Positions 1 through 64,000 of a stretch of DNA of 64,000 bases are shown in pieces (the first letter of the stretch is position 1; every line of letters starts with the position of its first letter). The stretch lies in NCBI GenBank assembly GCA_964462865.1, contig CAYWZO010000002.1, positions 820-64,819 of the forward strand, read 5' to 3'. The notes below the pieces were generated by a model. The model did not search any database. It was not told the origin of the DNA and saw only the letters and a program-made list of their open reading frames with translations. A program made the translations under genes and the position numbers. This DNA comes from an uncultured Dehalococcoidaceae bacterium (lineage in GTDB: Bacteria > Chloroflexota > Dehalococcoidia > Dehalococcoidales > RBG-16-60-22).

Positions 1-1
1 G

Positions 2-685
2 CAGAACCTGGTCGCGGAGGAAGACGAGCGGCGCAGGATTGCCCGTGAGCTCCACGATGACACCAGCCAGTCGCTTTCCGGGATAGCCCTCCAGATACAG
101 GCGCTGATAGAAATGTCCTCGATATCCGGCCAGGAAAACCCGGAATTCATAACCGCGTTGAAAAAAGTTCAGGCACTGACGGTACAGGTGCACAAGGAAG
201 TCAGCCGTCTGATATCCAATCTGCATCCGGCGCTCCTGGATACCCTGGGACTGGTACCGGCGGTCCGCCAGTACGCGGAGTCGAGGCTGCAACCCCTGGA
301 TATCGGCGTAAACGTGGCCACCCGGGGAACGATGATGAGGTTCCCCGCCGATGTTGAAGCGGCGCTCTTCCGCTTTATCCAGGGAGCCATAGGCAATATC
401 ATCCAGCATTCCAGTGCCAAGAATGTCACGGTGATGCTGGAGTACCAGCCGGACGAGTTCCTGATGACCATCCATGACGACGGGCAGGGATTCAACGTCG
501 CCGAGATTACCGATGTCGAAGAAAGCGGGAGAGGCCGCGGTCTCTTCAGCATGAGGGAAAGAATCGGCTTCCTGGGCGGCACCAGCGGCATCGAGTCGGA
601 AATCGGCCAGGGAACGACGGTCTGGGCCCGCATACCCGTAGGCCAGGAAATAGAATATGCAGAAAATAAAAGTACTGGTAGTTGA
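2..685 (+). CDS. Sensor histidine kinase, C-terminal part (HisKA_3 H-box + HATPase_c); 5' end lies outside the window
   Basis: The frame is open from nt 2 and reads QNLVAEEDERRRIARELHDDTSQSL, the H-box of NarX/DegS-type kinases. ATPase-box-like stretches follow (IQHSSAKNV, HDDGQGF, GRGLFSMRERI, GQGTTV). It overlaps the next gene by 29 nt. Confidence 0.9.
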   Translation, partial: QNLVAEEDERRRIARELHDDTSQSLSGIALQIQALIEMSSISGQENPEFITALKKVQALTVQVHKEVSRLISNLHPALLDTLGLVPAVRQYAESRLQPLDIGVNVATRGTMMRFPADVEAALFRFIQGAIGNIIQHSSAKNVTVMLEYQPDEFLMTIHDDGQGFNVAEITDVEESGRGRGLFSMRERIGFLGGTSGIESEIGQGTTVWARIPVGQEIEYAENKSTGS

Positions 686-1310
686 TGACCATACCATCGT
701 GCGTGACGGCATCTGCGCTTTACTCTCACTGGCCGGGGATATCGAGGTGGTGGGTGAGGCTACCAACGGCAGCGAAGCCCTGAAAAAGGTCGGCGAGCTC
801 AATCCCGATGTGGTCCTCATGGACATTGCCATGCCGGTCATGGGAGGGCTGGAAGCGACGCGCCGGATAAACAAGGAATTCCCCCGGACCAAAGTGCTCG
901 TGCTGACCCAGTATGATGATAAAGAGTATTTTTTCCCCGTCATCGAGTCCGGGGCCTCCGGCTTCATCAGCAAAGCGGCGGCATCCTCGGAACTCACCAC
1001 GGGCATACGCTCGGTATACCGGGGAGACTCCTACCTTTCCCCGTCGGTAACGCGGCTCCTGGTGGAAAATTACCAGCACTCTGCCGGGGAGCGCGCCAAT
1101 CGGGACCCGTATCATAATCTGACGGGACGCGAGCGCGAGGTTCTCAAGCTGCTCGCCGAGGGACGCAGCACGCAGGAAATCTCGGAGATGCTGATCATCA
1201 CACCCAAGACCGTGGAAGGCCACAAGACCAACCTCATGGCCAAGCTGGGCGTTCATAACCGCGTGGAACTGGTGAAATACGCCTTACGCAAGGGTATCAT
1301 CAATATTTAG
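657..1310 (+). CDS. NarL/FixJ-family response regulator (REC + LuxR-type HTH)
   Basis: KVLVVDDH, DVVLMDIAMP (acceptor Asp context) and FISKAA (conserved Lys). The C-terminus reads LTGREREVLKLLAEGRSTQEISEMLIITPKTVEGHKTNLMAKLG. Confidence 0.9.
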   Translation: MQKIKVLVVDDHTIVRDGICALLSLAGDIEVVGEATNGSEALKKVGELNPDVVLMDIAMPVMGGLEATRRINKEFPRTKVLVLTQYDDKEYFFPVIESGASGFISKAAASSELTTGIRSVYRGDSYLSPSVTRLLVENYQHSAGERANRDPYHNLTGREREVLKLLAEGRSTQEISEMLIITPKTVEGHKTNLMAKLGVHNRVELVKYALRKGIINI

Positions 1311-1542
1311 ACGTTTTCAGGTAACCTCTCATCGCGAGGAGTGCCCGGCGTAGCAACAACGGCAGCGCTGGCTTCTTCTTCAACCAGTTTTCTCTTTTCA
1401 TAACTCCAGGTCCTTCAGGGGATATCCCTTGAAATTCAGGGGTTTTATCTGCCCATCATCGGGGTAAATACCCTATTTCTCATCTCCGGGTAATGGCTTA
1501 TAGTGAAATTTATAAGGCGCTCCCGGTGAAAGGAGGCCAGGC

Positions 1543-2346
1543 ATGGAAAAGCAACATACGATTCTGATTGTGGATGACGAACACGATTTTGTTGAAGCCC
1601 TCAAAAAGGTCCTGGAAAAGGAAGCATACCATGTTGTCACCGCCGCCGACCGGGAAGAAGCCGAGAAGATGGTACGCTCCCACGAACCCGAAGCGATTAT
1701 TCTGGGTACGATTATGCCCCGGGGCGACGCCTTCCTGTTTCACAAGTGGATGAAACAGACCCTGGGCTTCAGCAACCTGCCCCTCATGGTCATCAACGCC
1801 CCGCCGGAGAAACAGCTGCTCAAAGGCTGGAGGATGGATGAGGGCATGCAGATGGATGCCGAAGATTTCCTGGCCAAGCCGGTGGAGCCGGCAGCCCTGG
1901 TTCCCCGCGTCCGTGCCCTGATGGACCGGGCGACCAAGAAAATCAGGGTATTGATTGTGGACGACCATGCCGTGGTCAGGGACGGCATCAGGTCGGTGCT
2001 TACCCTGCAAAGGGACATGCAGGTTATCGGCGAGGCCGTCAACGGTCGGGAGGCCCTGGAAAAGACCCGTGAACTCATGCCGGACGTAGTGGTCATGGAC
2101 ATCGTCATGCCGGAGATGAACGGGCTCGATGCCGCCCGGGAGATATGCCAGAAATACAAGACCGCCAAGGTGCTGATGCTGACGCAGTATGATGATGAAG
2201 AAAACGTCCTGGCCAGTAAAAAGGTGGGGGCGGTGGGGTTTATTCCCAAGGCGGCCGCCAGTTCCCGGCTGCTGACCGGGATACGGTCGGTGGCCCGGGG
2301 CGACCAGTCATGGATAGAATCACTCCAGCCGAAGGTTCAGGAGTAG
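1543..2346 (+). CDS. Tandem receiver protein (REC-REC, no output domain); first REC is probably a pseudo-receiver
   Basis: REC1 reads ILIVDDEHDF...AIILGTIMP...LAKP, with Gly where the acceptor Asp is expected. REC2 reads VLIVDDHAVV...DVVVMDIVMPEMNG...FIPKAA and is NarL-like, but the protein ends without an HTH. AGGAGG RBS upstream. The stop lies 7 nt before the next gene. Confidence 0.8.
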   Translation: MEKQHTILIVDDEHDFVEALKKVLEKEAYHVVTAADREEAEKMVRSHEPEAIILGTIMPRGDAFLFHKWMKQTLGFSNLPLMVINAPPEKQLLKGWRMDEGMQMDAEDFLAKPVEPAALVPRVRALMDRATKKIRVLIVDDHAVVRDGIRSVLTLQRDMQVIGEAVNGREALEKTRELMPDVVVMDIVMPEMNGLDAAREICQKYKTAKVLMLTQYDDEENVLASKKVGAVGFIPKAAASSRLLTGIRSVARGDQSWIESLQPKVQE

Positions 2347-2352
2347 ACCGGA

Positions 2353-5043
2353 GTGGAAGCGATAACCATCGTCCTGAACGGCGTTGAAGTCAGTGGCTAT
2401 CCGGGGACGACGATTCTGGACCTGGCGCGCGAATCCGGTGTCTACATTCCTACCCTCTGCGATGATCCCAACCTCGCCCCGATAGGCGCCTGCCGGCTTT
2501 GCCTGGTGGAAGACGAGCGCAACGGGGCCCTGCTGGCCTCCTGCGTGGCGCCCATCTCGCCGGGGATGGTCATCAACACCCGCTCGCCGCGCGTGGTGGA
2601 GCACCGTAAAAAAATCCTCAAGCTTTTACTGGCCAGCCACCCCGATTCCTGCCTCGTCTGTGATAAAGGGAACCGCTGCCAGCTCCGTAAACTCGCGGCG
2701 GAGATGGGCATCGGCCTGGTGGAATACCAGAGAATCCCCCAGCCGGACGTCATCGAAGAGGTCAATCCCTTCATCGAGCGCGACCTCTCCAAGTGCATCA
2801 TGTGCGGCAAGTGCATCAGGGTTGACCAGGAGCTGGTCGTGGAGGGGGCCATCGACTATATCCAGCGTGGCACCGCCGTCAGACCGGCGACGCTGAACGA
2901 CACCCCCCTGGAAAAATCTGAATGTACTTTTTGCGGGGCCTGCGTGGCGGTCTGCCCCACCGGTGCGCTCATGGAAAAAGACAGATTGTATACCGGGACG
3001 GCGCCGACCGAGGTGACCACGGTATGCCCCTATTGCGGTTGTGGCTGCGGGCTGGCGCTGGGAGTAAAGGACGGTAAAATAGTATCCAGCCGCCCTGCCG
3101 CCAATGGCGTGGTAAACCGGAGCACACTGTGTGTCCGCGGGAGCTACGGCCTGGATTTCGTACACAGTCCGGAGAGGCTACGCCATCCGCTGGTCAGGGT
3201 TGACGGCCAGCTCCGGGAAGCCACCTGGGAAGAAGCCCTCTCGCTGGTCGCCAACGGCCTGAAAAGAATCAAGGAAGAGAACGGCGCCGACGCCCTGGCG
3301 GTCTTCGGCTCGTCTAAGTGCACCAACGAAGAGAACTATTTACTCCAGAGGTTCGCCCGGGGCGTGCTGGGCACCAACAATATCGACAACGGCAGCCGTC
3401 TTTACAGCGCGGCGGGCCGGACGGGGCTGGGGGCGACGATAGGCTACGCCGGTACGACCGGCTCCCTCGATTCTCTGGAGAAATCACGGGTGATTATGGT
3501 CATCGGTGCCGACCCGGAGATATCGGCGCCGGTAGTGGCCTACGCTATCAAGCGTGCCGCCCGGTTCAAAGGCGCCGGACTTATCGTCATCGACCCCCGC
3601 CGTACCGCGCTGACGCAGTTTGCCCATCTCTGGCTACGTCCCCGTGTGGGTACCGACATCGCCCTGCTTAACGGGCTGGCCAGGGTAATCATCACGGAAA
3701 AAAAGCTCGATGAGGAGTTCGTCGCCCGCCGGACGGATAACTTCACGCCGTGGGCCAGAAGCCTCGAAAGCTATACGCCCTCCCGCGTGGAGGAACTGAC
3801 CGGTGTCCCACGGAAGGACGTGCAGGTGGCGGCCCGCCTGCTGGCCGGAGCGGAGGAGGCTTCGATTGTCTACGGCAACGGGATAACCCAGCAGGCCGAT
3901 GGTACCGGCGCCGCTATCGCCATCGCCAATCTGGCCATGCTCACCGGCAATACCGGACGTCGCGGGGGCATCTTCGCCCTCCAGCGGGACAACAACGCCA
4001 ACGGGGCCTGCGACATGGGCGCCCTGCCGGCTTTTCTTCCCGGTTACCGGAATGCCGATGATGCCCGTGACCGGAAACTGTTTGAAGAACGCTGGAACTG
4101 CCAGCTCCCCGCTCGCGCCGGTCTCGCGGTCACGGAGATGATAGAGCCGGATAACGGGAGCGGCGTGAGGGGGATGTTCATCATGGGCGAAAATCCGGTT
4201 GCGAGCTTTCCGCAGGCGGCGCTGGTGAAAAAGGCCCTTTCTTCCCTGGAATTCCTGGCGGTCTCCGATATCTTCCTCACGGAAACAGCCAGTCTGGCAG
4301 CGGTAGTCCTACCGGCGGCAAGCTTTGCCGAAAAGGAGGGGACGTTTACCAATTTCGAGGGGAGAGTCCAGCGCGTCTACAAGGTCATCGAGCCTGCCGG
4401 CGACAGCCTGCCCGACGGTGAAATCATCATGCGCCTGGCCGAGCTGACGGGCTCGCCCATGCCTTATAACTCCCCGCAGCAGGTACTGGAAGAGATACAG
4501 GAAATGGTACCCTTTTACCGCTATGTCAGTTACACCAGCACCGAGGTGACGGCCCTGGATATGAATGAAGGAGATAGCGAAACTCCCGGCAGCCGCCGCC
4601 TGCATAAGGGCCTGTTCCCCAGCGGTTTCGGGCGGTTCACCGCCGTGGAATTCACCCCTCCTCCGGAAGCGAGTGATAAGCAGTACCCCCTCACCTTGCT
4701 GGTCGGCTCCTCCCGTTACCAGTTCGGGACCGGGGCGCGCAGCTCGCGGTCGGCACGACTGCAGCGGTTCTCGCCGGAGGCCTGCCTGGAAATCAGCCCC
4801 GCCGACGCCGGTGACCTCGGCATCGGCCACGGTGATAAAGTCAAAGTTATTTCGGCGCAGGGGGAGATTATAACTAACGCCAGAGTAAGCGATACCCTCG
4901 CCAGCGGCCTGCTCTATATGCCTATATCCTATCCCCGGAGCCCCGTCTATGATCTGTTTGATACCGTCATTGACCGCCGGGCCAGAGCCCCGGCGCTGAA
5001 ATCATGCGCGGTCAGGCTGGAAAGGACGGCCGGGAATGGCTAA
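2353..5043 (+). CDS. Formate-dehydrogenase-alpha-like / NuoG-like molybdopterin-family oxidoreductase (2Fe-2S and 4Fe-4S N-terminus + MopB domain)
   Basis: N-terminal 2Fe-2S ferredoxin fold (YIPTLCDDPNLAPIGACRLCLVE). HPDSCLVCDKGNRC, CIMCGKCIRV and CTFCGACVAVCPTGAL clusters. MopB cluster CPYCGCGCGL. FdhF-like block SSKCTNEENYLLQRFARGVLGTNNIDN. GTG start. Confidence 0.85.
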   Translation: MEAITIVLNGVEVSGYPGTTILDLARESGVYIPTLCDDPNLAPIGACRLCLVEDERNGALLASCVAPISPGMVINTRSPRVVEHRKKILKLLLASHPDSCLVCDKGNRCQLRKLAAEMGIGLVEYQRIPQPDVIEEVNPFIERDLSKCIMCGKCIRVDQELVVEGAIDYIQRGTAVRPATLNDTPLEKSECTFCGACVAVCPTGALMEKDRLYTGTAPTEVTTVCPYCGCGCGLALGVKDGKIVSSRPAANGVVNRSTLCVRGSYGLDFVHSPERLRHPLVRVDGQLREATWEEALSLVANGLKRIKEENGADALAVFGSSKCTNEENYLLQRFARGVLGTNNIDNGSRLYSAAGRTGLGATIGYAGTTGSLDSLEKSRVIMVIGADPEISAPVVAYAIKRAARFKGAGLIVIDPRRTALTQFAHLWLRPRVGTDIALLNGLARVIITEKKLDEEFVARRTDNFTPWARSLESYTPSRVEELTGVPRKDVQVAARLLAGAEEASIVYGNGITQQADGTGAAIAIANLAMLTGNTGRRGGIFALQRDNNANGACDMGALPAFLPGYRNADDARDRKLFEERWNCQLPARAGLAVTEMIEPDNGSGVRGMFIMGENPVASFPQAALVKKALSSLEFLAVSDIFLTETASLAAVVLPAASFAEKEGTFTNFEGRVQRVYKVIEPAGDSLPDGEIIMRLAELTGSPMPYNSPQQVLEEIQEMVPFYRYVSYTSTEVTALDMNEGDSETPGSRRLHKGLFPSGFGRFTAVEFTPPPEASDKQYPLTLLVGSSRYQFGTGARSSRSARLQRFSPEACLEISPADAGDLGIGHGDKVKVISAQGEIITNARVSDTLASGLLYMPISYPRSPVYDLFDTVIDRRARAPALKSCAVRLERTAGNG

Positions 5044-5521
5044 ACAGAAAAAGGCACCCCCCGTCAGCCTGAAACAGGTAGATAAAATCATTGCCGGCTA
5101 CCGGGGACAGCAGTGGGCGCTGATACCCCTGGCGCAGGAAATCCAGGAGAAGGTCGGCTATATCCCCCCCGAGGCCATACCGCGTATCGCCAGTGCGCTG
5201 GGACTGTTCCCGGCCCAGGTACAGGGGGTGGTGACCTTTTATGCCCAGCTTTATATGAAGCCCAGGGGTAAAAATATCGTCAGGGTCTGCCGGGGCACCG
5301 CCTGTCACGTGCGCGGTGGTAAGTCCATCCTCAAGCTGGTCAGGCAGCATCTGGGTATCGAAGAAGGAGAGACCACCGAGGATATGGAATACACCCTGGA
5401 GACGGTCGCCTGCCTCGGCATCTGCGCCCTGGCGCCTAATATGATGATTAATAAAGATACTTACGGGAATCTGAACCCCAAGAAAGTCTCGCGGATATTC
5501 GGCGGGAGCAAGAAGGAGTAG
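5036..5521 (+). CDS. NuoE/HoxE/HymA-like thioredoxin-fold [2Fe-2S] subunit
   Basis: VCRGTACHVRGG ... ETVACLGICALAPNMMIN is the four-Cys NuoE signature. 8-nt overlap with the upstream gene. Confidence 0.85.
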   Translation: MAKQKKAPPVSLKQVDKIIAGYRGQQWALIPLAQEIQEKVGYIPPEAIPRIASALGLFPAQVQGVVTFYAQLYMKPRGKNIVRVCRGTACHVRGGKSILKLVRQHLGIEEGETTEDMEYTLETVACLGICALAPNMMINKDTYGNLNPKKVSRIFGGSKKE

Positions 5522-5522
5522 C

Positions 5523-8500
5523 ATGCCGCAGAAGCGCACGGTATTCGTTTGCCGCGGTACGGGATGCGTCTCGGGGGGTGGTGACGCGGTCTATGAAGCC
5601 CTTAAGGCAGAACTGGTCAAACAAGGCGTGACGGAAGCTAATATCGACTTTTCCGGCTGCCACGGTTTTTGCCAGCAGGGACCCAATGTCGTGGTGGAAC
5701 CCGACGGCATTTTCTATACCCATGTCGATGCCGATGACGCGGCTGAAATTGTGTCTTCCCACCTCCGTGATGGCCAACCGGTGAAGCGCCTCTTCTACCA
5801 GGACCCGATGACCGGTGAAGCGATACCGAAATACGCGGACATTAAATTCTACCAGGAGCAGCAGCGCGTCGTGATGCGCCATTGCGGCCACATCAACCCG
5901 GAAAACATTGACGATTATTTGACCTGCGGAGGCTATCAGTCGCTCCGGAAAGTCCTTTTCACGATGCAGCCCGGGGAGGTTATCGACCTGGTCAAGCGCT
6001 CCGGACTGCGCGGGCGGGGCGGCGCCGGCTTCCCCACCGGCAACAAGTGGGAGTTCTGCCGCAATGCCCCCGGTACCAAGAAGTATATGATCTGCAACGC
6101 CGACGAAGGCGACCCCGGCGCGTTCATGGACCGCTCCATCCTGGAAGCCGACCCTCACGCCGTCCTTGAAGGGCTGGCGATTGCCGCCTATGCCATCGGT
6201 GCCGATGAGGGCTATATCTACGTCCGCGCCGAGTACCCTCTGGCCGTACAACGCCTGCACACGGCCCTGGGGCAGGCCCAGAAAAGGGGAATCCTCGGTA
6301 ATAATATTTTAAATTCCAATTTTAGCTTAGACGTCCATATTAAAGAAGGGGCCGGGTCTTTCGTCTGTGGGGAGGAGACCGCCCTGATAGCCTCCATCGA
6401 GAGCCGGCGCGGTATGCCCCGCCCCCGCCCGCCTTTCCCCGCCAACATGGGGCTGGACGGCAAGCCTACCATTATCAATAACGTGAAAACCCTGGCCACC
6501 GTCCCCGTGATTATTGAAAGGGGGGCGGAATGGTTCGCCAGCATCGGCACGGAGAAGAGCCGGGGTACGGCCGTGTTCGCCCTCACCGGGAAAATCGCCA
6601 ACAGCGGGCTGGTCGAGGTGCCCATGGGCACACCGCTGTCCCATATCGTTTACAAAATCGGGGGAGGCATTCCCAAGGGGAGACAGCTCAAGGCCGTGCA
6701 GACCGGCGGCCCTTCCGGCGGCTGTATCCCCGCCCGCTTCATCGAGACGCCCATCGAGTACGAGACGTTGGCCAAACTCGGCTCCATCATGGGCTCCGGC
6801 GGCATGGTGGTCATGGACGAGGCCACCTGCATGGTGGAGGTGGCGCGTTTCTTCGTCTCCTTCACCCAGAGCGAGTCCTGCGGCAAGTGCACCCCCTGCC
6901 GGCTGGGCACCCGGCAGATGCTGGCGATACTGACCAGGATTACCGAAGGCAAAGGGCGAGATGGAGATATTGAGGAACTGCTTTCAATCGCTAAGACAGT
7001 AAAAGAGTGCTCGCTCTGCGGTCTGGGGCAGACCGCCCCGAACCCCGTCCTCTCCACCATCAACTATTTCCGTGACGAATACGAGGCGCATATAAAGGAG
7101 AAGAGATGCCCGGCCGCGGTCTGCGAGGCGCTGATGATATCGCCCTGCCAGCATACCTGCCCGGCGGGTATTAATATTCCCAAATATGTGGCCTATATCG
7201 CCGACGGCGACTACAAATCGGCCATCGAAACCATCCGGGAGCGTAATCCCTTCGCCGCCGTGTGCGGGCGCATCTGCCACCACCCCTGCGAGGGGCGGTG
7301 CCGCCGCGGCGAACTGGATGACCCTGTGGCCATCCGTACCCTCAAACGTTTTGCCGCCGACTGGTACGCGGAGCACGGCGCCGAAATCGGCGATATCCAG
7401 CCGTTCCCCCAGACCAAGAAGCAGAAAGTGGCGGTGGTGGGGGCGGGGCCCACCGGCCTGGCCTGCGCCTATTTCCTGGCGCAGGCAGGTTACGGCACCA
7501 CGGTTTACGAAGCCCTGCCGGTGGGCGGCGGTATGCTTTCCGTGGCTATACCGGAGTTCCGCCTGCCGCGAACCGCCATCCAGCAGGACATCGAATATAT
7601 TATGAAGCGCGGGGTGGAGATAAAATATAACACCCCGATTAACACCAATTTTACTATTGACCACCTGAAAAAGGACGGCTACGCCGCCGTCTTTATCGCC
7701 GCCGGGGCCCAGCGCAGTCAGCGCCTCGGTATACCCGGCGAAGTTGAGGACATCGAAGGGCTTTACTACGGGCTGCGCTTTCTCCGTGATGTGAGGCTGG
7801 GGAGGACAGCTAGGGTGGGCAAGCGCGTGGCCATCATTGGCGGCGGCAACGTGGCGCTGGACGCCGCCCGGACGGCCTTACGCCTCGGCGCCGCCGAGGC
7901 CGGCATCTACTACCGCCGTTCCCGCGACGAAATGCCCGTATCCGACGTAGAGTATGAAGAAGCTTTCGCCGAGGGGGTAAAAATGAACTTCCTCGCTACC
8001 CCGACGCGGATTACCAGTGATGACTGGAAGGTGAACGGCCTGCAGTGCACCCGTATGGAGCTGGGAGAGCCCGACGACAGCGGCCGGCGCCGTCCCATCC
8101 CCATTGTCGGTTCGGAGTTCACCGTTAAAGCGGACACGGTCATTGCTGCTGTTGGCCAGGCGCCGGACCTCTCCTTCCTGCCTCCGGACAGCGCCCTGGA
8201 GCGTACCCGTTGGGAGACACTTGTCGTGGACAGCAACTCCCTGGCCACCAATGTGCCCGGTGTCTTCGCCGGCGGCGATTTCGTTACCGGGCCGGACATG
8301 GTCGTCAACGCCATCGCCGCGGGGAGGCGGGGGGCCATCGCCATCGATAAATACCTTCGAGGTGATACCTCCCGCGTCGAGGTTTACGACCGCAAATCCA
8401 AGGAGGTCATCGAACGCCCGCCGGAGCTCGACGAGACCTGGGAAGAAAGACCACGGCATAAGATAGCCACCCTCCCGCTGCCGGAGAGACGTTCCAGCTT

Positions 8501-8582
8501 CGCGGAGATAGAACTCGGCTTCAGCGAGGAGGTCGCCCGGCGGGAGGCCAGGCGGTGCCTGCGCTGTGACCTGGAAGGATAA
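5523..8582 (+). CDS. Fusion protein: NuoF/HymB-like NADH-FMN-FeS module + GltD-like (glutamate synthase small-subunit type) NAD(P)H-FAD module
   Basis: N-terminal 2Fe-2S Trx-like fold (VFVCRGTGCVSGG...CHGFCQQGP). NuoF motifs GRGGAGFPTGNKW and ESCGKCTPCRLG. GltD-like FeS region CQHTCPAGINIPKY...CGRICHHPCEGRCRRG. Rossmann motif KVAVVGAGPTGLACAYFLAQAGY. VFAGGDFVTGPDMVVNAIAAGRRGA. Confidence 0.85.
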   Translation: MPQKRTVFVCRGTGCVSGGGDAVYEALKAELVKQGVTEANIDFSGCHGFCQQGPNVVVEPDGIFYTHVDADDAAEIVSSHLRDGQPVKRLFYQDPMTGEAIPKYADIKFYQEQQRVVMRHCGHINPENIDDYLTCGGYQSLRKVLFTMQPGEVIDLVKRSGLRGRGGAGFPTGNKWEFCRNAPGTKKYMICNADEGDPGAFMDRSILEADPHAVLEGLAIAAYAIGADEGYIYVRAEYPLAVQRLHTALGQAQKRGILGNNILNSNFSLDVHIKEGAGSFVCGEETALIASIESRRGMPRPRPPFPANMGLDGKPTIINNVKTLATVPVIIERGAEWFASIGTEKSRGTAVFALTGKIANSGLVEVPMGTPLSHIVYKIGGGIPKGRQLKAVQTGGPSGGCIPARFIETPIEYETLAKLGSIMGSGGMVVMDEATCMVEVARFFVSFTQSESCGKCTPCRLGTRQMLAILTRITEGKGRDGDIEELLSIAKTVKECSLCGLGQTAPNPVLSTINYFRDEYEAHIKEKRCPAAVCEALMISPCQHTCPAGINIPKYVAYIADGDYKSAIETIRERNPFAAVCGRICHHPCEGRCRRGELDDPVAIRTLKRFAADWYAEHGAEIGDIQPFPQTKKQKVAVVGAGPTGLACAYFLAQAGYGTTVYEALPVGGGMLSVAIPEFRLPRTAIQQDIEYIMKRGVEIKYNTPINTNFTIDHLKKDGYAAVFIAAGAQRSQRLGIPGEVEDIEGLYYGLRFLRDVRLGRTARVGKRVAIIGGGNVALDAARTALRLGAAEAGIYYRRSRDEMPVSDVEYEEAFAEGVKMNFLATPTRITSDDWKVNGLQCTRMELGEPDDSGRRRPIPIVGSEFTVKADTVIAAVGQAPDLSFLPPDSALERTRWETLVVDSNSLATNVPGVFAGGDFVTGPDMVVNAIAAGRRGAIAIDKYLRGDTSRVEVYDRKSKEVIERPPELDETWEERPRHKIATLPLPERRSSFAEIELGFSEEVARREARRCLRCDLEG

Positions 8583-8586
8583 CGAT

Positions 8587-8722
8587 GGAATTAGAGGTAA
8601 TTTGTCATTGCGAGCCCTTCCCAGAAGGGCGTGGCAATCCCCGAGTCCGGTTGGGAACAGTGAGCGAGATTGCCACGTCGCCTGCGGCTCCTCGCAATGA
8701 CAATCGGGAATAGAGGTGATTG
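8587..8722. repeat. MITE-like palindromic insertion: 98-nt element with nested inverted repeats, flanked by an imperfect ~16-nt direct repeat
   Basis: Terminal inverted repeat GTCATTGCGAG (8604-8614) / CTCGCAATGAC (8691-8701). Inner inverted repeat CGTGGCAATC (8630-8639) / GATTGCCACG (8668-8677). Flanks GGAATTAGAGGTAATTTG (8587-8604) and GGAATAGAGGTGATTG (8707-8722). The right flank is the metV Shine-Dalgarno region. Confidence 0.55.
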
Positions 8723-8725
8723 GCC

Positions 8726-9370
8726 ATGAAATCTATAACCAGGCAAAAAACTATAGAGGAAATTCAAAAGAGCCTGCAGGGCCTGGACCGGGTCTTTATT
8801 ATCGGCTGCGGCACCTGCACCACCCTGACCAAGACCGGCGGCACCGACCAGGTCGAGGAGATGAAAGGGAAACTCCAGGAAATGGGTAAGCGCGTTACCG
8901 GCACGACGGTAATCCCCACCGCCTGTGACGACATGACCGAGGCCGCCATGCTGGAGAACGGGCAGTTTATCCGCGGCTCCGATTGCATTCTGTCCATGAG
9001 CTGCGCCCTGGGCGTGCACCGTATGAATCTGTACGTCGGCAAGCCGGTGATTCCGGCGGTGGACACCCTGTTCATCGGCGTCGAGGAGACGCCGGGCTAC
9101 TTCCGCGAGGCCTGCGCCCAGTGCGGCCAGTGCCTCCTCGGCGAGACGGCCGGCATCTGCCCCATCACCGCCTGCCATAAAGGGCTGGTCAACGGCCCCT
9201 GCGGCGGCACCAATAACGGCAAGTGCGAGGTCGATAAGGAGAAGGACTGCGCCTGGACCCTCATCTACAATCGACTCAAGGAGCAGGGCCGTCTCGACCT
9301 GATGCGCCAGTACCAGCCGCCCCGGAACCACCACATCGTGGCCCGGCCGAGGGCGATGACTTTTAAATGA
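8726..9370 (+). CDS. metV: MetV (methylenetetrahydrofolate reductase C-terminal-domain / zinc-ribbon partner of MetF)
   Basis: CPITACHKGLVNGPCGGTNNGKCEV motif and Cys-rich IIGCGTCTT. It sits directly upstream of metF. ATG at 8726 is preceded by GAGGTGAT. The ORF track starts at TTG 8720. Confidence 0.8.
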   Translation: MKSITRQKTIEEIQKSLQGLDRVFIIGCGTCTTLTKTGGTDQVEEMKGKLQEMGKRVTGTTVIPTACDDMTEAAMLENGQFIRGSDCILSMSCALGVHRMNLYVGKPVIPAVDTLFIGVEETPGYFREACAQCGQCLLGETAGICPITACHKGLVNGPCGGTNNGKCEVDKEKDCAWTLIYNRLKEQGRLDLMRQYQPPRNHHIVARPRAMTFK

Positions 9371-9383
9371 GGGGGTGAGGACC

Positions 9384-18587: not shown

Positions 18588-21243
18588 GGGTACAAAGCTC
18601 CAATCGGGCGAAGGAGTAAAAGCTCATATCGCTGATGGTCAGCCGGTAGAAGCGGTGAGTCTCCGGCTCCGGCAGGAGGAATGATATCCAGTCTTCCGTT
18701 AATGCGGCCCGTTTCACCGCGAGAGTCGCCAGCGGCTTCCATGTCTCCCCGTCATCGCTGGACTCCAGGAGGGCTTTCGTCCCGTCCCACATATTTTTGG
18801 TTACACCGGAACGCGGCAGTATTCGCACCATGGCGACGGCACGCGCCTCACCAAGGTCCACGGATAGCCAGGCGGGGTTTTCTTGACGCGGGGTCTTCAG
18901 GTGCCAGAAGCCTTCAGTCCCGGGCTTGACCAGATTATCTTTCCCCTGGGTCGGGTGGTTGACCGAGCTGACCTCGATCTGCCCGGCCAGCAGCGGCAGG
19001 GCTACATAGCCACCGTCATCAAAACCCTGGACGCCCTTGACGACCGGGCCGACGGGCCCGGTCGTCAACCGCGGCAATGACGAATCAACCGTCTCCGAAG
19101 GCACTTCGGTCATGGCCAGCCTGCCCAGCGAAAAAAACGTCATATCGTGAACTTCCAGGCGGTAGTACCGGTAGGCGGCACTGCTGAACACCGGAAAAGT
19201 AATCCAGCCGTCGGCCAGGTAATCGCGGTCAATACCCAGCACGCCCAGGGGGCGCCAGGCGGCGCCGTCGTGGCTTGCCTGGAGCACCGCCCGGTTGCCG
19301 TCCCACATCTGCTCGGCATGGCCGGTACGCGGCCGGAGACGCAGCTCGGCGATGGCGGCCGCCCGGGGAAGTGATATGGTTATCCAGGCGGGGTTTTCCT
19401 CACGCGGGGTCTTCAGGTGCCAGAAGCCATCGGTGCCCCCCTGCACGAGAGCACCGGCCGGATTACGCGGGTCGATGGTGCTGGAGACTGCCAGCATCGA
19501 GGCATCCAGCTCAACGGAAGGGAACCGGCTTTCGCCGGTGCCCGCTTCTCCGAGTATCAATCGCGAAGTCCCCAGCGGGCCGGCGGAAATATCGACAATC
19601 AGGGGATACTGGTTTTCCGACCAGGCAATGATGGGATAATTGTCAGCCAGGTAACTCGCGAACTCCTGGAGGGTCTCCGCCGTGTCCGGCTGCACATGAT
19701 AGCTTCCGTAAAAGAAATAGCGTGGGTTGCTCACGCGCTGCCAGGCAGGGCTCTCACGGTTCACCGGGATAACGTAGGCCTGGGTGATATCCCGCTGTAT
19801 GAAAGCCTCGAAACTTATTTGCCCGATAGCGGGGGCGCGGGTAAAGTAGGCCACCTGGTGGGGCGTTATATTCGTCCAGAAGACCTCGCCCTGGAAATCG
19901 TTAAGTATCTTCATTTCAGGCGCGGCGAAATCGCGATTATAGGCACGTTCTTTGAACATATCGGGCCAGGTGCTGGCGACCGTCTGCCAGATGGTGACGG
20001 CGGCTACAACGGTGACCAGCAGCACCAGACTGCCGCGCACCGCCGGTATCCGTAACTTGCCTGCCGCGCTGAAAAATGAACGCAATGCGGCGATGCCTTC
20101 GCCGATGAAAAGGCCGCCGGTGACAGCCACCGGAACGGCGATGATGAAAGGCAAGGGATAGGCCGCCGCGGCCGCCGGCAGAACCAGGTAGAAGGACAGC
20201 GCGGCGAAGAAGAATGCGGCCAGCACACGTAAAGCTAGGTATCTGGACGTACCATGCCGGAAAACAGCCAGCGCGCCGAGCCCGACCAGCGGCAGCAGGA
20301 CGGCCACGATAAGCGGGGAAAACTGCGCCCAGATAGCCACAAACGGATTGCCGTTGTGGCCCACCGAGTGCACGCCCCAGAGTATCAGGTTGTTCTCCTG
20401 TGAGAAGGCGCGGAGAACCTCACGCGCCGGCTCGCCGAAGACACGGTTGCCGATAGAGGAAACAATGTCTTCCCAGGCGACGCCCGGACCGAGCACGGCG
20501 GCATTCTGGATAATGTGCACCAGCACCCCGCCGCAGGCGATACCGGCCAGCAACAATACGCGCCGGAGGGTGAAACCGGGAAGGCGGACTATCCAGAGAC
20601 CAACCAGCGTGACGATAAGGACGAGCATCTGGATATAATTCATCCACGATACGACCAGTACGCAAGCGGCAGCCAGCCACAGGAAACGGGGACGGTCACC
20701 GGAGCGGGAGAATGCCCACAACGCCAGGAAAAAGAGCCCCAGCCAGTAGGCATGCGTGGTGTGGTCCATCATAGGCAGGACATGGCGGGCATTGAGTGCC
20801 AGCAGGCCGACCGCGGCAATACCATGCCAGGGCGTAAACAGCCGCCAGAAGAAGGCCAGCATGGCCACCAGTCCGAGGATAAAAACGGCTATCATTATCA
20901 GGCGCACCTCGGGCAGGGTGTCCACTCCCGCCGAAATGAGACCCCCGATGATGATGATGGGCAGGGACGGCATGTGGGTGTAGTATACCGGCGGGGCGTC
21001 CGGGGAGAAGTCCAGGGAATGGTCGGTCAGCAGACCGCGCTCTAAGAAACCATGCACCACGAAATTGTACCCGCCCATGTAATCGAGGAAGGCCTCCTCC
21101 GGCGCAAAATCATCCACATGGGAAGAATCCCTGACCCAGAAAGTGAGGGCCATACCGGCAATGGCGGCAATGACGGCACCGGCCACGATAAAAGGCCAGA
21201 CCCTTTGCCGAAATCCCCTTGTTGTCCCCGCCGATGTCATCAT
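18580..21243 (-). CDS. Polytopic membrane protein (YYTH-motif family) with two C-terminal discoidin-like domains
   Basis: The N-terminal 430 aa are collinear with 15211-17409 (APEEAFLDYMGGYNF...DAPPVYYTHMPS). The C-terminus holds two copies of GFWHLKTPREENPAW...LR(L/I)(R/L)PR...S(H/D)DG..W.PL...YR(Y/F)YRL. Confidence 0.7.
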   Translation of the reverse strand: MMTSAGTTRGFRQRVWPFIVAGAVIAAIAGMALTFWVRDSSHVDDFAPEEAFLDYMGGYNFVVHGFLERGLLTDHSLDFSPDAPPVYYTHMPSLPIIIIGGLISAGVDTLPEVRLIMIAVFILGLVAMLAFFWRLFTPWHGIAAVGLLALNARHVLPMMDHTTHAYWLGLFFLALWAFSRSGDRPRFLWLAAACVLVVSWMNYIQMLVLIVTLVGLWIVRLPGFTLRRVLLLAGIACGGVLVHIIQNAAVLGPGVAWEDIVSSIGNRVFGEPAREVLRAFSQENNLILWGVHSVGHNGNPFVAIWAQFSPLIVAVLLPLVGLGALAVFRHGTSRYLALRVLAAFFFAALSFYLVLPAAAAAYPLPFIIAVPVAVTGGLFIGEGIAALRSFFSAAGKLRIPAVRGSLVLLVTVVAAVTIWQTVASTWPDMFKERAYNRDFAAPEMKILNDFQGEVFWTNITPHQVAYFTRAPAIGQISFEAFIQRDITQAYVIPVNRESPAWQRVSNPRYFFYGSYHVQPDTAETLQEFASYLADNYPIIAWSENQYPLIVDISAGPLGTSRLILGEAGTGESRFPSVELDASMLAVSSTIDPRNPAGALVQGGTDGFWHLKTPREENPAWITISLPRAAAIAELRLRPRTGHAEQMWDGNRAVLQASHDGAAWRPLGVLGIDRDYLADGWITFPVFSSAAYRYYRLEVHDMTFFSLGRLAMTEVPSETVDSSLPRLTTGPVGPVVKGVQGFDDGGYVALPLLAGQIEVSSVNHPTQGKDNLVKPGTEGFWHLKTPRQENPAWLSVDLGEARAVAMVRILPRSGVTKNMWDGTKALLESSDDGETWKPLATLAVKRAALTEDWISFLLPEPETHRFYRLTISDMSFYSFARLELCTHE

Positions 21244-23132
21244 CCTGAAGTCTCTCCGTGAAAAGTCGCCAGGTAATTCTTGAACTTTATGTCATCTACC
21301 CGGAAAAGATAGAAGCTCCGGGGTGCGAAAGATGCGGTATCCCCGTAAGGCACGGGGATGGTGCCGTAAAGTCCCGTCCAGTAATCGGCTTCGTAGAATG
21401 TAACCGCTGTTCCCCCGATGTTCTGCGCCCAGCGGCCGTAGTCCCTGCCGATGCCGCCATCATCTACCAGCACGTAAAGAGCCACGCGGCTGGCCGGATT
21501 ATCTGCTGACAGCCCGGCGCGAATATCCGCTAACTCTTTAATGGCCGTCACCGCCTGTCCTGTATCTCTGGTGTACTCTACCCTCCGTCCCGATTCGTAC
21601 TCGTAACCGGGGAAGGGGTAACGGGGGTGGCCGGTCTCCGCCACGCGGAAGTTCGTCAATACGATGTCCCCGTACTCGGTATTCTCGCCGATAAATCCGC
21701 CCAGCGCCTTGATTTCAGCGGGATAGACGCCGTCGTACATGTCCAGGCGCTGGTCATGCTCGGAAAAGCGGAAAGGCCGGCCGGAAAGCCGGTCCTGAAG
21801 AGTCGGAACGATGATGATAACAACCACCAGCAGCACCAGGACACGCACTGCCAGCTTCTCGGTATTCAGGCGGAAATAGTGATAGATATTGACAACGCAA
21901 TAGCCCAGCGCCAGCCCGAAGAAGGGCAGCACCGGCCGGTAGGCCGAACCGGCCTGGGTCACCGTGGACTGCAACATCAGCACCCAGAAGGAGCCACCCG
22001 CTATAAAGAAGACCAGCAGCAGCCACCACTGGGACCAGAGACCGCTGGCCGTAGCCTCCTGATTCTGCCGCCGCAACCGCCAGGCCAGCCAGCCGGACAC
22101 AGCCAGCAGGGCCAGCAGGATGCCTATTTCGAACCTCATGTTATTCCAGAGGTCGGCCTCGATCTTACGCAAGGCTTCCCAGATGGTGAAACCGCGGTAG
22201 TCTATTTCCTCGGCCAGCTGGAAGCCGGTGGTCCGTCGCATGAGCGCGGAGGTATAATCAATGAAGGCGTTCCTGACGCCGCCCAGGGCCGCCGCTACCT
22301 GGATAAAATGGCCTACCTGCCCCACTACCGGTGCCGCGATGATGAGGACAGCGGTACGCCACCTCTGCAGCACCTTACGCCCGTGGCGGGCCCAGAGGTA
22401 ACCGAGCCCAAAAACGCCTGCCCAGGGAATGAACTCCGGAGAATTTACAGATAGCAGGGCGAACATCAGCCAGGCGCCGGCATAGGGAATATAGCGTTTC
22501 CATCCGGTGGCGCCGGGGCGGCTCTCGGCCAGCACAAACAGAAAAGCGGCGCTGAAGGCGAAGAAAATATCGTACACATATACGGAAATATTATCGAAAA
22601 AGCGTAAAAATACCAGGCTGCTGCCCATAACCACGGTGCTGACCAGAGAGATGCCGCGGCCGAACAGCCGCAGCGCCGTGAGATACCAGAGTAACAACGA
22701 AAAGACCGAAAAAAAGGCCGCGATTTTATACAGCACCGGCAGTCCACCGACCCCAAGCTTTTCCCAGATTCCCACCACTATCGCGTCGAACGGTCCGTAG
22801 TGCGTGTAATAAATGCTGGCGTTGCGTACCTCCGGCAGCTCCGTCTGATAGGCATACCAGCCGCGGGAGAACTCCGGGTACCCGACGGTCATGTTGGAGA
22901 GGAAATAATGCCGGGCGAACCCTTCCTCCGCGAAGCGGTCCCCGGCCATGAGAATCAGGTAATCATTAAAGGGCGTAAAGCTTAAACGTTCGCCGCCTTC
23001 CGGTTGCGAATACGCCGGCCGGTCTATCTTGACCAAGCCCCAGATAAGCAAGCAGACCAGGAACAGCCCCAGAGCCAGGTGCTGCCAGTTATTCTTGAGC
23101 CAGGTACAGGTATTCTTTATCTTTGCGGGCAT
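21240..23132 (-). CDS. Polytopic membrane protein, divergent third member of the YYTH-motif family (no lectin domain)
   Basis: The first loop reads FNDYLILMAGDRFAEEGF...ASIYYTHYGPF, followed by about 11 further TM segments and a C-terminal soluble domain. ATGATGA overlap with the next gene. Confidence 0.6.
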   Translation of the reverse strand: MPAKIKNTCTWLKNNWQHLALGLFLVCLLIWGLVKIDRPAYSQPEGGERLSFTPFNDYLILMAGDRFAEEGFARHYFLSNMTVGYPEFSRGWYAYQTELPEVRNASIYYTHYGPFDAIVVGIWEKLGVGGLPVLYKIAAFFSVFSLLLWYLTALRLFGRGISLVSTVVMGSSLVFLRFFDNISVYVYDIFFAFSAAFLFVLAESRPGATGWKRYIPYAGAWLMFALLSVNSPEFIPWAGVFGLGYLWARHGRKVLQRWRTAVLIIAAPVVGQVGHFIQVAAALGGVRNAFIDYTSALMRRTTGFQLAEEIDYRGFTIWEALRKIEADLWNNMRFEIGILLALLAVSGWLAWRLRRQNQEATASGLWSQWWLLLVFFIAGGSFWVLMLQSTVTQAGSAYRPVLPFFGLALGYCVVNIYHYFRLNTEKLAVRVLVLLVVVIIIVPTLQDRLSGRPFRFSEHDQRLDMYDGVYPAEIKALGGFIGENTEYGDIVLTNFRVAETGHPRYPFPGYEYESGRRVEYTRDTGQAVTAIKELADIRAGLSADNPASRVALYVLVDDGGIGRDYGRWAQNIGGTAVTFYEADYWTGLYGTIPVPYGDTASFAPRSFYLFRVDDIKFKNYLATFHGETSG

Positions 23133-24408
23133 AGTTTTCTCTCACAGACACGGCCGGTTTCCGGGTTGCCAGGTAGGGCAGGCCGATGGTAAAAATAGTC
23201 AGATTGCCGAAAAAGATTACCCAGATGACCTGCGTCAGCGTCTCATGTTGGAGCACGATGGCCAGTACCTCGGCCAGAGTAATAAGGTCGACCAGGAACA
23301 TCATGCGCATTTGCCGGATGGCCAGGCAATAGTGCATCAGCACGATATTAAGGGAAAAGAACAGCATGGCCACGGCATAGAGGCTGACCATGGACAATGC
23401 TCCGGCGTACGAATCGCCGAACAGTATGATTAAAATATCCGGGAAGAGCCAGTAGACCAGCACGACGAGCCCGGACAGGAACAGTACCAGACCCAGGCAT
23501 TTAAATAGCAACGGCCGGGCGTCCTGTCCCAGGGTTGAGGCTTCGGTTGCCTTGGGAAGCAGGACGAAGGAGACAGCCATGGGCAGGAAATAGACCACTT
23601 TGCCCAGGGTGGCCATCGCCGTATACATCCCCGCCTCGGTACCGGGGAAATAATGCTTGACCAGCATGATATCGATATTGGAAGGGAGCGCCAGGAACAC
23701 GGCCAGCACCAGCGTCGGGAATAATACCGGACCAAGCTTCAAAGGCTGGCCCGCCGCCTTCCTGAATCCTGTATTCATGGAGCCCCGCCCGATGAACATG
23801 CCAACGATGATGGCCAGGCCGCTGGAGACCACCAGTACCCCGATAGCCCCGAGCAACCCCCAGCTGATATATACCAGCACCACCCCGAGCACCAGTTTCA
23901 GGACCTGGGGAGTGAGGTAGCCGGTGATACCTACATGCCGGAACCTGGCCAGTCCCTGCTGCATCCCCAGGAGGATATTGAGCAACAGTGAGGCTAGGAT
24001 GGAAAAGACCAGAAGGACCACCGGCACGACGCTGTCCAGGTGAAAGAAATGGGTGATGGGCACTGAAGCTGCCAGGCAGGCAATGGTAATAAGCAAGCAA
24101 ATAACGGCCAGCTTTATAGACAGCTTTAAAAAGCTGCCGATGGCAACTGTCTCATCGTGGCGTGCTTTTATCTCGGCGATGTTGGTAGCGATGGCCTGCA
24201 TCAGCGCCTGGCCGAAAAGGCCGGTGATGAGAAAAATGGCGTACAGGGCTCCGAGACTGCCGAAATCTTCCGGCCCCAGCAGCCTGCCCATCATAATCTG
24301 GTAAATATAAGAAAAGACGAAGCCGGCCGCCACGGCGAACAGCAAAAATCCGGCCTCGGAAGCGGCGGTTTTCCGCAGGAAAAGGAGATAGCGCTGCCCC
24401 CTGGTCAT
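23089..24408 (-). CDS. MOP-superfamily polysaccharide flippase (Wzx-like)
   Basis: About 12-14 TM segments with typical Wzx-like spacing (RLLGPEDFG..., LLPKATEA...). The start is uncertain: ATG 24408, ATG 24447 or TTG 24489. Confidence 0.7.
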   Translation of the reverse strand: MTRGQRYLLFLRKTAASEAGFLLFAVAAGFVFSYIYQIMMGRLLGPEDFGSLGALYAIFLITGLFGQALMQAIATNIAEIKARHDETVAIGSFLKLSIKLAVICLLITIACLAASVPITHFFHLDSVVPVVLLVFSILASLLLNILLGMQQGLARFRHVGITGYLTPQVLKLVLGVVLVYISWGLLGAIGVLVVSSGLAIIVGMFIGRGSMNTGFRKAAGQPLKLGPVLFPTLVLAVFLALPSNIDIMLVKHYFPGTEAGMYTAMATLGKVVYFLPMAVSFVLLPKATEASTLGQDARPLLFKCLGLVLFLSGLVVLVYWLFPDILIILFGDSYAGALSMVSLYAVAMLFFSLNIVLMHYCLAIRQMRMMFLVDLITLAEVLAIVLQHETLTQVIWVIFFGNLTIFTIGLPYLATRKPAVSVRENYARKDKEYLYLAQE

Positions 24409-24436
24409 GTTGTCATCTTCAGCGATATTTCTCTGG

Positions 24437-27400
24437 TCAGTTATCATAACATCTGGTCCACTGGTCGGACGGTTCGTCGCGGCGGTCAATACCGTTCGCC
24501 GAGAGTGTCATATCCGAGACAGCCAGGTCCGGATAGGTGAAGACCGGTTTCTTGATATACCGGAGCAGACCGTACTGGTTGCCCGCCAGCCGGCCCCCTT
24601 TAACGGTTACCAGGCTGGCATCCTTGACGGCGATACCGGTATGGCAGGAAGTCGCGCTGACGTTCTCCAGCGTAACGGCGCTCCCCTCGCCGATGGAAAC
24701 CCCCTTGTCCCCGGCGCCGGTCAACCTGGCTCCCCGCACGGCAACCAGGCTCCCCGAGAAATCCAGGGCATCGCCGCCGGGCCCGGTGATATCAATATCC
24801 GTGATATGGCCATAGCTCCAGTCAGAATCTACGGCATCGGAGCGGCTGTTGTTGACGACGAGCCTGCTAATCTCAAATATGGCGCCGCTAAGGTGCAGCC
24901 CGTCCTCGGATGAAAAATCCTGTAACGCGGTATCGGCCAGCACCACCGAAGTACCTATAAAACTTAGCCCGCCGGAAAACTGGACATCACCCATCGTCCC
25001 GGCGGCGGCCCGGCTCATCCTGACGTAGCGGAATTCGCTGGTACCGGGGGCATCGACCACAGCGACCCCGGCCCATGCCGTGTTTTCTTCTGCCGCTGCC
25101 AGTATAATGGGTGACGTAGCGCTCCCGATGGCGCGTATCGGGCTGTAGGAAAGTATGCCGGCATGCGGCGTGAACCGCAGGCTGTCGCCCGGCTCAAGCT
25201 CCAGCACGTAACCCCTGGGGATGGTGAGTACCCCGGATATCACCGCTTCCTTTTCTTTAAAACGGATTATCGGCGGCTGGCCACCGCCTGACGGGCTTAT
25301 CTCAAGTACTCCCTTTTCTACTAATTCTGCAACGGTAATCTCGGCCGCCAGCGGCTCCCACTCGCTTGCCCGAAATTTCACTTCGGCTACGGAAAAGAAC
25401 GATGGGTCATTAATGACAATACGGTAGTATCTATAGGCGGTGGTATTGGGAATAATATATTGTAACCAATCATATCCCGCGATGCCGAGTTTGGCTTTAT
25501 CAACCGCCAATCTGGCGATGCTGACCCAGCTAGACTCATCGTTCCGGTGATTACTGCCCTGGAGAACGGCATGGTCCTGGTCCCAGAATTGGCCGGTGGC
25601 CCTTTGCCGGGGGAGAATGGCCAGGCCGTTTATGGTAACCGGCTCGCTGAATTCGAACTTAATCCAGTGCCTGGGGGACTCCTGGGGATTTGCCACATGC
25701 CAGAAGTTAAACGGGTCCCCGTCAACCAGGCAATCACCAGCATGAGGCGACAGGAAATCGCTTACCGACAGAGATGCCGATGACGGCAGGCTTTGGTAGC
25801 TGTCGTGAGATTCAATCGGCAAATAGGTCTGGTTGAGATGATGAACTGCCACTTTCATCGCTGACAGGCTGGCAGCATCTGACTTTGCCAGTTCATTAGC
25901 ATCTAGCTGCAGCCAGCGGGTACCATTCTCCGCAAATTCCACCTCTACCAGAACGCAGTTTGGTACGGCATCGTCCGCCGGCCCGCCCAGCAAGGCCTTA
26001 AGAGCACCCGTCCAGACCATAGGTGAGTCAAGCTCCGACCGGCTCCCGCCGAGAGGTCCGGCGGCGCCAAGTTGTATTGTGGTGTATTGCGCCGGCACCG
26101 GCACCTCACCGAGCCTCCAGATGGCGCGAACCGAAGACGGTAAAACACTTTTATCTTCCGAGTTGAGCCACCGCAGGCTGGCAAGGTCAAGAGTAACCGT
26201 TTGCGACGAGAAATTGGACACCAGCAGGGTGAGATAGTACTTTCCCGCGCTTTCTTCCAGGCCCAGGGGTAGTATTACTACATCAGGCATGGCAGTATCC
26301 TGTGGCAATATCCCTGTCCGTGCCGCTGCCGTAGCCTGCGGCGCGAATCCGCTGACCACGATATGCCGTGTTGCCGGCAGCAGGTAGGCACCGCCCAGCG
26401 TTATGGCGGGGTTTGCCTCCAGCCAGCCGAGGAACTCGTCATACCGGCCGGCCGGTACCTGTACGTCGATAAAGGGCACCAGCGTGGTCGTCGCATCGGC
26501 ATTAGGGAAGCGTAGCCTCTCCAGGCCGAGGAAACGCCGGGCGGCCTCCCCGGTCAGGGTGAACGAATCTGCGTCCGGTTCGCTGATGTCAACGGAAACT
26601 ACCGCCGGGAAAAGGAGCGACGGCGAAAGATACCGGCCGCCGGGCAGTATGGTGTTCCCGTCAACCTGTACATATTCCGGCAGGGAAAGCCGCGCCGAAA
26701 ATGGGCTCAGATTATAGAGCGAAACGGTCCTGGCGTCCGGGCTGGTTGTCGCCCCCGGTGGGTCAGCGTCCACCAGCAGGTAGCTCCTCTCCAGGAGTGC
26801 CGGGATGGTCCTCGGCGTGATAAGCCGGTTATTAACGGCTATATCGACCTGCTCCGTGAGCCAGCTTAGCTCATCGGGCAGTTCCCGTACGGCGGCGCCA
26901 AACCCGGGCAGGGTGAAGCTTTCACCGGTGGTGAGAAAGGGCCTGACGGCAGCGAAGGCGGACTGCATCCTGGCAGCCAAGCGCCGCTGTATGGCCAGGT
27001 CGGCGGTATAGAGCAGATAGCGGTCGAACAGCTCGCGGTTCTCCGGTATTTTCAAAAACTGGTGCACTGCCGGGTGCGCGTTGGCAATCGGGACCGTCCA
27101 CGGCGTATATGCCAACAGGTCGGGCTCCTCGTCACGGGGAAAAAGGGCGGGGGTGGAGTACGGCGCGCCCTCAATGAGGCCCGTGCCCAGCCACCAGCTG
27201 GTGTGTACCAGCAGGCCAGGCCAGGTTTCCGTCTCGGCGTGAATATTAAGGTCGTGGCTCAACGGCTCCGGGGAACCCAGGTAAGGGTGGCGGTAAAACC
27301 ACAGGTTGCCCACGGTCAGGCCGTGCGTTGCCTGGAGCCGGCTGCTGAAGGCCAGGTTCTTGGCGAAATTGACATTATCGAGCGTGGCGGCGAAGGTGGC

Positions 27401-28561
27401 GGAGAATTCCTCTTCCCGGGTTATCGGTGCCTGTTCTTGCAGGCCGGTGGGTGGGGGCGGGTCAGCAAGTAAGTTAGTAGTCTTGGAGACCTGCCCGTCG
27501 TAGCGCTGCACCCCGGCAAAAAATCCGTCCGATTTGGGGTCCTCCACCAGCCGGTATATTCCCATCTCCCGGCCGTTTAGGGAGGCACGCACCAGGATAC
27601 AGCGCGGCTCGAGGAGCCCTTCGTCGTACATCAGCGACTCCGCCACGTAGTCGAGGAGGCCTTCCTGGGTGCGTATGCTGTGCAGCTTGAAACGGGACAT
27701 GCCGAAGAGCAGCGGGCCGGAAACTACCTTGCCGGTAAAGGAGGGCGTTTCTTCACTGAAATTAATCCAGATACCCACGCCGGACTCCCAGAGCTGTACG
27801 GTGGTGCGCCCGCTCTCGGTCACCACGTCCGCCAGTACCCGCTTGAAGCCGGTGGTCTCCACGGCGAGCTGGCCGCTCTTGAGTTGCTCCAGAAGGGCCG
27901 CCCGCTGGATGTCCCAGGAGAGATACGTCGCCTCGGACATCTGTATCGCCAGGGTGGGGATACCTGTGGTTACGGCGGGAATCTTTAACTCCGGTGGGTC
28001 GTGGGTTTCGGTAGCGCGGGCAGTCAGCGTGAACCCCGCGTCCAGCCTCCCCCCGCAGGACAGTACCAGCTTGTAGAGACCCCCGGGCACCTTAACCTCC
28101 AGGTTGCCAGCAACGTCCTTCCGGAACCCTACCGGGCGCTCCAGGCAATCGAACAGCGTGAGTACCAGCGGGGTAGCCACCGCGCCGGTGTCCCATCGCA
28201 GTTTAAGAGTGTAGTTGCCGCCCGCCTCTCCCACGTTCAGGCGAATCCCGCTTTTTGAGAGAACGCCGGCGGACACGGTCGCCACCGCAGGTATCAAAGG
28301 TTTCAGGTCAGCTATCTCGCCGGCCTTGACCTCAATATCCCACATATAATCAGGTAACGAGTAAGGGGCGCTGGTGACGCCGATGGTATTTCCGGAAGAC
28401 TGCAGCCTGGAGACCTCACCGGCAATGGCACCCCGGCCGATTTCCCGCAGACCGGGCATCAGCGTCAGCAGCAGGATGGCCGCTACCAGAACGGCCAGTC
28501 CGGCCAGTAGGGCCCCTGCCCCGGGGAGTTTTTTCACGGCGTTCAGACCAGCTTTTTTCAT
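24437..28561 (-). CDS. Giant membrane-anchored extracytoplasmic protein: CotH-kinase-like domain + discoidin-like domain + C-terminal right-handed beta-helix (PbH1) repeats
   Basis: N-terminal TM anchor. CotH-like block FKLHSIRTQEGLLDYVAESLMYDEGLLEPRCILVRASLNGREMGIYRLVEDP and NLWFYRHPY...SHDLN. Canonical discoidin start CLVDGDPFNFWHVANP...YRYYRIVIND. C-terminal repeats DALDFSGS...GDKGVSIGEGS...TGIAVKDAS. Confidence 0.65.
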   Translation of the reverse strand: MKKAGLNAVKKLPGAGALLAGLAVLVAAILLLTLMPGLREIGRGAIAGEVSRLQSSGNTIGVTSAPYSLPDYMWDIEVKAGEIADLKPLIPAVATVSAGVLSKSGIRLNVGEAGGNYTLKLRWDTGAVATPLVLTLFDCLERPVGFRKDVAGNLEVKVPGGLYKLVLSCGGRLDAGFTLTARATETHDPPELKIPAVTTGIPTLAIQMSEATYLSWDIQRAALLEQLKSGQLAVETTGFKRVLADVVTESGRTTVQLWESGVGIWINFSEETPSFTGKVVSGPLLFGMSRFKLHSIRTQEGLLDYVAESLMYDEGLLEPRCILVRASLNGREMGIYRLVEDPKSDGFFAGVQRYDGQVSKTTNLLADPPPPTGLQEQAPITREEEFSATFAATLDNVNFAKNLAFSSRLQATHGLTVGNLWFYRHPYLGSPEPLSHDLNIHAETETWPGLLVHTSWWLGTGLIEGAPYSTPALFPRDEEPDLLAYTPWTVPIANAHPAVHQFLKIPENRELFDRYLLYTADLAIQRRLAARMQSAFAAVRPFLTTGESFTLPGFGAAVRELPDELSWLTEQVDIAVNNRLITPRTIPALLERSYLLVDADPPGATTSPDARTVSLYNLSPFSARLSLPEYVQVDGNTILPGGRYLSPSLLFPAVVSVDISEPDADSFTLTGEAARRFLGLERLRFPNADATTTLVPFIDVQVPAGRYDEFLGWLEANPAITLGGAYLLPATRHIVVSGFAPQATAAARTGILPQDTAMPDVVILPLGLEESAGKYYLTLLVSNFSSQTVTLDLASLRWLNSEDKSVLPSSVRAIWRLGEVPVPAQYTTIQLGAAGPLGGSRSELDSPMVWTGALKALLGGPADDAVPNCVLVEVEFAENGTRWLQLDANELAKSDAASLSAMKVAVHHLNQTYLPIESHDSYQSLPSSASLSVSDFLSPHAGDCLVDGDPFNFWHVANPQESPRHWIKFEFSEPVTINGLAILPRQRATGQFWDQDHAVLQGSNHRNDESSWVSIARLAVDKAKLGIAGYDWLQYIIPNTTAYRYYRIVINDPSFFSVAEVKFRASEWEPLAAEITVAELVEKGVLEISPSGGGQPPIIRFKEKEAVISGVLTIPRGYVLELEPGDSLRFTPHAGILSYSPIRAIGSATSPIILAAAEENTAWAGVAVVDAPGTSEFRYVRMSRAAAGTMGDVQFSGGLSFIGTSVVLADTALQDFSSEDGLHLSGAIFEISRLVVNNSRSDAVDSDWSYGHITDIDITGPGGDALDFSGSLVAVRGARLTGAGDKGVSIGEGSAVTLENVSATSCHTGIAVKDASLVTVKGGRLAGNQYGLLRYIKKPVFTYPDLAVSDMTLSANGIDRRDEPSDQWTRCYDN

Positions 28562-28575
28562 CTCCGATTAACCAG

Positions 28576-29244
28576 TTACCCGATGTATATACTCACTTTC
28601 GCAGGGGCGGCCGCGTCGCTAAGTTCCCTGGTAAATACCCCAAATTCGATTCCCTTTTGCCGGCTGTACTGGTAGTTCAGGCTGGCGCTATCGGCCTGGG
28701 TGGAAACATTCTCCAGTTTCACCCCGCGCAGTTTGCTCTTGATAAAAGCCGTCAGCTTGGCTTCCATCTCGATATCACCCGGACTGCCGAAAGTGATAAT
28801 CAGGGTGCCGCGTCCGCCACCGGAATACCCCCTGGCCAGCTTGTGGCCGATGAGGGCGATTATAGCTATCGCGAAGAGAATACCTACCAGCAGGTAGTTA
28901 AAAATAGCGCTGCCGATGGAAGCGGCGATGAGCAGCATGACAAAGCCGATTTCGGCCGGGTCTTTCACCGGCGTGCGGAAGCGGATGATGGACAGCGCGC
29001 CGAGCAGACCGAGCGATAGCGGCAGCGAGAACTGTATGCCCAGGAACAGGGCGGTGATAGCCGGGCCCATCAGCAGAAAGGAGCGTTGCACCCCGGCCCC
29101 CACGTTTTGCCGTCCGTAGAAATAGTTATACATCAAAACAATCACGACCGAGCAGACCAGGGCGAAACCCAGCGCCACGATAACATCAGACAAAGCAAGG
29201 GGAGTATTGCGCTGGAACAGATCCAGCAAATCCTGCCATCTCAT
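28576..29244 (-). CDS. DUF4956-family membrane protein
   Basis: Four to five TM segments with GALSIIRFRTPVKDPAEIGFVMLLIAASIGSA, followed by a small C-terminal soluble domain. Confidence 0.75.
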   Translation of the reverse strand: MRWQDLLDLFQRNTPLALSDVIVALGFALVCSVVIVLMYNYFYGRQNVGAGVQRSFLLMGPAITALFLGIQFSLPLSLGLLGALSIIRFRTPVKDPAEIGFVMLLIAASIGSAIFNYLLVGILFAIAIIALIGHKLARGYSGGGRGTLIITFGSPGDIEMEAKLTAFIKSKLRGVKLENVSTQADSASLNYQYSRQKGIEFGVFTRELSDAAAPAKVSIYIG

Positions 29245-29289
29245 TTTTCCCGTTTCTCCTTTCCGGCAACCAGCCTGAACGTGTACTTT

Positions 29290-30060
29290 TTATTCCTGCC
29301 ACCAGTCCGCGGATTCCGGCGGTGCCAGGTGTGACTCCACACACCTGGCATACTTGGAAAAAGCGCTCCAGCGCGGGCCGGCCTGCTTCAGAGCGTACAG
29401 GTTCCGGGGCAGCACGGTGGTGCCCCCCTTTAGCTCCAGCACGGTGGCGTGTAACGTCATTCCGGAGACACGGCAGGGAAAACGAGGCCCTACCGGCCGC
29501 GAGGAGATATCCGTGTCATAGGTCACCGAAAGCCCGGTAGTCGGCTCGCGGAACCTCTGGCGGCGGTAGGAAATGATGACCACCGGGCCAAGCTGTCCTG
29601 GCGGCAGCCAGCCCATTTCCGGGAGCACCCGTTCCAGGGCAAGCTTCCGGATTAGCGCGGTCAGGTTGGCCGGCAGCAGTTCCGCGCCTTCCAGCGGCAC
29701 CGCCCGCCGGCGCTTGTCCGTGCCAAAGCCCGCTTTGGATTTTATTTCAATATAAGCCGTTAATTTTTGACCGGCGACGGGCACCTGATACCAGCGCAGC
29801 CTTACTTTATTCTTGTAAACATCTCCGTTCAGACATTCATGATAAGAGTCCAGGGCAGGGGTATCGAAATATATACTGAAGACCGGGTTCGCGGGAAAGA
29901 CCGGGTCGACGATGCAGGCATGGTGGAGCCATCTCTTAACGAACGCAACGAAACGAGGCTGGATAACCAGTTTCTGTTCGAAACGCCGTATCCTGGTATC
30001 AGTTAACGTCATATCTGCTTTCCGTACCGCCTTTAAAAAATACTGCTTGTTCCGGGGCAC
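29290..30060 (-). CDS. VTC-domain (CYTH-like polyphosphate polymerase domain) protein
   Basis: RRFEQKLVI, SIYFDTPALDSYHECL, KVRLRWY, AYIEIKSK, DKRR, LELK and FSKY, in the order of bacterial VTC-domain proteins. Alternative start at ATG 30012. Confidence 0.8.
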   Translation of the reverse strand: MPRNKQYFLKAVRKADMTLTDTRIRRFEQKLVIQPRFVAFVKRWLHHACIVDPVFPANPVFSIYFDTPALDSYHECLNGDVYKNKVRLRWYQVPVAGQKLTAYIEIKSKAGFGTDKRRRAVPLEGAELLPANLTALIRKLALERVLPEMGWLPPGQLGPVVIISYRRQRFREPTTGLSVTYDTDISSRPVGPRFPCRVSGMTLHATVLELKGGTTVLPRNLYALKQAGPRWSAFSKYARCVESHLAPPESADWWQE

Positions 30061-30069
30061 ACCCGAGCG

Positions 30070-31281
30070 CTACGGCTGGGACGAGGTTACGTTATCCGTT
30101 CCGTAAACGCGTAGCCCGGCGAAGGACACGAACTCCGGGCTGGTGATGAGCAGACGGTAGTACTGGTGCGCCCCGGCATCCCCGGGCAGGAGGAACGTTA
30201 TCCAGTCGGAGCCGTTCAACTCACTATTTTCCAATTTCAGCCTGACCAGCCCGGTCCATGCCTCGCCGTCGGGGCTGGTCTGGAGTTCGGCGCCGTCGCC
30301 GCGCCACAGCTGACCGGGATTGTCCGGCCGCGGCTTGACGTCCAGCGCCGCAAGCTGCCGGGCCTCGCCCAGGTCGATTTTTACCCATTCCGACTTGGTT
30401 GCATGAGGCAGGACGACGTGCCAGAAGCCGGTCTCCTTCAGCAACGCCTCCGGACCGTAGTTCTGGAAAACGCTGGAAACCTCTAACATAGCTAACTGGA
30501 GCGTGATTTGCTGGTACATGGTCAGGTTGCCTGTGCCCTGGCTGCCGATTGCCACAGGCAGCGCCGGCTCTACCGGGGTCGGCACAGGAACCACCGAAGG
30601 CTCACCTTCTCCACTGCCTTCTTCGTAAACACGTAACCCGGCAATGGAAACAAACTCCGGACTGGTAATAAGCAAGCGATAATAACGGTAGGCCCCGGCA
30701 TCCCCGGGCAGGAGGAACGTTATCCAGTCGGAGCCGTTCAGTTTACTATTTTCCAGTTTCAGCCTGACCAGACCGGTCCATGCCCTGCCATCGGGGCTGG
30801 TCTGGAGTGCGGCGCCCTCACCGCGCCACAGCTGCTCGGGATTGTCCGGCCGCGGCTTGACGGCCAGCGCCTCAAGCTGGCGGGCCTCACCCAGGTCAAC
30901 CTTTAACCATTCCGTCGCTGCCTTCGGAGATAAAACAACATGCCAGAAGCTGGTCTCTTTCAGTAGCGCTTCAGGACCGAAGTTCTGGAGAACGCTGGAG
31001 ACTTCCACCATCGACACCTGGAGCTCGATTTGTTTATATTCCTTCAGGTTACCGGTGTTCTGACTGCCGGTGATAACCGGTATCAAAGGCTCCGGGACAG
31101 TGGGGGCTAACGTCAGCGGGGGCACCTGTGTTGTTGTTGGGGCTGGAGTTAAAGCCGGGGCCGTTGTTGACGGATACACCGTCGGCAGGCTTTCAACCCC
31201 GCTGACTTCCGCCTGGCCACAACTGGTACCAATCCCGGCGAGAGATAATATCAACAGTGAAACTAATATTACTTTAATCAT
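30070..31281 (-). CDS. Lipoprotein with Pro/Thr-rich linker and two nearly identical discoidin-like domains
   Basis: Lipobox IGTSC. Two 174-aa repeats each read EALLKET(S/G)FWHVVL...(V/I)DLGEARQL.AL.VKPRPDNP.QLWRG...LQTSPDG.AWTGLVRLKLENS.LNGSDWITFLLPGDAGA..YYRLLITSPEFVS.AGLRVY. Confidence 0.8.
   Translation of the reverse strand: MIKVILVSLLILSLAGIGTSCGQAEVSGVESLPTVYPSTTAPALTPAPTTTQVPPLTLAPTVPEPLIPVITGSQNTGNLKEYKQIELQVSMVEVSSVLQNFGPEALLKETSFWHVVLSPKAATEWLKVDLGEARQLEALAVKPRPDNPEQLWRGEGAALQTSPDGRAWTGLVRLKLENSKLNGSDWITFLLPGDAGAYRYYRLLITSPEFVSIAGLRVYEEGSGEGEPSVVPVPTPVEPALPVAIGSQGTGNLTMYQQITLQLAMLEVSSVFQNYGPEALLKETGFWHVVLPHATKSEWVKIDLGEARQLAALDVKPRPDNPGQLWRGDGAELQTSPDGEAWTGLVRLKLENSELNGSDWITFLLPGDAGAHQYYRLLITSPEFVSFAGLRVYGTDNVTSSQP
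30103..31100. repeat. Intragenic tandem duplication, period 522 nt (two domain-encoding copies)
   Basis: Copy 1 starts at 30103 and copy 2 at 30625. A 49-nt block is identical between copies (30170-30218 = 30692-30740), while flanking codons differ mostly at synonymous sites. Confidence 0.85.
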
Positions 31282-31297
31282 GTCGCTTTTCTCCTAT

Positions 31298-32794
31298 TCA
31301 GGAACCTGCTTTCTCTGCTTTGACATGTCCGATGATGTTGGCAGGCTCGCTTATTTTCCTGAAAGATTCCAGATGCCAGCTCTTCTGGGCGATTTTCCAG
31401 AAACCCCTGAAACCCAGTTTCATGGGGTATATCCGGGACTTATTTAAATACGCTTTGACCAGATAGTAGAGAATAAAGTAGAAGCGGTTAAACGGCAGGG
31501 GCAGCAACCACCGGTAGATAAATTTCCGGGTAAAAGGCAACCATACCATCAGCGGCCCCAGGGCGGAAAGATTCCGCTGGACGTTCTTTTCACTTTCGGA
31601 GAAACAGGTAAGCGGCGACTCATTCATATAAGACATGTGCAGCTCGGAATAAGTCGGCCGGTAAATTCCCTCCTTGATGCAATAATCCCCCAGTTTGGTG
31701 CAGGGATAGGGATGGAAAATCGGGAACTCCGAATAGGAAGCCCCGGCCCGGATGTTCAACTCGATAGTCTCAATCTCGTTCTGCAGCGTGGCGCGAGGCA
31801 GGCCCAGGATGCTGTTGGAAAAGGTATGGATACCGCGCCGCCGGCAAATATCGAAAGCCCGGATGATATCGTTTTCCTGCATATTACGCTGCAGGACTTC
31901 GTTGCGGAACCGCTCGTTGCCGGCCTCAATAGACATGCTGATGGAGTGACAACCGGCCGCCTTGAGCATTCTGGCCATGTCCTCGGTCATCAGGTCAGCG
32001 CGGGTAAGGCAGTGAAACGGCAGACCAATGCGCCGCTTGAACTTGACGGCGAAATCTTCCAGCCAGTCGTCCGACCGGTAGGTGAAGACATCGTCGTAGA
32101 ACTTGACCACCTGAAGTGGATACTTCTCTTTAACGCGTGCCACTTCCTCGACGATATAGTCCACGGAATGGCGACGGACGATGCGTCCTTTATTATGATA
32201 CATCTGGCGGAAAACGTGATTGAAACAATAAGTGCAGTAATAGGGACACCCGCGTGAGGCCATGAAGCTCTTCAGGGGCCAGCCCCGCATTTCCGTCGTA
32301 GTATAAAAGAGCTCACGGTCCGGGAAAGGGAGACTATCCAGGTCCTCTTTCAGGGGCCGCAGGTCGGTATTACCCCCCTGTCTGGTAACGATGTTAGGGA
32401 TATTGGTTATATCGTGTCCGTTTTCCAGGGCGGCCAGTAACTCGGTAAAGGCTTCGTCCCCTTCGCCGATGCAGATGGCATCCAGGGTACTGATACGCAG
32501 AGTCTCGGGGAAAAAGGTAACATGCGGCCCGCCCATCACCGTGAATACCCCGGGATGTGCGGCTTTGAGCCTTTCATTAAACTCGATGTAATACTTGTGT
32601 TCCCCAGTAGAGCCGCTGTAGGCGATTACGTCCGGGGCATCCCTCTGTATAATCGCCATGACGTTTTCCCGGCTCAAGATGCCCAGGCCGATGGTATGCC
32701 CGGCCTGTCGGGCCAGTGCCGAAATCTGCATCAGCCCCACGGAATCTATATAGTCAATATCCCAGACGATAAACAATATTTTCATTTCACTCAA
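31298..32794 (-). CDS. B12-binding radical SAM enzyme (class B, methyltransferase-like)
   Basis: N-terminal cobalamin-binding-like domain (KILFIVWDIDY...GEGDEAF) followed by the cluster motif SRGCPYYCTYC. Confidence 0.8.
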   Translation of the reverse strand: MSEMKILFIVWDIDYIDSVGLMQISALARQAGHTIGLGILSRENVMAIIQRDAPDVIAYSGSTGEHKYYIEFNERLKAAHPGVFTVMGGPHVTFFPETLRISTLDAICIGEGDEAFTELLAALENGHDITNIPNIVTRQGGNTDLRPLKEDLDSLPFPDRELFYTTTEMRGWPLKSFMASRGCPYYCTYCFNHVFRQMYHNKGRIVRRHSVDYIVEEVARVKEKYPLQVVKFYDDVFTYRSDDWLEDFAVKFKRRIGLPFHCLTRADLMTEDMARMLKAAGCHSISMSIEAGNERFRNEVLQRNMQENDIIRAFDICRRRGIHTFSNSILGLPRATLQNEIETIELNIRAGASYSEFPIFHPYPCTKLGDYCIKEGIYRPTYSELHMSYMNESPLTCFSESEKNVQRNLSALGPLMVWLPFTRKFIYRWLLPLPFNRFYFILYYLVKAYLNKSRIYPMKLGFRGFWKIAQKSWHLESFRKISEPANIIGHVKAEKAGS

Positions 32795-32825
32795 ACATAT
32801 CCCCTATCAGCGTAAGAGTCAGTTC

Positions 32826-33983
32826 TTATCCTTTATAAAATTTGATAATTGTGTCTATCACGTAATCTAACTGGGACTCGGTCAGGTGCTGGTGCACCGG
32901 AAGCGTCAGTATCGATTTAGCCTGGGTTTCGGTGACGGGGAAATCGCCTTCCTTGTAGCCCAGGAACTGGGCAGCCTCCTGAAGGTGCAGCGGTACGGGA
33001 TAATGGACCTTGGCCTCGATGCCGTTATCCAGCAGGCATTTATACAGATCGTTCCTCTTTTTTACCTGAATGACATAGGTATGAAAGACCTGCCTGATAT
33101 TAGGTTCCCTGACCGGAATATGGATGTGGTCCTCCATTCCGGCCAGCCCGGTATCATAGATACGGGCGTGTTTAATACGGGTGGCGGTAATATCTCCCAG
33201 GTCCTGCATCAGGCGCAGGGCTACAATCGCCTGAAGAGTATCGAGGCGGCTGTTATAAGCAAACGTGACACATTCATCGCGGTTGATAATACCGTGGTTC
33301 CGTAGCAGTGTTAACTTATCCCGGTATTCCTCCGAATTGGTGGTCACCATGCCGCCGTCACCCCAGACGTTAAGGTTCTTGAGCGGGTGCATGCTGAATC
33401 CGGCGATGTCTCCGAAAGAACCGGTCGGTCGCTCGTCGATCGCGGCGCTGATGGCCTGAGCGGCGTCCTCGATGACGTAGAGTCCATATCTCCGGGCGAT
33501 TTCCAGAATGCGCGGCATGTCCGCGGGTTTACCCGTCAGGTGCACCGGCATAATCGCTCTGGTTCTCGACGTAATGGCAGCCTCGATGAACTCGGGGTCG
33601 ATGTTGTAATCGTCTTTAACATCTACATAAACCGGGGTCGCCCCCGCCGCCACGATGGCGCCTGTGGTGGCCAGAAAGCTATTGGGCGGGGTAATAACCT
33701 CATCTCCAGCGCCGATACCCAGCACTTTCAAGGCCAGGAACAACGCGTCCGTCCCCGAGTTAACCCCCACGGCACACCTCACCTGGCAGAGCGTGGCAAA
33801 CTTTGCTTCAAATTCCGCCACCTGCGGGCCGAGAGTATACTGCCCGGTCTTGAGCAATAATTCTCTGACATCGTTCAACATATCCTCGGCATGCGCCTGC
33901 TTGGGGAGGTCGATGTATTTAACTTTCACGTCCTTGCTATCCAGATTGAATTGCTGCAGCAGATAAGAATAGGCGACCTTCAT
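32826..33983 (-). CDS. DegT/DnrJ/EryC1-family PLP sugar aminotransferase
   Basis: GTDALFLALKVLGIGAGDEVITPPNSF, DAAQA, and FSMHPLKNLN (PLP Lys). Confidence 0.85.
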   Translation of the reverse strand: MKVAYSYLLQQFNLDSKDVKVKYIDLPKQAHAEDMLNDVRELLLKTGQYTLGPQVAEFEAKFATLCQVRCAVGVNSGTDALFLALKVLGIGAGDEVITPPNSFLATTGAIVAAGATPVYVDVKDDYNIDPEFIEAAITSRTRAIMPVHLTGKPADMPRILEIARRYGLYVIEDAAQAISAAIDERPTGSFGDIAGFSMHPLKNLNVWGDGGMVTTNSEEYRDKLTLLRNHGIINRDECVTFAYNSRLDTLQAIVALRLMQDLGDITATRIKHARIYDTGLAGMEDHIHIPVREPNIRQVFHTYVIQVKKRNDLYKCLLDNGIEAKVHYPVPLHLQEAAQFLGYKEGDFPVTETQAKSILTLPVHQHLTESQLDYVIDTIIKFYKG

Positions 33984-34012
33984 CTTCTCACTCCTTTTTT
34001 AATTTCCGGTTT

Positions 34013-35425
34013 TTACCAGCGGAAAATACCGGGGAAAAACGTTTTCAGGCCGTAGTATCCCTCCATGAAGAATGTGCCCCGGCGCAGGGCAATCACCGTC
34101 CTCCGTAAAAGATACCTGGGATTCAGGTAGAAACGGGAGTAAAATTTATCATAATATTTCTGCATGATTTCATGGCTTAAGTTCGGGTGGGTATAGACTT
34201 CACCCCCGCCGTGGATTTTGTACTGCGTCCAGTCCCGGCTTTTAATAAGTCCTTTTTTCTCGTATTCCCAGAAAAGCCGGGCATCCGGTAAAGGCATGGT
34301 TACCGTTACCTTGGCAAAGTCCGGCATTAACCTCACGGCGAAGTCAATGGTCCGCTTCATGCTCTCTTCGGTCTCGGCGGGCAGCCCCAGCATGAAATAG
34401 CCGACCGTTTCCAATCCGACTTTCTTGGCCATTGCCAGGGCCCGCTCACCCTGCTCCAGGGTTATACCCTTGCTGATGGAATCCAGGCAGGTCTGGTCAC
34501 CGCTCTCGAAGCCGAAAGCCACAGTATAAAGCCCGGCGCGCTTGGCAATCTGGAAAAATTCCATGTCCACCCGGTCGACGCGCAGGCCGGCGGCCAGGTT
34601 CCAGGGGAACTTCAATCCCTCCCGGATAATCATCTCGCAGATGGTCTTGGCGCGGTTGATATCGGTGGTGAACATATCGTCCAGGAAACGCAACTCACGG
34701 TAACCCAGGGACAGCGTATGCTTGATTTCCTCGATGACCCGCTCCGGCGATTTGGTGATGAAACGCCGCCCGAATACTGTCTTACCGCAAAAGCTGCAGT
34801 CAAAGACACACCCCCGGCTGGTCATGATATCGCTCATGGGGGACTCGCGGGAGACCAGGCGGGAACACTTATAGCGGCGGATATCGAAAAGGTCCAGGGC
34901 CGGGAAGGGAAGCGCGTCCAGGTCCTCGATACGGCCCCGCGGCGCGGTGTGCTGTGTGTGGCCGTTCTCCCGGTAGTAGATGCCCTTGACATCAGCCAGT
35001 TTCTTGCCCCCGGCAATGTCCACGATGGTCCTGTCCCCCTCACCCACGGCCGCGATATCGTAAGTCGATTCGTTCAGAGTATCCTCCGGCAGAGCCGAGG
35101 CGTGAGGCCCGCCGATGACCGTCGTCACTTCCTTGCCGAGTTTCTCCTTGGCCCTGCGGCTGATTTCCAGAGCCTCAAAATACAGGGGTGTCGTGGCGGA
35201 AACGCCGACAATCCTGGGCCTCTGCTGCAACGCTTCATCCAGAGCTTTCGTGGGGTCTGGCTCGATGCCCAGGTCCAGCAATGAGACACTGATTTTCGCC
35301 TCGCGCAGCGTGGCCGCCAGACAGGCGATGGAAAGAATAGGATATCTCTGCACATAGGCAGTGACCTTGGTACCTTCGTACGCGTTAAAAGCTGAAGGTG
35401 GATTGATTAATAATACGTCACTCAT
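34013..35425 (-). CDS. B12-binding radical SAM enzyme (class B), second copy
   Basis: VLLINPP...VGVSATTP...GGPHASALP...GEGDRT, then TSRGCVFDCSFCGK. Confidence 0.8.
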   Translation of the reverse strand: MSDVLLINPPSAFNAYEGTKVTAYVQRYPILSIACLAATLREAKISVSLLDLGIEPDPTKALDEALQQRPRIVGVSATTPLYFEALEISRRAKEKLGKEVTTVIGGPHASALPEDTLNESTYDIAAVGEGDRTIVDIAGGKKLADVKGIYYRENGHTQHTAPRGRIEDLDALPFPALDLFDIRRYKCSRLVSRESPMSDIMTSRGCVFDCSFCGKTVFGRRFITKSPERVIEEIKHTLSLGYRELRFLDDMFTTDINRAKTICEMIIREGLKFPWNLAAGLRVDRVDMEFFQIAKRAGLYTVAFGFESGDQTCLDSISKGITLEQGERALAMAKKVGLETVGYFMLGLPAETEESMKRTIDFAVRLMPDFAKVTVTMPLPDARLFWEYEKKGLIKSRDWTQYKIHGGGEVYTHPNLSHEIMQKYYDKFYSRFYLNPRYLLRRTVIALRRGTFFMEGYYGLKTFFPGIFRW

Positions 35426-35472
35426 GTCTGTCCTCCCCGATTATGTTATGTAAAATACATCCCTGATTTTGC

Positions 35473-37593
35473 TCAATAATTCAACGAAAGATGGTATTCC
35501 TGGAAACCCCGCGGTTGAAATTCAATCTCTGGATAAACGTCCCCCGGCTGCCTGTCACGTATCTCATAGCGGCTGTGGTCAAATTCAAGATAGGTATGGG
35601 CAAAATAATATGGTTTGCGGTATTCCATACGGTACAAAGGCCCTAACTTCAGCTCGCGTCCGGTTAATACCTCGCCGGTATCGTCCCGCGTTTTTTCCGC
35701 GAGCTCTCCGTTAACAATCAGTCCGTATTCTCCGCCGCTCTTCACCAGGACGAAATGGTTCATGGAGACGGGGGACACGGTCACCGGCTGGCTCCGGTAA
35801 ACACTGGATTCCACCTCGTTCCCGTTTTGCGTTAGCGTATAGCCCAGTTCGAGATGGTAACTCGCGGGACGGCGGGCTGATGCCGTTCCGTTACCGTCGG
35901 AATACAGGCGGAGCCACCATCGGCGGCCGGCGGAAGCATCCGCCGGGGATAGTATTTCAATATATCTTTCGGTAATCGCGGGGTGAGGCATAATGCCGAA
36001 GGTCAGGCTGAAATCGCCCGTTTCCGGGGTCAATCCCGATGCTTCTCTGGTAACCACCTGCGGGCCCGGGTCACCATCCGGCCAGGCCAGGACATGGGTC
36101 GCCCGGTCCAGGCTCAAGGTCAGGCGCGGATTGTCTATAAACACGTAGGGGACGATATCGGTGCCCCAGGCCAGTTTCTCATGGGACGGGTAGGCAGATT
36201 CGGCCAGGAAAAGGGTATATTCGCTGTTCTCTGCGGCGCAGAGCCATTTCTCGGCGGTATAATAAATGGCATTGGTATGATACCGGTAATCCGTATACTC
36301 TTTCAGCGTCCAGACCGTCTTGGCAGTGTTCAGATTGAATAATATGATTACGGCCGCAATGAGTATAAAAGTGATATCGCGGGCACGCAGGGACAGCAGA
36401 CTGCCGGCATCCTCGTCTTGGGCGTTGAAATAGCGCTCGTAAAACAGGGTGGCCGTGACAATCAGCAGCAAAGCCGGGAAATAGGCATGGCGGGGCTGGC
36501 TAATGGTATAGGCGATACCCCGGCCCAGAAGAATAACCAGGGTATACCCACCCGCCCACAAAAATAACAGTCCGGCCAGCGGCAGGTGGCCGCGGGTGGG
36601 GCGGCGGGCTGTAACCAGCAAACCGAGCACGATAAGATAACATAGATAATTGTATCGTGAGAGGGCACCCCACCAGGTGAAGGACTGCGCCGTGAACGGT
36701 ACGTAAAACACCAGCTCGTCAAAGACCACCCGGGAAGTGGCGAAGCAATTATGCAGGAAGACCGTGTTGAAAAACTCAATGGGCACACCCGATAGCGAAT
36801 ACAATATATTATTGCCCGTGACAAGACCTCCGGGCGTTCCGGCAAAACGCGGCATCAGGGAGAAATAGAGGATTCCGTAGATGAGATAGCTGGCGGCGGC
36901 CGGCAAAGCGTTGTCCCAGAAGAGGCCGCGGCGGTTTTCCGTGTTCCAGCCCATAATCAGGGCCAAAAGCAGGAGCGCGCCCGGTAAAAATATATTAGGT
37001 TCATAGAGAAAAAGGGTGAGAAAAGCCAGTCCGTAAGCCGTATAGAGAAACCCTTTTTGCTGCCGTCGGGCAGACCATACAATACAGAGCATGGCCAGCA
37101 GCGAGAGAGAGACACTTAACAGTGAGTAAAAACTGATTGGCCACGCTATGCTGGGCAGGTTGGTGAAAAGCGTGATGAAAATTGCGGCCGCCAGCAGGGC
37201 CGGAACAATCTTCCGGGTCACCTCACGGACAAACTGGAAAAGCAGGGCTCCGTTGAGGGCGTGCAGCAGTACCACCACGAGGTGATAGTACTGGAAATGG
37301 ACGCCGAAGGCTTTTATCTGGAAAAACTCCAGCAGCCAGGTAAGAGGTTGAAAGCGTGATTGCCCCAGCAGCTCCATAAAGGCAATCTGCGAGACATCGC
37401 CGGGGAAGCTCAAGCGGTCAAGTATGGTATGGATGACGACGCTGTCCGAACGCGGCAAGTCGGAGAGCGTGCCCCAGTAGACGATGAGGGTGTAGGCCAG
37501 CGCCAGCACGAACACCATCACCCCGACCGGGATATAGCGCGTTCCCCGTTGCCACCGGCTAATAAGACCGTTTTTCACACTGCCGTGTTCCAT
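35473..37593 (-). CDS. GT-C-type membrane glycosyltransferase candidate (PMT/ArnT/TMTC-like N-terminus) with C-terminal LamG/concanavalin-like domain
   Basis: RFQPLTWLLEFFQIKAFGVHFQYYHLVVVLLHALNGALLF resembles the loop1-TM2 signature of PMT_2/TMTC-type GT-C enzymes. About 11 TM segments. The C-terminus reads HFVLVKSGGEYGLIVNGELA...LKLGP (LamG-like). Confidence 0.55.
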   Translation of the reverse strand: MEHGSVKNGLISRWQRGTRYIPVGVMVFVLALAYTLIVYWGTLSDLPRSDSVVIHTILDRLSFPGDVSQIAFMELLGQSRFQPLTWLLEFFQIKAFGVHFQYYHLVVVLLHALNGALLFQFVREVTRKIVPALLAAAIFITLFTNLPSIAWPISFYSLLSVSLSLLAMLCIVWSARRQQKGFLYTAYGLAFLTLFLYEPNIFLPGALLLLALIMGWNTENRRGLFWDNALPAAASYLIYGILYFSLMPRFAGTPGGLVTGNNILYSLSGVPIEFFNTVFLHNCFATSRVVFDELVFYVPFTAQSFTWWGALSRYNYLCYLIVLGLLVTARRPTRGHLPLAGLLFLWAGGYTLVILLGRGIAYTISQPRHAYFPALLLIVTATLFYERYFNAQDEDAGSLLSLRARDITFILIAAVIILFNLNTAKTVWTLKEYTDYRYHTNAIYYTAEKWLCAAENSEYTLFLAESAYPSHEKLAWGTDIVPYVFIDNPRLTLSLDRATHVLAWPDGDPGPQVVTREASGLTPETGDFSLTFGIMPHPAITERYIEILSPADASAGRRWWLRLYSDGNGTASARRPASYHLELGYTLTQNGNEVESSVYRSQPVTVSPVSMNHFVLVKSGGEYGLIVNGELAEKTRDDTGEVLTGRELKLGPLYRMEYRKPYYFAHTYLEFDHSRYEIRDRQPGDVYPEIEFQPRGFQEYHLSLNY

Positions 37594-37597
37594 AGCT

Positions 37598-38353
37598 CTA
37601 AATTCTCGTTACCCTGTTGCCCTCCCGCCCGGAAAACTGAAGGCGCAGGTAATAACGCGTGATGGTCTGGAAGGCGTTGACAATATTCCGGACGTTATTG
37701 ATTCTCGAATTGCCGTAGTCCCGCTGCTTGAGGAGGATACCCACCTCTTTCCAGGCAACCTTACGTTTCATCAGGGTAATGATGAGCGGGGCCGTAAAGA
37801 CAAACCCGCGGGAATGCACCTCCGGCACGGTGCGGATTTGCTCCGCGGGGAACACCCCGGGGCCGTTATAATAGCGCAGCCGCTTGAAAAACAGGGCATT
37901 AATCAGGCAGGTGTATCCCCAGGAAATTACCCGCCGGAGCCACGGGCGGATGTTGGAATTGACCATATAAGGGAGAATCATATCGGCGGTGCCGATAGCG
38001 TCAGCGATGGTCTCCAGAGAAACCTGCGGGATTTCTCCGTCACCGGGGATGAGCCACACGTATCTAAAGCGGGCTTTTGCCACGCCGCGCCGGAAGGCGT
38101 AACCGCAGCCCATGTTCTTCTCGTTGTGAACCACCACGACGCGTGAATCGGCGGCGGCAATATCATCGGCGATATGGCCGGTCCCGTCACGGCTGCCGTC
38201 ATCCACGATGATGATTTCGTAATCAGCAAACCGGGGAGCCATGGCGCGGCGCACGGCATCGACCGCCTTCGGTAAATTTCCGGCCTCGTTAAAGGCCAGC
38301 ACTACTGCCGATACCGTCACCGCATCCCCGGTTATTTCACTAGAAGGGGCCAT
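37598..38353 (-). CDS. GT2 glycosyltransferase, polyprenol-phosphate-sugar synthase type (Dpm1/ArnC/GtrB-like)
   Basis: VSAVVLAFNEAGNL...YEIIIVDDGSRDGT...VHNEKNMGCGYAFRRG...PGDGE. The short soluble size is typical of this class. The stop lies 4 nt before the GT-C-like gene. Confidence 0.8.
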   Translation of the reverse strand: MAPSSEITGDAVTVSAVVLAFNEAGNLPKAVDAVRRAMAPRFADYEIIIVDDGSRDGTGHIADDIAAADSRVVVVHNEKNMGCGYAFRRGVAKARFRYVWLIPGDGEIPQVSLETIADAIGTADMILPYMVNSNIRPWLRRVISWGYTCLINALFFKRLRYYNGPGVFPAEQIRTVPEVHSRGFVFTAPLIITLMKRKVAWKEVGILLKQRDYGNSRINNVRNIVNAFQTITRYYLRLQFSGREGNRVTRI

Positions 38354-39377
38354 GGAACTCCTCGTCGATAGGCTTGTTGACCGCCGCTGTCTGGTACACT
38401 TCGGTGTCGCTCAAAATGGCCCGCACCGTTGCGGCGATTTCCCCGGCACCCGGGTAAAAGAGTCTCTCCAGAGGGAAGGAGACCGGTGAGGGCACGTCCG
38501 GCGAAGCGACGATATGCGGCGGCGCTTTCAGGTACTCGAAGACGTTCCGGGTAACTCGCGAAACGACCTCCGAGGCGATGCCGAAGCTCTGCCACGAAGT
38601 ATCGGCCACAATGAGCCGGTGCGTTTTCCTGACGGATTCAAAAATAAGCGTGTCGTCCAGCGGGCTGACCGTCCGCAGGTCGATGACCTCGGTGCTGATG
38701 TCTTCCCGTTCCAGCGCTGCCGCCGCTTTAAGCGAATCGGCCACCATGATGGAATCGGCCACGATGCTGACATCGTCACCGTAGCGGCGGACAACCGCTT
38801 CTCCCAGCGGGACTTCGTAATACGCCTCCGGTACCTCTTCCCTCTGGTCATAAAGGCGGCGGTGGTCCAGGAAAATTACCGGGCAGTCTTCCCGGATGCT
38901 GGCAGCGAGGAGCCCTTTGGCATCGTACGGCGTGGCCGGCATGACCACCTTGAGCCCGGGGAAATGGGCAAAGGCGGCCTGGAGGCTCTGGGCGTGCTGG
39001 GCCCCCTGACCCCACCCCCTGCCTATGATAGCCCGGATAACGATGGGCACATGAGTGCCCCCGCTGGCGTAGGGCCACTTGGCCGCCGTGTTGGCCAGCT
39101 GGTCCATGGTGACCAGGAGAAAATCGTTGCGGGCGTGCACCATGACGGGTCGCATGCCGTGAAGGGCGGCGCCGATAGCCGCGCCGGTCAGGGCGGGTTC
39201 GGAGAGGGGGATATCGAAGACGCGGGCATCGCCGAATTTCCGGTGGGCGCCGAGCGTCGTCCCGAAGATGCCCTTGGGGTCGTCAACACCCACCCCCATG
39301 GTGAAAACCGAGGCGTCCCGCTCCATGGCCTGGATGAGTCCTTCGCTTAACGCCTCCGCGTAGGTCAGCTCTCTCAT
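38340..39377 (-). CDS. TPP-dependent 2-oxoacid dehydrogenase E1 beta-like subunit (transketolase Pyr/C-terminal domains)
   Basis: LTYAEALSEGLIQAMERDASVFTMGVGVDDPKGIFGTT...FDIPLSEPALTGAAIGAAL... Confidence 0.8.
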   Translation of the reverse strand: MRELTYAEALSEGLIQAMERDASVFTMGVGVDDPKGIFGTTLGAHRKFGDARVFDIPLSEPALTGAAIGAALHGMRPVMVHARNDFLLVTMDQLANTAAKWPYASGGTHVPIVIRAIIGRGWGQGAQHAQSLQAAFAHFPGLKVVMPATPYDAKGLLAASIREDCPVIFLDHRRLYDQREEVPEAYYEVPLGEAVVRRYGDDVSIVADSIMVADSLKAAAALEREDISTEVIDLRTVSPLDDTLIFESVRKTHRLIVADTSWQSFGIASEVVSRVTRNVFEYLKAPPHIVASPDVPSPVSFPLERLFYPGAGEIAATVRAILSDTEVYQTAAVNKPIDEEFHGPF

Positions 39378-39387
39378 GTTCTCCTCA

Positions 39388-40377
39388 TCAATAGACGTTG
39401 GTGTATAGTGCGACCGCGTCCGGGTAGGGATCGGCCTTGGCCCGCGCTAAGGCTTCCTGTATATCCTTTTCAATTTTTCCGGCAATCGTCCGGAGTTCGG
39501 CCTCGGTGGCCTGTCCAGTGGCCAGCAGGTACTCCCGGCAGCGTTTCACCGGGCATTTCTCCATCCAGCCTTCTACCTCTTCCCGGGTGCGGTAGCCCAG
39601 GTCCCAGTCGTAGTTCGGCCCGACGTGCTCCCGCCAGCGGTAGGTCCGGCACTCCAGCAAAGTCGGCCCCTGGCCGCTCCTGGCGCGCGCGATAGCACGG
39701 ACGCTGGCGCGGTATACCTCCAGGACGTCATTACCATCAACACGCTCACCGGGAATGCCGTAAATCTCGCCGCGCTGGTAGATGTTATCGTTGACCTGCC
39801 GGTGGTGGAACGGTGACTGGGTGGCGTAAAAGTTGTTCTCGCAGAAGAATATCACCGGCAGCCGGCGGAGGGCGGCGTAATTCATGGTTTCGTAGAAGAT
39901 TCCCTGCTCGGTGCCGGCATCGCCGAAGAACGCCACCGCCACGCGGTCGGTACGCTGCATGGTGAAAGCCAGCGCGGCGCCCATGGCCAGCGGTATGGAT
40001 GCCCCGACAATGGCCGAGGTCCCCATCATGCCGACCGATTCGTCGGCCAGGTGCATGGAACCACCCTTGCCGCCGGCACAGCCGGTAGCCTTACCATAGA
40101 GCTCGGCAATCATGCGGTGGATATCGCCGCCCTTGGCGATATAGTGCGCATGGCAGCGGTGGGTGCTGAAAACGGAATCGTCCTTCCGCAGGGCTACGCA
40201 GATTCCGGCAGCGGCGGCTTCCTGGCCGATGGAGAGGTGGGTGGGGCAGCGCATTTCCTGCTCCGCGTAGACCTCGGCGATGACTTCTTCCACGCGGCGG
40301 ATACGCAGCATTACCGTGTACAATTCGATGAGTGTTTTTCCGGGGATGTCCCCGGTTGTTCTTCGGCTATCCTCCAC
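39388..40377 (-). CDS. TPP-dependent E1 alpha-like subunit
   Basis: LYTVMLRIRRVEE, the GKGGSMH loop, and the TPP motif GDAGTEQGIFYETMNYAALRRLPVIFFCENNFYA. GTG start. Confidence 0.8.
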   Translation of the reverse strand: MEDSRRTTGDIPGKTLIELYTVMLRIRRVEEVIAEVYAEQEMRCPTHLSIGQEAAAAGICVALRKDDSVFSTHRCHAHYIAKGGDIHRMIAELYGKATGCAGGKGGSMHLADESVGMMGTSAIVGASIPLAMGAALAFTMQRTDRVAVAFFGDAGTEQGIFYETMNYAALRRLPVIFFCENNFYATQSPFHHRQVNDNIYQRGEIYGIPGERVDGNDVLEVYRASVRAIARARSGQGPTLLECRTYRWREHVGPNYDWDLGYRTREEVEGWMEKCPVKRCREYLLATGQATEAELRTIAGKIEKDIQEALARAKADPYPDAVALYTNVY

Positions 40378-40478
40378 GCGAATCGAGCCCCTTTATATAG
40401 CAGTAGGCCGGTTACCGTAGATTGTTCCGGTTCAGCATCACGGTTTCCGGCCCCTCGTTCCACGGTTAACGGTATCGT

Positions 40479-41471
40479 TCAAATACCGGCCCGGATTCCG
40501 TCCATCTGTTCCTTCATGGCACGGATGTTGTAGTAGATGCTGTTCTCCGGTTCCGGGAACAACCCGGCCTCAAACGCCTGCTTGATGTCCCTGATTGCCT
40601 GGCGTATGGTCCTAACTGGGACAATACCAAGCTCGGCCTTTATCTTCTCGGAAGAAATCCGGTAGGACCGGTTATCCGTCACGTTGGTATCGGTCGTAAC
40701 CGGTACGCCCGTCTCCTCATGCACCATTTGAGCAATCTCGGCCACGGTGTGATTGGTCGAGCCGAAATTATAGACCTTTCCGTTTATCTTTTCGCCCGGC
40801 ATCTCGACCAGGGCAAGGTACAGGTCCGTGATATCATCGATATGGACGTTGGGGCGGTACTGTCCGCCGCCGTGAACGGTAATCATCCCGTTGACAATGG
40901 CGGTCTTGGCCATGATATTGACGATGACGTCAAACCGCATACGCGGGGAAACCCCGCACACCGTAGCCGACCGCACCGAGACCGTCGTGAAGTCCGGGCC
41001 GGCGGCGGTACCGACGATTTCCTCGCCCTCGGCCTTGGTCTGCGCGTACAGGGTTATCGGCTCCAGGGTAAGGTCCTCCGTGACCGATGCCTCCTCCTTC
41101 ACCCCGTAAACGCTGCTGGAAGACGCGTTGATAAACCGCCGGACACCCAGCCCCCTGGCCATATCCACCAGCCGGGCCACGGCGTCCCGGTTGACCTGTA
41201 AAGTTATCGCCGGGTCGAGGTCGGAACAGGGGTCATTGGCTATCGAGGCCAGGTGGATGACATGCGTGGTCCCGGATAACAGGAAACGCATCAACCCGGC
41301 ATCCCTTATGTCTCCTCGCACCACGGTCAACTGCTTGGCCGCCTTGAGACGATTACCGAAGAGCAGGCTATCTATAACGGTAACCTGGTAGCGCTGTATC
41401 AGCTTCGGCACCAGCACGGAGCCGACGTAACCGCAGCCACCGGTGACTAGTATGTTTCTCTCGTTTTTCAT
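40479..41471 (-). CDS. NAD-dependent sugar epimerase/dehydratase (extended SDR)
   Basis: ILVTGGCGYVGS and YAQTKAEGE (YxxxK). Confidence 0.8.
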   Translation of the reverse strand: MKNERNILVTGGCGYVGSVLVPKLIQRYQVTVIDSLLFGNRLKAAKQLTVVRGDIRDAGLMRFLLSGTTHVIHLASIANDPCSDLDPAITLQVNRDAVARLVDMARGLGVRRFINASSSSVYGVKEEASVTEDLTLEPITLYAQTKAEGEEIVGTAAGPDFTTVSVRSATVCGVSPRMRFDVIVNIMAKTAIVNGMITVHGGGQYRPNVHIDDITDLYLALVEMPGEKINGKVYNFGSTNHTVAEIAQMVHEETGVPVTTDTNVTDNRSYRISSEKIKAELGIVPVRTIRQAIRDIKQAFEAGLFPEPENSIYYNIRAMKEQMDGIRAGI

Positions 41472-41483
41472 TATCGTCTCACT

Positions 41484-43019
41484 CTATTTCAGCAACGTAT
41501 TGATATATTTATAAAGGGGGACCGGCTCTACCGGCGATTTATTGCCTACGATGCGTATTTTTAAGGCGCCCATGGCATTGCCGATAAATCCGAGCACTGC
41601 CGAAGGGAAGCGCTTCGCGGCGCACAGCGAGGTGATGGAAAAGTAAGCGTCTCCGGCGCCGACCCTGTCCACGAAATCCCGGGAAAAAACGGGGACAGCC
41701 AGGAAACCCTCTCTATCGAAATAGACCAGCGAACCTTTGTGACCACGGGTTACCACCGCGTGATGACACTTGAGCCCTTTGGTGACATCACTCACCAGCT
41801 CCTCAATCCTGCCGTAATTATCGTGAGTGGCCAGGCGGATTTCCGCTTCGTCAATGCAGAAATAGTCCGCCCGGGGATACTTGGTTATTAGATTGAAGCC
41901 GATATTCGCCGAGTTGGTCTGGACATTTATCGCCAGAAATTTAGCCTCTTCACAGATTAGCTTGATGATTTCTCTCTCCAGGAAGCCGTGTCCGTAATCC
42001 CCCACCACCACCAGGTCATAATTCTTGGCGGCTGATGCCAGGTAACGGCAGACCTGGCTGTTAATTGATTCCGGCAAGACGTTACCGTCCATAAAATGCA
42101 CCTCGAACAGCTTGCGTAGTATATCGGCTTCCACGAAGCGGCGCTTGACGATGGTGGGGGAGTTGGGACGGTAGAAAAACTTGGCGTTGATATTCGGCCT
42201 GAGATGCTCCAGGATGAACTGCTCGTAAGTATTCTGTATCCCCAGGCAGGTAACGACGTCAACGTGATCGCAGAAGCCAGCGATGTGGTTGGCAATTGCC
42301 AGGATGCCGCCGGCAAAACTCTCCCCGTAGATATATTTGGCAGGTATCAGTATCTCTTTCGGTGATTTCCCCAGCGGGGTACAGTAATGGTACTCATCAA
42401 TAATCGTGTCGCCGATCACCAGCACCCGCAGGTTTTTCAGGCCCTGTAAATGCTTGATTATGTCTTCGGATGAGTACCGAGCGCGGAACTCCTGCAAAAA
42501 GCTCTGCGCCTCATCCGAGAAAACGTCAAAATGGAGATTGAGCAGCTTGGTGGAACTGAAGGTAATCTCATCGGTAAAATGCACCCTGCCGCCGACTGAC
42601 CTTACGGCCTCTTCCTCTTCGCTGATTTTCCCGGTCAGGTCATCTTTGGAGTTGGTGTAATCGCTGCCCTTGCAATAAACATCGGGGGCCAGCTTTTTTA
42701 TACTCTCGATGGCCGTGGGCCATTCATTGAGCGCTACGTAATCCACACATTCCAGAGCCGCAATCGACTCTACCCGCAATTGCTCGTTGAATACCGGGCG
42801 TCCCGGCCCTTTGACCACGTAGACATCCTTGGTTACCGTCACCACCAGCACGTCGCCTTCTCTTTTGGCCGCCTTGAAGTGCCGGATATGGCCGGGATGC
42901 AGCAGGTCAAATACGCCGTGGCATTGCACCACGGTCCTGCCGTCTTTTTTCAGGGTATAGATAATGCCGGCAAGGCCATCCAGAGTCACAATCTTGGACT
43001 TTATTTCAGCAGTTACCAT
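41484..43019 (-). CDS. Bifunctional sugar-phosphate nucleotidyltransferase + PfkB sugar kinase (HldE/RfaE-like, domains in reversed order)
   Basis: N-terminal cytidylyltransferase fold with CHGVFDLLHPGHIRHF (HxGH). C-terminal PfkB kinase (VLVIGDTIIDEY..., VVTRGHKGS, DRVGAGDAYF). Confidence 0.75.
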   Translation of the reverse strand: MVTAEIKSKIVTLDGLAGIIYTLKKDGRTVVQCHGVFDLLHPGHIRHFKAAKREGDVLVVTVTKDVYVVKGPGRPVFNEQLRVESIAALECVDYVALNEWPTAIESIKKLAPDVYCKGSDYTNSKDDLTGKISEEEEAVRSVGGRVHFTDEITFSSTKLLNLHFDVFSDEAQSFLQEFRARYSSEDIIKHLQGLKNLRVLVIGDTIIDEYHYCTPLGKSPKEILIPAKYIYGESFAGGILAIANHIAGFCDHVDVVTCLGIQNTYEQFILEHLRPNINAKFFYRPNSPTIVKRRFVEADILRKLFEVHFMDGNVLPESINSQVCRYLASAAKNYDLVVVGDYGHGFLEREIIKLICEEAKFLAINVQTNSANIGFNLITKYPRADYFCIDEAEIRLATHDNYGRIEELVSDVTKGLKCHHAVVTRGHKGSLVYFDREGFLAVPVFSRDFVDRVGAGDAYFSITSLCAAKRFPSAVLGFIGNAMGALKIRIVGNKSPVEPVPLYKYINTLLK

Positions 43020-43034
43020 ATTCGGCCCCCCCTG

Positions 43035-44021
43035 TTAGTGAGATAGGTAGGCAAACCAGTCCCTGGTGGCTACCGCGATGGTATCCGGTGTCCAGACCGG
43101 TGCCTCCTTCCAGTAATCTATGTTCTCCAGCAGGATGCGTGCGCCTTCCTCCAGCGATACCCGGGGCTGCCAGCCCAGCATCTTTCGTATCCTGGTGATA
43201 TCGGCGTGGGTACAGTCAGGTTCGCCAGGCCGTTTGGGGATATGGACAACCTCTCCCCCCAATAGTTGCACCAGCCGGTTAACAGTATAGGTTTGCCCGC
43301 TGCCTACGTTCAGCACCTGGTCTCTGATATCAGATTCGGCGGCCATGACCAGGGCATCCGTCACATCACTGACGAAAGTAAAGTCCCTGGTCTGCCGGCC
43401 ATCACCGACCACGGTGAAGGGTCTGCGGTGCAGCTTTTGCGCCAGGAACACCCCGAAGACCGCCCCGTAGACCCCCGATGTCCGGGAACGCGGGCCGTAG
43501 ACATTAAACAGGCGGAGCGAAAGTACCGGCAGCCGGTAAACCTGGCCCCAGTGAAGGGTGCACTGCTCGCCCAGGTATTTAGTCAGGGCATAGGGGTATT
43601 GCGGCCGTATCTCCGCGGTCTCCGGCGTCGGGTATTCGTCCGGGATGCCATAGCAGGAGGAAGACGCCACATAGATAAACCGTTTGACACCCGCCTGGCG
43701 GGACGCCTCCAGCAGATTAACGGTGCCGCCAACGTTGGAACGGTAATAGGTGAGTGGATTCTGGATGGAGGGGACAATATCGGCCAGCGCCGCCAGGTGA
43801 AAAACCCAGTCAATATTGGCTAATTGAGGCCTTAAAGCTTCCCCATCGGCGATGTCTACCCGTTGCGCCTGGAAATTCCGGTCACCACGGAGATGGGCCA
43901 GGTTCTCCGGACGCCCCGTGCTGAAATTATCCAGGACGGTCACCTCATGACCTCCCTGCAACAAGCGGTCAACCAGATGGCTTCCGATAAATCCGGCGCC
44001 GCCGGTCACCATAGCTTTCAT
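43035..44021 (-). CDS. NAD-dependent nucleotide-sugar epimerase/dehydratase (extended SDR, UDP-Glc 4-epimerase / UXS-like)
   Basis: MKAMVTGGAGFIGSHLV, YALTKYLGE. ATG at 44021 follows GGAGG. The ORF-track TTG start is at 44048. Confidence 0.8.
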   Translation of the reverse strand: MKAMVTGGAGFIGSHLVDRLLQGGHEVTVLDNFSTGRPENLAHLRGDRNFQAQRVDIADGEALRPQLANIDWVFHLAALADIVPSIQNPLTYYRSNVGGTVNLLEASRQAGVKRFIYVASSSCYGIPDEYPTPETAEIRPQYPYALTKYLGEQCTLHWGQVYRLPVLSLRLFNVYGPRSRTSGVYGAVFGVFLAQKLHRRPFTVVGDGRQTRDFTFVSDVTDALVMAAESDIRDQVLNVGSGQTYTVNRLVQLLGGEVVHIPKRPGEPDCTHADITRIRKMLGWQPRVSLEEGARILLENIDYWKEAPVWTPDTIAVATRDWFAYLSH

Positions 44022-44164
44022 TAATAAAGTTTTTCCTCCGTGTCCCAAACTTCCTTGCTGTAAAACGCAAGTATTTTTACCTGAAAAACATTGAAATACT
44101 TATTAATAAGCAAACATTTATCTAAACGTTGACGTAATGCTTGACGTTACATGACATTTATGGC

Positions 44165-44193
44165 ATTATAAACAATAATAATACTTTTGTCAA
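44165..44193 (-). promoter_or_regulatory. Perfect consensus sigma70-type promoter TTGACA-N17-TATAAT on the minus strand, driving the 21-gene operon
   Basis: The minus strand reads TTGACA (44193-44188), aaagtattattattgtt, TATAAT (44170-44165). It lies in a visibly AT-rich 390-nt intergenic region. Confidence 0.65.
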
Positions 44194-44362
44194 TATTTGT
44201 CCAAAAATATTTCATAATGGACATCTTATATAGCCGTAATGTGGACTCATGGCGCCTAAATAAGTACCAGTTTATCGGGCTATAATTCGTGCTAAATGCC
44301 TTTTATAAGTTGATATACTTTTTAATTTCCCGGTGCTCCCTCTCCACTCCAGCCTGCTTTAG

Positions 44363-44392
44363 TTGAAAAAGTGTCAGGAACAGTTTTATAAT
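44363..44392 (+). promoter_or_regulatory. Predicted promoter TTGAAA-N18-TATAAT for the AOR gene
   Basis: -35 at 44363-44368 and -10 at 44387-44392, 47 nt before the ATG at 44440. AAGGA RBS. Confidence 0.55.
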
Positions 44393-44439
44393 TTGTTTGC
44401 TATACCTTTTGATTGGGTTATTAATATAAGGAATTTATT

Positions 44440-46350
44440 ATGACCAGTTACGGCTACGCCGGCGCGATACTGAAGGTCAATTTGTCCGATGGTAGTATCG
44501 CCCGCCTGCCCACGGCGGACTACGCTGATAGATTCCTGGGGGGCAAGGGCCTGGGCGCCCGGTTATACTGGGAACTGGTCCCTTCCCTGACCGGCGCCTT
44601 CTCCCCGGAAAACTGCCTGATATGTACCAGCGGCCCCGCGGCCGGTTTCACCGGCTTTGCCAGCAGCCGCTGGCTGGTCTGCGCCAAGACCGCCGCTAAT
44701 GAACCGGAATCATTTTCTTACGGTAATCTGGGAGGTAGCTGGGGCAACCGGCTGAAATACGCCGGCTATGACGGTGTTGTCATCCAGGGCAAGGCCGATA
44801 AGCCGGTCTACCTCTGGATACATGATAATACCGTGGAATTCAAAGACGCCTCCCATCTCTGGGGCAGGACCGCCTTTGAAGCACAGGATACCCTTAAGGC
44901 AGAACACGGCAGTATGGCCAGCGTTTTGACCATCGGCCCGGCAGCGGAGAACCTTATCGTCTTCGCCACCTTGCTGGCCGATGAGGGCGCCTCCGGCTCC
45001 GGCGGCACGGGCGCCGTGATGGGCTCGAAAAACCTTAAAGCTATCGTCGTCGCCGGTGACAAAAGGCCGATTGCCGCCGACCCGGATAAGCTCCGTGCCC
45101 TGGCCGACCATTTACGGGGGATGTTCCGGGGGCCAGACCCTAAAGTATGGTGGGTGATACCCGGCATCACCAAAAAACAGGCCTGTCACGGCTGCGGCCT
45201 CGGCTGCACCCGGCAGTTTTACACGGATAAGAACGGACACCGCTTTAAGAGTTTTTGCCAGCCCATAGATATCTACCGCCGGTCGGCCTACAAATACTAT
45301 AACGGCTGGAACGAGGTGATATTGCTGGCCATGAGGCTCTGTGACCAGTACGGTCTGGATTCCTGCGTCATCCAGGCGATGATAGAGTGGCTTAACGGCT
45401 GCCGCAAGGAAGGCCTGTTGCATGAAAAGGACACCGGCCTGCCGCTGGATAAGATAGGCAGTGCCGAGTTTATTGAAGCCCTAACCCGCATGATAGCCCG
45501 CCGCGAGGGCTTCGGCGACCTCCTGGCGCAGGGCACGATTAAAGCCGCGGCCAAGGTAGGCCGGCGCGCCAGCGAGCTTATTAGCTGGTCGGTATTGAAC
45601 CGTTCCAACGAAGTTAAAGATTATGACCCGCGGGTAACGCTGCATAACGCGCTGTGTATCGCCACCGAGCCGCGCCGTCCGGTGCAGCAGATACACGAAG
45701 GCAGCGGCGCCCTGATGGGTTGGCTCGCCTGGGAGGCCAGTCAGGTGGGGCAGGCGGTCCTCACGCCGGAGGCACTTCGAGAAAACGCAGTGAATTACTG
45801 GGGCAGCGCCGCAGCAGCCGACTATTCCAGTTACGAAGGGAAAGCCCTGGCTGCCAAGCGCATCCAGGACCGCACCTACGCCTTCGAGAGTACCATCCTC
45901 TGCAACGCTATGGCCAGGTGGCCGTTGACACGCCGGAAAGCTAACGGCCCGGCCCTGGCCGCCCGGATTATCTCCGCCGTTACCGGGAGGGACATGGATG
46001 AGGCTGGCTTTGAGCTAATAGGCGAAAGAGTCTTCAATATGCAACGGGCGGTAAGCATCGTCCAGGGGTGGGGAGGCAGGGACGGCGACAGCCTGCTGGA
46101 TTTCTACCATAAAGAACCCATCCAGTATCTTCGCTTCGACCGTGAATGTAAGGTGCCGGGCGCTGACGGTAGCGTTGCCTCCCGTAAAAATACCGTCATC
46201 GAACGTTCCGAGTTCGAGAAGATGAAAGATGAGTATTACCGGCTGCGCGGCTGGGACGAGGCCTCCGGCCTGCAGACCCGCGCCGGCCTGGAAGCCCTTG
46301 ACCTGGGAGACGTCGCTGCGGAGCTTGGCAAAACCGGGCTTATAAAATAA
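44440..46350 (+). CDS. aor: Aldehyde:ferredoxin oxidoreductase family (tungstopterin AOR)
   Basis: N-terminus reads GYAGAILKVNLSDGSI...YADRFLGGKGLGARLYWE, followed by AOR-type length and motifs (GSGGTGAVMGSKNLKAIVV). Confidence 0.85.
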   Translation: MTSYGYAGAILKVNLSDGSIARLPTADYADRFLGGKGLGARLYWELVPSLTGAFSPENCLICTSGPAAGFTGFASSRWLVCAKTAANEPESFSYGNLGGSWGNRLKYAGYDGVVIQGKADKPVYLWIHDNTVEFKDASHLWGRTAFEAQDTLKAEHGSMASVLTIGPAAENLIVFATLLADEGASGSGGTGAVMGSKNLKAIVVAGDKRPIAADPDKLRALADHLRGMFRGPDPKVWWVIPGITKKQACHGCGLGCTRQFYTDKNGHRFKSFCQPIDIYRRSAYKYYNGWNEVILLAMRLCDQYGLDSCVIQAMIEWLNGCRKEGLLHEKDTGLPLDKIGSAEFIEALTRMIARREGFGDLLAQGTIKAAAKVGRRASELISWSVLNRSNEVKDYDPRVTLHNALCIATEPRRPVQQIHEGSGALMGWLAWEASQVGQAVLTPEALRENAVNYWGSAAAADYSSYEGKALAAKRIQDRTYAFESTILCNAMARWPLTRRKANGPALAARIISAVTGRDMDEAGFELIGERVFNMQRAVSIVQGWGGRDGDSLLDFYHKEPIQYLRFDRECKVPGADGSVASRKNTVIERSEFEKMKDEYYRLRGWDEASGLQTRAGLEALDLGDVAAELGKTGLIK

Positions 46351-46373
46351 TAGTTATAACAGGAGGAAAAGCC

Positions 46374-47378
46374 GTGAGACCGACATACGAACTGAAAATT
46401 GACGCTTATGCCCACATCATCCCCCCGAAATACAAGGAAGTATTCCAGAAAGTGGCGCCGGACCTGCATGACCGCTGGGTCATGGCCTGCCCTCCCCTTC
46501 ACGACCTGGACGCGCGGTTCCGCGTCATGGATAAATACGAGCCTCTCCGGCAGGTGCTGACGCTCGGGCGCGTCCCCGTGGAGCACGTGGCCGGGCCGAA
46601 AAAGGCCGCCGAACTGGCCGTCCGGGCCGACGATGAAATGGCCGAGCTGGTGCGTAAATACCCGGACAGGTTCTGCGGCGCGCTGGCGACGCTGGCCATG
46701 AACAACATGGATGCCGCCCTGAAAGAGGCCGACCGCGCCATCAGAGACCTGCGCTTCAACGGCGTCTACCTGCACACGCCGGTGGACGAAAAGCCCCTCG
46801 ATTCCCCGGAGTTCCTGCCCCTTTATGAAAAAATGGCCGCCTACGACCTGCCGATAGTTATCCACCCCATGAGAAAGGCCGACCACCCGGACTACCTGAC
46901 GGAAAAAAAGTCCAAATATAACATGTTCAGCATGTTCGGCTGGCCTTACGATACCACCAGCGCCATGGCCCGCCTGGTGTTCAGCGGCATCTTTGATAAG
47001 TACCCCAACCTGAAGGTTCTCACCCACCACTGCGGGGGCATGGTGCCGTTCTACGCGGAAAGAATCCGCCAGTTCACCCAGATTGTACGCACCGGGGAAA
47101 ATGCCCTGGGTCTAAAGAAGGACGCCATCGAATATTTCCGGCTGTTTTACGCCGATACCGCCATCTACGGCAACACCCCGGCGCTCATGTGCGGCCTGGC
47201 TTTCTTCGGGGCCGACCACCTCGTGTTCGGCATTGATTTCCCCCTCGGCGACACCGAGAGGGGCGACCGCAACTACCGGCAGACCATCAACGCCATCGAC
47301 GCCATGGATATCAGCGACGAGGTAAGGAAAAGGATTTACGAAGACAACGCCCGCAAGCTGATGAAACTACCGGTCTAA
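46374..47378 (+). CDS. Amidohydrolase-2 family protein (ACMSD/LigW-type metal-dependent hydrolase/decarboxylase)
   Basis: IDAYAHIIPP (HxH-like metal site), VIHP, THHCGG, and FGIDFPLGD. AGGAGG RBS and GTG start. Confidence 0.75.
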   Translation: MRPTYELKIDAYAHIIPPKYKEVFQKVAPDLHDRWVMACPPLHDLDARFRVMDKYEPLRQVLTLGRVPVEHVAGPKKAAELAVRADDEMAELVRKYPDRFCGALATLAMNNMDAALKEADRAIRDLRFNGVYLHTPVDEKPLDSPEFLPLYEKMAAYDLPIVIHPMRKADHPDYLTEKKSKYNMFSMFGWPYDTTSAMARLVFSGIFDKYPNLKVLTHHCGGMVPFYAERIRQFTQIVRTGENALGLKKDAIEYFRLFYADTAIYGNTPALMCGLAFFGADHLVFGIDFPLGDTERGDRNYRQTINAIDAMDISDEVRKRIYEDNARKLMKLPV

Positions 47379-47414
47379 CCGAAGAATTTTTATACAGGTC
47401 ATCACCATTTATCC

Positions 47415-47453
47415 CCCTTCCCTGGATATATTCTTAAGGAAGGGAGGCTTTTT
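47415..47453 (+). terminator. Weak candidate intrinsic terminator after the amidohydrolase gene
   Basis: CCCTTCC (47415-47421) pairs with GGAAGGG (47438-47444) across a 16-nt loop. A TTTTT run follows 4 nt later. Confidence 0.35.
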
Positions 47454-47606
47454 CATGGTGCCTTTATACACAGGTTACTATACATTATGTTAAATTAATA
47501 AATGCGATATTGAACAGAGCGAATGTCTGTAACGTTCTAAAACAGCTTGTGCCCGCCCTGTTTTATAGCGGACGTGAGAGATTCTTTAAAAAGGGAGTAG
47601 CTTGCG

Positions 47607-47695
47607 AAGAGGGGCGGCAGCCCCTCTTAAAAAAGAATTCCCCCTTTCCAAACAAAATATCACCAGCGTTCCCTGATGCCCCGTTTGGAGAGGGG
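47607..47695. repeat. Pair of G/C-run palindromic hairpin elements in the intergenic region
   Basis: AAGAGGGG (47607-47614) / CCCCTCTT (47621-47628). CCCCTTTCCAAAC (47641-47653) / GTTTGGAGAGGGG (47683-47695, 1 mismatch). On the minus strand the second hairpin is followed by a T-run, so it may terminate the protease gene. Confidence 0.5.
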
Positions 47696-47738
47696 GCCCG
47701 GGGGTGAGGTTAAACAGTATTACCAAAGGGCAATTCAG

Positions 47739-48881
47739 TTATTTCCTCCCCACTCCCAGCTCCTGGCTCAACTGCAGGTGCGTGATGATATCGGCGCGAC
47801 TCAACATGCCGATGCACTTGCCGTCCCGTGTGACCAGCACCTGGTTGATAGCATGCTGGGCGATCATCTTCAAAGCGTTATACAGGCCTTCCTCCGGGGT
47901 AACCGTGTACAGCGGTTCGCGGGTCATGATGCGCTCCACAGGGGTGGTGGCCCACTGCTCCCGCGGTACTTTCTTCACGTCGTCAATGGTAACGATGCCC
48001 AGCAACCTGTCGTTAGCGCAGACCGGTACGGCACGCCCGTGAAGCCTCTGAAAAATATTCCCGACCACCTCTTCTACCGCTGTCTCCGGGCTGATACCGC
48101 CGGGCTGCGTATTCATCACGTCGTTGACTTGGATACCACCGAGATGCTCCCGGAGCGTGACCTCCCGGCGGCTGGCACTGGCAGCGCTGGAAAGGAACCA
48201 GCCGATTAAAGCAAACCACAGGCCGCTGAATCCGCCTAAATTTCCCAGAAAAACCCCCCAGACAAACTGTAATAGCCCGTATACTATCATCGCCCACCCC
48301 AGTATCTGGCCGACCGTCGCCGCGATATTGGTCGCTTTCTGCAGGTTGCCGGTCGTGCCCCAGAGTATCGAGCGCAGCACCCGCCCGCCGTCCAGCGGGA
48401 ACCCCGGCAGGAGGTTGAATATCGCCAGCAGAAAGTTAATCAGGGCCAGATAGCCGAACATGGCCACCAGCGGGCTTTTATCGGCACCGGCGATTAACGA
48501 AAGACCCCAGAACAGCGCCGCCAGAACCAGGCTGGTCAACGGCCCGACGATGGCCATGGCAAACTCTGTCCGCGGTTTCTCGGGTTCCTCCTCCAGATTA
48601 CTCACCCCTCCAAAAATAAAAAGAGTAATGCTCCCCACCTTCATTCCTCTGGCCTGCGCCACCAGCGAATGGGCCAGTTCGTGCAGCAGCACCGAACCAA
48701 AGAGAAACAGGGCGGCTAATATCCCGGTTATCCAGTACGTGGCCGTACTCCATCCCGGATATTGCTGCGGGAAGATGCTCCCCGCCAGTGACCAGCTTAT
48801 CAGGACAAAAATAAACAGCCAGGTATAATGCACCCCGATATCAATCCCCGCGATGCTGAAAAGACGCCATGAGCTTTTCAT
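47739..48881 (-). CDS. Site-2 protease family (M50) zinc metalloprotease with tandem CBS domains
   Basis: HELAHSLVA (HExxH) in TM context, GFPLDGGRV, and a C-terminal CBS pair. Confidence 0.85.
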   Translation of the reverse strand: MKSSWRLFSIAGIDIGVHYTWLFIFVLISWSLAGSIFPQQYPGWSTATYWITGILAALFLFGSVLLHELAHSLVAQARGMKVGSITLFIFGGVSNLEEEPEKPRTEFAMAIVGPLTSLVLAALFWGLSLIAGADKSPLVAMFGYLALINFLLAIFNLLPGFPLDGGRVLRSILWGTTGNLQKATNIAATVGQILGWAMIVYGLLQFVWGVFLGNLGGFSGLWFALIGWFLSSAASASRREVTLREHLGGIQVNDVMNTQPGGISPETAVEEVVGNIFQRLHGRAVPVCANDRLLGIVTIDDVKKVPREQWATTPVERIMTREPLYTVTPEEGLYNALKMIAQHAINQVLVTRDGKCIGMLSRADIITHLQLSQELGVGRK

Positions 48882-48957
48882 AGCTAGCCTCCTCGTACCA
48901 ATGTAATTCTAACAGTAATCAGCCTAAATGTCAGTAAATTCGAGATATTTTGATATC

Positions 48958-49000
48958 AAATGTCACATTTTTGTAACAATTTGTCTGGCTATTTTATAAC
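48958..49000 (+). promoter_or_regulatory. Promoter with upstream operator-like motif: AAATGTCACATTTTTGT + TTGTAA-N18-TATAAC
   Basis: The 17-nt motif at 48958-48974 is identical to the minus-strand sequence at 50795-50811. -35 at 48971-48976 and -10 at 48995-49000. An extra AAATGTCA lies at 48926-48933. Confidence 0.5.
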
Positions 49001-49098
49001 TTCTCCACGGCTGACCGGTTAGAATTTACCCGATGAGAGTCTATAATTCATGATTGAGCGTACCTGCACAAGAGGGAAAATAACGGAGGTTAGGAAGT

Positions 49099-49380
49099 AT
49101 GACAGTCAATCACGTTGCCGGTAAGGATACCGGCCATATCATGCTCTATGCCTTAAGCACCTGCGGCTGGTGTGCCAGGACCAGGCAGCTCCTGGGCGAA
49201 ATAGGTGTGGCCTATGACTATGAATACGTCGACCAGCTAAAAGACGAGGAAAAGGAGGCCGCCGTTAAAAGGGTCCAAAAGTGGAACCCCGCCTGCTCCT
49301 TCCCCACTCTGGTAATCAATGATAAAAAGTGCATCGTCGGCTTCAAAGATGACGAAATACGTAAAGCGCTGGCCAAATGA
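49099..49380 (+). CDS. Glutaredoxin/NrdH-like CxxC redox protein
   Basis: [18 protein letters not shown] (CGWC) and [15 protein letters not shown]. 4-nt ATGA overlap with the next gene. Confidence 0.75.
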
Positions 49381-49901
49381 ATAATACGGAAATAACTACC
49401 GCCGAAATAGATAAGTTATACGACACATTACATCATGAAGCGGAGTCCGGCGGCTACCATCTCAATCCGGACACCAGCTTCGCTAAAGAACTTGTCCGGG
49501 GACTCCTTGTTAACGAACTCCGCTATGGCTACCGGGCCTGCCCGTGCCGGCTGGCCTCGGGAAAAAAGGCAGCAGACCTTGACATCATCTGCCCCTGCGA
49601 CTATCGCGACCCCGATGTGCAGGCATTCGGCGCCTGCTACTGCGCCCTGTATGTGTCGGGGGCGGCCCTGAAGGGCGAGGTCAAAATAGGCAGCATCCCC
49701 GAGCGGAGACCGCCGCCGCGTGAGAGGCAAAAAATGAAAGCTAAAACCAGCCGGAAAATTAACGCAGGAGCCGGGGGACTTAAATTGCCCCTGCCGGTCT
49801 GGCGGTGCCGGGTCTGTGGCTACCTGTGCGCCCGGGACGCCCCGCCGGAGGTATGTCCGGTATGTAAAGCCAAAAAGGAACGCTTCGAGCGCTTTATCTG
49901 A
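49377..49901 (+). CDS. Ferredoxin:thioredoxin reductase catalytic-subunit-like protein fused to a C-terminal rubredoxin domain
   Basis: FTR-type Cys pattern CPCR...CPC...CYC (ACPCRLASG...IICPCDYRD...GACYCALYV). C-terminal rubredoxin knuckles WRCRVCGY...CPVCKA. Confidence 0.75.
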
Positions 49902-49963
49902 TATGTATCCTTATCGGACACCGGATAGCCGCAAATTCCGTAAAACACCGGCCAGGCTACCGG

Positions 49964-50332
49964 TCAGGCAATCGCCACCAGATACTGCTGCCCGCCCTCG
50001 GCACGCTCCTTGACGAGTTCGGCGTGCATCAGCGGCAGCAACTGCAAGCTTAAGTCCTTCTCGGAAAGGCCGAAGTCTTTCATCACTTCCTGACGGGTCG
50101 CCTGGCCCCGCTTTTTTACGTATTCGTAGATCTGGGTCTCCAGTTCGGTCATGCCGGCAGCGCCTTTTTCGCCGTGCCGCTTCCGGCCGCTCGTATCGAT
50201 GTAGGTAGCCCAGGGGTCACACTCCTGGACCGTCAGCCCGATGTCCATCAGGCAATCTTCACAATATACTTTACCCCGGTTAACACAGCTCTGGACCTCG
50301 GTTAGCTCACGCTGGCAACGGCTGCATTGCAT
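49964..50332 (-). CDS. Small zinc-ribbon + winged-helix-like protein, unknown function
   Basis: MQCSRCQ...VYCEDC (two CxxC pairs), then ELETQIYEYVKKRGQATRQEVMKDFGLSEKDLSLQL (wHTH-like). Confidence 0.45.
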   Translation of the reverse strand: MQCSRCQRELTEVQSCVNRGKVYCEDCLMDIGLTVQECDPWATYIDTSGRKRHGEKGAAGMTELETQIYEYVKKRGQATRQEVMKDFGLSEKDLSLQLLPLMHAELVKERAEGGQQYLVAIA

Positions 50333-50387
50333 CTTTTATACACCCTTTAACTATTTTAACGGCTTTACAATTAGTTACCTGCGGATG

Positions 50388-50648
50388 TTAGGCACCGCCA
50401 GCAGTTTTCGCAGGACCATGTCTGTCATTTCCCGGATTTTCCATATTTAAGCCATGCAGAAAGCTGGTAACATCCTCATAGCGGTACCTGCGGTCGCCGC
50501 GGCGCGAAATACGGAATGACTTCAGCACGCCCAGGTCGCTCCATCGCCTGACCGTATTCTGATGAATCCCCAGAATACACGCGACTTCTTTAGTGGTCAA
50601 TAAAGAGTCTGGTTCCATGTTGCTGAAGTCTGTATTTCTACCGGTCAT
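50388..50648 (-). CDS. Small MerR/excisionase-type HTH DNA-binding protein
   Basis: LLTTKEVACILGIHQNTVRRWSDLGVLKSFRISRRGDRRYRYEDV. Confidence 0.7.
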   Translation of the reverse strand: MTGRNTDFSNMEPDSLLTTKEVACILGIHQNTVRRWSDLGVLKSFRISRRGDRRYRYEDVTSFLHGLNMENPGNDRHGPAKTAGGA

Positions 50649-50768
50649 ACATTACATCCTGCTTAATCTAGATACCGGGCACGCAGCCCGGCGCCCCGAC
50701 CGTCAGCAACGGCACGGGCCCCTTATCAACGGGATATATTGGCATTTTAAACACCAGTTGATGGAATA

Positions 50769-50811
50769 GTTATAAAATGTCTTATCAATTAATAACAAAA
50801 ATGTGACATTT
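50769..50811 (-). promoter_or_regulatory. Twin of the 48958 promoter on the minus strand: AAATGTCACATTTTTGT + TTGTTA-N18-TATAAC
   Basis: The minus strand reads AAATGTCACATTTTTGTTA (50811-50793), N18, then TATAAC (50774-50769). It lies about 120 nt upstream of the HTH gene start. Confidence 0.5.
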
Positions 50812-50878
50812 TTACTTAGAGATTAATCATGTCATTGACCGTCGCCAGATACAGGTAGTACCATGTAACCAGATACCC

Positions 50879-51718
50879 ATGCACATTATCTGCTGCATTA
50901 AACAGGTGCCGGATACCGCCCAGGTGAAAATTGACCCCGAGACGAACACGCTAATCCGCTCCGGGGTGGAGTCAATCTGCAATCCTTACGACCTCGTGGC
51001 CGTACAGCTGGCAGTCCAGCTTACCGAACAGTACGGCGGCGAAGTGACCGTGATTTCCATGGGGCCGCCGCAGGCGGAAGCTGCCCTGCGCGATTGCCTG
51101 GCCCTGGGCGCTGAAGACGCCGTACTTCTTTCGGACCGGGCTTTCGCCGGTGCGGATACCCTCGCCACAAGCTATACCCTCGCCAGGACGATTATGAAAA
51201 TCAATACTGATGAACCGGTCGACCTGGTCATCTGCGGCAAGCAGGCCATCGACGGCGACACCGCCCAGACCGGCCCCGGCATTGCCACGCGCCTGGGATT
51301 CAACCAGTTCACCTACGTGGCCGAGGTCATCGGGATAGATGCGGAAAAAAGAAAGATAAAAGTCCGTCGTGAGGCGGAAACCGGCAGCGAAATTATTGAG
51401 GGCAGCCTGCCGGCCCTGCTGACCGTGGAACTGGAGACCGCCTCACCGGCTTACGCTTCTCTGCCCCGGCTGGTGCGCGCCTTGAGGCAGGAGGTAAAAG
51501 TCTGGGGTGCCGGGGACATCGAAAGCGCGCCCGAACTCCTGGGGCTGAAAGGCTCGCCGACCTCCGTGAAAGAGATATTCGCTCCCCCCGTCAGGAAGGG
51601 CGGCACGGTCTTCGAGGGCAACGGGGATAAAGGCCAAGCCGCCCGGGACTTTTTAAACGCCCTGTTCGAAAAAGAGCCTCGCCTGCTCGGCGAAATATTG
51701 GGCGACCATAAAGGATAG
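50879..51718 (+). CDS. fixA: Electron transfer flavoprotein beta subunit (FixA/EtfB)
   Basis: MHIICCIKQVPD..., LVICGKQAIDGDTAQTGP. Confidence 0.9.
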   Translation: MHIICCIKQVPDTAQVKIDPETNTLIRSGVESICNPYDLVAVQLAVQLTEQYGGEVTVISMGPPQAEAALRDCLALGAEDAVLLSDRAFAGADTLATSYTLARTIMKINTDEPVDLVICGKQAIDGDTAQTGPGIATRLGFNQFTYVAEVIGIDAEKRKIKVRREAETGSEIIEGSLPALLTVELETASPAYASLPRLVRALRQEVKVWGAGDIESAPELLGLKGSPTSVKEIFAPPVRKGGTVFEGNGDKGQAARDFLNALFEKEPRLLGEILGDHKG

Positions 51719-51720
51719 CC

Positions 51721-52968
51721 ATGCCCAGGAACAGTAAAGGTAAAGAAATCGCCGCGATTATCCCGGACAAGTGTATCGGCTGCCAGCTGTGCGTCGCCGA
51801 GTGCCCTGTCGGCGTGATAACCATGGAAAACGGTGTGGCGAAAATCGATGCCGAAGGCTGCATCGGGTGCGGTAAATGCTTCGAGGTCTGCCCGGTGGAC
51901 GCCGTCCTCTTTGAAAAACCGTTGAGAAAGAAGGCCGCGCCGGTAAAAGCGAAGCCGAAAACTATTGAAAATTATCAGGGTGTCGCCGTATTTATCGAGG
52001 TGCAGGACGGCCGTGGCGCTGACGTCGCCTGGGAGCTTATCGGCAAGGCCAGGGAGCTGGCCGGAAAGCTGGATACCAGGGTCTTCGGCTTCCTCCTCGG
52101 CGCCGGGGTAAAGTCTATCGCCGGTGAGGCCATCGCTTACGGCTGTGACGTCGTCTATATCATGGACGATGTCTCCCTGCAAAAATACCTGCCGAAGGTC
52201 TACGGCCAGGCACTGAAGAACATGTGCCATGAGGTAAAACCGGAGATTCTGCTCCTGGGGGCGACACACCTGGGGAGAGACCTGGCCAGTGTCGTGGCCA
52301 CCCAACTGCAGACGGGCCTGACCGCCGACTGCACTGGCCTGGATATCGAGCCCACCACCCGCTTCCTGCTGATGACGCGCCCCACCTTCGGCGGCAACAT
52401 CATGGCCACCATCCTCTGCCGCGACCATCGCCCCCAGATGAGTACGGTCAGGCCCCGGGTAATGAAGATGCCGGAGAAAGACTCCGCCCGCCGGGGCGAG
52501 ATACGCCCGCTCGATTTCAAGCCGGACCTGAAAGACCTGCCGCAAATCATCGATTTTATCCCCAAAGCCGTCGCCGGCGGGGTGGATATCACCCGCGCGC
52601 CGGTGCTGGTGGTGCTGGGAAAAGGTGCCTGCGATTCCCGCAACCTCCCCCTGCTGGAAGAACTGGCCGGGACGCTGGGAGGCACCATCGCCTGCTCCCG
52701 CGCCGTGGTGGAGACAGGGCTCCTGCCGTACACCCGCCAGGTCGGCCAGACGGGCAAGACCGTCGCCCCCAAGCTCTATATCGGCGTGGGCGTCTCGGGG
52801 GCGGTGCAGCACCTGGCCGGTATCCAGGGCTCGCAGAAAATCATCGCCATCAATACCGACCGCCATGCACCACTGGTGCAGATAGCCGATTACGCCATCA
52901 TCGGCGATTACCAGGAGGTCGTCCCGGAGCTGATTAAAGGCTTTAAAGCCCGGATAAAAGAAAAATGA
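51721..52968 (+). CDS. fixB: Electron transfer flavoprotein alpha subunit (FixB/EtfA) with N-terminal 2x[4Fe-4S] ferredoxin domain
   Basis: CIGCQLCVAECP and CIGCGKCFEVCP at the N-terminus. The EtfA core follows (LYIGVGVSGAVQHLAGIQGSQKIIAINTD). Confidence 0.9.
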   Translation: MPRNSKGKEIAAIIPDKCIGCQLCVAECPVGVITMENGVAKIDAEGCIGCGKCFEVCPVDAVLFEKPLRKKAAPVKAKPKTIENYQGVAVFIEVQDGRGADVAWELIGKARELAGKLDTRVFGFLLGAGVKSIAGEAIAYGCDVVYIMDDVSLQKYLPKVYGQALKNMCHEVKPEILLLGATHLGRDLASVVATQLQTGLTADCTGLDIEPTTRFLLMTRPTFGGNIMATILCRDHRPQMSTVRPRVMKMPEKDSARRGEIRPLDFKPDLKDLPQIIDFIPKAVAGGVDITRAPVLVVLGKGACDSRNLPLLEELAGTLGGTIACSRAVVETGLLPYTRQVGQTGKTVAPKLYIGVGVSGAVQHLAGIQGSQKIIAINTDRHAPLVQIADYAIIGDYQEVVPELIKGFKARIKEK

Positions 52969-52992
52969 CAAAAAAGTTGTGCAAAGCAAAAT

Positions 52993-53088
52993 CCCCCTGT
53001 GTCCCCCTTTACAAAAGGGGGAGTGATGGACACAGGGCGGTGGGGAAAAGGGGTAAGCCTGCAGCTTCTCCCTTTATGAAAGGGAGAA
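52993..53088. repeat. Two G/C-run palindromic hairpin elements between fixB and fixC
   Basis: CCCTGTGTCC (52995-53004) / GGACACAGGG (53028-53037), enclosing TCCCCCTT-tacaa-AAGGGGGA. TTCTCCCTTT (53066-53075) / AAAGGGAGAA (53079-53088). Confidence 0.55.
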
Positions 53089-53109
53089 TGAGAGGGATTT
53101 TGAGCTAAA

Positions 53110-54414
53110 ATGAAGGAATCATTTGATTGCGCCATCGTCGGGGCGGGGCCGGCCGGTATCTCCGCCGCCTGCGTCCTGGCCCGCGCCGGGATAAAGACCA
53201 TCGTCATCGAGCGGGGGGAATACCCCGGGGCCAAGAACGTCTCCGGCGGCGTCCTCTACGGGCACGACCTGGCGCAGGTGCTGCCGGACTATCTCGAGCG
53301 CGGCTGCCCCATCGAAAGAAACATCATCGAGTCGAGAATCTGCTACCTGTCTCAAGAAAGCGGTTATACCCTCGCTTACCGGGACGCCGTTTTTGCCTCC
53401 GTAAGGAAATATAACGCCTTCACCGTGGTCAGGGCCAGGTTCGACCGCTGGTACGCGGAGCAGGCGCGCCAGCTGGGGGCGCTGGTCGTCCCCGCCACTG
53501 TCGTGACCGACCTCCTCCGTGATGCTAAGGGCGGCGTCACCGGCATCGTTACCTCCCGGGAAGACGGGGAAGTCAAGGCCAAGGTTACCGTCCTGGCCGA
53601 CGGCGTCAACTCACCGCTGGCGGCGCGTACCGGCTTCCGCCCCGAGCTCAAGCCGGAACAGGTCGCCCTGGCCGTTAAGGAAATCATCGAGCTGCCCGCC
53701 GGGGTCATCGAGCAGCGCTTCAATGTCCCCGAAGGCCACGGGGTGACTCTGGAGATCCTGGGCGAGATAACCGCCGGCATGGACGGGGTGGCCGCCCTCT
53801 ATACCAATAGCAGTTCCCTGTCACTCTCTATCGGCGCCAGCCTGGCCGATTTCGCCGGCTCCCATGTCAAGCCTTACGAATTAATCGAAGCTTTTAAAGC
53901 GCACCCTTTGGTCGCGCCCCTGCTGGATGGCGGGCAGCCCCGCGAATATATGGCCCACTGGCTGGCCGAGGGCGGCTACGATGCCATCCCCCGCCTCTAC
54001 GGGGACGGTTATCTTATCGTCGGTGACTCGGCCATGCTTTTCAATCCGCTCCACCGCGAGGGCAACAACCTGGCCATGGCCTCCGGTAAAATGGCCGCCG
54101 AGACCGCTATCGAGGCCATGCGACGCAACGACTTCTCCGCCGCCAGCCTGTCCGGCTACGCTGAAAAGCTGGACGCCTCTTACGTCATCAGGGACATGAA
54201 AAAATACCGCAGGTTCGGCGGCTTCCTGTACCGTAACAAAGAAATATTCAACCGTCTGCCCGCCGCCGCCTCTATAGCTGCCCGCGAGATGCTCACGGTG
54301 AACGGCGTCGGCAAGAAACAGAAGCAGAAAACAATCATGAAAGAGTTCCGTAGGCAGCTATCAACCTGGAGACTGCTCCGGCTCCTCTGGCGGGCCTGGA
54401 GGGCGGTAAGATGA
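53110..54414 (+). CDS. fixC: FixC-type FAD-dependent ETF:quinone oxidoreductase-like protein
   Basis: FDCAIVGAGPAGISAA (dinucleotide fold). The length and its position between fixB and fixX fit FixC. Confidence 0.85.
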   Translation: MKESFDCAIVGAGPAGISAACVLARAGIKTIVIERGEYPGAKNVSGGVLYGHDLAQVLPDYLERGCPIERNIIESRICYLSQESGYTLAYRDAVFASVRKYNAFTVVRARFDRWYAEQARQLGALVVPATVVTDLLRDAKGGVTGIVTSREDGEVKAKVTVLADGVNSPLAARTGFRPELKPEQVALAVKEIIELPAGVIEQRFNVPEGHGVTLEILGEITAGMDGVAALYTNSSSLSLSIGASLADFAGSHVKPYELIEAFKAHPLVAPLLDGGQPREYMAHWLAEGGYDAIPRLYGDGYLIVGDSAMLFNPLHREGNNLAMASGKMAAETAIEAMRRNDFSAASLSGYAEKLDASYVIRDMKKYRRFGGFLYRNKEIFNRLPAAASIAAREMLTVNGVGKKQKQKTIMKEFRRQLSTWRLLRLLWRAWRAVR

Positions 54415-54487
54415 CGTCAACCGGTAATAATCTGAAGCGAAACAAGAACCAAACCGGCTTTCCGACCAGCGGGGAGGAGGCACTTCC

Positions 54488-54763
54488 ATGAAAATAGAAG
54501 ACAAGCTGTTTTTAGACCGTTTCAGGGTGGACGGCGAAAGCCATATCAAGATAATCGACGGTGAGAAATGTATGCAGGACTGCCGCGAGCAGCCCTGCCT
54601 CTACCTCTGCCCCGCCAATGTCTACCGTCTGGAAAAAGACCGCATCAGCATCAACTATGAGGGCTGCCTGGAATGCGGCTCCTGCCGTATCGCCTGCCCG
54701 AGCCTGAATATAGAATGGCGCTTCCCACGTGGCGGCTACGGCATCAGCCATAAGTTCGGCTAG
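54488..54763 (+). CDS. fixX: FixX ferredoxin-like protein
   Basis: About 90 aa, with LCPANVY...CLECGSCRIACP. GGAGGAGG RBS. Confidence 0.85.
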   Translation: MKIEDKLFLDRFRVDGESHIKIIDGEKCMQDCREQPCLYLCPANVYRLEKDRISINYEGCLECGSCRIACPSLNIEWRFPRGGYGISHKFG

Positions 54764-54874
54764 GAAAAAACCCAAGCAAACCCTTATCGTGATTGGTACC
54801 AGGTAAGCTGGCATTCTCCGGCCTGTTGGCTTATAATCAGTAACAAGGATTGCTTTAATTCAAGGAGCGCTGCC

Positions 54875-57013
54875 GTGCCTTACATTAAAATACCGGAACA
54901 CATCAGCCGGATTAAGGAAATCGCCGGAAACCTGTGGTGGAGCTGGCACCCCTCCGCCAGGACCATGTTCCGGACGCTGGACTACTCGCTCTGGAGCCAG
55001 AGCGGGCATAACCCCCTCCAGGAGCTCTATGAAATCAGCCATGAAAAGCTGGAGGCGGCGGCACAGGACCCGGCTTTCCTCTCTTTATACGATGCCACGG
55101 TGGCCGAGATTGAAAACGAAAAGAAAGAGGGCAGCTCGTGGGCGGCCATTGGCCCGGAGCTGTCCGTATCCGGGCCGGTCGCCTATTTTTCCATGGAGTT
55201 CGCCATCCACAACTCCCTGCCCATCTATGCCGGCGGCCTGGGCGTACTTGCCGGCGACCTCTGCAAAGAGGCCAGCGATATGGGCCTGCCGATGGTGGCG
55301 GTGGGGTTCATGTACCCGCAGGGGTATTTCAAACAGCGTATCTCGGCGGAAGGCTGGCAGGAAGAGGAGTACCAGCAGCTCGATTTCAGTAAAGCGCCGG
55401 TCACCCGCATACTGTCCAAAAGCGGCCAGAAATGCCTGGTGGAGGTCAAGCTCAATAACCGCACCCTGCACATCGGGGCCTGGCTGGTGCAGGTGGGGCG
55501 GGTCAACCTCTACCTCCTTGATACCGGCCTGGAAGAAAATGACCCCCAGGACCGCCAGCTATCGAGCCGTCTCTATACTGCTGACCGCGAGCAAAGGCTC
55601 AAGCAGGAAATTGTCCTGGGCATCGGCGGGGTGCGTGTCCTGCGCGAACTGGGCATCAAGCCGGCCATCTGGCACGCCAACGAAGGCCACACGGCCTTTA
55701 TGATGGTGGAGCGCATCAGGGAAAAGGTGGCCACCGGGACCTCTTTTGAAAAGGCCCTGGAAAACACTCAAAACACTTCCATCTTCACCACGCATACGCC
55801 CGTCCCCGCCGGCCACGACATCTTCAACAACGAGCTCATCGAGCAATATTTCAATGAATACTGGCCCTCACTCGGCATCGACGGTGAAGCGTTTGTGAAC
55901 CTGGGACATATCAACGGTAACAACGACACCAGTTTCAATATGACCATCCTTTCGATGAAGACCGCCGGCCACCGCAACGCCGTCAGCGAACTCCACGGCA
56001 CCGTCACCCGCCGCATGTGGTGCGACCTCTGGCTTGAGTGCACCGAGGAAGAAGTGCCCATCACCTATATCACCAACGGCATCCACGCCCCGACCTGGGT
56101 TGCCCAGGAGATACGCACGCTCTATGAAAAGTACCTCGGTAAAGACTGGCTGGATAAACAGGACAGTCCCGAGATATGGCAACATATCAACGATATCCCG
56201 GACCAGGAACTCTGGCAGACGCACCAGGAACTCAAAGGGAAGCTGTTCCACGTCATTCTGGAGAGGGCCCAGACGCGCTGGGCCAAGGGCGAAGCTTCGC
56301 CGCAGCAAATACTGGCGATGGGCTCGCTGCTGGACCACAGCACCCTGACCATCGGGTTCGTCCGGCGTTTCGCCGAGTACAAACGGCCATCAATCCTGTT
56401 CCAGGACATCGAACGACTCAAGCGCATCGTCAACGACCGGTGGTGTCCCGTGCAGATAGTCTTCGCCGGCAAGTCCCATCCCGCCGATACGGCCTCCAAG
56501 CTGCTCCTCCAGCGCGTGCACACCATAGCCCGCGACCGCGCCTTCCAGGGGAGGATAGCCTTCCTGGAAGACTACGACATGCACCTCTCGCGGTACCTGG
56601 TCCAGGGCGTGGATGTCTGGCTGAACGTGCCGCGCCGTCTGCAGGAAGCCTCCGGCACCAGCGGCATGAAAGCCGCCCTCAACGGCGTGCTTCACCTTAG
56701 CGTCCCGGACGGCTGGTGGCACGAAGGCTATAACGACGGCAACGGCTGGGCTATCGGCGATGACACGATTAAAATCAGCACCGAAGAAGAGGACAAGTCC
56801 GATGCCGCGGCGCTCTACGGCCTCCTCGAAGAGAAGGTGATACCCCTCTACTACAATCGCGACCGGCGTAACATACCCCTGGCATGGGTGGCGATGATGA
56901 AAAAGTCCATCAGCTCCATCGTACCCGTGTTCTCCGCGCGCCGGATGCTCAAAGAATACGGCGATAAAATGTACCTTCCGGCTTTCAGGAGCCTCTCCGA
57001 ACTTAGGAAATAG
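54875..57013 (+). CDS. glgP: Alpha-glucan phosphorylase (GT35, short GlgP/MalP type)
   Basis: AYFSMEFAIHNSLPIYAGGLGVLAGD, ANEGHTAF, and EASGTSGMKAALNG (PLP Lys region). GTG start after AGGAG. Confidence 0.85.
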   Translation: MPYIKIPEHISRIKEIAGNLWWSWHPSARTMFRTLDYSLWSQSGHNPLQELYEISHEKLEAAAQDPAFLSLYDATVAEIENEKKEGSSWAAIGPELSVSGPVAYFSMEFAIHNSLPIYAGGLGVLAGDLCKEASDMGLPMVAVGFMYPQGYFKQRISAEGWQEEEYQQLDFSKAPVTRILSKSGQKCLVEVKLNNRTLHIGAWLVQVGRVNLYLLDTGLEENDPQDRQLSSRLYTADREQRLKQEIVLGIGGVRVLRELGIKPAIWHANEGHTAFMMVERIREKVATGTSFEKALENTQNTSIFTTHTPVPAGHDIFNNELIEQYFNEYWPSLGIDGEAFVNLGHINGNNDTSFNMTILSMKTAGHRNAVSELHGTVTRRMWCDLWLECTEEEVPITYITNGIHAPTWVAQEIRTLYEKYLGKDWLDKQDSPEIWQHINDIPDQELWQTHQELKGKLFHVILERAQTRWAKGEASPQQILAMGSLLDHSTLTIGFVRRFAEYKRPSILFQDIERLKRIVNDRWCPVQIVFAGKSHPADTASKLLLQRVHTIARDRAFQGRIAFLEDYDMHLSRYLVQGVDVWLNVPRRLQEASGTSGMKAALNGVLHLSVPDGWWHEGYNDGNGWAIGDDTIKISTEEEDKSDAAALYGLLEEKVIPLYYNRDRRNIPLAWVAMMKKSISSIVPVFSARRMLKEYGDKMYLPAFRSLSELRK

Positions 57014-57016
57014 CTG

Positions 57017-59011
57017 ATGGAATCACGCCAAGGTTACCAGCGGGTCGTTATTGAAAGAGTCAGCCCGGAGGTAGATGACGGCCGTTTCCCGGCCAAGGCC
57101 GTTACCGGCGATACGGTCTATGTCGAGGCCGATATCTACGCTGACGGTCATGACACCCTGCTGGCCCGCCTCCTCTATCGCCGCACCAGGGATAAAAAAT
57201 GGCATGAGGCGCCCATGCGCCATCTCGTCAATGACCGCTGGCAGGGCTCGTTCCCCGCGGCGGCCACGGGCCTCTACCTGTTCACCATCACCGCCTGGGT
57301 GGACTGTTTCCAGACCTGGCGCCAGGACCTTGAAAAAAGAGTCAAAGCCGGTCAATCTGACCTAGCGCTGCACCTCATCACCGGGGCCGGACTGGTGTCC
57401 GAGGCCAGGGAGCGCGCTTCCAGGTCGGACGTGAAGAAGATAGACGGCTGGGTCAACACTTTAAATTCCGGCGCCGCCAGCCAGAGTAAAAAAGTCGCCC
57501 TCGCCTTGAGCGAAGAGATTAACGCCCTGATGGAGCAATATGCGGACCGGCGCACGGCGGCCACCTATCACCGGGAACTGGCCGTCCTGGTCGAGCGGGA
57601 AAAGGCGGCCTTCAGCACCTGGTACGAGATGTTCCCTCGTTCGGTGACAGCCCAATCAGGGAGCCATGGCACCTTCCAAGACTGCGAGTCCCGCCTGCCC
57701 TATATCGCCGGCATAGGGTTCGATGTGCTTTATCTACCACCCATCCACCCCATCGGCCACACCGACCGCAAAGGCAAGAACAATACCGTTACCCCCGCCC
57801 CTGGCGACCCCGGCACGCCCTGGGCCATCGGCTCGGAGGAAGGGGGGCATCAGGCCATCCACCGCCAGCTGGGCACCCTCGAAGATTTCAAGCACCTTAT
57901 CGCTAAGGCCGGGGAATACGGCATCGAGATAGCGCTGGATATTGCCTTCCAGTGCTCGCCGGACCATCCCTGGGTGAAAGAGCACCCGGAGTGGTTCCTC
58001 TGGCGGCCGGACGGTACTGTGCAGTACGCGGAAAATCCGCCCAAGAAATACCAGGACATCTATCCCCTGAACTTCGAGAACGAGAACTGGAGAGCGCTCT
58101 GGGAGGAGCTCAAGGGCGTGGTCGCTTACTGGGCGCAGCAGGGCGTCCGCATTTTCCGCGTGGACAACCCGCATACCAAGCCCTTCCATTTCTGGGAATG
58201 GCTCATCAGCGAAGTCAAAAAGGACTACCCGGATGCCATCTTCCTGGCCGAGGCGTTCACCCGCCCCAAGGTCATGTACCGGCTGGCCAGGCTGGGGTTT
58301 ACCCAGTCTTACACCTATTTCTCCTGGCGCAACCACAAGCAGGACATCACCGAGTACCTGACCGAGTTGACCAAGACCGAGGTCAAAGACTTTTTCCGGC
58401 CCAATTTCTGGCCCAATACCCCTGATATCCTGCACGAGTACCTGCAAAAAGGCGGGAGGCCGGCTTTCATGGCGCGCCTGGTGCTGGCGGCCACGCTGTG
58501 TTCCAACTACGGTATTTACGGGCCGGCCTTCGAGCTTATGGAAAACACGCCGCGGGAGCCCGGCAGCGAGGAATACCTGAACTCGGAGAAGTATGAAATC
58601 AAGCACTGGGATATCGCCAGGCCGGACAGCCTCAAGGACTTCATCGGGCGTGTCAACCGCATCCGCCGCGATAACCCATCCCTCCACCGCAACCGTAACC
58701 TGTGGTTCAACAGTACCAATAACGACCAGATAATCTGCTTCAGCAAGCACACCGATGACCTTTCTAATATCATCTTTACCGTCATCAACCTGGACCCGCA
58801 GCACACGCAATCCGCCACGGTAAATGTGCCGCTGCAATCCTGGGGCCTCGACCCCACCCAGTCATATGAAGTCCAGGACCTTTTAAACGATAACCGCTAT
58901 CCCTGGCGCGGTGAATGGAACTCCGTCGTGCTGAACCCCTCCGTTTGCCCCGCTCACATCTTCCGTATCGTTGCCAGCGCTGACCTGCTCCGCGTTAAAA
59001 AACAAGGCTAG
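57017..59011 (+). CDS. glgE: Alpha-1,4-glucan:maltose-1-phosphate maltosyltransferase GlgE
   Basis: The N-terminus reads VIERVSPEVDDGRFPAKAV, typical of GlgE. GH13 blocks follow (FRVDNPHTKP, IFLAEAFT). Confidence 0.85.
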   Translation: MESRQGYQRVVIERVSPEVDDGRFPAKAVTGDTVYVEADIYADGHDTLLARLLYRRTRDKKWHEAPMRHLVNDRWQGSFPAAATGLYLFTITAWVDCFQTWRQDLEKRVKAGQSDLALHLITGAGLVSEARERASRSDVKKIDGWVNTLNSGAASQSKKVALALSEEINALMEQYADRRTAATYHRELAVLVEREKAAFSTWYEMFPRSVTAQSGSHGTFQDCESRLPYIAGIGFDVLYLPPIHPIGHTDRKGKNNTVTPAPGDPGTPWAIGSEEGGHQAIHRQLGTLEDFKHLIAKAGEYGIEIALDIAFQCSPDHPWVKEHPEWFLWRPDGTVQYAENPPKKYQDIYPLNFENENWRALWEELKGVVAYWAQQGVRIFRVDNPHTKPFHFWEWLISEVKKDYPDAIFLAEAFTRPKVMYRLARLGFTQSYTYFSWRNHKQDITEYLTELTKTEVKDFFRPNFWPNTPDILHEYLQKGGRPAFMARLVLAATLCSNYGIYGPAFELMENTPREPGSEEYLNSEKYEIKHWDIARPDSLKDFIGRVNRIRRDNPSLHRNRNLWFNSTNNDQIICFSKHTDDLSNIIFTVINLDPQHTQSATVNVPLQSWGLDPTQSYEVQDLLNDNRYPWRGEWNSVVLNPSVCPAHIFRIVASADLLRVKKQG

Positions 59012-59178
59012 GATAGTCCCGTTTTATCCCTCTAGGTTGATATCTATTGAATGTATTTTCGCCAGAAATGAATTAAAATAAGAGAAGTCCCTTCAGAGAA
59101 GATTTTCTACTATGAAAGCCTCGCCAAATGGTTGACAATGGCGGGGAAACAGGTAATAATCCTCTAGGGAAAGCATCA

Positions 59179-59544
59179 ATGATGGAAAAAGAAGTAATCC
59201 TTACCGCGGTTACTGACCCTGCCGAGCTTGAGGTTCTCAAAAAGCAGCTTGGTAAAGAGGGTTACGAGGTTGTGACCGCCGCTGATGTCCCGCAGCTGAT
59301 AGACGCTATCCAGAAAAAAGGCAGGATATCTCTGGCGGTGGTTGACGTGACCGCCTTCGATGACAACGTCTGGCAGCAACTGGAAGCACTGGACAAGTCA
59401 AAGATACCGTTTTTTGTAATATCACCGGAGCGTGGGCCTTCGGTGCAGAAAGAAATCCTGAAGCATGGCGCCAGCGGCCTTTTCAGCAAAGGACTCCGCA
59501 TCAAAGACCTGCTGGAATACGTCCATACGCTGCTCGGTAAATAA
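59179..59544 (+). CDS. Stand-alone atypical receiver (REC-like) protein
   Basis: VILTAVTD (acidic pair degenerate), LAVVDVTAFDD, and LFSKGL (conserved Lys). An alternative upstream ATG lies at 59128. Confidence 0.6.
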   Translation: MMEKEVILTAVTDPAELEVLKKQLGKEGYEVVTAADVPQLIDAIQKKGRISLAVVDVTAFDDNVWQQLEALDKSKIPFFVISPERGPSVQKEILKHGASGLFSKGLRIKDLLEYVHTLLGK

Positions 59545-59551
59545 TACAACT

Positions 59552-62500
59552 ATGGCCAAACTGGATAGTTTTTATGTTAATGATGAACCGCTCTGGTACA
59601 AAGATGCTGTCGTCTATGAAGTCCATATCCGTGCCTTTTTCGATAGTGACGGCGACGGCATCGGTGACATTCCCGGGCTGATTAATAAACTCGACTATCT
59701 GGAAGACCTCGGCGTCAACACCATCTGGCTGCTCCCTTTTTACCCCTCACCCCTCAAAGATGACGGCTACGATATCTCGGACTACAACGACGTGCACCCG
59801 ATGTACGGTAATATGACCGACTTCAAGGCCTTCGTGGACGCCGCCCACCACCGGGGTTTGCGCGTCATCACCGAGCTCGTCGTCAACCACACCTCTGACC
59901 GACATCCCTGGTTCCAGCGGGCGCGCAAATCACCCAGAGGCAGCTGCTACCGCGATTTCTATGTCTGGAGTGACACCGCGGAGAAGTACCGCGATGCGCG
60001 CGTCATCTTCACCGACTCCGAGACATCCAACTGGACCTGGGACCCGGTGGCCAAGCAGTACTACTGGCACCGCTTTTATTCCCATCAGCCGGACCTCAAT
60101 TATGACAACCCGGCGGTTAAAAAGGCCATCCTCCGGGTGATGGACTTCTGGCTGAAGCTCGGCGTGGACGGGCTCCGGGTGGACGCTGTGCCCTATCTCT
60201 ACGAACGCGAAGGCACCAGCTGTGAAAACCTGCCGGAGACCCACGCCTTTATCCGGGAGATGCGCGCCCATATCGATAAAAAGTTTAAAAACCGTATGCT
60301 CCTGGCCGAGGCCAACCAGTGGCCGGAGGACGCCGTCGCCTACTTTGGCGAGGGCGATGAGTTCCATATGGCCTTTCATTTCCCCATCATGCCCCGCCTC
60401 TTCATGGCCCTGCGCATGGAAGACCGCTTCCCGATAATCGATATCCTTCAGCAGACCCCGCCGGTCCCCGATGGCTGCCAGTGGGCTATCTTTCTGCGCA
60501 ACCATGACGAACTGACGCTGGAGATGGTCACCGATGAGGAGCGGGACTACATGTACCGCGTCTACGCCGCCGACCCCACCGCCCGCCTCAACCTGGGGAT
60601 CCGCCGCCGCCTGGCGCCCCTGCTCGGCAACGACCGCAAAAAGATAGAACTAATGAACAGCCTGCTCTTCTCTCTACCCGGCACCCCGGTTATCTATTAC
60701 GGCGACGAAATCGGCATGGGCGATAATTTCTACCTCGGCGACCGCGACGGCGTACGCACCCCGATGCAATGGGGGCCGGAAAGAAACGCCGGCTTTTCCA
60801 CGACCAACCCGCAGCGCCTCTACCTGCCGCCGATTATCGACCCAGAATACCATTACGAAGCCGTGAACGTGGAAAACCAGTTGAACAACCCGGACTCCCT
60901 GCTCTGGTGGATGAAACGCATGATCGCCCTCCAAAAGCAGTACAAAGCCTTCGGGCGGGGCAACATCGAGTTCCTCAATCCGGAGAATCGCAAAGTCCTG
61001 GCTTACCTGCGCTGTCATGGCGACGAAACGATACTGGCGGTAGCCAATCTTTCCCACCTGTCCCAGCAGACGCAGCTCGACCTTTCCCGATTTAAAGGTG
61101 ACCGGCCGGTCGACCTTTTCGGGCGGGTCGAGTTTAACACCATCACCGAGGAACCTTACTATTTTACCTTAAGTCCCTATGCTTTCTACTGGTTTTCGCT
61201 TCAGGGCCAGTCGACCGAACTTTCACAGCCGCGTCCCCCGCTCGCTGAAGAGGCCGCCTCGGTGCCGACCGTCACGGAACCGGTGGAGAGCCTCTTCGGG
61301 GAAAAGGAAAACTGGTTTATCCTGGAGGCCGTGCTGCTGGACTACGTCAAAGGGCGGCGCTGGTTCCGCGGCAAGTCCCGCGACGCCTGGGTATCCGAAA
61401 TTCAGGATATTATTCCCCTGCATTTCAACGGGGCGACGGCCTATGTCACCCTGCTGCAGGTCGAGTATCCTGAAGGGGAACCGGAGATATACGTCATACC
61501 GCTGATGACGGCCCCGGTCGAGCACGAGGCCGTACTGGCCAGTAAATACGAACACGCGGTCATCGCCCGTTTGAAGCCGCGCGGTAAGAAAAGCGAAAGC
61601 ATCCTCTATGATGCCATGATGGAAAGCAAGTTCGAGTCTTTCCTGCTTTCCGCGATAACACGCCGCCATAGTTTTAAAGGCAGTTATGGTGAGATAACTT
61701 CCCTGCCCACGAAATTCCTGCGCCGGTCTATTACCGGCGGTATAAAAGACCTGGAACCGGTCCTTCTCAAGGCCGAGCAGACCAACACTTCCGTGGTATA
61801 TGGTAACAAGCTCATCCTCAAGCTCTACCGCGAGCTTGAAGAGGGCATCAACCCGGATGTGGAAATAGGCAGCTTCCTTACGGATAACACCCCCTATACG
61901 AATATTGCCCGGGTAGTCAGTTCGCTGGAATACCGCCGCGGCCGTGGCAAATTCATGAGTCTTTCCATCCTTCAGAATTTCATACCCAACGAAGGCGATG
62001 CCTGGCAGTACACGCTCGATTCGCTGGAGCGCTACTTCGCCGGCGTGCTATCTCATCCCACCGTGCAGGCCCCGCCCATCCCCCGGAAACACCTGATGTC
62101 GCTGCTCAAGGAGCCTCCTTCCCTGGCTAAAGAGACCATCGGCACTTACCTCGCTTCAGCGCAGCTCCTCGGCCAGCGCACCGCCGAGCTCCATATCGCC
62201 CTGGCTTCCGGCCTGGAAAGACAGGATTTTGCCCCGGAACCCTACACCCTTACCTACCAGACATCCTTCTACCAGTCGCTGCGAAGCTTCGCCATCAGGA
62301 CTATGGAACTGCTCCGGAGTCGTCTGAAATACCTCCCGGAAGATACCAGGGCTGATGCCCGGGCCGTCCTCGATGCCGAAAAGGCCATCATTACGCGGTA
62401 TGACCTGATCCGCCGCGGCAAAATAGCTTCCTCACGCATCCGCTGCCACGGCGATTACCATCTGGGACAAGTGCTCTATACCGGTAAGGACTTTGTCATC

Positions 62501-62905
62501 ATCGATTTTGAAGGCGAACCGGCCCGTTCGTTGAGCGAGCGCCGGCTCAAGCGGTCGCCCCTCCGGGACGTGGCCGGTATGATTCGCTCTTTTCACTACG
62601 TAGCCCAGACGGCTTTCAATAAATATATCCCCCTGCTGCCCAAACCGGAGACCGCCCTGCCTCTGCTCGGCCATTGGGCCCGGTACTGGTATATCTGGGT
62701 CTCGGCCAGCTTCCTGGACACCTACTTCGATATTATGAAACACACCGGCCTGCTGCCGGATGACCCCGGCCAGTTGAAAATCCTGTTTGACGCTTTCCTG
62801 TACGATAAAGCCCTGTACGAGGTCGGCTATGAACTGAACAACCGCCCCGACTGGGTGAAGGTACCTCTCCAGAGCATCTTGCAAATGCTGGCGATAGAAG
62901 GGTAA
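59552..62905 (+). CDS. treS: Trehalose synthase fused to maltokinase (TreS-Pep2/Mak)
   Basis: [46 protein letters not shown] and [11 protein letters not shown] (GH13 TreS). The C-terminal kinase reads [30 protein letters not shown] at 59552 removes the 29-codon overlap extension in the ORF track. Confidence 0.85.
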
Positions 62906-62918
62906 ACTGATATTAAAT

Positions 62919-64000
62919 ATGACCTCCAGAAAAAAAGGCCCCCCGCCGCTTCAGGAAACCCCGACCGTAAATTCCGTCCGTTACGACGTTTCCCTGTTGA
63001 CCGACGATGACCTCCATCTCCTTAACGAAGGCACTCATTACCGCCTCTACGATAAGCTTGGGGCTCACCTGCTGAAAGTGGACGGCGCCGCCGGCGTCTA
63101 TTTCGCCGTCTGGGCGCCCAACGCCCGGGAGGTCTATGTCATCGGCGATTTCAACGGCTGGGACCGCAAACGTCACCCGCTCCACTGCCGGGGGGTATCC
63201 GGCATTTGGGAAGGTTTCATTACCGGCCTGGGAGAGGGCACTGTCTATAAGTATTATATCGTCTCCCACCATCGCGGCTATGCCGTGGAAAAAGCCGACC
63301 CTCTGGCTTTTTACTGCGAGACTCCTCCGAAGACGGCCTCAATCGTGCGGGACCTGCGTTTCCGCTGGCGCGACCAGGCCTGGATGCAGGAGCGCCACCG
63401 GCCTAACGCCCTGGACACGCCCATCGCCATCTACGAAGTGCACCCGGGTTCCTGGCAGCGTGTCCTGGAGGAAGGCAACCGCTACCTGACCTACCGAGAA
63501 TTGGCCCCCCTGCTGACTGATTATGTCAGCGAACTGGGCTTTACCCACGTGGAGTTCCTGCCGGTCATGGAGCACCCCTTCTATGGCTCCTGGGGCTACC
63601 AGACCACGGGCTATTTCGCCCCGACCAGCCGCTACGGCACCCCCCAGGACTTCATGTACCTGGTGGATTACCTGCACCGCCATGGTATCGGCGTTATCCT
63701 GGACTGGGTGCCCTCACATTTCCCCAATGACCAGCACGCCCTGGCCTTTTTCGACGGGACGCACCTTTATGAGCACAGCGACCCCCGCCAGGGGATTCAC
63801 CCCGACTGGAACAGCTACATTTTCAACTACGGGCGTAATGAAGTGCGGGACTTTCTTTACAGTAGCGCCCTTTTCTGGCTGGACAAGTACCACGCCGACG
63901 CCCTGCGGGTGGATGCCGTGGCCTCGATGCTCTACCTGGACTACGGCCGGAAATCCGGTGAATGGATACCCAATAAGTACGGCGGGCGGGATAACCTGGA
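62919..64000 (+). CDS. glgB: 1,4-alpha-glucan branching enzyme GlgB, 3' end outside the window
   Basis: My own translation from ATG 62919 reads MTSRKKGPP...[23 protein letters not shown]...IYEVHPGSW...[22 protein letters not shown]...[12 protein letters not shown]...[15 protein letters not shown]. It is absent from the ORF track because it has no stop codon before the window end. Confidence 0.9.

Follow-up and report, generated by a model that had tools for sequence, protein, structure and literature searches.

Three contiguous and co-oriented genes, all on the minus strand, lie at 24437-30060 of the window, the 64,000-nucleotide stretch of DNA that was analysed, and their open reading frames are exactly where an earlier, sequence-only reading of this DNA had put them. 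They encode a VTC-domain protein, a DUF4956 protein and a 1374-aa CotH-like multidomain protein, and are listed here with their parts and neighbours.

23089..24489, minus strand: downstream neighbour, a Wzx-type flippase (Polysacc_synt, Pfam 33.4 bits)
24437..28561, minus strand: CotH-like multidomain gene, open reading frame of 1374 aa
24566..24874, minus strand: right-handed beta-helix of the CotH-like protein, Pfam core at aa 1230-1332 (Beta_helix 21.1 bits, below the threshold of 25.9)
25388..25747, minus strand: discoidin (F5/8 type C) carbohydrate-binding domain, aa 939-1058 (Pfam 32.5 bits, cutoff 28.2)
26822..27973, minus strand: CotH-like atypical kinase fold, aa 197-580 (AlphaFold2, Foldseek, jackhmmer and family profile)
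27251..27253, minus strand: codon of Asp437, aligned with the metal-binding Asp of CotH (B. subtilis D251; HMM alignment to 5JD9)
27305-27307, minus strand: codon of Asn419, aligned with B. subtilis CotH N233, five residues past the catalytic position
27323..27325, minus strand: codon of His413, which takes the place of the catalytic Asp of CotH (B. subtilis D228; HMM alignment to 5JD9)
28457..28519, minus strand: N-terminal transmembrane anchor, ~aa 15-35 (hydropathy peak of 2.79 at aa 17-35)
28576..29244, minus strand: DUF4956 gene, open reading frame of 222 aa
29290..30060, minus strand: VTC-domain gene, open reading frame of 256 aa from a GTG start
30070..31281, minus strand: upstream neighbour, a probable two-discoidin lipoprotein (F5_F8_type_C, 69 bits)
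31298..32794, minus strand: further upstream, a B12-binding radical SAM enzyme (Pfam Radical_SAM and B12-binding)

The VTC and DUF4956 genes are 45 nt apart, the DUF4956 and CotH-like genes 14 nt, and 9 nt separate the VTC gene from the next gene upstream; a consensus scan found no excess of promoter- or terminator-like sites at the trio over shuffled sequence. The trio had been described as part of a glycan operon, flanked by a flippase and a lectin lipoprotein, and these neighbours were found as described. The signal sequence of the two-discoidin protein ends in a lipobox-like GTSC, and a discoidin protein 5' of VTC also occurs in the loci of three relatives (L001-L003), in which the order of the radical SAM gene is kept. 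The flippase, with ~12 hydrophobic segments in a hydropathy scan and a reading frame that overlaps the 3' end of the CotH-like gene, lies near the trio in L001 and L002, beyond a second CotH-like paralogue, and is absent from L003; it is context only, and its conservation among relatives is incomplete. Besides the flippase, the locus holds a GT2, two B12-radical SAM enzymes, a TPP E1 pair, an aminotransferase and an HldE-like enzyme. No Pel-specific family was matched when the operon's open reading frames around the trio were scanned with Pfam, and two of these frames (630 aa and 706 aa) gave zero matches.

The VTC-domain protein matches Pfam VTC (PF09359) at 80.8 bits against a cutoff of 23, over aa 26-243 and profile positions 2-233 of 235. 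As its homologues are ~246 aa long, the true start is probably Met17 (30010-30012) rather than the GTG. The protein was expected to be soluble, and the hydropathy scan shows no hydrophobic segment. The family profile matches the catalytic domain of yeast Vtc4 (3G3Q) with an E-value of 3.9e-11 and Vtc2 with 5.6e-4, and judged by these scores the protein is nearer to Vtc4, the active subunit, than to Vtc2, which is inactive. Its invariant residues in the family alignment are E28, K30, K83, K85, R87, R89, E105, K107, K116, R118, Y165, R167, R169, E209, K211, S235 and K236. The tunnel of Vtc4 is reportedly built, in the 2009 work of Hothorn and colleagues, from K200, R264, R266, K281, Y359, R361, R373, E426, S457 and K458. 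In the profile-to-3G3Q alignment R87/R89 correspond to R264/R266, K107 to K281, K116/R118 to K294/R296, Y165/R167 to Y359/R361, E209 to E426 and S235/K236 to S457/K458, and the Pfam register alone equates K30 with K200. The expectation that the tunnel residues would be found was thus borne out for most of the aligned ones and failed at Arg373, a position that is Ser/Thr in this family and that we count against the polyphosphate (polyP) model proposed below; that strand also carries R169, a further invariant Arg. These features mark a triphosphate-tunnel, Vtc4-like polyphosphate polymerase domain, predicted to synthesise polyP from ATP.

The DUF4956 protein (PF16316, 43.2 bits against a cutoff of 30.6) belongs to a family whose Pfam match was found in 15/15 neighbour proteins. 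As claimed before, it is a membrane protein, and a multi-pass one, several hydrophobic segments being detected in the hydropathy scan (aa 21-39, 56-84 and 114-132); its architecture is predicted to combine some four hydrophobic helices with a soluble C-terminal domain of ~85 aa. The invariant motif (S73, L76, G79, L80, G82, L84, S85, R88, F89, R90 and K94) consists of a Gly-rich helix followed by an R-F-R-x-x-x-K loop. No solved structural relative of DUF4956 was found. The streptococcal homologue is predicted in PMC12345266 to be MgtC-like with a C-terminal ACT domain. A true relationship to MgtC is not supported for the family studied here, in which 3/15 members match faintly (E of at least 0.11) and not significantly.

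In the yeast VTC complex, the catalytic tunnel domain of Vtc4 sits on a Vtc1/2/3/4 channel in the membrane. The bacterial pair resembles this complex (PDB 3G3Q, 7YTJ, 8I6V) in its tunnel domain with conserved basic residues, in the obligatory pairing with a membrane protein and in the coupling of synthesis and translocation that is proposed alike for both. It differs in that the VTC protein is a single domain of 256 aa in which neither the SPX domain nor the own transmembrane domain of eukaryotic Vtc4 was found, in that the membrane partner is DUF4956, which has no detectable similarity to the Vtc membrane domains, and in the proposed direction, out of the cell instead of into the vacuole; the bacterial activity is predicted.

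The 1374-aa protein consists, in order, of an N-terminal anchor, a beta-rich region, the CotH-like fold, an unassigned middle region, the discoidin domain and the beta-helix. It has 13 homologues, two of them shorter and 11 full-length (1364-1387 aa), the latter being 46-83% identical to it across the N-terminal 933 aa queried; NCBI names one homologue only 'right-handed parallel beta-helix repeat-containing protein [Chloroflexota bacterium]'. The transmembrane anchor, discoidin domain and beta-helix that had been attributed to this protein were all recovered. The hydropathy scan shows one hydrophobic segment (aa 17-35), and since the anchor region (MKKAGLNAVKK...TLMPGLREIGR) has four lysines before that segment, the positive-inside rule predicts an N-in/C-out orientation with the bulk of the protein outside the membrane. 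The discoidin domain was matched in 12/12 family members, and its profile matches the N-terminal domain of galactose oxidase in the PDB. The beta-helix, sub-threshold in this protein, was matched in 11/12 family members (best E 2e-12), probably spans ~aa 1100-1374 and is also found as a C-terminal module on distant CotH-like relatives, e.g. P0120 and P0150.

The CotH assignment needed evidence beyond Pfam, as the protein matches Pfam CotH (PF08757) below threshold (15.8 versus 23.8 bits, E 0.01) and over aa 285-360 only, with weak matches in 12/12 family members (best E 6e-4). The family profile retrieves 507 proteins, and the distant relatives sampled pass Pfam CotH at 26-60 bits (P0120 60.3, P0139 51.8 and P0194 34.6). 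A jackhmmer search from the CotH-like region reaches the crystal sequence of B. cereus CotH, 5JD9, at 99.9 bits. The AlphaFold2 model of the region has a pLDDT of 86.4 and a pTM of 0.88, and in Foldseek against the PDB it matches B. cereus CotH (5JD9/5JDA) with E 3.3e-12 and TM 0.61-0.66, these two being the only matches with E < 0.001 and the next best having E 0.012. Prediction from aa 185-780 with 12 close homologues gave a pLDDT of 48.5 and was rescued by a broad alignment (A5). When the PDB was searched directly, by sequence or profile, from the 1374-aa protein or its family, it returned discoidin matches only and no CotH, and a PDB search from the single distant CotH-like protein P0194 returned nothing. 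Judged from the profile and model comparisons, the CotH homology of the 1374-aa protein is real despite the sub-threshold Pfam score; with VTC and DUF4956 above their Pfam cutoffs, all three domain assignments of the sequence-only reading are right.

What that reading missed is that His takes the place of the catalytic Asp. This position is His in 98% of 155 subfamily sequences and invariant in alignments A1 and A5, and the residue beside it is Gly414. Asp437 is kept in 94% of the 155 sequences, the N419 position is Asn or Asp throughout the family, and E340 is conserved along with H413, N419 and D437 in these diverse sequences. In the alignments, then, a His/Asn/Asp active-site constellation is conserved within the CotH-like fold. 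The B. subtilis CotH sequence used here was checked in two ways only, by its Asp at 228 and 251 and by its match to 5JD9 (E 1e-142). With His in place of the catalytic Asp, the domain cannot simply be taken for a conventional CotH protein kinase. His413 as a special adaptation to polyP was rejected, because canonical CotH proteins of the Asp type also adjoin VTC-DUF4956.

The domain shares with the spore-coat Ser/Thr kinase CotH of Bacillus the atypical kinase fold, the N233 and D251 equivalents and other core positions, and differs from it in its ~14% identity, its sub-threshold Pfam score and the change of D228 to His. Whereas Bacillus CotH is made in the mother-cell cytoplasm, the 1374-aa protein is membrane-anchored, extracytoplasmic and glycan-binding, and its substrate is probably not a spore-coat protein. 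Kinase-fold glycan kinases of the secretory pathway, such as the xylose kinase Fam20B and POMK, rely on the import of ATP into the Golgi or ER. By analogy, they resemble the proposed enzyme in working on glycans on the far side of a membrane. CotH is described in PMC7821199 as a distant relative of Fam20C.

The sequence-only reading took the trio to recur in other bacteria with no known function, which is documented in PMC7112168, PMC12345266 and PMC2879425, and we find further loci. In a genome scan seeded with a 10-sequence VTC alignment, VTC is directly followed by DUF4956 in every locus that extends far enough, in five phyla, and the same adjacency is seen in L001-L003. A CotH protein is adjacent in 6/9 informative VTC-seeded loci; conversely, all four of the distant CotH-like relatives that were sampled have DUF4956 next to them, and three of these loci also contain VTC. 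The trio is found in Chloroflexota, Planctomycetota, Verrucomicrobiota and Kiritimatiellia, and its three genes are co-conserved. Chance adjacency of the three genes was rejected, as it recurs across the sampled loci. In L004, L005 and L011-L014 the CotH partners pass Pfam CotH, and those of L004 and L005 are canonical, with the catalytic Asp kept. L007 and L008 carry VTC-DUF4956 with no CotH nearby and with MoxR AAA and VWA genes instead; L009 also has no CotH, and only a Cthe_2159 carbohydrate-binding beta-helix protein follows its DUF4956. Every partner CotH examined bears an N-terminal signal, anchor or lipobox. VTC and DUF4956 are the constant core, and CotH is a frequent, exported, but non-obligatory partner.

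The trio itself has already been described, and its variant in a non-Pel locus is the new part. A cotH/polyphosphate-polymerase/DUF4956 (/DUF4832) set lies beside Gram-positive pelDEADAFG operons (Whitfield et al. 2020, PMC7112168), the corresponding set of S. intermedius is SIR_1591-1594 (PMC12345266), and the trio is documented in C. perfringens NELoc-2 (PMC2879425). The pel-associated set likewise has the three families contiguous in an exopolysaccharide locus with function unknown, a secreted or anchored CotH, a DUF4956 membrane protein of ~four helices with a C-terminal soluble domain and a glycan-active fourth component. The present locus differs in that it is non-Pel and not contiguous with pelDEADAFG, its CotH is of the divergent His type and carries discoidin and beta-helix domains where the pel-associated one has FN3, it lacks the glycoside hydrolase DUF4832 and its host belongs to the Chloroflexota. 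The 2025 paper reports no occurrence of the trio beyond Pel loci (PMC12345266); contrary to this, the non-Pel loci found here show that it is not Pel-specific. The abstract and results of that paper single out the deletions of the DUF4956 gene and of the CotH gene in S. intermedius, and not that of the VTC gene, as altering Pel level and aggregation (PMC12345266). The effects of these two deletions speak, like the glycan-targeting module accompanying the trio, for a link to glycans, and we count the silence on VTC against a polyP-based model.

Tentatively, and as a real possibility rather than a probability, we propose that the trio is an envelope-modifying module in which polyP is made, exported and used outside by the CotH-like enzyme on glycan or envelope proteins. 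The established parts are the domain identities, the VTC tunnel residues, the CotH fold, the exported CotH partner, the constant VTC-DUF4956 adjacency and the repeated placement in glycan loci. The cytoplasmic VTC protein would polymerise polyP from ATP, and a DUF4956 oligomer would carry the chain across the membrane, much as yeast Vtc4 is seated on the VTC membrane channel. Outside, the discoidin and beta-helix would position the anchored CotH-like enzyme on the glycan of the operon, and it may there attach phosphate or short phosphate chains to this glycan or to proteins of the envelope. As the CotH partners are exported, they should find no ATP outside the cell, and polyP could replace it as phosphoryl donor. 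It is doubtful, though conceivable, that the His-type CotH-like enzymes are the first extracytoplasmic polyP-using glycan phosphotransferases with a kinase fold, supplied by VTC and DUF4956 as a hitherto unrecognised bacterial polyP synthase and exporter; the invariant His might then act as catalytic base or carry a phospho-His intermediate. Against the polyP model also stand the lack of sequence relationship between DUF4956 and the yeast VTC membrane domain, the His at the position of the catalytic Asp and the existence of VTC-DUF4956 pairs without CotH. We know of no experiment in which a bacterial VTC-domain protein makes polyP or DUF4956 conducts it, and of no kinase-fold enzyme with polyP as donor.

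The synthesis of polyP in bacteria is ascribed to PPK1 and PPK2, and to our knowledge no bacterial VTC-type enzyme or polyP exporter has been characterised. The phosphoryl donor of secreted or surface bacterial kinases is an unsolved question to which the trio offers a directly testable answer; if true, the model would explain donor supply for such kinases and define a new route of polyP export. Should the mechanism prove wrong, the trio would remain a widespread determinant of envelope or biofilm glycans that has yet to be characterised, with five or more sampled phyla having it in glycan loci, in addition to the published Gram-positive cases (streptococci, clostridia and bifidobacteria). The non-Pel occurrence and the large His-for-Asp subfamily sharpen the tests and widen the choice of model organisms.

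An unlikely alternative is that polyP itself is the product, an anionic polymer that VTC and DUF4956 export into envelope or matrix, and that the CotH-like protein, without phosphorylating, binds, anchors or trims glycan or polyP, for instance as a tether. The core without CotH in L007, L008 and L009, the lone Cthe_2159 protein of L009, the missing canonical Asp and the beta-helix and discoidin, which are binding or processing folds, would all fit. Yet the strong conservation of H413, N419, D437 and E340 in 155 diverse sequences favours catalysis over a decayed site, CotH proteins that keep the Asp pair with VTC-DUF4956 in L004 and L005, and the partners in these loci and in L011-L014 pass Pfam CotH.

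We consider it decidedly unlikely that the CotH-like domain has become a pseudokinase, no longer capable of phosphotransfer and serving as a scaffold for structure or substrate binding, with the real activities left to the beta-helix and VTC. The sub-threshold Pfam score would agree with this, as would the His at the D228 position, since D228Q abolishes the activity of B. subtilis CotH (PMC7821199). However, a single replacement found in nearly all members is not what drift would leave, and the subfamily has kept both the metal-binding Asp and the equivalent of the Asn. Moreover, the His in the DRH motif of phosphoinositide 3-kinases has been proposed as catalytic base.

Triphosphate-tunnel enzymes have several different activities, which would leave room for an intracellular regulator, the least likely of the explanations, in which VTC makes or hydrolyses cytoplasmic phosphate compounds, an MgtC-like DUF4956 with ACT domain senses or regulates phosphate or energy status and CotH is an ATP-dependent Ser/Thr kinase regulating glycan synthesis. 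Such a regulatory idea has been published for Pel (PMC7112168) and the MgtC/ACT reading of the streptococcal protein is consistent with it, as are the faint MgtC matches of three members, but that similarity is not significant, and the export signals or anchors and the extracellular-type carbohydrate-binding domains on all CotH partners examined make a cytoplasmic ATP-using kinase unlikely.

A glycan-targeting module always accompanies the trio, being fused as discoidin and beta-helix here, LamG in Verrucomicrobia, a separate adjacent beta-helix gene in locus L020 and a glycoside hydrolase in streptococci (PMC12345266).

At 24437-30060 the window carries three ORFs (256, 222 and 1374 aa) that all run along the minus strand with gaps of 45 and 14 nt, and their Pfam matches together with CotH-homology tests uphold the VTC / DUF4956 / CotH-like triad that the sequence-only reading had placed there. 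The surrounding operon was delineated by Pfam scans of its ORFs:

~44048 down to ~13427, minus strand: operon, including a Wzx-type flippase, several large multi-pass proteins and discoidin lipoproteins
31298-44048, minus strand: upstream half of the operon, with two B12-binding radical SAM enzymes, a DegT aminotransferase, a GT2 glycosyltransferase, a TPP-dependent E1 alpha/beta pair, an HldE-like kinase/nucleotidyltransferase (cytidylyltransferase-PfkB fusion) and two NDP-sugar dehydratase/epimerases (a dehydratase and an epimerase)
29290-30060, minus strand: VTC protein
28576-29244, minus strand: DUF4956 protein
24437-28561, minus strand: large CotH-like protein
13427-23132 and 35473-37593, minus strand: several discoidin proteins

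That the trio belongs to a glycan operon is borne out by its sugar-nucleotide, GT2 and flippase neighbours, and no Pel-specific families were detected in Pfam scans of the operon ORFs. The upstream gene lies 9 nt from the trio and the flippase ORF overlaps its 3' end. As a consensus scan found no excess of promoter-like or terminator-like sites around the trio over shuffled sequence, the arrangement fits one transcription unit. As listed, from a TTG start, the flippase ORF extends 53 nt into the end of the CotH-like gene (24437-24489); its first ATG codons are 14 and 27 codons in, so translation probably begins at a later codon, which would shrink or remove the overlap.

HMM searches confirmed part of the expected domains: VTC (80.8 bits), DUF4956 (43.2 bits) and the discoidin domain (F5_F8_type_C, 32.5 bits) exceeded their Pfam cutoffs, whereas the direct Pfam matches to CotH and Beta_helix fell under theirs, the latter slightly (21.1 bits), with Beta_helix matching 11 of the 12 members of the large-protein family (best E 2e-12). 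An NCBIfam search returned no name for any of the three proteins.

A 25-sequence profile of the VTC family finds the catalytic domain of yeast Vtc4 (3G3Q) at E 3.9e-11, whereas the inactive paralogue Vtc2 is matched at just 5.6e-4. The 3G3Q alignment and the invariant family columns equate R87/R89 with Vtc4 R264/R266, K107 with K281, K116/R118 with K294/R296, Y165/R167 with Y359/R361, E209 with E426 and S235/K236 with S457/K458; taken from the Pfam register alone, K30 may correspond to K200. Most of the aligned Vtc4 tunnel residues are thus kept, the exception being the position of R373, which the same alignment shows is not conserved in the family. Neither an SPX domain (Pfam) nor a membrane segment (hydropathy) was found, in line with a soluble protein.

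The DUF4956 protein has several hydrophobic helices, as expected of a membrane protein, followed by a soluble C-terminal part of ~85 aa, and its invariant motif comprises S73, L76, G79, L80, G82, L84, S85, R88, F89, R90 and K94. A PDB search found no solved relative, and comparison with MgtC gave insignificant matches only. A streptococcal homologue is described as having four transmembrane helices and an intracellular ACT domain (PMC12345266). The large protein was correctly read as membrane-anchored: it has a single hydrophobic helix at aa 17-35, with four lysines ahead of it, and the positive-inside rule therefore predicts an extracytoplasmic position for its CotH, discoidin and beta-helix parts. 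In the other loci the N-terminus of every CotH partner likewise bears a signal sequence, anchor or lipobox.

The CotH assignment was the weakest part of the triad before three further lines were added, as Pfam CotH scored 15.8 bits against a cutoff of 23.8 over aa 285-360 only, and PDB profile searches with the large-protein family did not find the CotH structure. A profile of aa 185-780, made with 12 homologues that share 46-83% identity with the window protein across the N-terminal 933 aa used as query, found 507 proteins among 1.8 billion representative proteins, and distant matches sampled from these score above the Pfam CotH cutoff (P0120, 60.3 bits; P0139, 51.8; P0194, 34.6). Iterating jackhmmer from the window sequence through the profile-found proteins reached the B. 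cereus CotH crystal sequence at 99.9 bits. AlphaFold performed poorly on close homologues alone (pLDDT 48.5), and with a 25-sequence diverse alignment it modelled aa 197-580 at pLDDT 86.4 and pTM 0.88; Foldseek matched this model in the PDB to the CotH kinase structures 5JD9/5JDA (E 3.3e-12, TM 0.61-0.66), the runner-up being another atypical kinase (E 0.012). These three independent lines establish the domain as a divergent CotH-fold enzyme, so that the original assignment stands in spite of the low Pfam score. Public annotation misses the domain; one homologue is named at NCBI only 'right-handed parallel beta-helix repeat-containing protein [Chloroflexota bacterium]'.

The trio is co-conserved. 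In three close relatives (L001-L003, 46-57% identity) the order is radical SAM, discoidin protein, VTC, DUF4956, large protein. A VTC-seeded genome scan turned up 11 loci, in Dehalococcoidia, Anaerolineaceae, Planctomycetota, Verrucomicrobia and Kiritimatiellia, with DUF4956 directly after VTC in all 10 that extend far enough and CotH (Pfam 69-193 bits) adjoining in six (L004, L005, L011-L014). Seeding with distant CotH-like relatives that carry His at the catalytic Asp position (P0120, P0079, P0150, P0194) placed DUF4956 alongside in 4/4 and VTC in three, the fourth contig being short. The neighbourhoods in relatives are glycan loci (NDP-sugar epimerases, YfhO, MBOAT/AlgX, GT1, FdtA, SIS, PfkB). 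As the beta-helix is a gene of its own between CotH and VTC in locus L020, the association of CotH with beta-helix is conserved, whether fused or split; in L009 a Cthe_2159 beta-helix protein takes the place of CotH. Two VTC-seeded Dehalococcoidales loci (L007, 2428-7560; L008, 8054-13618) show no CotH in their available flanks and have VTC-DUF4956 between DUF4129 upstream and MoxR AAA and VWA genes downstream, which suggests that this core is used with other partners.

Several loci have features of their own. In L001/L002 (14294-19378) the first CotH-like gene is directly followed by a second paralogue, whose 1694-aa product combines Laminin_G_3, discoidin and beta-helix domains and is matched by the family profile at 462 bits; the window has one copy. 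A PhoX-like alkaline phosphatase gene, another extracytoplasmic phosphate enzyme, lies immediately upstream of VTC-DUF4956(-CotH) in the Planctomycetota loci L010 (7956-9839) and L011 (7957-9855). A Sulfatase-family (PF00884) gene right before DUF4956 and a CotH-like gene occurs in L019 (79-1935), a contig of just 4.5 kb with no VTC gene. The loci encoding P0120, an 863-aa CotH/beta-helix protein (L015-L017), carry between VTC and DUF4956 a conserved 135-aa ORF (566-973) with no Pfam match.

As VTC always adjoins DUF4956, every CotH partner is exported, to a site where ATP should be lacking, and a glycan-binding or -processing module is always beside the trio, the best-supported reading is that VTC would make cytoplasmic polyP, DUF4956 would carry it across the membrane, and the CotH-fold enzyme, anchored in the membrane and docked on the glycan through discoidin and beta-helix, would consume it, phosphorylating or polyphosphorylating glycan or envelope proteins. 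We hold it tentatively, as we infer each of its catalytic steps; the interpretation in the sequence-only reading is supported in part.

The active site bears on the last step. The B. subtilis CotH sequence used has Asp at 228 and 251 and matches 5JD9 at E 1e-142; the active-site alignment was made with the actual 5JD9 sequence. An HMM alignment of the window stretch QATHGLTVGNLWFYRHPYLGSPEPLSHDLN with CotH (5JD9) equates His413 with D228, Asn419 with N233 and Asp437 with D251. D228Q and D251A each inactivate B. subtilis CotH (PMC7821199). In a set of 155 subfamily sequences, 98% have His at the D228 position and 94% keep D437; E340 and N329, like several Gly and Tyr positions, are common to the subfamily and CotH. 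It would be unsafe to treat the large protein as a conventional CotH protein kinase. PolyP export might itself be the end product, the CotH module acting without phosphorylation, which we consider rather unlikely. That the domain is a pseudokinase scaffold we judge more doubtful still; the His is an invariant replacement and not decay. Since canonical Asp-type CotH proteins also adjoin VTC-DUF4956 (motifs for L004, L005), the His is not required for this partnership. Least probable is a cytoplasmic regulatory module, which conflicts with the export signals on the CotH partners.

The recurrence of the trio in other bacteria, stated in the sequence-only reading, holds in our survey and in the literature: cotH, polyphosphate polymerase and DUF4956, with DUF4832, are an accessory set contiguous with Gram-positive pel operons (PMC7112168), and the trio can likewise be recognised in C. 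perfringens NELoc-2 (PMC2879425). S. intermedius mutants lacking the DUF4956 or CotH gene aggregate >50% less in artificial sputum medium and show altered Pel levels, effects for which the abstract and results point to these two deletions and not to that of VTC; the study states that the mechanism is unknown, and its authors report not finding the trio outside Pel loci (PMC12345266). The loci found here contradict that absence. Our literature search found no paper characterising a bacterial VTC protein or DUF4956. The window trio is therefore a variant of an already known, functionally uncharacterised module and not a categorically new system; unlike the Gram-positive pel-associated trio, it lies in a non-Pel setting in a Chloroflexota host, and its CotH is of the His type, with discoidin and beta-helix domains fused to it. 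It matters as it makes an open question directly testable.

The enzyme combination at 31298-44048, also carried by L001/L002, suggests an unusual branched or C-methylated amino sugar or heptose. Lipoboxes mark the operon's 380- and 413-aa discoidin proteins, and its discoidin proteins of 732 and 887 aa combine a multi-pass N-terminal half with a C-terminal discoidin domain; two multi-pass proteins (630 and 706 aa) without a Pfam match may be unrecognised glycosyltransferases or polymerases. Outside the operon, plus-strand genes at 5523-8582 and 44440-46350 encode a 1019-aa fusion of NuoF-like FMN/Fe-S and pyridine-nucleotide-disulphide oxidoreductase parts (5523-8582) and an aldehyde:ferredoxin oxidoreductase, consistent with an anaerobic host.

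Follow-up and report, generated by a model that had tools for sequence, protein, structure and literature searches.

An operon with an E2/E3-less E1 alpha/beta pair as a candidate source of a modified heptose for the cell surface

Results

The 64-kb window (the whole stretch of DNA that was analysed) contains a genuine operon that is conserved across several phyla. Judging from the encoded sequences, we consider it moderately likely that this operon is a tailoring core, which would make a modified heptose and install it outside the cytoplasmic membrane. The operon is a single tight minus-strand run (44048→31298), with intergenic distances ranging from a 14-bp overlap up to 101 bp. The promoter-like site in front of it matches the consensus and is the top-scoring site within 28-45 kb, making it a candidate promoter. 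The features are as follows:

44165..44193 (-), promoter-like site, TTGACA-17-TATAAT, 12/12 consensus matches, 5' of the operon's first gene
43035..44048 (-), SDR1, GalE/UXS/WbpP-like extended SDR, 337 aa (PF01370 9e-60)
41484..43019 (-), 'reverse HldE', 511 aa, N-terminal nucleotidyltransferase (PF01467) fused to C-terminal PfkB kinase (PF00294)
40479..41471 (-), SDR2, 330 aa, best solved relative 6vo6/6vo8
39388..40377 (-), E1 alpha, TPP-binding subunit, 329 aa (PF00676 4e-79)
38340..39377 (-), E1 beta, 345 aa (PF02779, Transket_pyr, 4e-29; PF02780, Transketolase_C, 2e-32)
37598..38353 (-), GT2 glycosyltransferase, 251 aa, no TM segments (PF00535 2e-23)
35473..37593 (-), 706-aa multi-pass membrane protein, GT-C-like N-terminal module and C-terminal lectin-like beta-sandwich
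34013..35425 (-), B12-rSAM A, HpnJ-like, 470 aa (PF02310 1e-17, PF04055 5e-20)
32826..33983 (-), DegT sugar aminotransferase, 385 aa (PF01041 1e-107)
31298..32794 (-), B12-rSAM B, 498 aa (PF02310 6e-16, PF04055 1.5e-22)
30070..31281 (-), secreted lipoprotein-like protein with two F5/8-type-C (discoidin) domains (PF00754 5.5e-19)
23089..24489 (-), MOP-family flippase (Polysacc_synt), 14 predicted TM segments (PF01943 4e-8)
11058..13993 (.), DUF1616 protein, 10-TM 491-aa protein and 188-aa membrane protein, which travel with the operon in other Chloroflexota
10353..10943 (+), GmhB, heptose 1,7-bisphosphate 7-phosphatase (NF006506 189.3, above the equivalog cut-off of 178)

The initial annotation had described two B12-rSAM genes flanking a DegT gene, with E1 alpha and E1 beta upstream. 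The coordinates of all five genes are confirmed, all on the minus strand, with Pfam E-values far beyond chance level; the motifs lie at 34787-34810 (CVFDCSFC, rSAM A), 32225-32248 (CPYYCTYC, rSAM B) and 39832-39924 (GDA-x26-NN, E1 alpha). Two genes absent from that annotation, encoding the GT2 and the 706-aa membrane protein, separate E1 beta from rSAM A. The operon thus also contains, in addition to this ArnC/DPM1-like GT2 and GT-C-like protein, two SDRs and a domain-swapped HldE-like enzyme. All NCBIfam subfamily assignments of the operon proteins are under the curated cut-offs.

The E1 pair falls in a branch of its own, whose members never adjoin E2/E3 genes. E2 and E3 are missing from the entire 64-kb window, as first noted, and a search for E2, E3 and lipoyl genes gave zero matches across 1.12 Mb of sequence, made up of the window and 98 related loci, while the same E. 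coli queries, as a positive control, score in 4/6 canonical loci. The E2/E3-less proteins form one clade apart from five canonical complexes for E1 alpha (bootstrap 97) and one apart from six for E1 beta (bootstrap 100), and each clade is sister to acetoin-type E1. The nearest neighbours of the E1 beta clade in its NJ tree are acetoin-type and Thermus E1 beta, and the window E1 alpha most resembles the pyruvate and acetoin types. E1 alpha scores 333.7 against TIGR03182 (cut-off 393.85) and E1 beta 306.2 against NF006667 (cut-off 321), the latter with an alignment limited to residues 1-323. The C-terminal tail of E1 beta terminates in EEFHGPF (38343-38363); an F-x-G-P-[FY] terminus is present in 34/38 members of the E1 beta clade and missing in all six canonical E1 beta. 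Considering these separate clades, the lack of E2/E3/lipoyl genes and the cross-phylum nucleotide-sugar synteny (the pair lies amid nucleotide-sugar or glycosyltransferase genes in 36/37 long loci), the earlier view of the pair as a sugar-pathway enzyme, not a stray pyruvate or acetoin dehydrogenase, holds. Counting against our main reading, L009 encodes a close pair (69-75% identity) with sugar genes absent nearby, and a Streptomyces clade member is located in a PKS/NRPS context, which means that the clade is not restricted to sugars.

The entire operon is syntenic in L004 and L005, with protein identities of 48-80%, and the same module occurs in Ca. Brocadia (L010), L011, other Chloroflexota (L093-L095), an S. 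magneticus RS-1 plasmid and Azospirillum plasmids. Heptose-activation genes, an SDR, E1α and E1β are the core common to the Chloroflexota, Ca. Brocadia, Solidesulfovibrio and Azospirillum loci, often accompanied by DegT, GT2 and GT-C. The GT2 and the large membrane glycosyltransferase can often be counted in this core, and the rSAMs and DegT fall outside it. Among 34 loci of at least 8 kb with an E1 alpha relative, we found E1 beta in 34, SDR in 26, DegT in 20, B12-rSAM in 18, reverse HldE in 14, GHMP kinase in 11, GT2 in 9, and GmhB-like and GmhA-like genes in 7 each.

Because the related loci have heptose-activation genes in their shared core, the substrate of the operon is most likely an NDP-heptose. 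The reverse HldE carries HPGH and GAGDAY motifs, has its two domains in swapped order and scores 142 bits against the NCBIfam HldE model (cut-off 521). It belongs to a large family, with 1211 representatives at E<=1e-30; of the best 150, almost all are full-length and colinear. GmhB is encoded at the outermost end of the glycan island. No GmhA gene lies in the 64-kb window, which counts against the main reading. GmhA-like SIS genes come after the HldE-like gene in L010, L011, L035 and L052, and sister loci encode GmhA, HddA and HddC analogues. The initial annotation's higher sugar fits this evidence, as well as the resemblance of SDR2 to 6vo6.

SDR1 is probably a C4 epimerase or oxidoreductase on an NDP-sugar: its closest solved structures are UDP-glucose 4-epimerases (7ys8, 191 bits), UXS and WbpP, it has the motifs SSSCYG and YALTK, and it shares 70-78% identity with counterparts in Ca. 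Brocadia, L011 and Chloroflexota loci. SDR2 is a candidate NDP-heptose C4-dehydrogenase, which would produce a keto-sugar. It matches 6vo6/6vo8 over its full length (114 bits, E 6e-32, ~33% identity) with the SPRMR[FL]D block in common, and this structure, which we take to be C. jejuni Cj1427, leads the other solved relatives by a wide margin. SDR2 homologues (40-72% identity) adjoin E1 alpha in many loci. As a counterpoint to the main reading, the keto-sugar acceptor hangs on this ~33%-identity resemblance. A dehydratase motif was sought in both SDRs and found in neither (SDR1 lacks TDE/TSE), and no 4,6-dehydratase-type SDR is present.

Both B12-rSAM genes and DegT are variable accessories of the operon. 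The top NCBIfam matches of rSAM A are HpnJ (222 bits, cut-off 577) and BchE (153), rSAM B scores highest with ApyD (110 bits) and HpnJ (104 bits), in each case far under cut-off, and AprD4 is the closest solved structure of either enzyme (6fd2 for rSAM A). Orthologues of rSAM A share 78% identity in L004 and 56% in Ca. Brocadia, with two copies in the latter; rSAM B has orthologues (43-50%) beside a split transketolase (L008) and beside a transketolase-like gene (L002). The C-methylation first assigned to these enzymes is unsupported: as the matches to HpnJ, BchE and AprD4 always stay below family cut-offs, it is only one option, and dehydration or ring rearrangement is equally possible. HpnJ, BchE and AprD4 are B12-domain radical SAM enzymes without methylating activity, and HpnJ and AprD4 act on amino sugars; however, our rSAM scores are two- to five-fold or more under these family cut-offs, and hopanoid, chlorophyll and aminoglycoside contexts are all absent here. 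The sugar-tailoring reading of the initial annotation largely stands: it holds for the sugar-pathway E1 and the higher sugar, not for C-methylation, and the rSAMs and DegT within it are accessory. DegT scores 261 bits against PseC (cut-off 423), and its PLP lysine motif SMHPLKN (33375-33395) points to an aminotransferase, disfavouring an RfbH-type dehydrase.

The sugar product is probably transferred via polyprenyl phosphate. The GT2 gene begins within the last 14 bp of E1 beta, a conserved overlap. This GT2 is probably a polyprenyl-phosphate sugar synthase; its longest solved matches, weak at E ~1e-7, are ArnC (9hwj, residues 13-225), DPMS (5mlz) and GtrB (5ekp), and the order E1 beta then GT2 is kept in L004, L010, L011, L014 and L093-L095. 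The 706-aa protein gave no Pfam match and its family is tiny, with about 10 members. It aligns with a PMT_2/TPR protein over residues 15-207 (hhalign probability 96.5%, E 1e-9), a region that includes the invariant loop D45..D50. In its low-confidence AF2 model (pLDDT 57), the full-length protein weakly matches STT3 and PglB, while the C-terminal part resembles ConA/LamG-like folds. Sister loci carry YfhO (GT-C) or a 'phospholipid carrier-dependent glycosyltransferase', with YfhO directly 3' of GT2/tailoring genes in L094 and L095. The discoidin protein gene begins 16 bp past rSAM B, and its orthologue comes after the operon in L004 and L005. The protein has P/T-rich linkers and an N-terminal signal sequence whose last residue is Cys, and is a candidate acceptor or glycan-binding surface protein. 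Homologues of the MOP flippase (44-54% identity) are found in L002, L004, L008, L093 and L095. In L093 and L095, DUF1616, a ~490-aa protein, the flippase and a ~180-aa protein lie in that order upstream of the SDR/HldE-like genes; the 188-aa family is seen again in L003 and L004, and the 491-aa family in L003.

Discussion

We propose the following pathway. First, the reverse HldE would phosphorylate and nucleotidylate a sedoheptulose-7-P-derived heptose phosphate, and GmhB would take off the 7-phosphate, giving an NDP-D-glycero-D-manno-heptose; the gene content is there, and the chemistry is deduced from it. Second, an SDR, most likely the 6vo6-like SDR2, would introduce a ketone by oxidation at a ring carbon, probably C4. 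Third, the E1 pair, independent of E2/E3, would decarboxylate pyruvate and add the TPP-bound C2 unit to that carbonyl. The product would be a C9 sugar with an acetyl or hydroxyethyl branch, in line with the proposals for AviB1/B2 and Plm8/9. Fourth, in this lineage DegT would aminate a keto group, and the two B12-rSAMs may remodel unactivated carbons through C-methylation, radical dehydration or ring rearrangement. Fifth, as family resemblance and the YfhO genes of sister operons suggest, the GT2 would load the sugar onto polyprenyl phosphate, the MOP flippase would translocate it, and the 706-aa GT-C-like enzyme would pass it to an extracytoplasmic acceptor, plausibly one of the downstream-encoded discoidin-domain surface proteins. 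Part of the tailoring may happen on the lipid-linked instead of the nucleotide-linked sugar. Precedent for this chemistry is found in PMC4802897 and PMC9306805.

The AviB precedent for orphan E1 pairs given in the initial annotation is real: AviB1/AviB2 (avilamycin eurekanate) and Plm8/Plm9 (paulomycin paulomycose) have been proposed to transfer a pyruvate-derived two-carbon unit onto a keto-sugar (PMC4802897). They are likened to our pair by description, as E1 alpha/beta pairs without E2/E3 among NDP-sugar tailoring genes. However, they belong to actinomycete antibiotic clusters and act on 4-keto-(di/tri)deoxyhexoses or pentoses that arise through 4,6-dehydratases, whereas here the substrate is most likely a heptose, a dehydratase-type SDR is absent and the setting is an envelope island of anaerobic uncultured lineages. 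YerE/ErwE-type ThDP carboligases (yersiniose, erwiniose) use TPP to put an acyl branch on an NDP-keto-sugar that goes into a cell-envelope glycan (PMC9306805), much as proposed here; YerE is a single-chain acetolactate-synthase-like enzyme rather than an E1 alpha/beta heterotetramer. A YerE/ALS-like gene stands alongside the E1 pair in four sister loci and is absent from the window.

The HldE/GmhA/GmhB pathway to ADP-heptose has the same two kinds of catalytic domain as our locus and shares the bona fide GmhB with it, but here the domain order is reversed and the HldE score is far under the cut-off. The types given in a 2024 commentary are limited to mono-domain, kinase-then-NTase and isomerase-kinase-NTase (PMC11573728). 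In C. jejuni capsular heptose modification, an NDP-heptose is C4-oxidised by the SDR Cj1427 and tailored afterwards (PMC10680097). That pathway, which comprises the C4-dehydrogenase, epimerases, reductases and a PLP C3-dehydratase, resembles ours in its C4-oxidising SDR, to which SDR2 may correspond, but it uses GDP-heptose made by a GHMP kinase and a guanylyltransferase, and is without a TPP enzyme, a radical SAM enzyme or a lipid-carrier GT2/GT-C pair. For delivery, the locus resembles three-component polyprenyl-phosphate systems (ArnC/ArnT, GtrB/GtrC, CsbB/YfhO, PpgS/Rv3779) in its small GT2, large multi-pass GT-C-like transferase and flippase. It differs in several respects: TM helices are missing from the GT2, its GT-C partner comes from a tiny new family whose C-terminal domain is lectin-like, a MOP-type flippase takes the place of GtrA or ArnE/F, and the donor sugar would be far more elaborate.

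Other explanations need to be weighed. It is possible, though unlikely, that the sugar is tailored with no pyruvate-derived C2 branch and that the E1 pair decarboxylates a sugar-derived 2-oxo acid (e.g. 6-ulo-heptosuronate), releasing an aldehyde for transamination or ligating a sugar fragment to another acceptor. E1 enzymes are by family 2-oxo-acid decarboxylases, ThDP enzymes that use long functionalised 2-oxo acid donors for sugar branching are documented (PMC9306805), and the E1 pair very often adjoins DegT, which is present in 20/34 loci, many with the order E1a-E1b-DegT or DegT-DegT-E1a-E1b. Some sister loci have UDPG/GDP-Man-dehydrogenase-family and Gfo/Idh/MocA genes between the HldE-like gene and E1, and in these loci the sugar might act as 2-oxo-acid donor, not as acceptor; but the window operon has neither gene, its E1 alpha is nearest the pyruvate-/acetoin-type E1, and the documented E1-pair precedents use pyruvate.

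We consider it improbable that the sugar serves as the head group of a membrane lipid, along the lines of HpnI/HpnK/HpnJ, and is not placed on protein or polysaccharide, with an HpnJ-like rSAM contracting or carbocyclising a lipid-linked amino sugar. HpnJ makes a cyclitol ether out of lipid-bound glucosamine (PMC12583986), rSAM A aligns to HpnJ over its full length (E 1e-65), an SDR and the GT2 weakly match HpnA and HpnB, and the operon's DegT could supply the amino sugar. However, the HpnJ score is far under its cut-off, squalene-hopene cyclase and HpnH are both absent from the window, and a GT-C-type transferase, a flippase and an array of secreted discoidin proteins point to an extracytoplasmic acceptor.

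A secondary-metabolite cluster, of the aminoglycoside- or oligosaccharide-antibiotic-like kind, is still harder to credit in place of an envelope glycan locus. In its favour, AprD4 is the closest solved structure of both rSAMs, actinomycete deoxysugar clusters typically contain DegT, SDRs and E1 pairs, and one E1 clade member lies in a Streptomyces PKS/NRPS cluster; but aglycone, cyclitol-synthase, resistance and export genes are all missing, a polyprenyl-P-type GT2, GT-C, MOP flippase and surface proteins are present instead, and Chloroflexota, Planctomycetota, Desulfovibrionia and Alphaproteobacteria all keep the module as an envelope-type island. Finally, that the pair is an ordinary pyruvate/acetoin dehydrogenase E1 with E2/E3 encoded elsewhere, a chance neighbour of glycan genes, is highly improbable: despite model scores slightly below the cut-offs, 39-46% identity to AcoA/AcoB (acetoin dehydrogenase E1, the nearest canonical relative, encoded with E2 (and E3) and without the F-x-G-P-[FY] tail) and the L009 pair, it conflicts with the sugar-gene setting, the E2/E3/lipoyl search, the two monophyletic clades, the GT2 overlap and the tail described above.

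We thus return to the tailored-heptose reading: the operon most likely provides a modified seven-carbon sugar that is attached to the cell surface through a lipid carrier.

Operon organization and surroundings

The ten genes from SDR1 to rSAM B form a single, closely packed minus-strand operon in the order SDR1, reverse HldE, SDR2, E1 alpha, E1 beta, GT2, 706-aa membrane protein, rSAM A, DegT and rSAM B, with intergenic distances ranging from a 14-bp overlap up to 101 bp. A promoter-like TTGACA-17-TATAAT, a perfect match to the consensus, lies upstream at 44193-44165. The five genes named by the initial annotation (the two radical SAM enzymes, DegT and the E1 pair) are all confirmed in place and on the minus strand by Pfam matches, and the motifs it quoted, CVFDCSFC, CPYYCTYC and GDA-x26-NN, are each found once.

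Genes of the operon (window positions, strand, identity)
43035-44048, minus: SDR1
41484-43019, minus: reverse HldE, a 511-aa fusion of nucleotidyltransferase and PfkB domains
40479-41471, minus: SDR2
39388-40377, minus: E1 alpha; PF00676 4e-79; GDA-x26-NN at 39832-39924
38340-39377, minus: E1 beta; PF02779 and PF02780; C-terminus EEFHGPF at 38343-38363
37598-38353, minus: GT2 glycosyltransferase, sharing 14 bp with the end of E1 beta; absent from the initial annotation
35473-37593, minus: 706-aa multi-pass membrane protein; absent from the initial annotation though inside its range
34013-35425, minus: rSAM A, B12-domain radical SAM; PF02310 1e-17, PF04055 5e-20; CVFDCSFC at 34787-34810
32826-33983, minus: DegT aminotransferase; PF01041 1e-107, 360.8 bits; SMHPLKN at 33375-33395
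31298-32794, minus: rSAM B, B12-domain radical SAM; PF02310 6e-16, PF04055 1.5e-22; CPYYCTYC at 32225-32248

The minus-strand array continues 3' of the operon with secreted or lipoprotein-like F5/8-type-C (discoidin) proteins, which are paralogous (13962-15203, 17445-18587 and 30070-31281), a pair of VTC-domain and DUF4956 membrane proteins embedded among the glycan genes (28576-30060), a 1374-aa protein combining discoidin and beta-helix domains (24437-28561), a MOP flippase and several multi-pass proteins with discoidin C-termini. A 403-aa F5/8-type-C protein has P/T-rich linkers, as is typical of O-glycosylated regions. At the far edge of the island are GmhB (189.3 against an equivalog cut-off of 178) and a set of DUF1616, 10-TM and small membrane proteins. 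The flanks of the island hold ordinary genes of anaerobe metabolism (2353-8582, 44440-46350, 50879-52968 and 54875-62905). Among them are a molybdopterin enzyme resembling formate dehydrogenase, together with a NuoF/GltD-like fusion, as well as aldehyde:ferredoxin oxidoreductase, EtfAB and the GlgE/TreS-Mak/glucan phosphorylase set. No tRNA gene was found in the 64 kb. The DNA is from a metagenome assembly, and its closest named relatives belong to Chloroflexota and Dehalococcoidia.

The E1 pair stands apart from dehydrogenase complexes

E1 alpha and E1 beta are of the heterotetramer type by PF00676, PF02779 and PF02780 and by the TPP-binding GDA...NN motif; both narrowly miss the curated NCBIfam score cut-offs (333.7 against 393.85 for E1 alpha, 306.2 against 321 for E1 beta). 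No E2- or E3-like gene occurs anywhere in the 64-kb window, and a first screen of the related loci with E. coli E2 and E3 queries gave no match. Because a positive control showed that these queries find E2/E3 in four of six canonical loci and do not pick up AcoC-type E2 or free lipoyl proteins, six extra queries were added; matches to E2, E3, AcoC-type E2 or a free lipoyl protein at E<1e-3 numbered zero in the window and 98 related loci (1.12 Mb).

In simple neighbour-joining trees with a small outgroup, made up of canonical E1 proteins with an adjoining E2, E3 or lipoyl gene, the E1 proteins lacking E2/E3 are monophyletic, both for the beta subunit (n=38, bootstrap 100, six canonical comparators) and for the alpha subunit (n=40, bootstrap 97, five comparators). 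The acetoin-type and Thermus enzymes are nearest to this clade in the E1 beta tree. The assignment of the pair to a sugar pathway, first made by likeness to AviB1/AviB2, thus holds against a grouping with pyruvate or acetoin dehydrogenases, as the pair belongs to a separate clade and has no E2/E3 gene in the window or beside its relatives in the 98 loci. It sits inside an NDP-sugar tailoring cluster, which is the setting of AviB1/B2 and Plm8/9. To our knowledge, the only E1-like pairs linked to TPP-dependent sugar C-branching come from a handful of actinomycete antibiotics, and the biochemistry of this reaction is scant.

The E1 beta proteins of this clade have a further mark. In 34 of the 38, the chain runs 20-45 residues past the end of the canonical model, and F-x-G-P-[FY] forms the extreme C-terminus of the tailed proteins (EEFHGPF at 38343-38363 here). 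The tail is present in the window, in L004, L009-L011, L093-L096 and L098-L099 and in most of L012-L091 (all loci from other genomes), and is absent from all six canonical E1 beta proteins; the four tail-less E1 beta branch inside the clade. In the Geobacillus complex, the C-terminus of E1 beta is located at the E2-binding face; by analogy, a tail at this face could block E2 docking.

Conservation across lineages

Two contigs, L004 and L005, carry the entire operon in identical order, with proteins 48-80% identical. In Ca. Brocadia (L010) and in L011, the order is SDR, reverse HldE, a GmhA-like SIS protein, further genes, SPASM-rSAM, E1 alpha, E1 beta and GT2, followed by one or two B12-rSAMs and, in Brocadia, then by SDR, acyltransferase and DegT. 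Three Chloroflexota contigs (L093-L095) retain SDR1, reverse HldE, E1 alpha, E1 beta and GT2 wherever the contig spans them, together with a variable complement of SDR2, FAD oxidase, DegT, split transketolase, B12-rSAM and methyltransferases. The large membrane protein that follows their tailoring genes is either YfhO or, in L093, a protein that occupies the same position as our 706-aa protein and likewise has 706 residues; the two are not related, and it was rejected as an orthologue. An orphan case is L009, in which the E1 pair, 69% identical, is solitary.

Homologues of E1 alpha are abundant, and a metagenome scan with its profile yielded 80 additional loci at 44-57% identity. Across at least five phyla, the E1 pairs lacking E2/E3 form one clade and lie almost always within envelope nucleotide-sugar clusters, often beside heptose-activation genes; these proteins are currently annotated as "pyruvate/acetoin dehydrogenase" or "transketolase C-terminal domain protein". 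Both rSAM enzymes and DegT are accessory genes across the family. Loci that seemed bare at first look proved on closer inspection to hold YfhO, GT2, GT1, ManC and SDR genes.

Neighbour census, restricted to 34 loci of at least 8 kb
E1 beta: 34/34
Extended SDR: 26/34
DegT: 20/34
B12-rSAM: 18/34
Reverse HldE: 14/34
GHMP kinase (HddA-like): 11/34
GT2: 9/34
GmhB-like HAD: 7/34
GmhA-like SIS: 7/34
SAM methyltransferase: 7/34
HddC-like nucleotidyltransferase: 5/34

Cultured bacteria are among the carriers. The plasmid pDMC1 of Solidesulfovibrio magneticus RS-1 (L097, 6057-23206) encodes GT2, GT2, rSAM, NUDIX, kinase, E1 alpha, E1 beta, SDR and DegT, continuing with SDR, nucleotidyltransferase, a 'phospholipid carrier-dependent glycosyltransferase' and a SIS protein. 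A related module is found on plasmids of Azospirillum thermophilum and A. lipoferum 4B (AZO_p6; L099, 9524-14372), the part common to the S. magneticus and A. lipoferum plasmids being E1 alpha/beta, DegT and SDR. On pSGRIFU1 of Streptomyces griseofuscus (L096, 13989-16035), a tailed (FAGPY) E1 alpha/beta pair of the same clade neighbours a condensation-domain protein, ACPs, a PPTase and ketosynthases; this is a PKS/NRPS-type setting, and the clade is therefore not exclusively linked to sugars. For the S. griseofuscus pair, the recipient of an acyl unit may be a carrier protein instead of a sugar.

Other TPP enzymes occur in several of the loci. In the Chloroflexota contig L095 (8169-12097), the N and C halves of a split transketolase sit immediately 5' of E1 alpha/beta, so that a single operon holds two TPP enzymes. 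In L008 (17-1755), the neighbours of a split transketolase are an rSAM B orthologue and an HD-domain protein, and the stretch examined contains no E1 pair; L002 resembles it, with a transketolase-like gene. Four loci (L012, L048, L071 and L088) combine an acetolactate-synthase/YerE-like single-chain TPP enzyme with the E1 pair, a Zn-ADH and a methyltransferase.

Probable heptose activation and the likely substrate

The reverse HldE contains both PF00294 and PF01467 with intact HPGH and GAGDAY motifs, and scores 142 bits against the HldE model (cut-off 521); its domains are not in the kinase-N/transferase-C order of that model but reversed. This fusion family is common, with 1211 representatives at E<=1e-30, of which the top 150 are nearly all full-length. 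A 2024 commentary lists three architectures of heptose nucleotidyltransferases, the reverse order not among them, and states that what CDP- and UDP-heptose do in the cell is not known (PMC11573728). GmhA was not found in the 64-kb window; a GmhA-like gene follows the reverse HldE in four related loci (L010, L011, L035 and L052), and in other sister loci an alternative set of GHMP kinase, GmhB and nucleotidyltransferase substitutes for the fusion. GmhB in the window, GmhA in the sister loci and the alternative heptose set together indicate, at the level of gene content, that the substrate is probably an NDP-heptose.

The relatives of SDR1 are GalE/UXS/WbpP-like, and a 4,6-dehydratase motif was found in neither SDR1 nor SDR2. 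By a large gap, the top solved relative of SDR2 is 6vo6 (114 bits), which we take to be Cj1427. Cj1427 is a GDP-heptose C4-dehydrogenase (PMC10680097). The likeness makes SDR2 a candidate supplier of the NDP-keto-sugar acceptor that C2 branching by a pair of the AviB1/B2 or Plm8/9 kind would need.

Radical SAM enzymes and DegT

The retained PLP lysine (SMHPLKN) marks DegT as an aminotransferase, and with 360.8 bits to PF01041 its place in the DegT/DnrJ/EryC1 family of sugar aminotransferases is upheld; against the PseC model it scores 261 bits, under the cut-off of 423. The radical SAM enzymes did not bear out the first reading as C-methyltransferases. Both contain PF04055 and score well above the cut-off of 32.1 for PF02310 (64.5 bits for rSAM A, 58.8 for rSAM B), and neither reaches a characterized C-methyltransferase subfamily such as GenK, Fom3, KedN5 or HpnR: with family cut-offs in brackets, the two score 52-59 bits for KedN5 (700), 113 and 86 for HpnR (650) and 131 and 80 for PhpK (600), and the methyltransferase families score under the HpnJ-type matches. 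The nearest solved structure for both enzymes is AprD4, a radical diol-dehydratase yielding a keto-sugar. HpnJ itself gives 222 bits for rSAM A and 104 for rSAM B (cut-off 577), the other top matches, BchE, ApyD and AprD4, also being below cut-off. HpnJ rearranges a lipid-bound amino sugar (PMC12583986). Methylation, dehydration or ring rearrangement are each possible.

The matches to HpnJ, together with those to HpnA and HpnB, could also be taken to mean that the locus belongs to a hopanoid or ladderane lipid pathway; we give this a low probability, since all of these matches are weak and sub-threshold and the window has no cyclase. A phosphonate pathway of the Fom3/PhpK kind is ruled out, the window being without PEP mutase or phosphonopyruvate decarboxylase.

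Putative delivery to the cell surface

The best and longest solved matches of GT2 are ArnC, DPMS and GtrB, all weak (E 2e-7 to 6e-5), and it has no predicted TM helix. The 706-aa protein is predicted to cross the membrane at least seven times; its residues 15-207 align with a PMT_2/TPR protein (hhalign probability 96.5%), and its first loop carries invariant Asp residues, D45 and D50. Its AF2 model, of low confidence (pLDDT 57), gives a weak STT3/PglB fold match (TM ~0.3) and, for the C-terminal part, a match to a ConA/LamG-like fold. By sequence, no solved structure was matched. The family has about ten members, one of them at 48% identity within L004/L005, and a second profile search added none. 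YfhO or another GT-C protein occurs in sister operons, directly 3' of the GT2 and tailoring genes in L094 and L095. From the likeness of GT2, the features of the 706-aa protein and these sister operons, we read the two as a putative pair for polyprenyl-phosphate-mediated extracytoplasmic transfer of a single sugar, for which the discoidin surface proteins are plausible candidate acceptors.

Four further proteins of the island have 7-10 predicted TM segments (15211-17409, 18580-21243, 21240-23132 and 11948-13423), and a Pfam search with their membrane parts gave no match. Two of them (732 and 887 aa, mutual identity 40%) end in C-terminal discoidin domains. Their architecture is like that of the 706-aa GT-C-like protein; therefore, the four may be additional lipid-carrier-dependent glycosyltransferases.

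Discussion

The sugar-tailoring reading of this locus was largely right, and the E1 pair withstood the comparison that could have refuted it; of the aminated, C-methylated and possibly C2-branched higher sugar first suggested, the C-methylation is the unsupported part and is one possibility among several for the radical SAM enzymes. What is new stands most firmly for the heptose context, the putative delivery pair working through a lipid carrier, the separate clade of E1 proteins lacking E2/E3 with its C-terminal tail, and the cultured carriers. The structure of the product, the exact reaction of E1 and the roles of the radical SAM enzymes are inferred. In a more far-reaching reading, possible but less likely than not, the E1 pair would represent a widespread, unrecognized family of E2/E3-independent alpha/beta carboligases, with an F-x-G-P-[FY] tail on the beta subunit, serving mainly the tailoring of NDP-heptoses and other NDP-sugars. 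Here, the product of the pair, of DegT and of two HpnJ/AprD4-like B12-rSAM enzymes would be an aminated nine-carbon sugar with a C-branch, radically rearranged and perhaps carbocyclic, to be carried by polyprenyl phosphate onto discoidin proteins of the surface-layer type. The heptose glycans of the anammox S-layer were considered and rejected as a parallel, as the preprint describes plain oligo-heptose and GDP/ADP-heptose and nothing that ties them to this module. The literature on bradyrhizose and caryophyllose offered no connection at the gene level.

If true, the carboligase reading would give NDP-heptoses a physiological role beyond LPS, and the locus provides a concrete hypothesis for the use of non-LPS NDP-heptoses, a question called open in the 2024 commentary (PMC11573728). 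The clade and its F-x-G-P-[FY] tail provide a sequence signature that separates these E1 proteins from metabolic pyruvate and acetoin dehydrogenase E1 in annotation. The cultured S. magneticus RS-1 and A. lipoferum 4B are practical hosts for genetics, in which the product could be determined. The module also hints that the surface chemistry of Dehalococcoidia-like Chloroflexota and of anammox bacteria is unusual.
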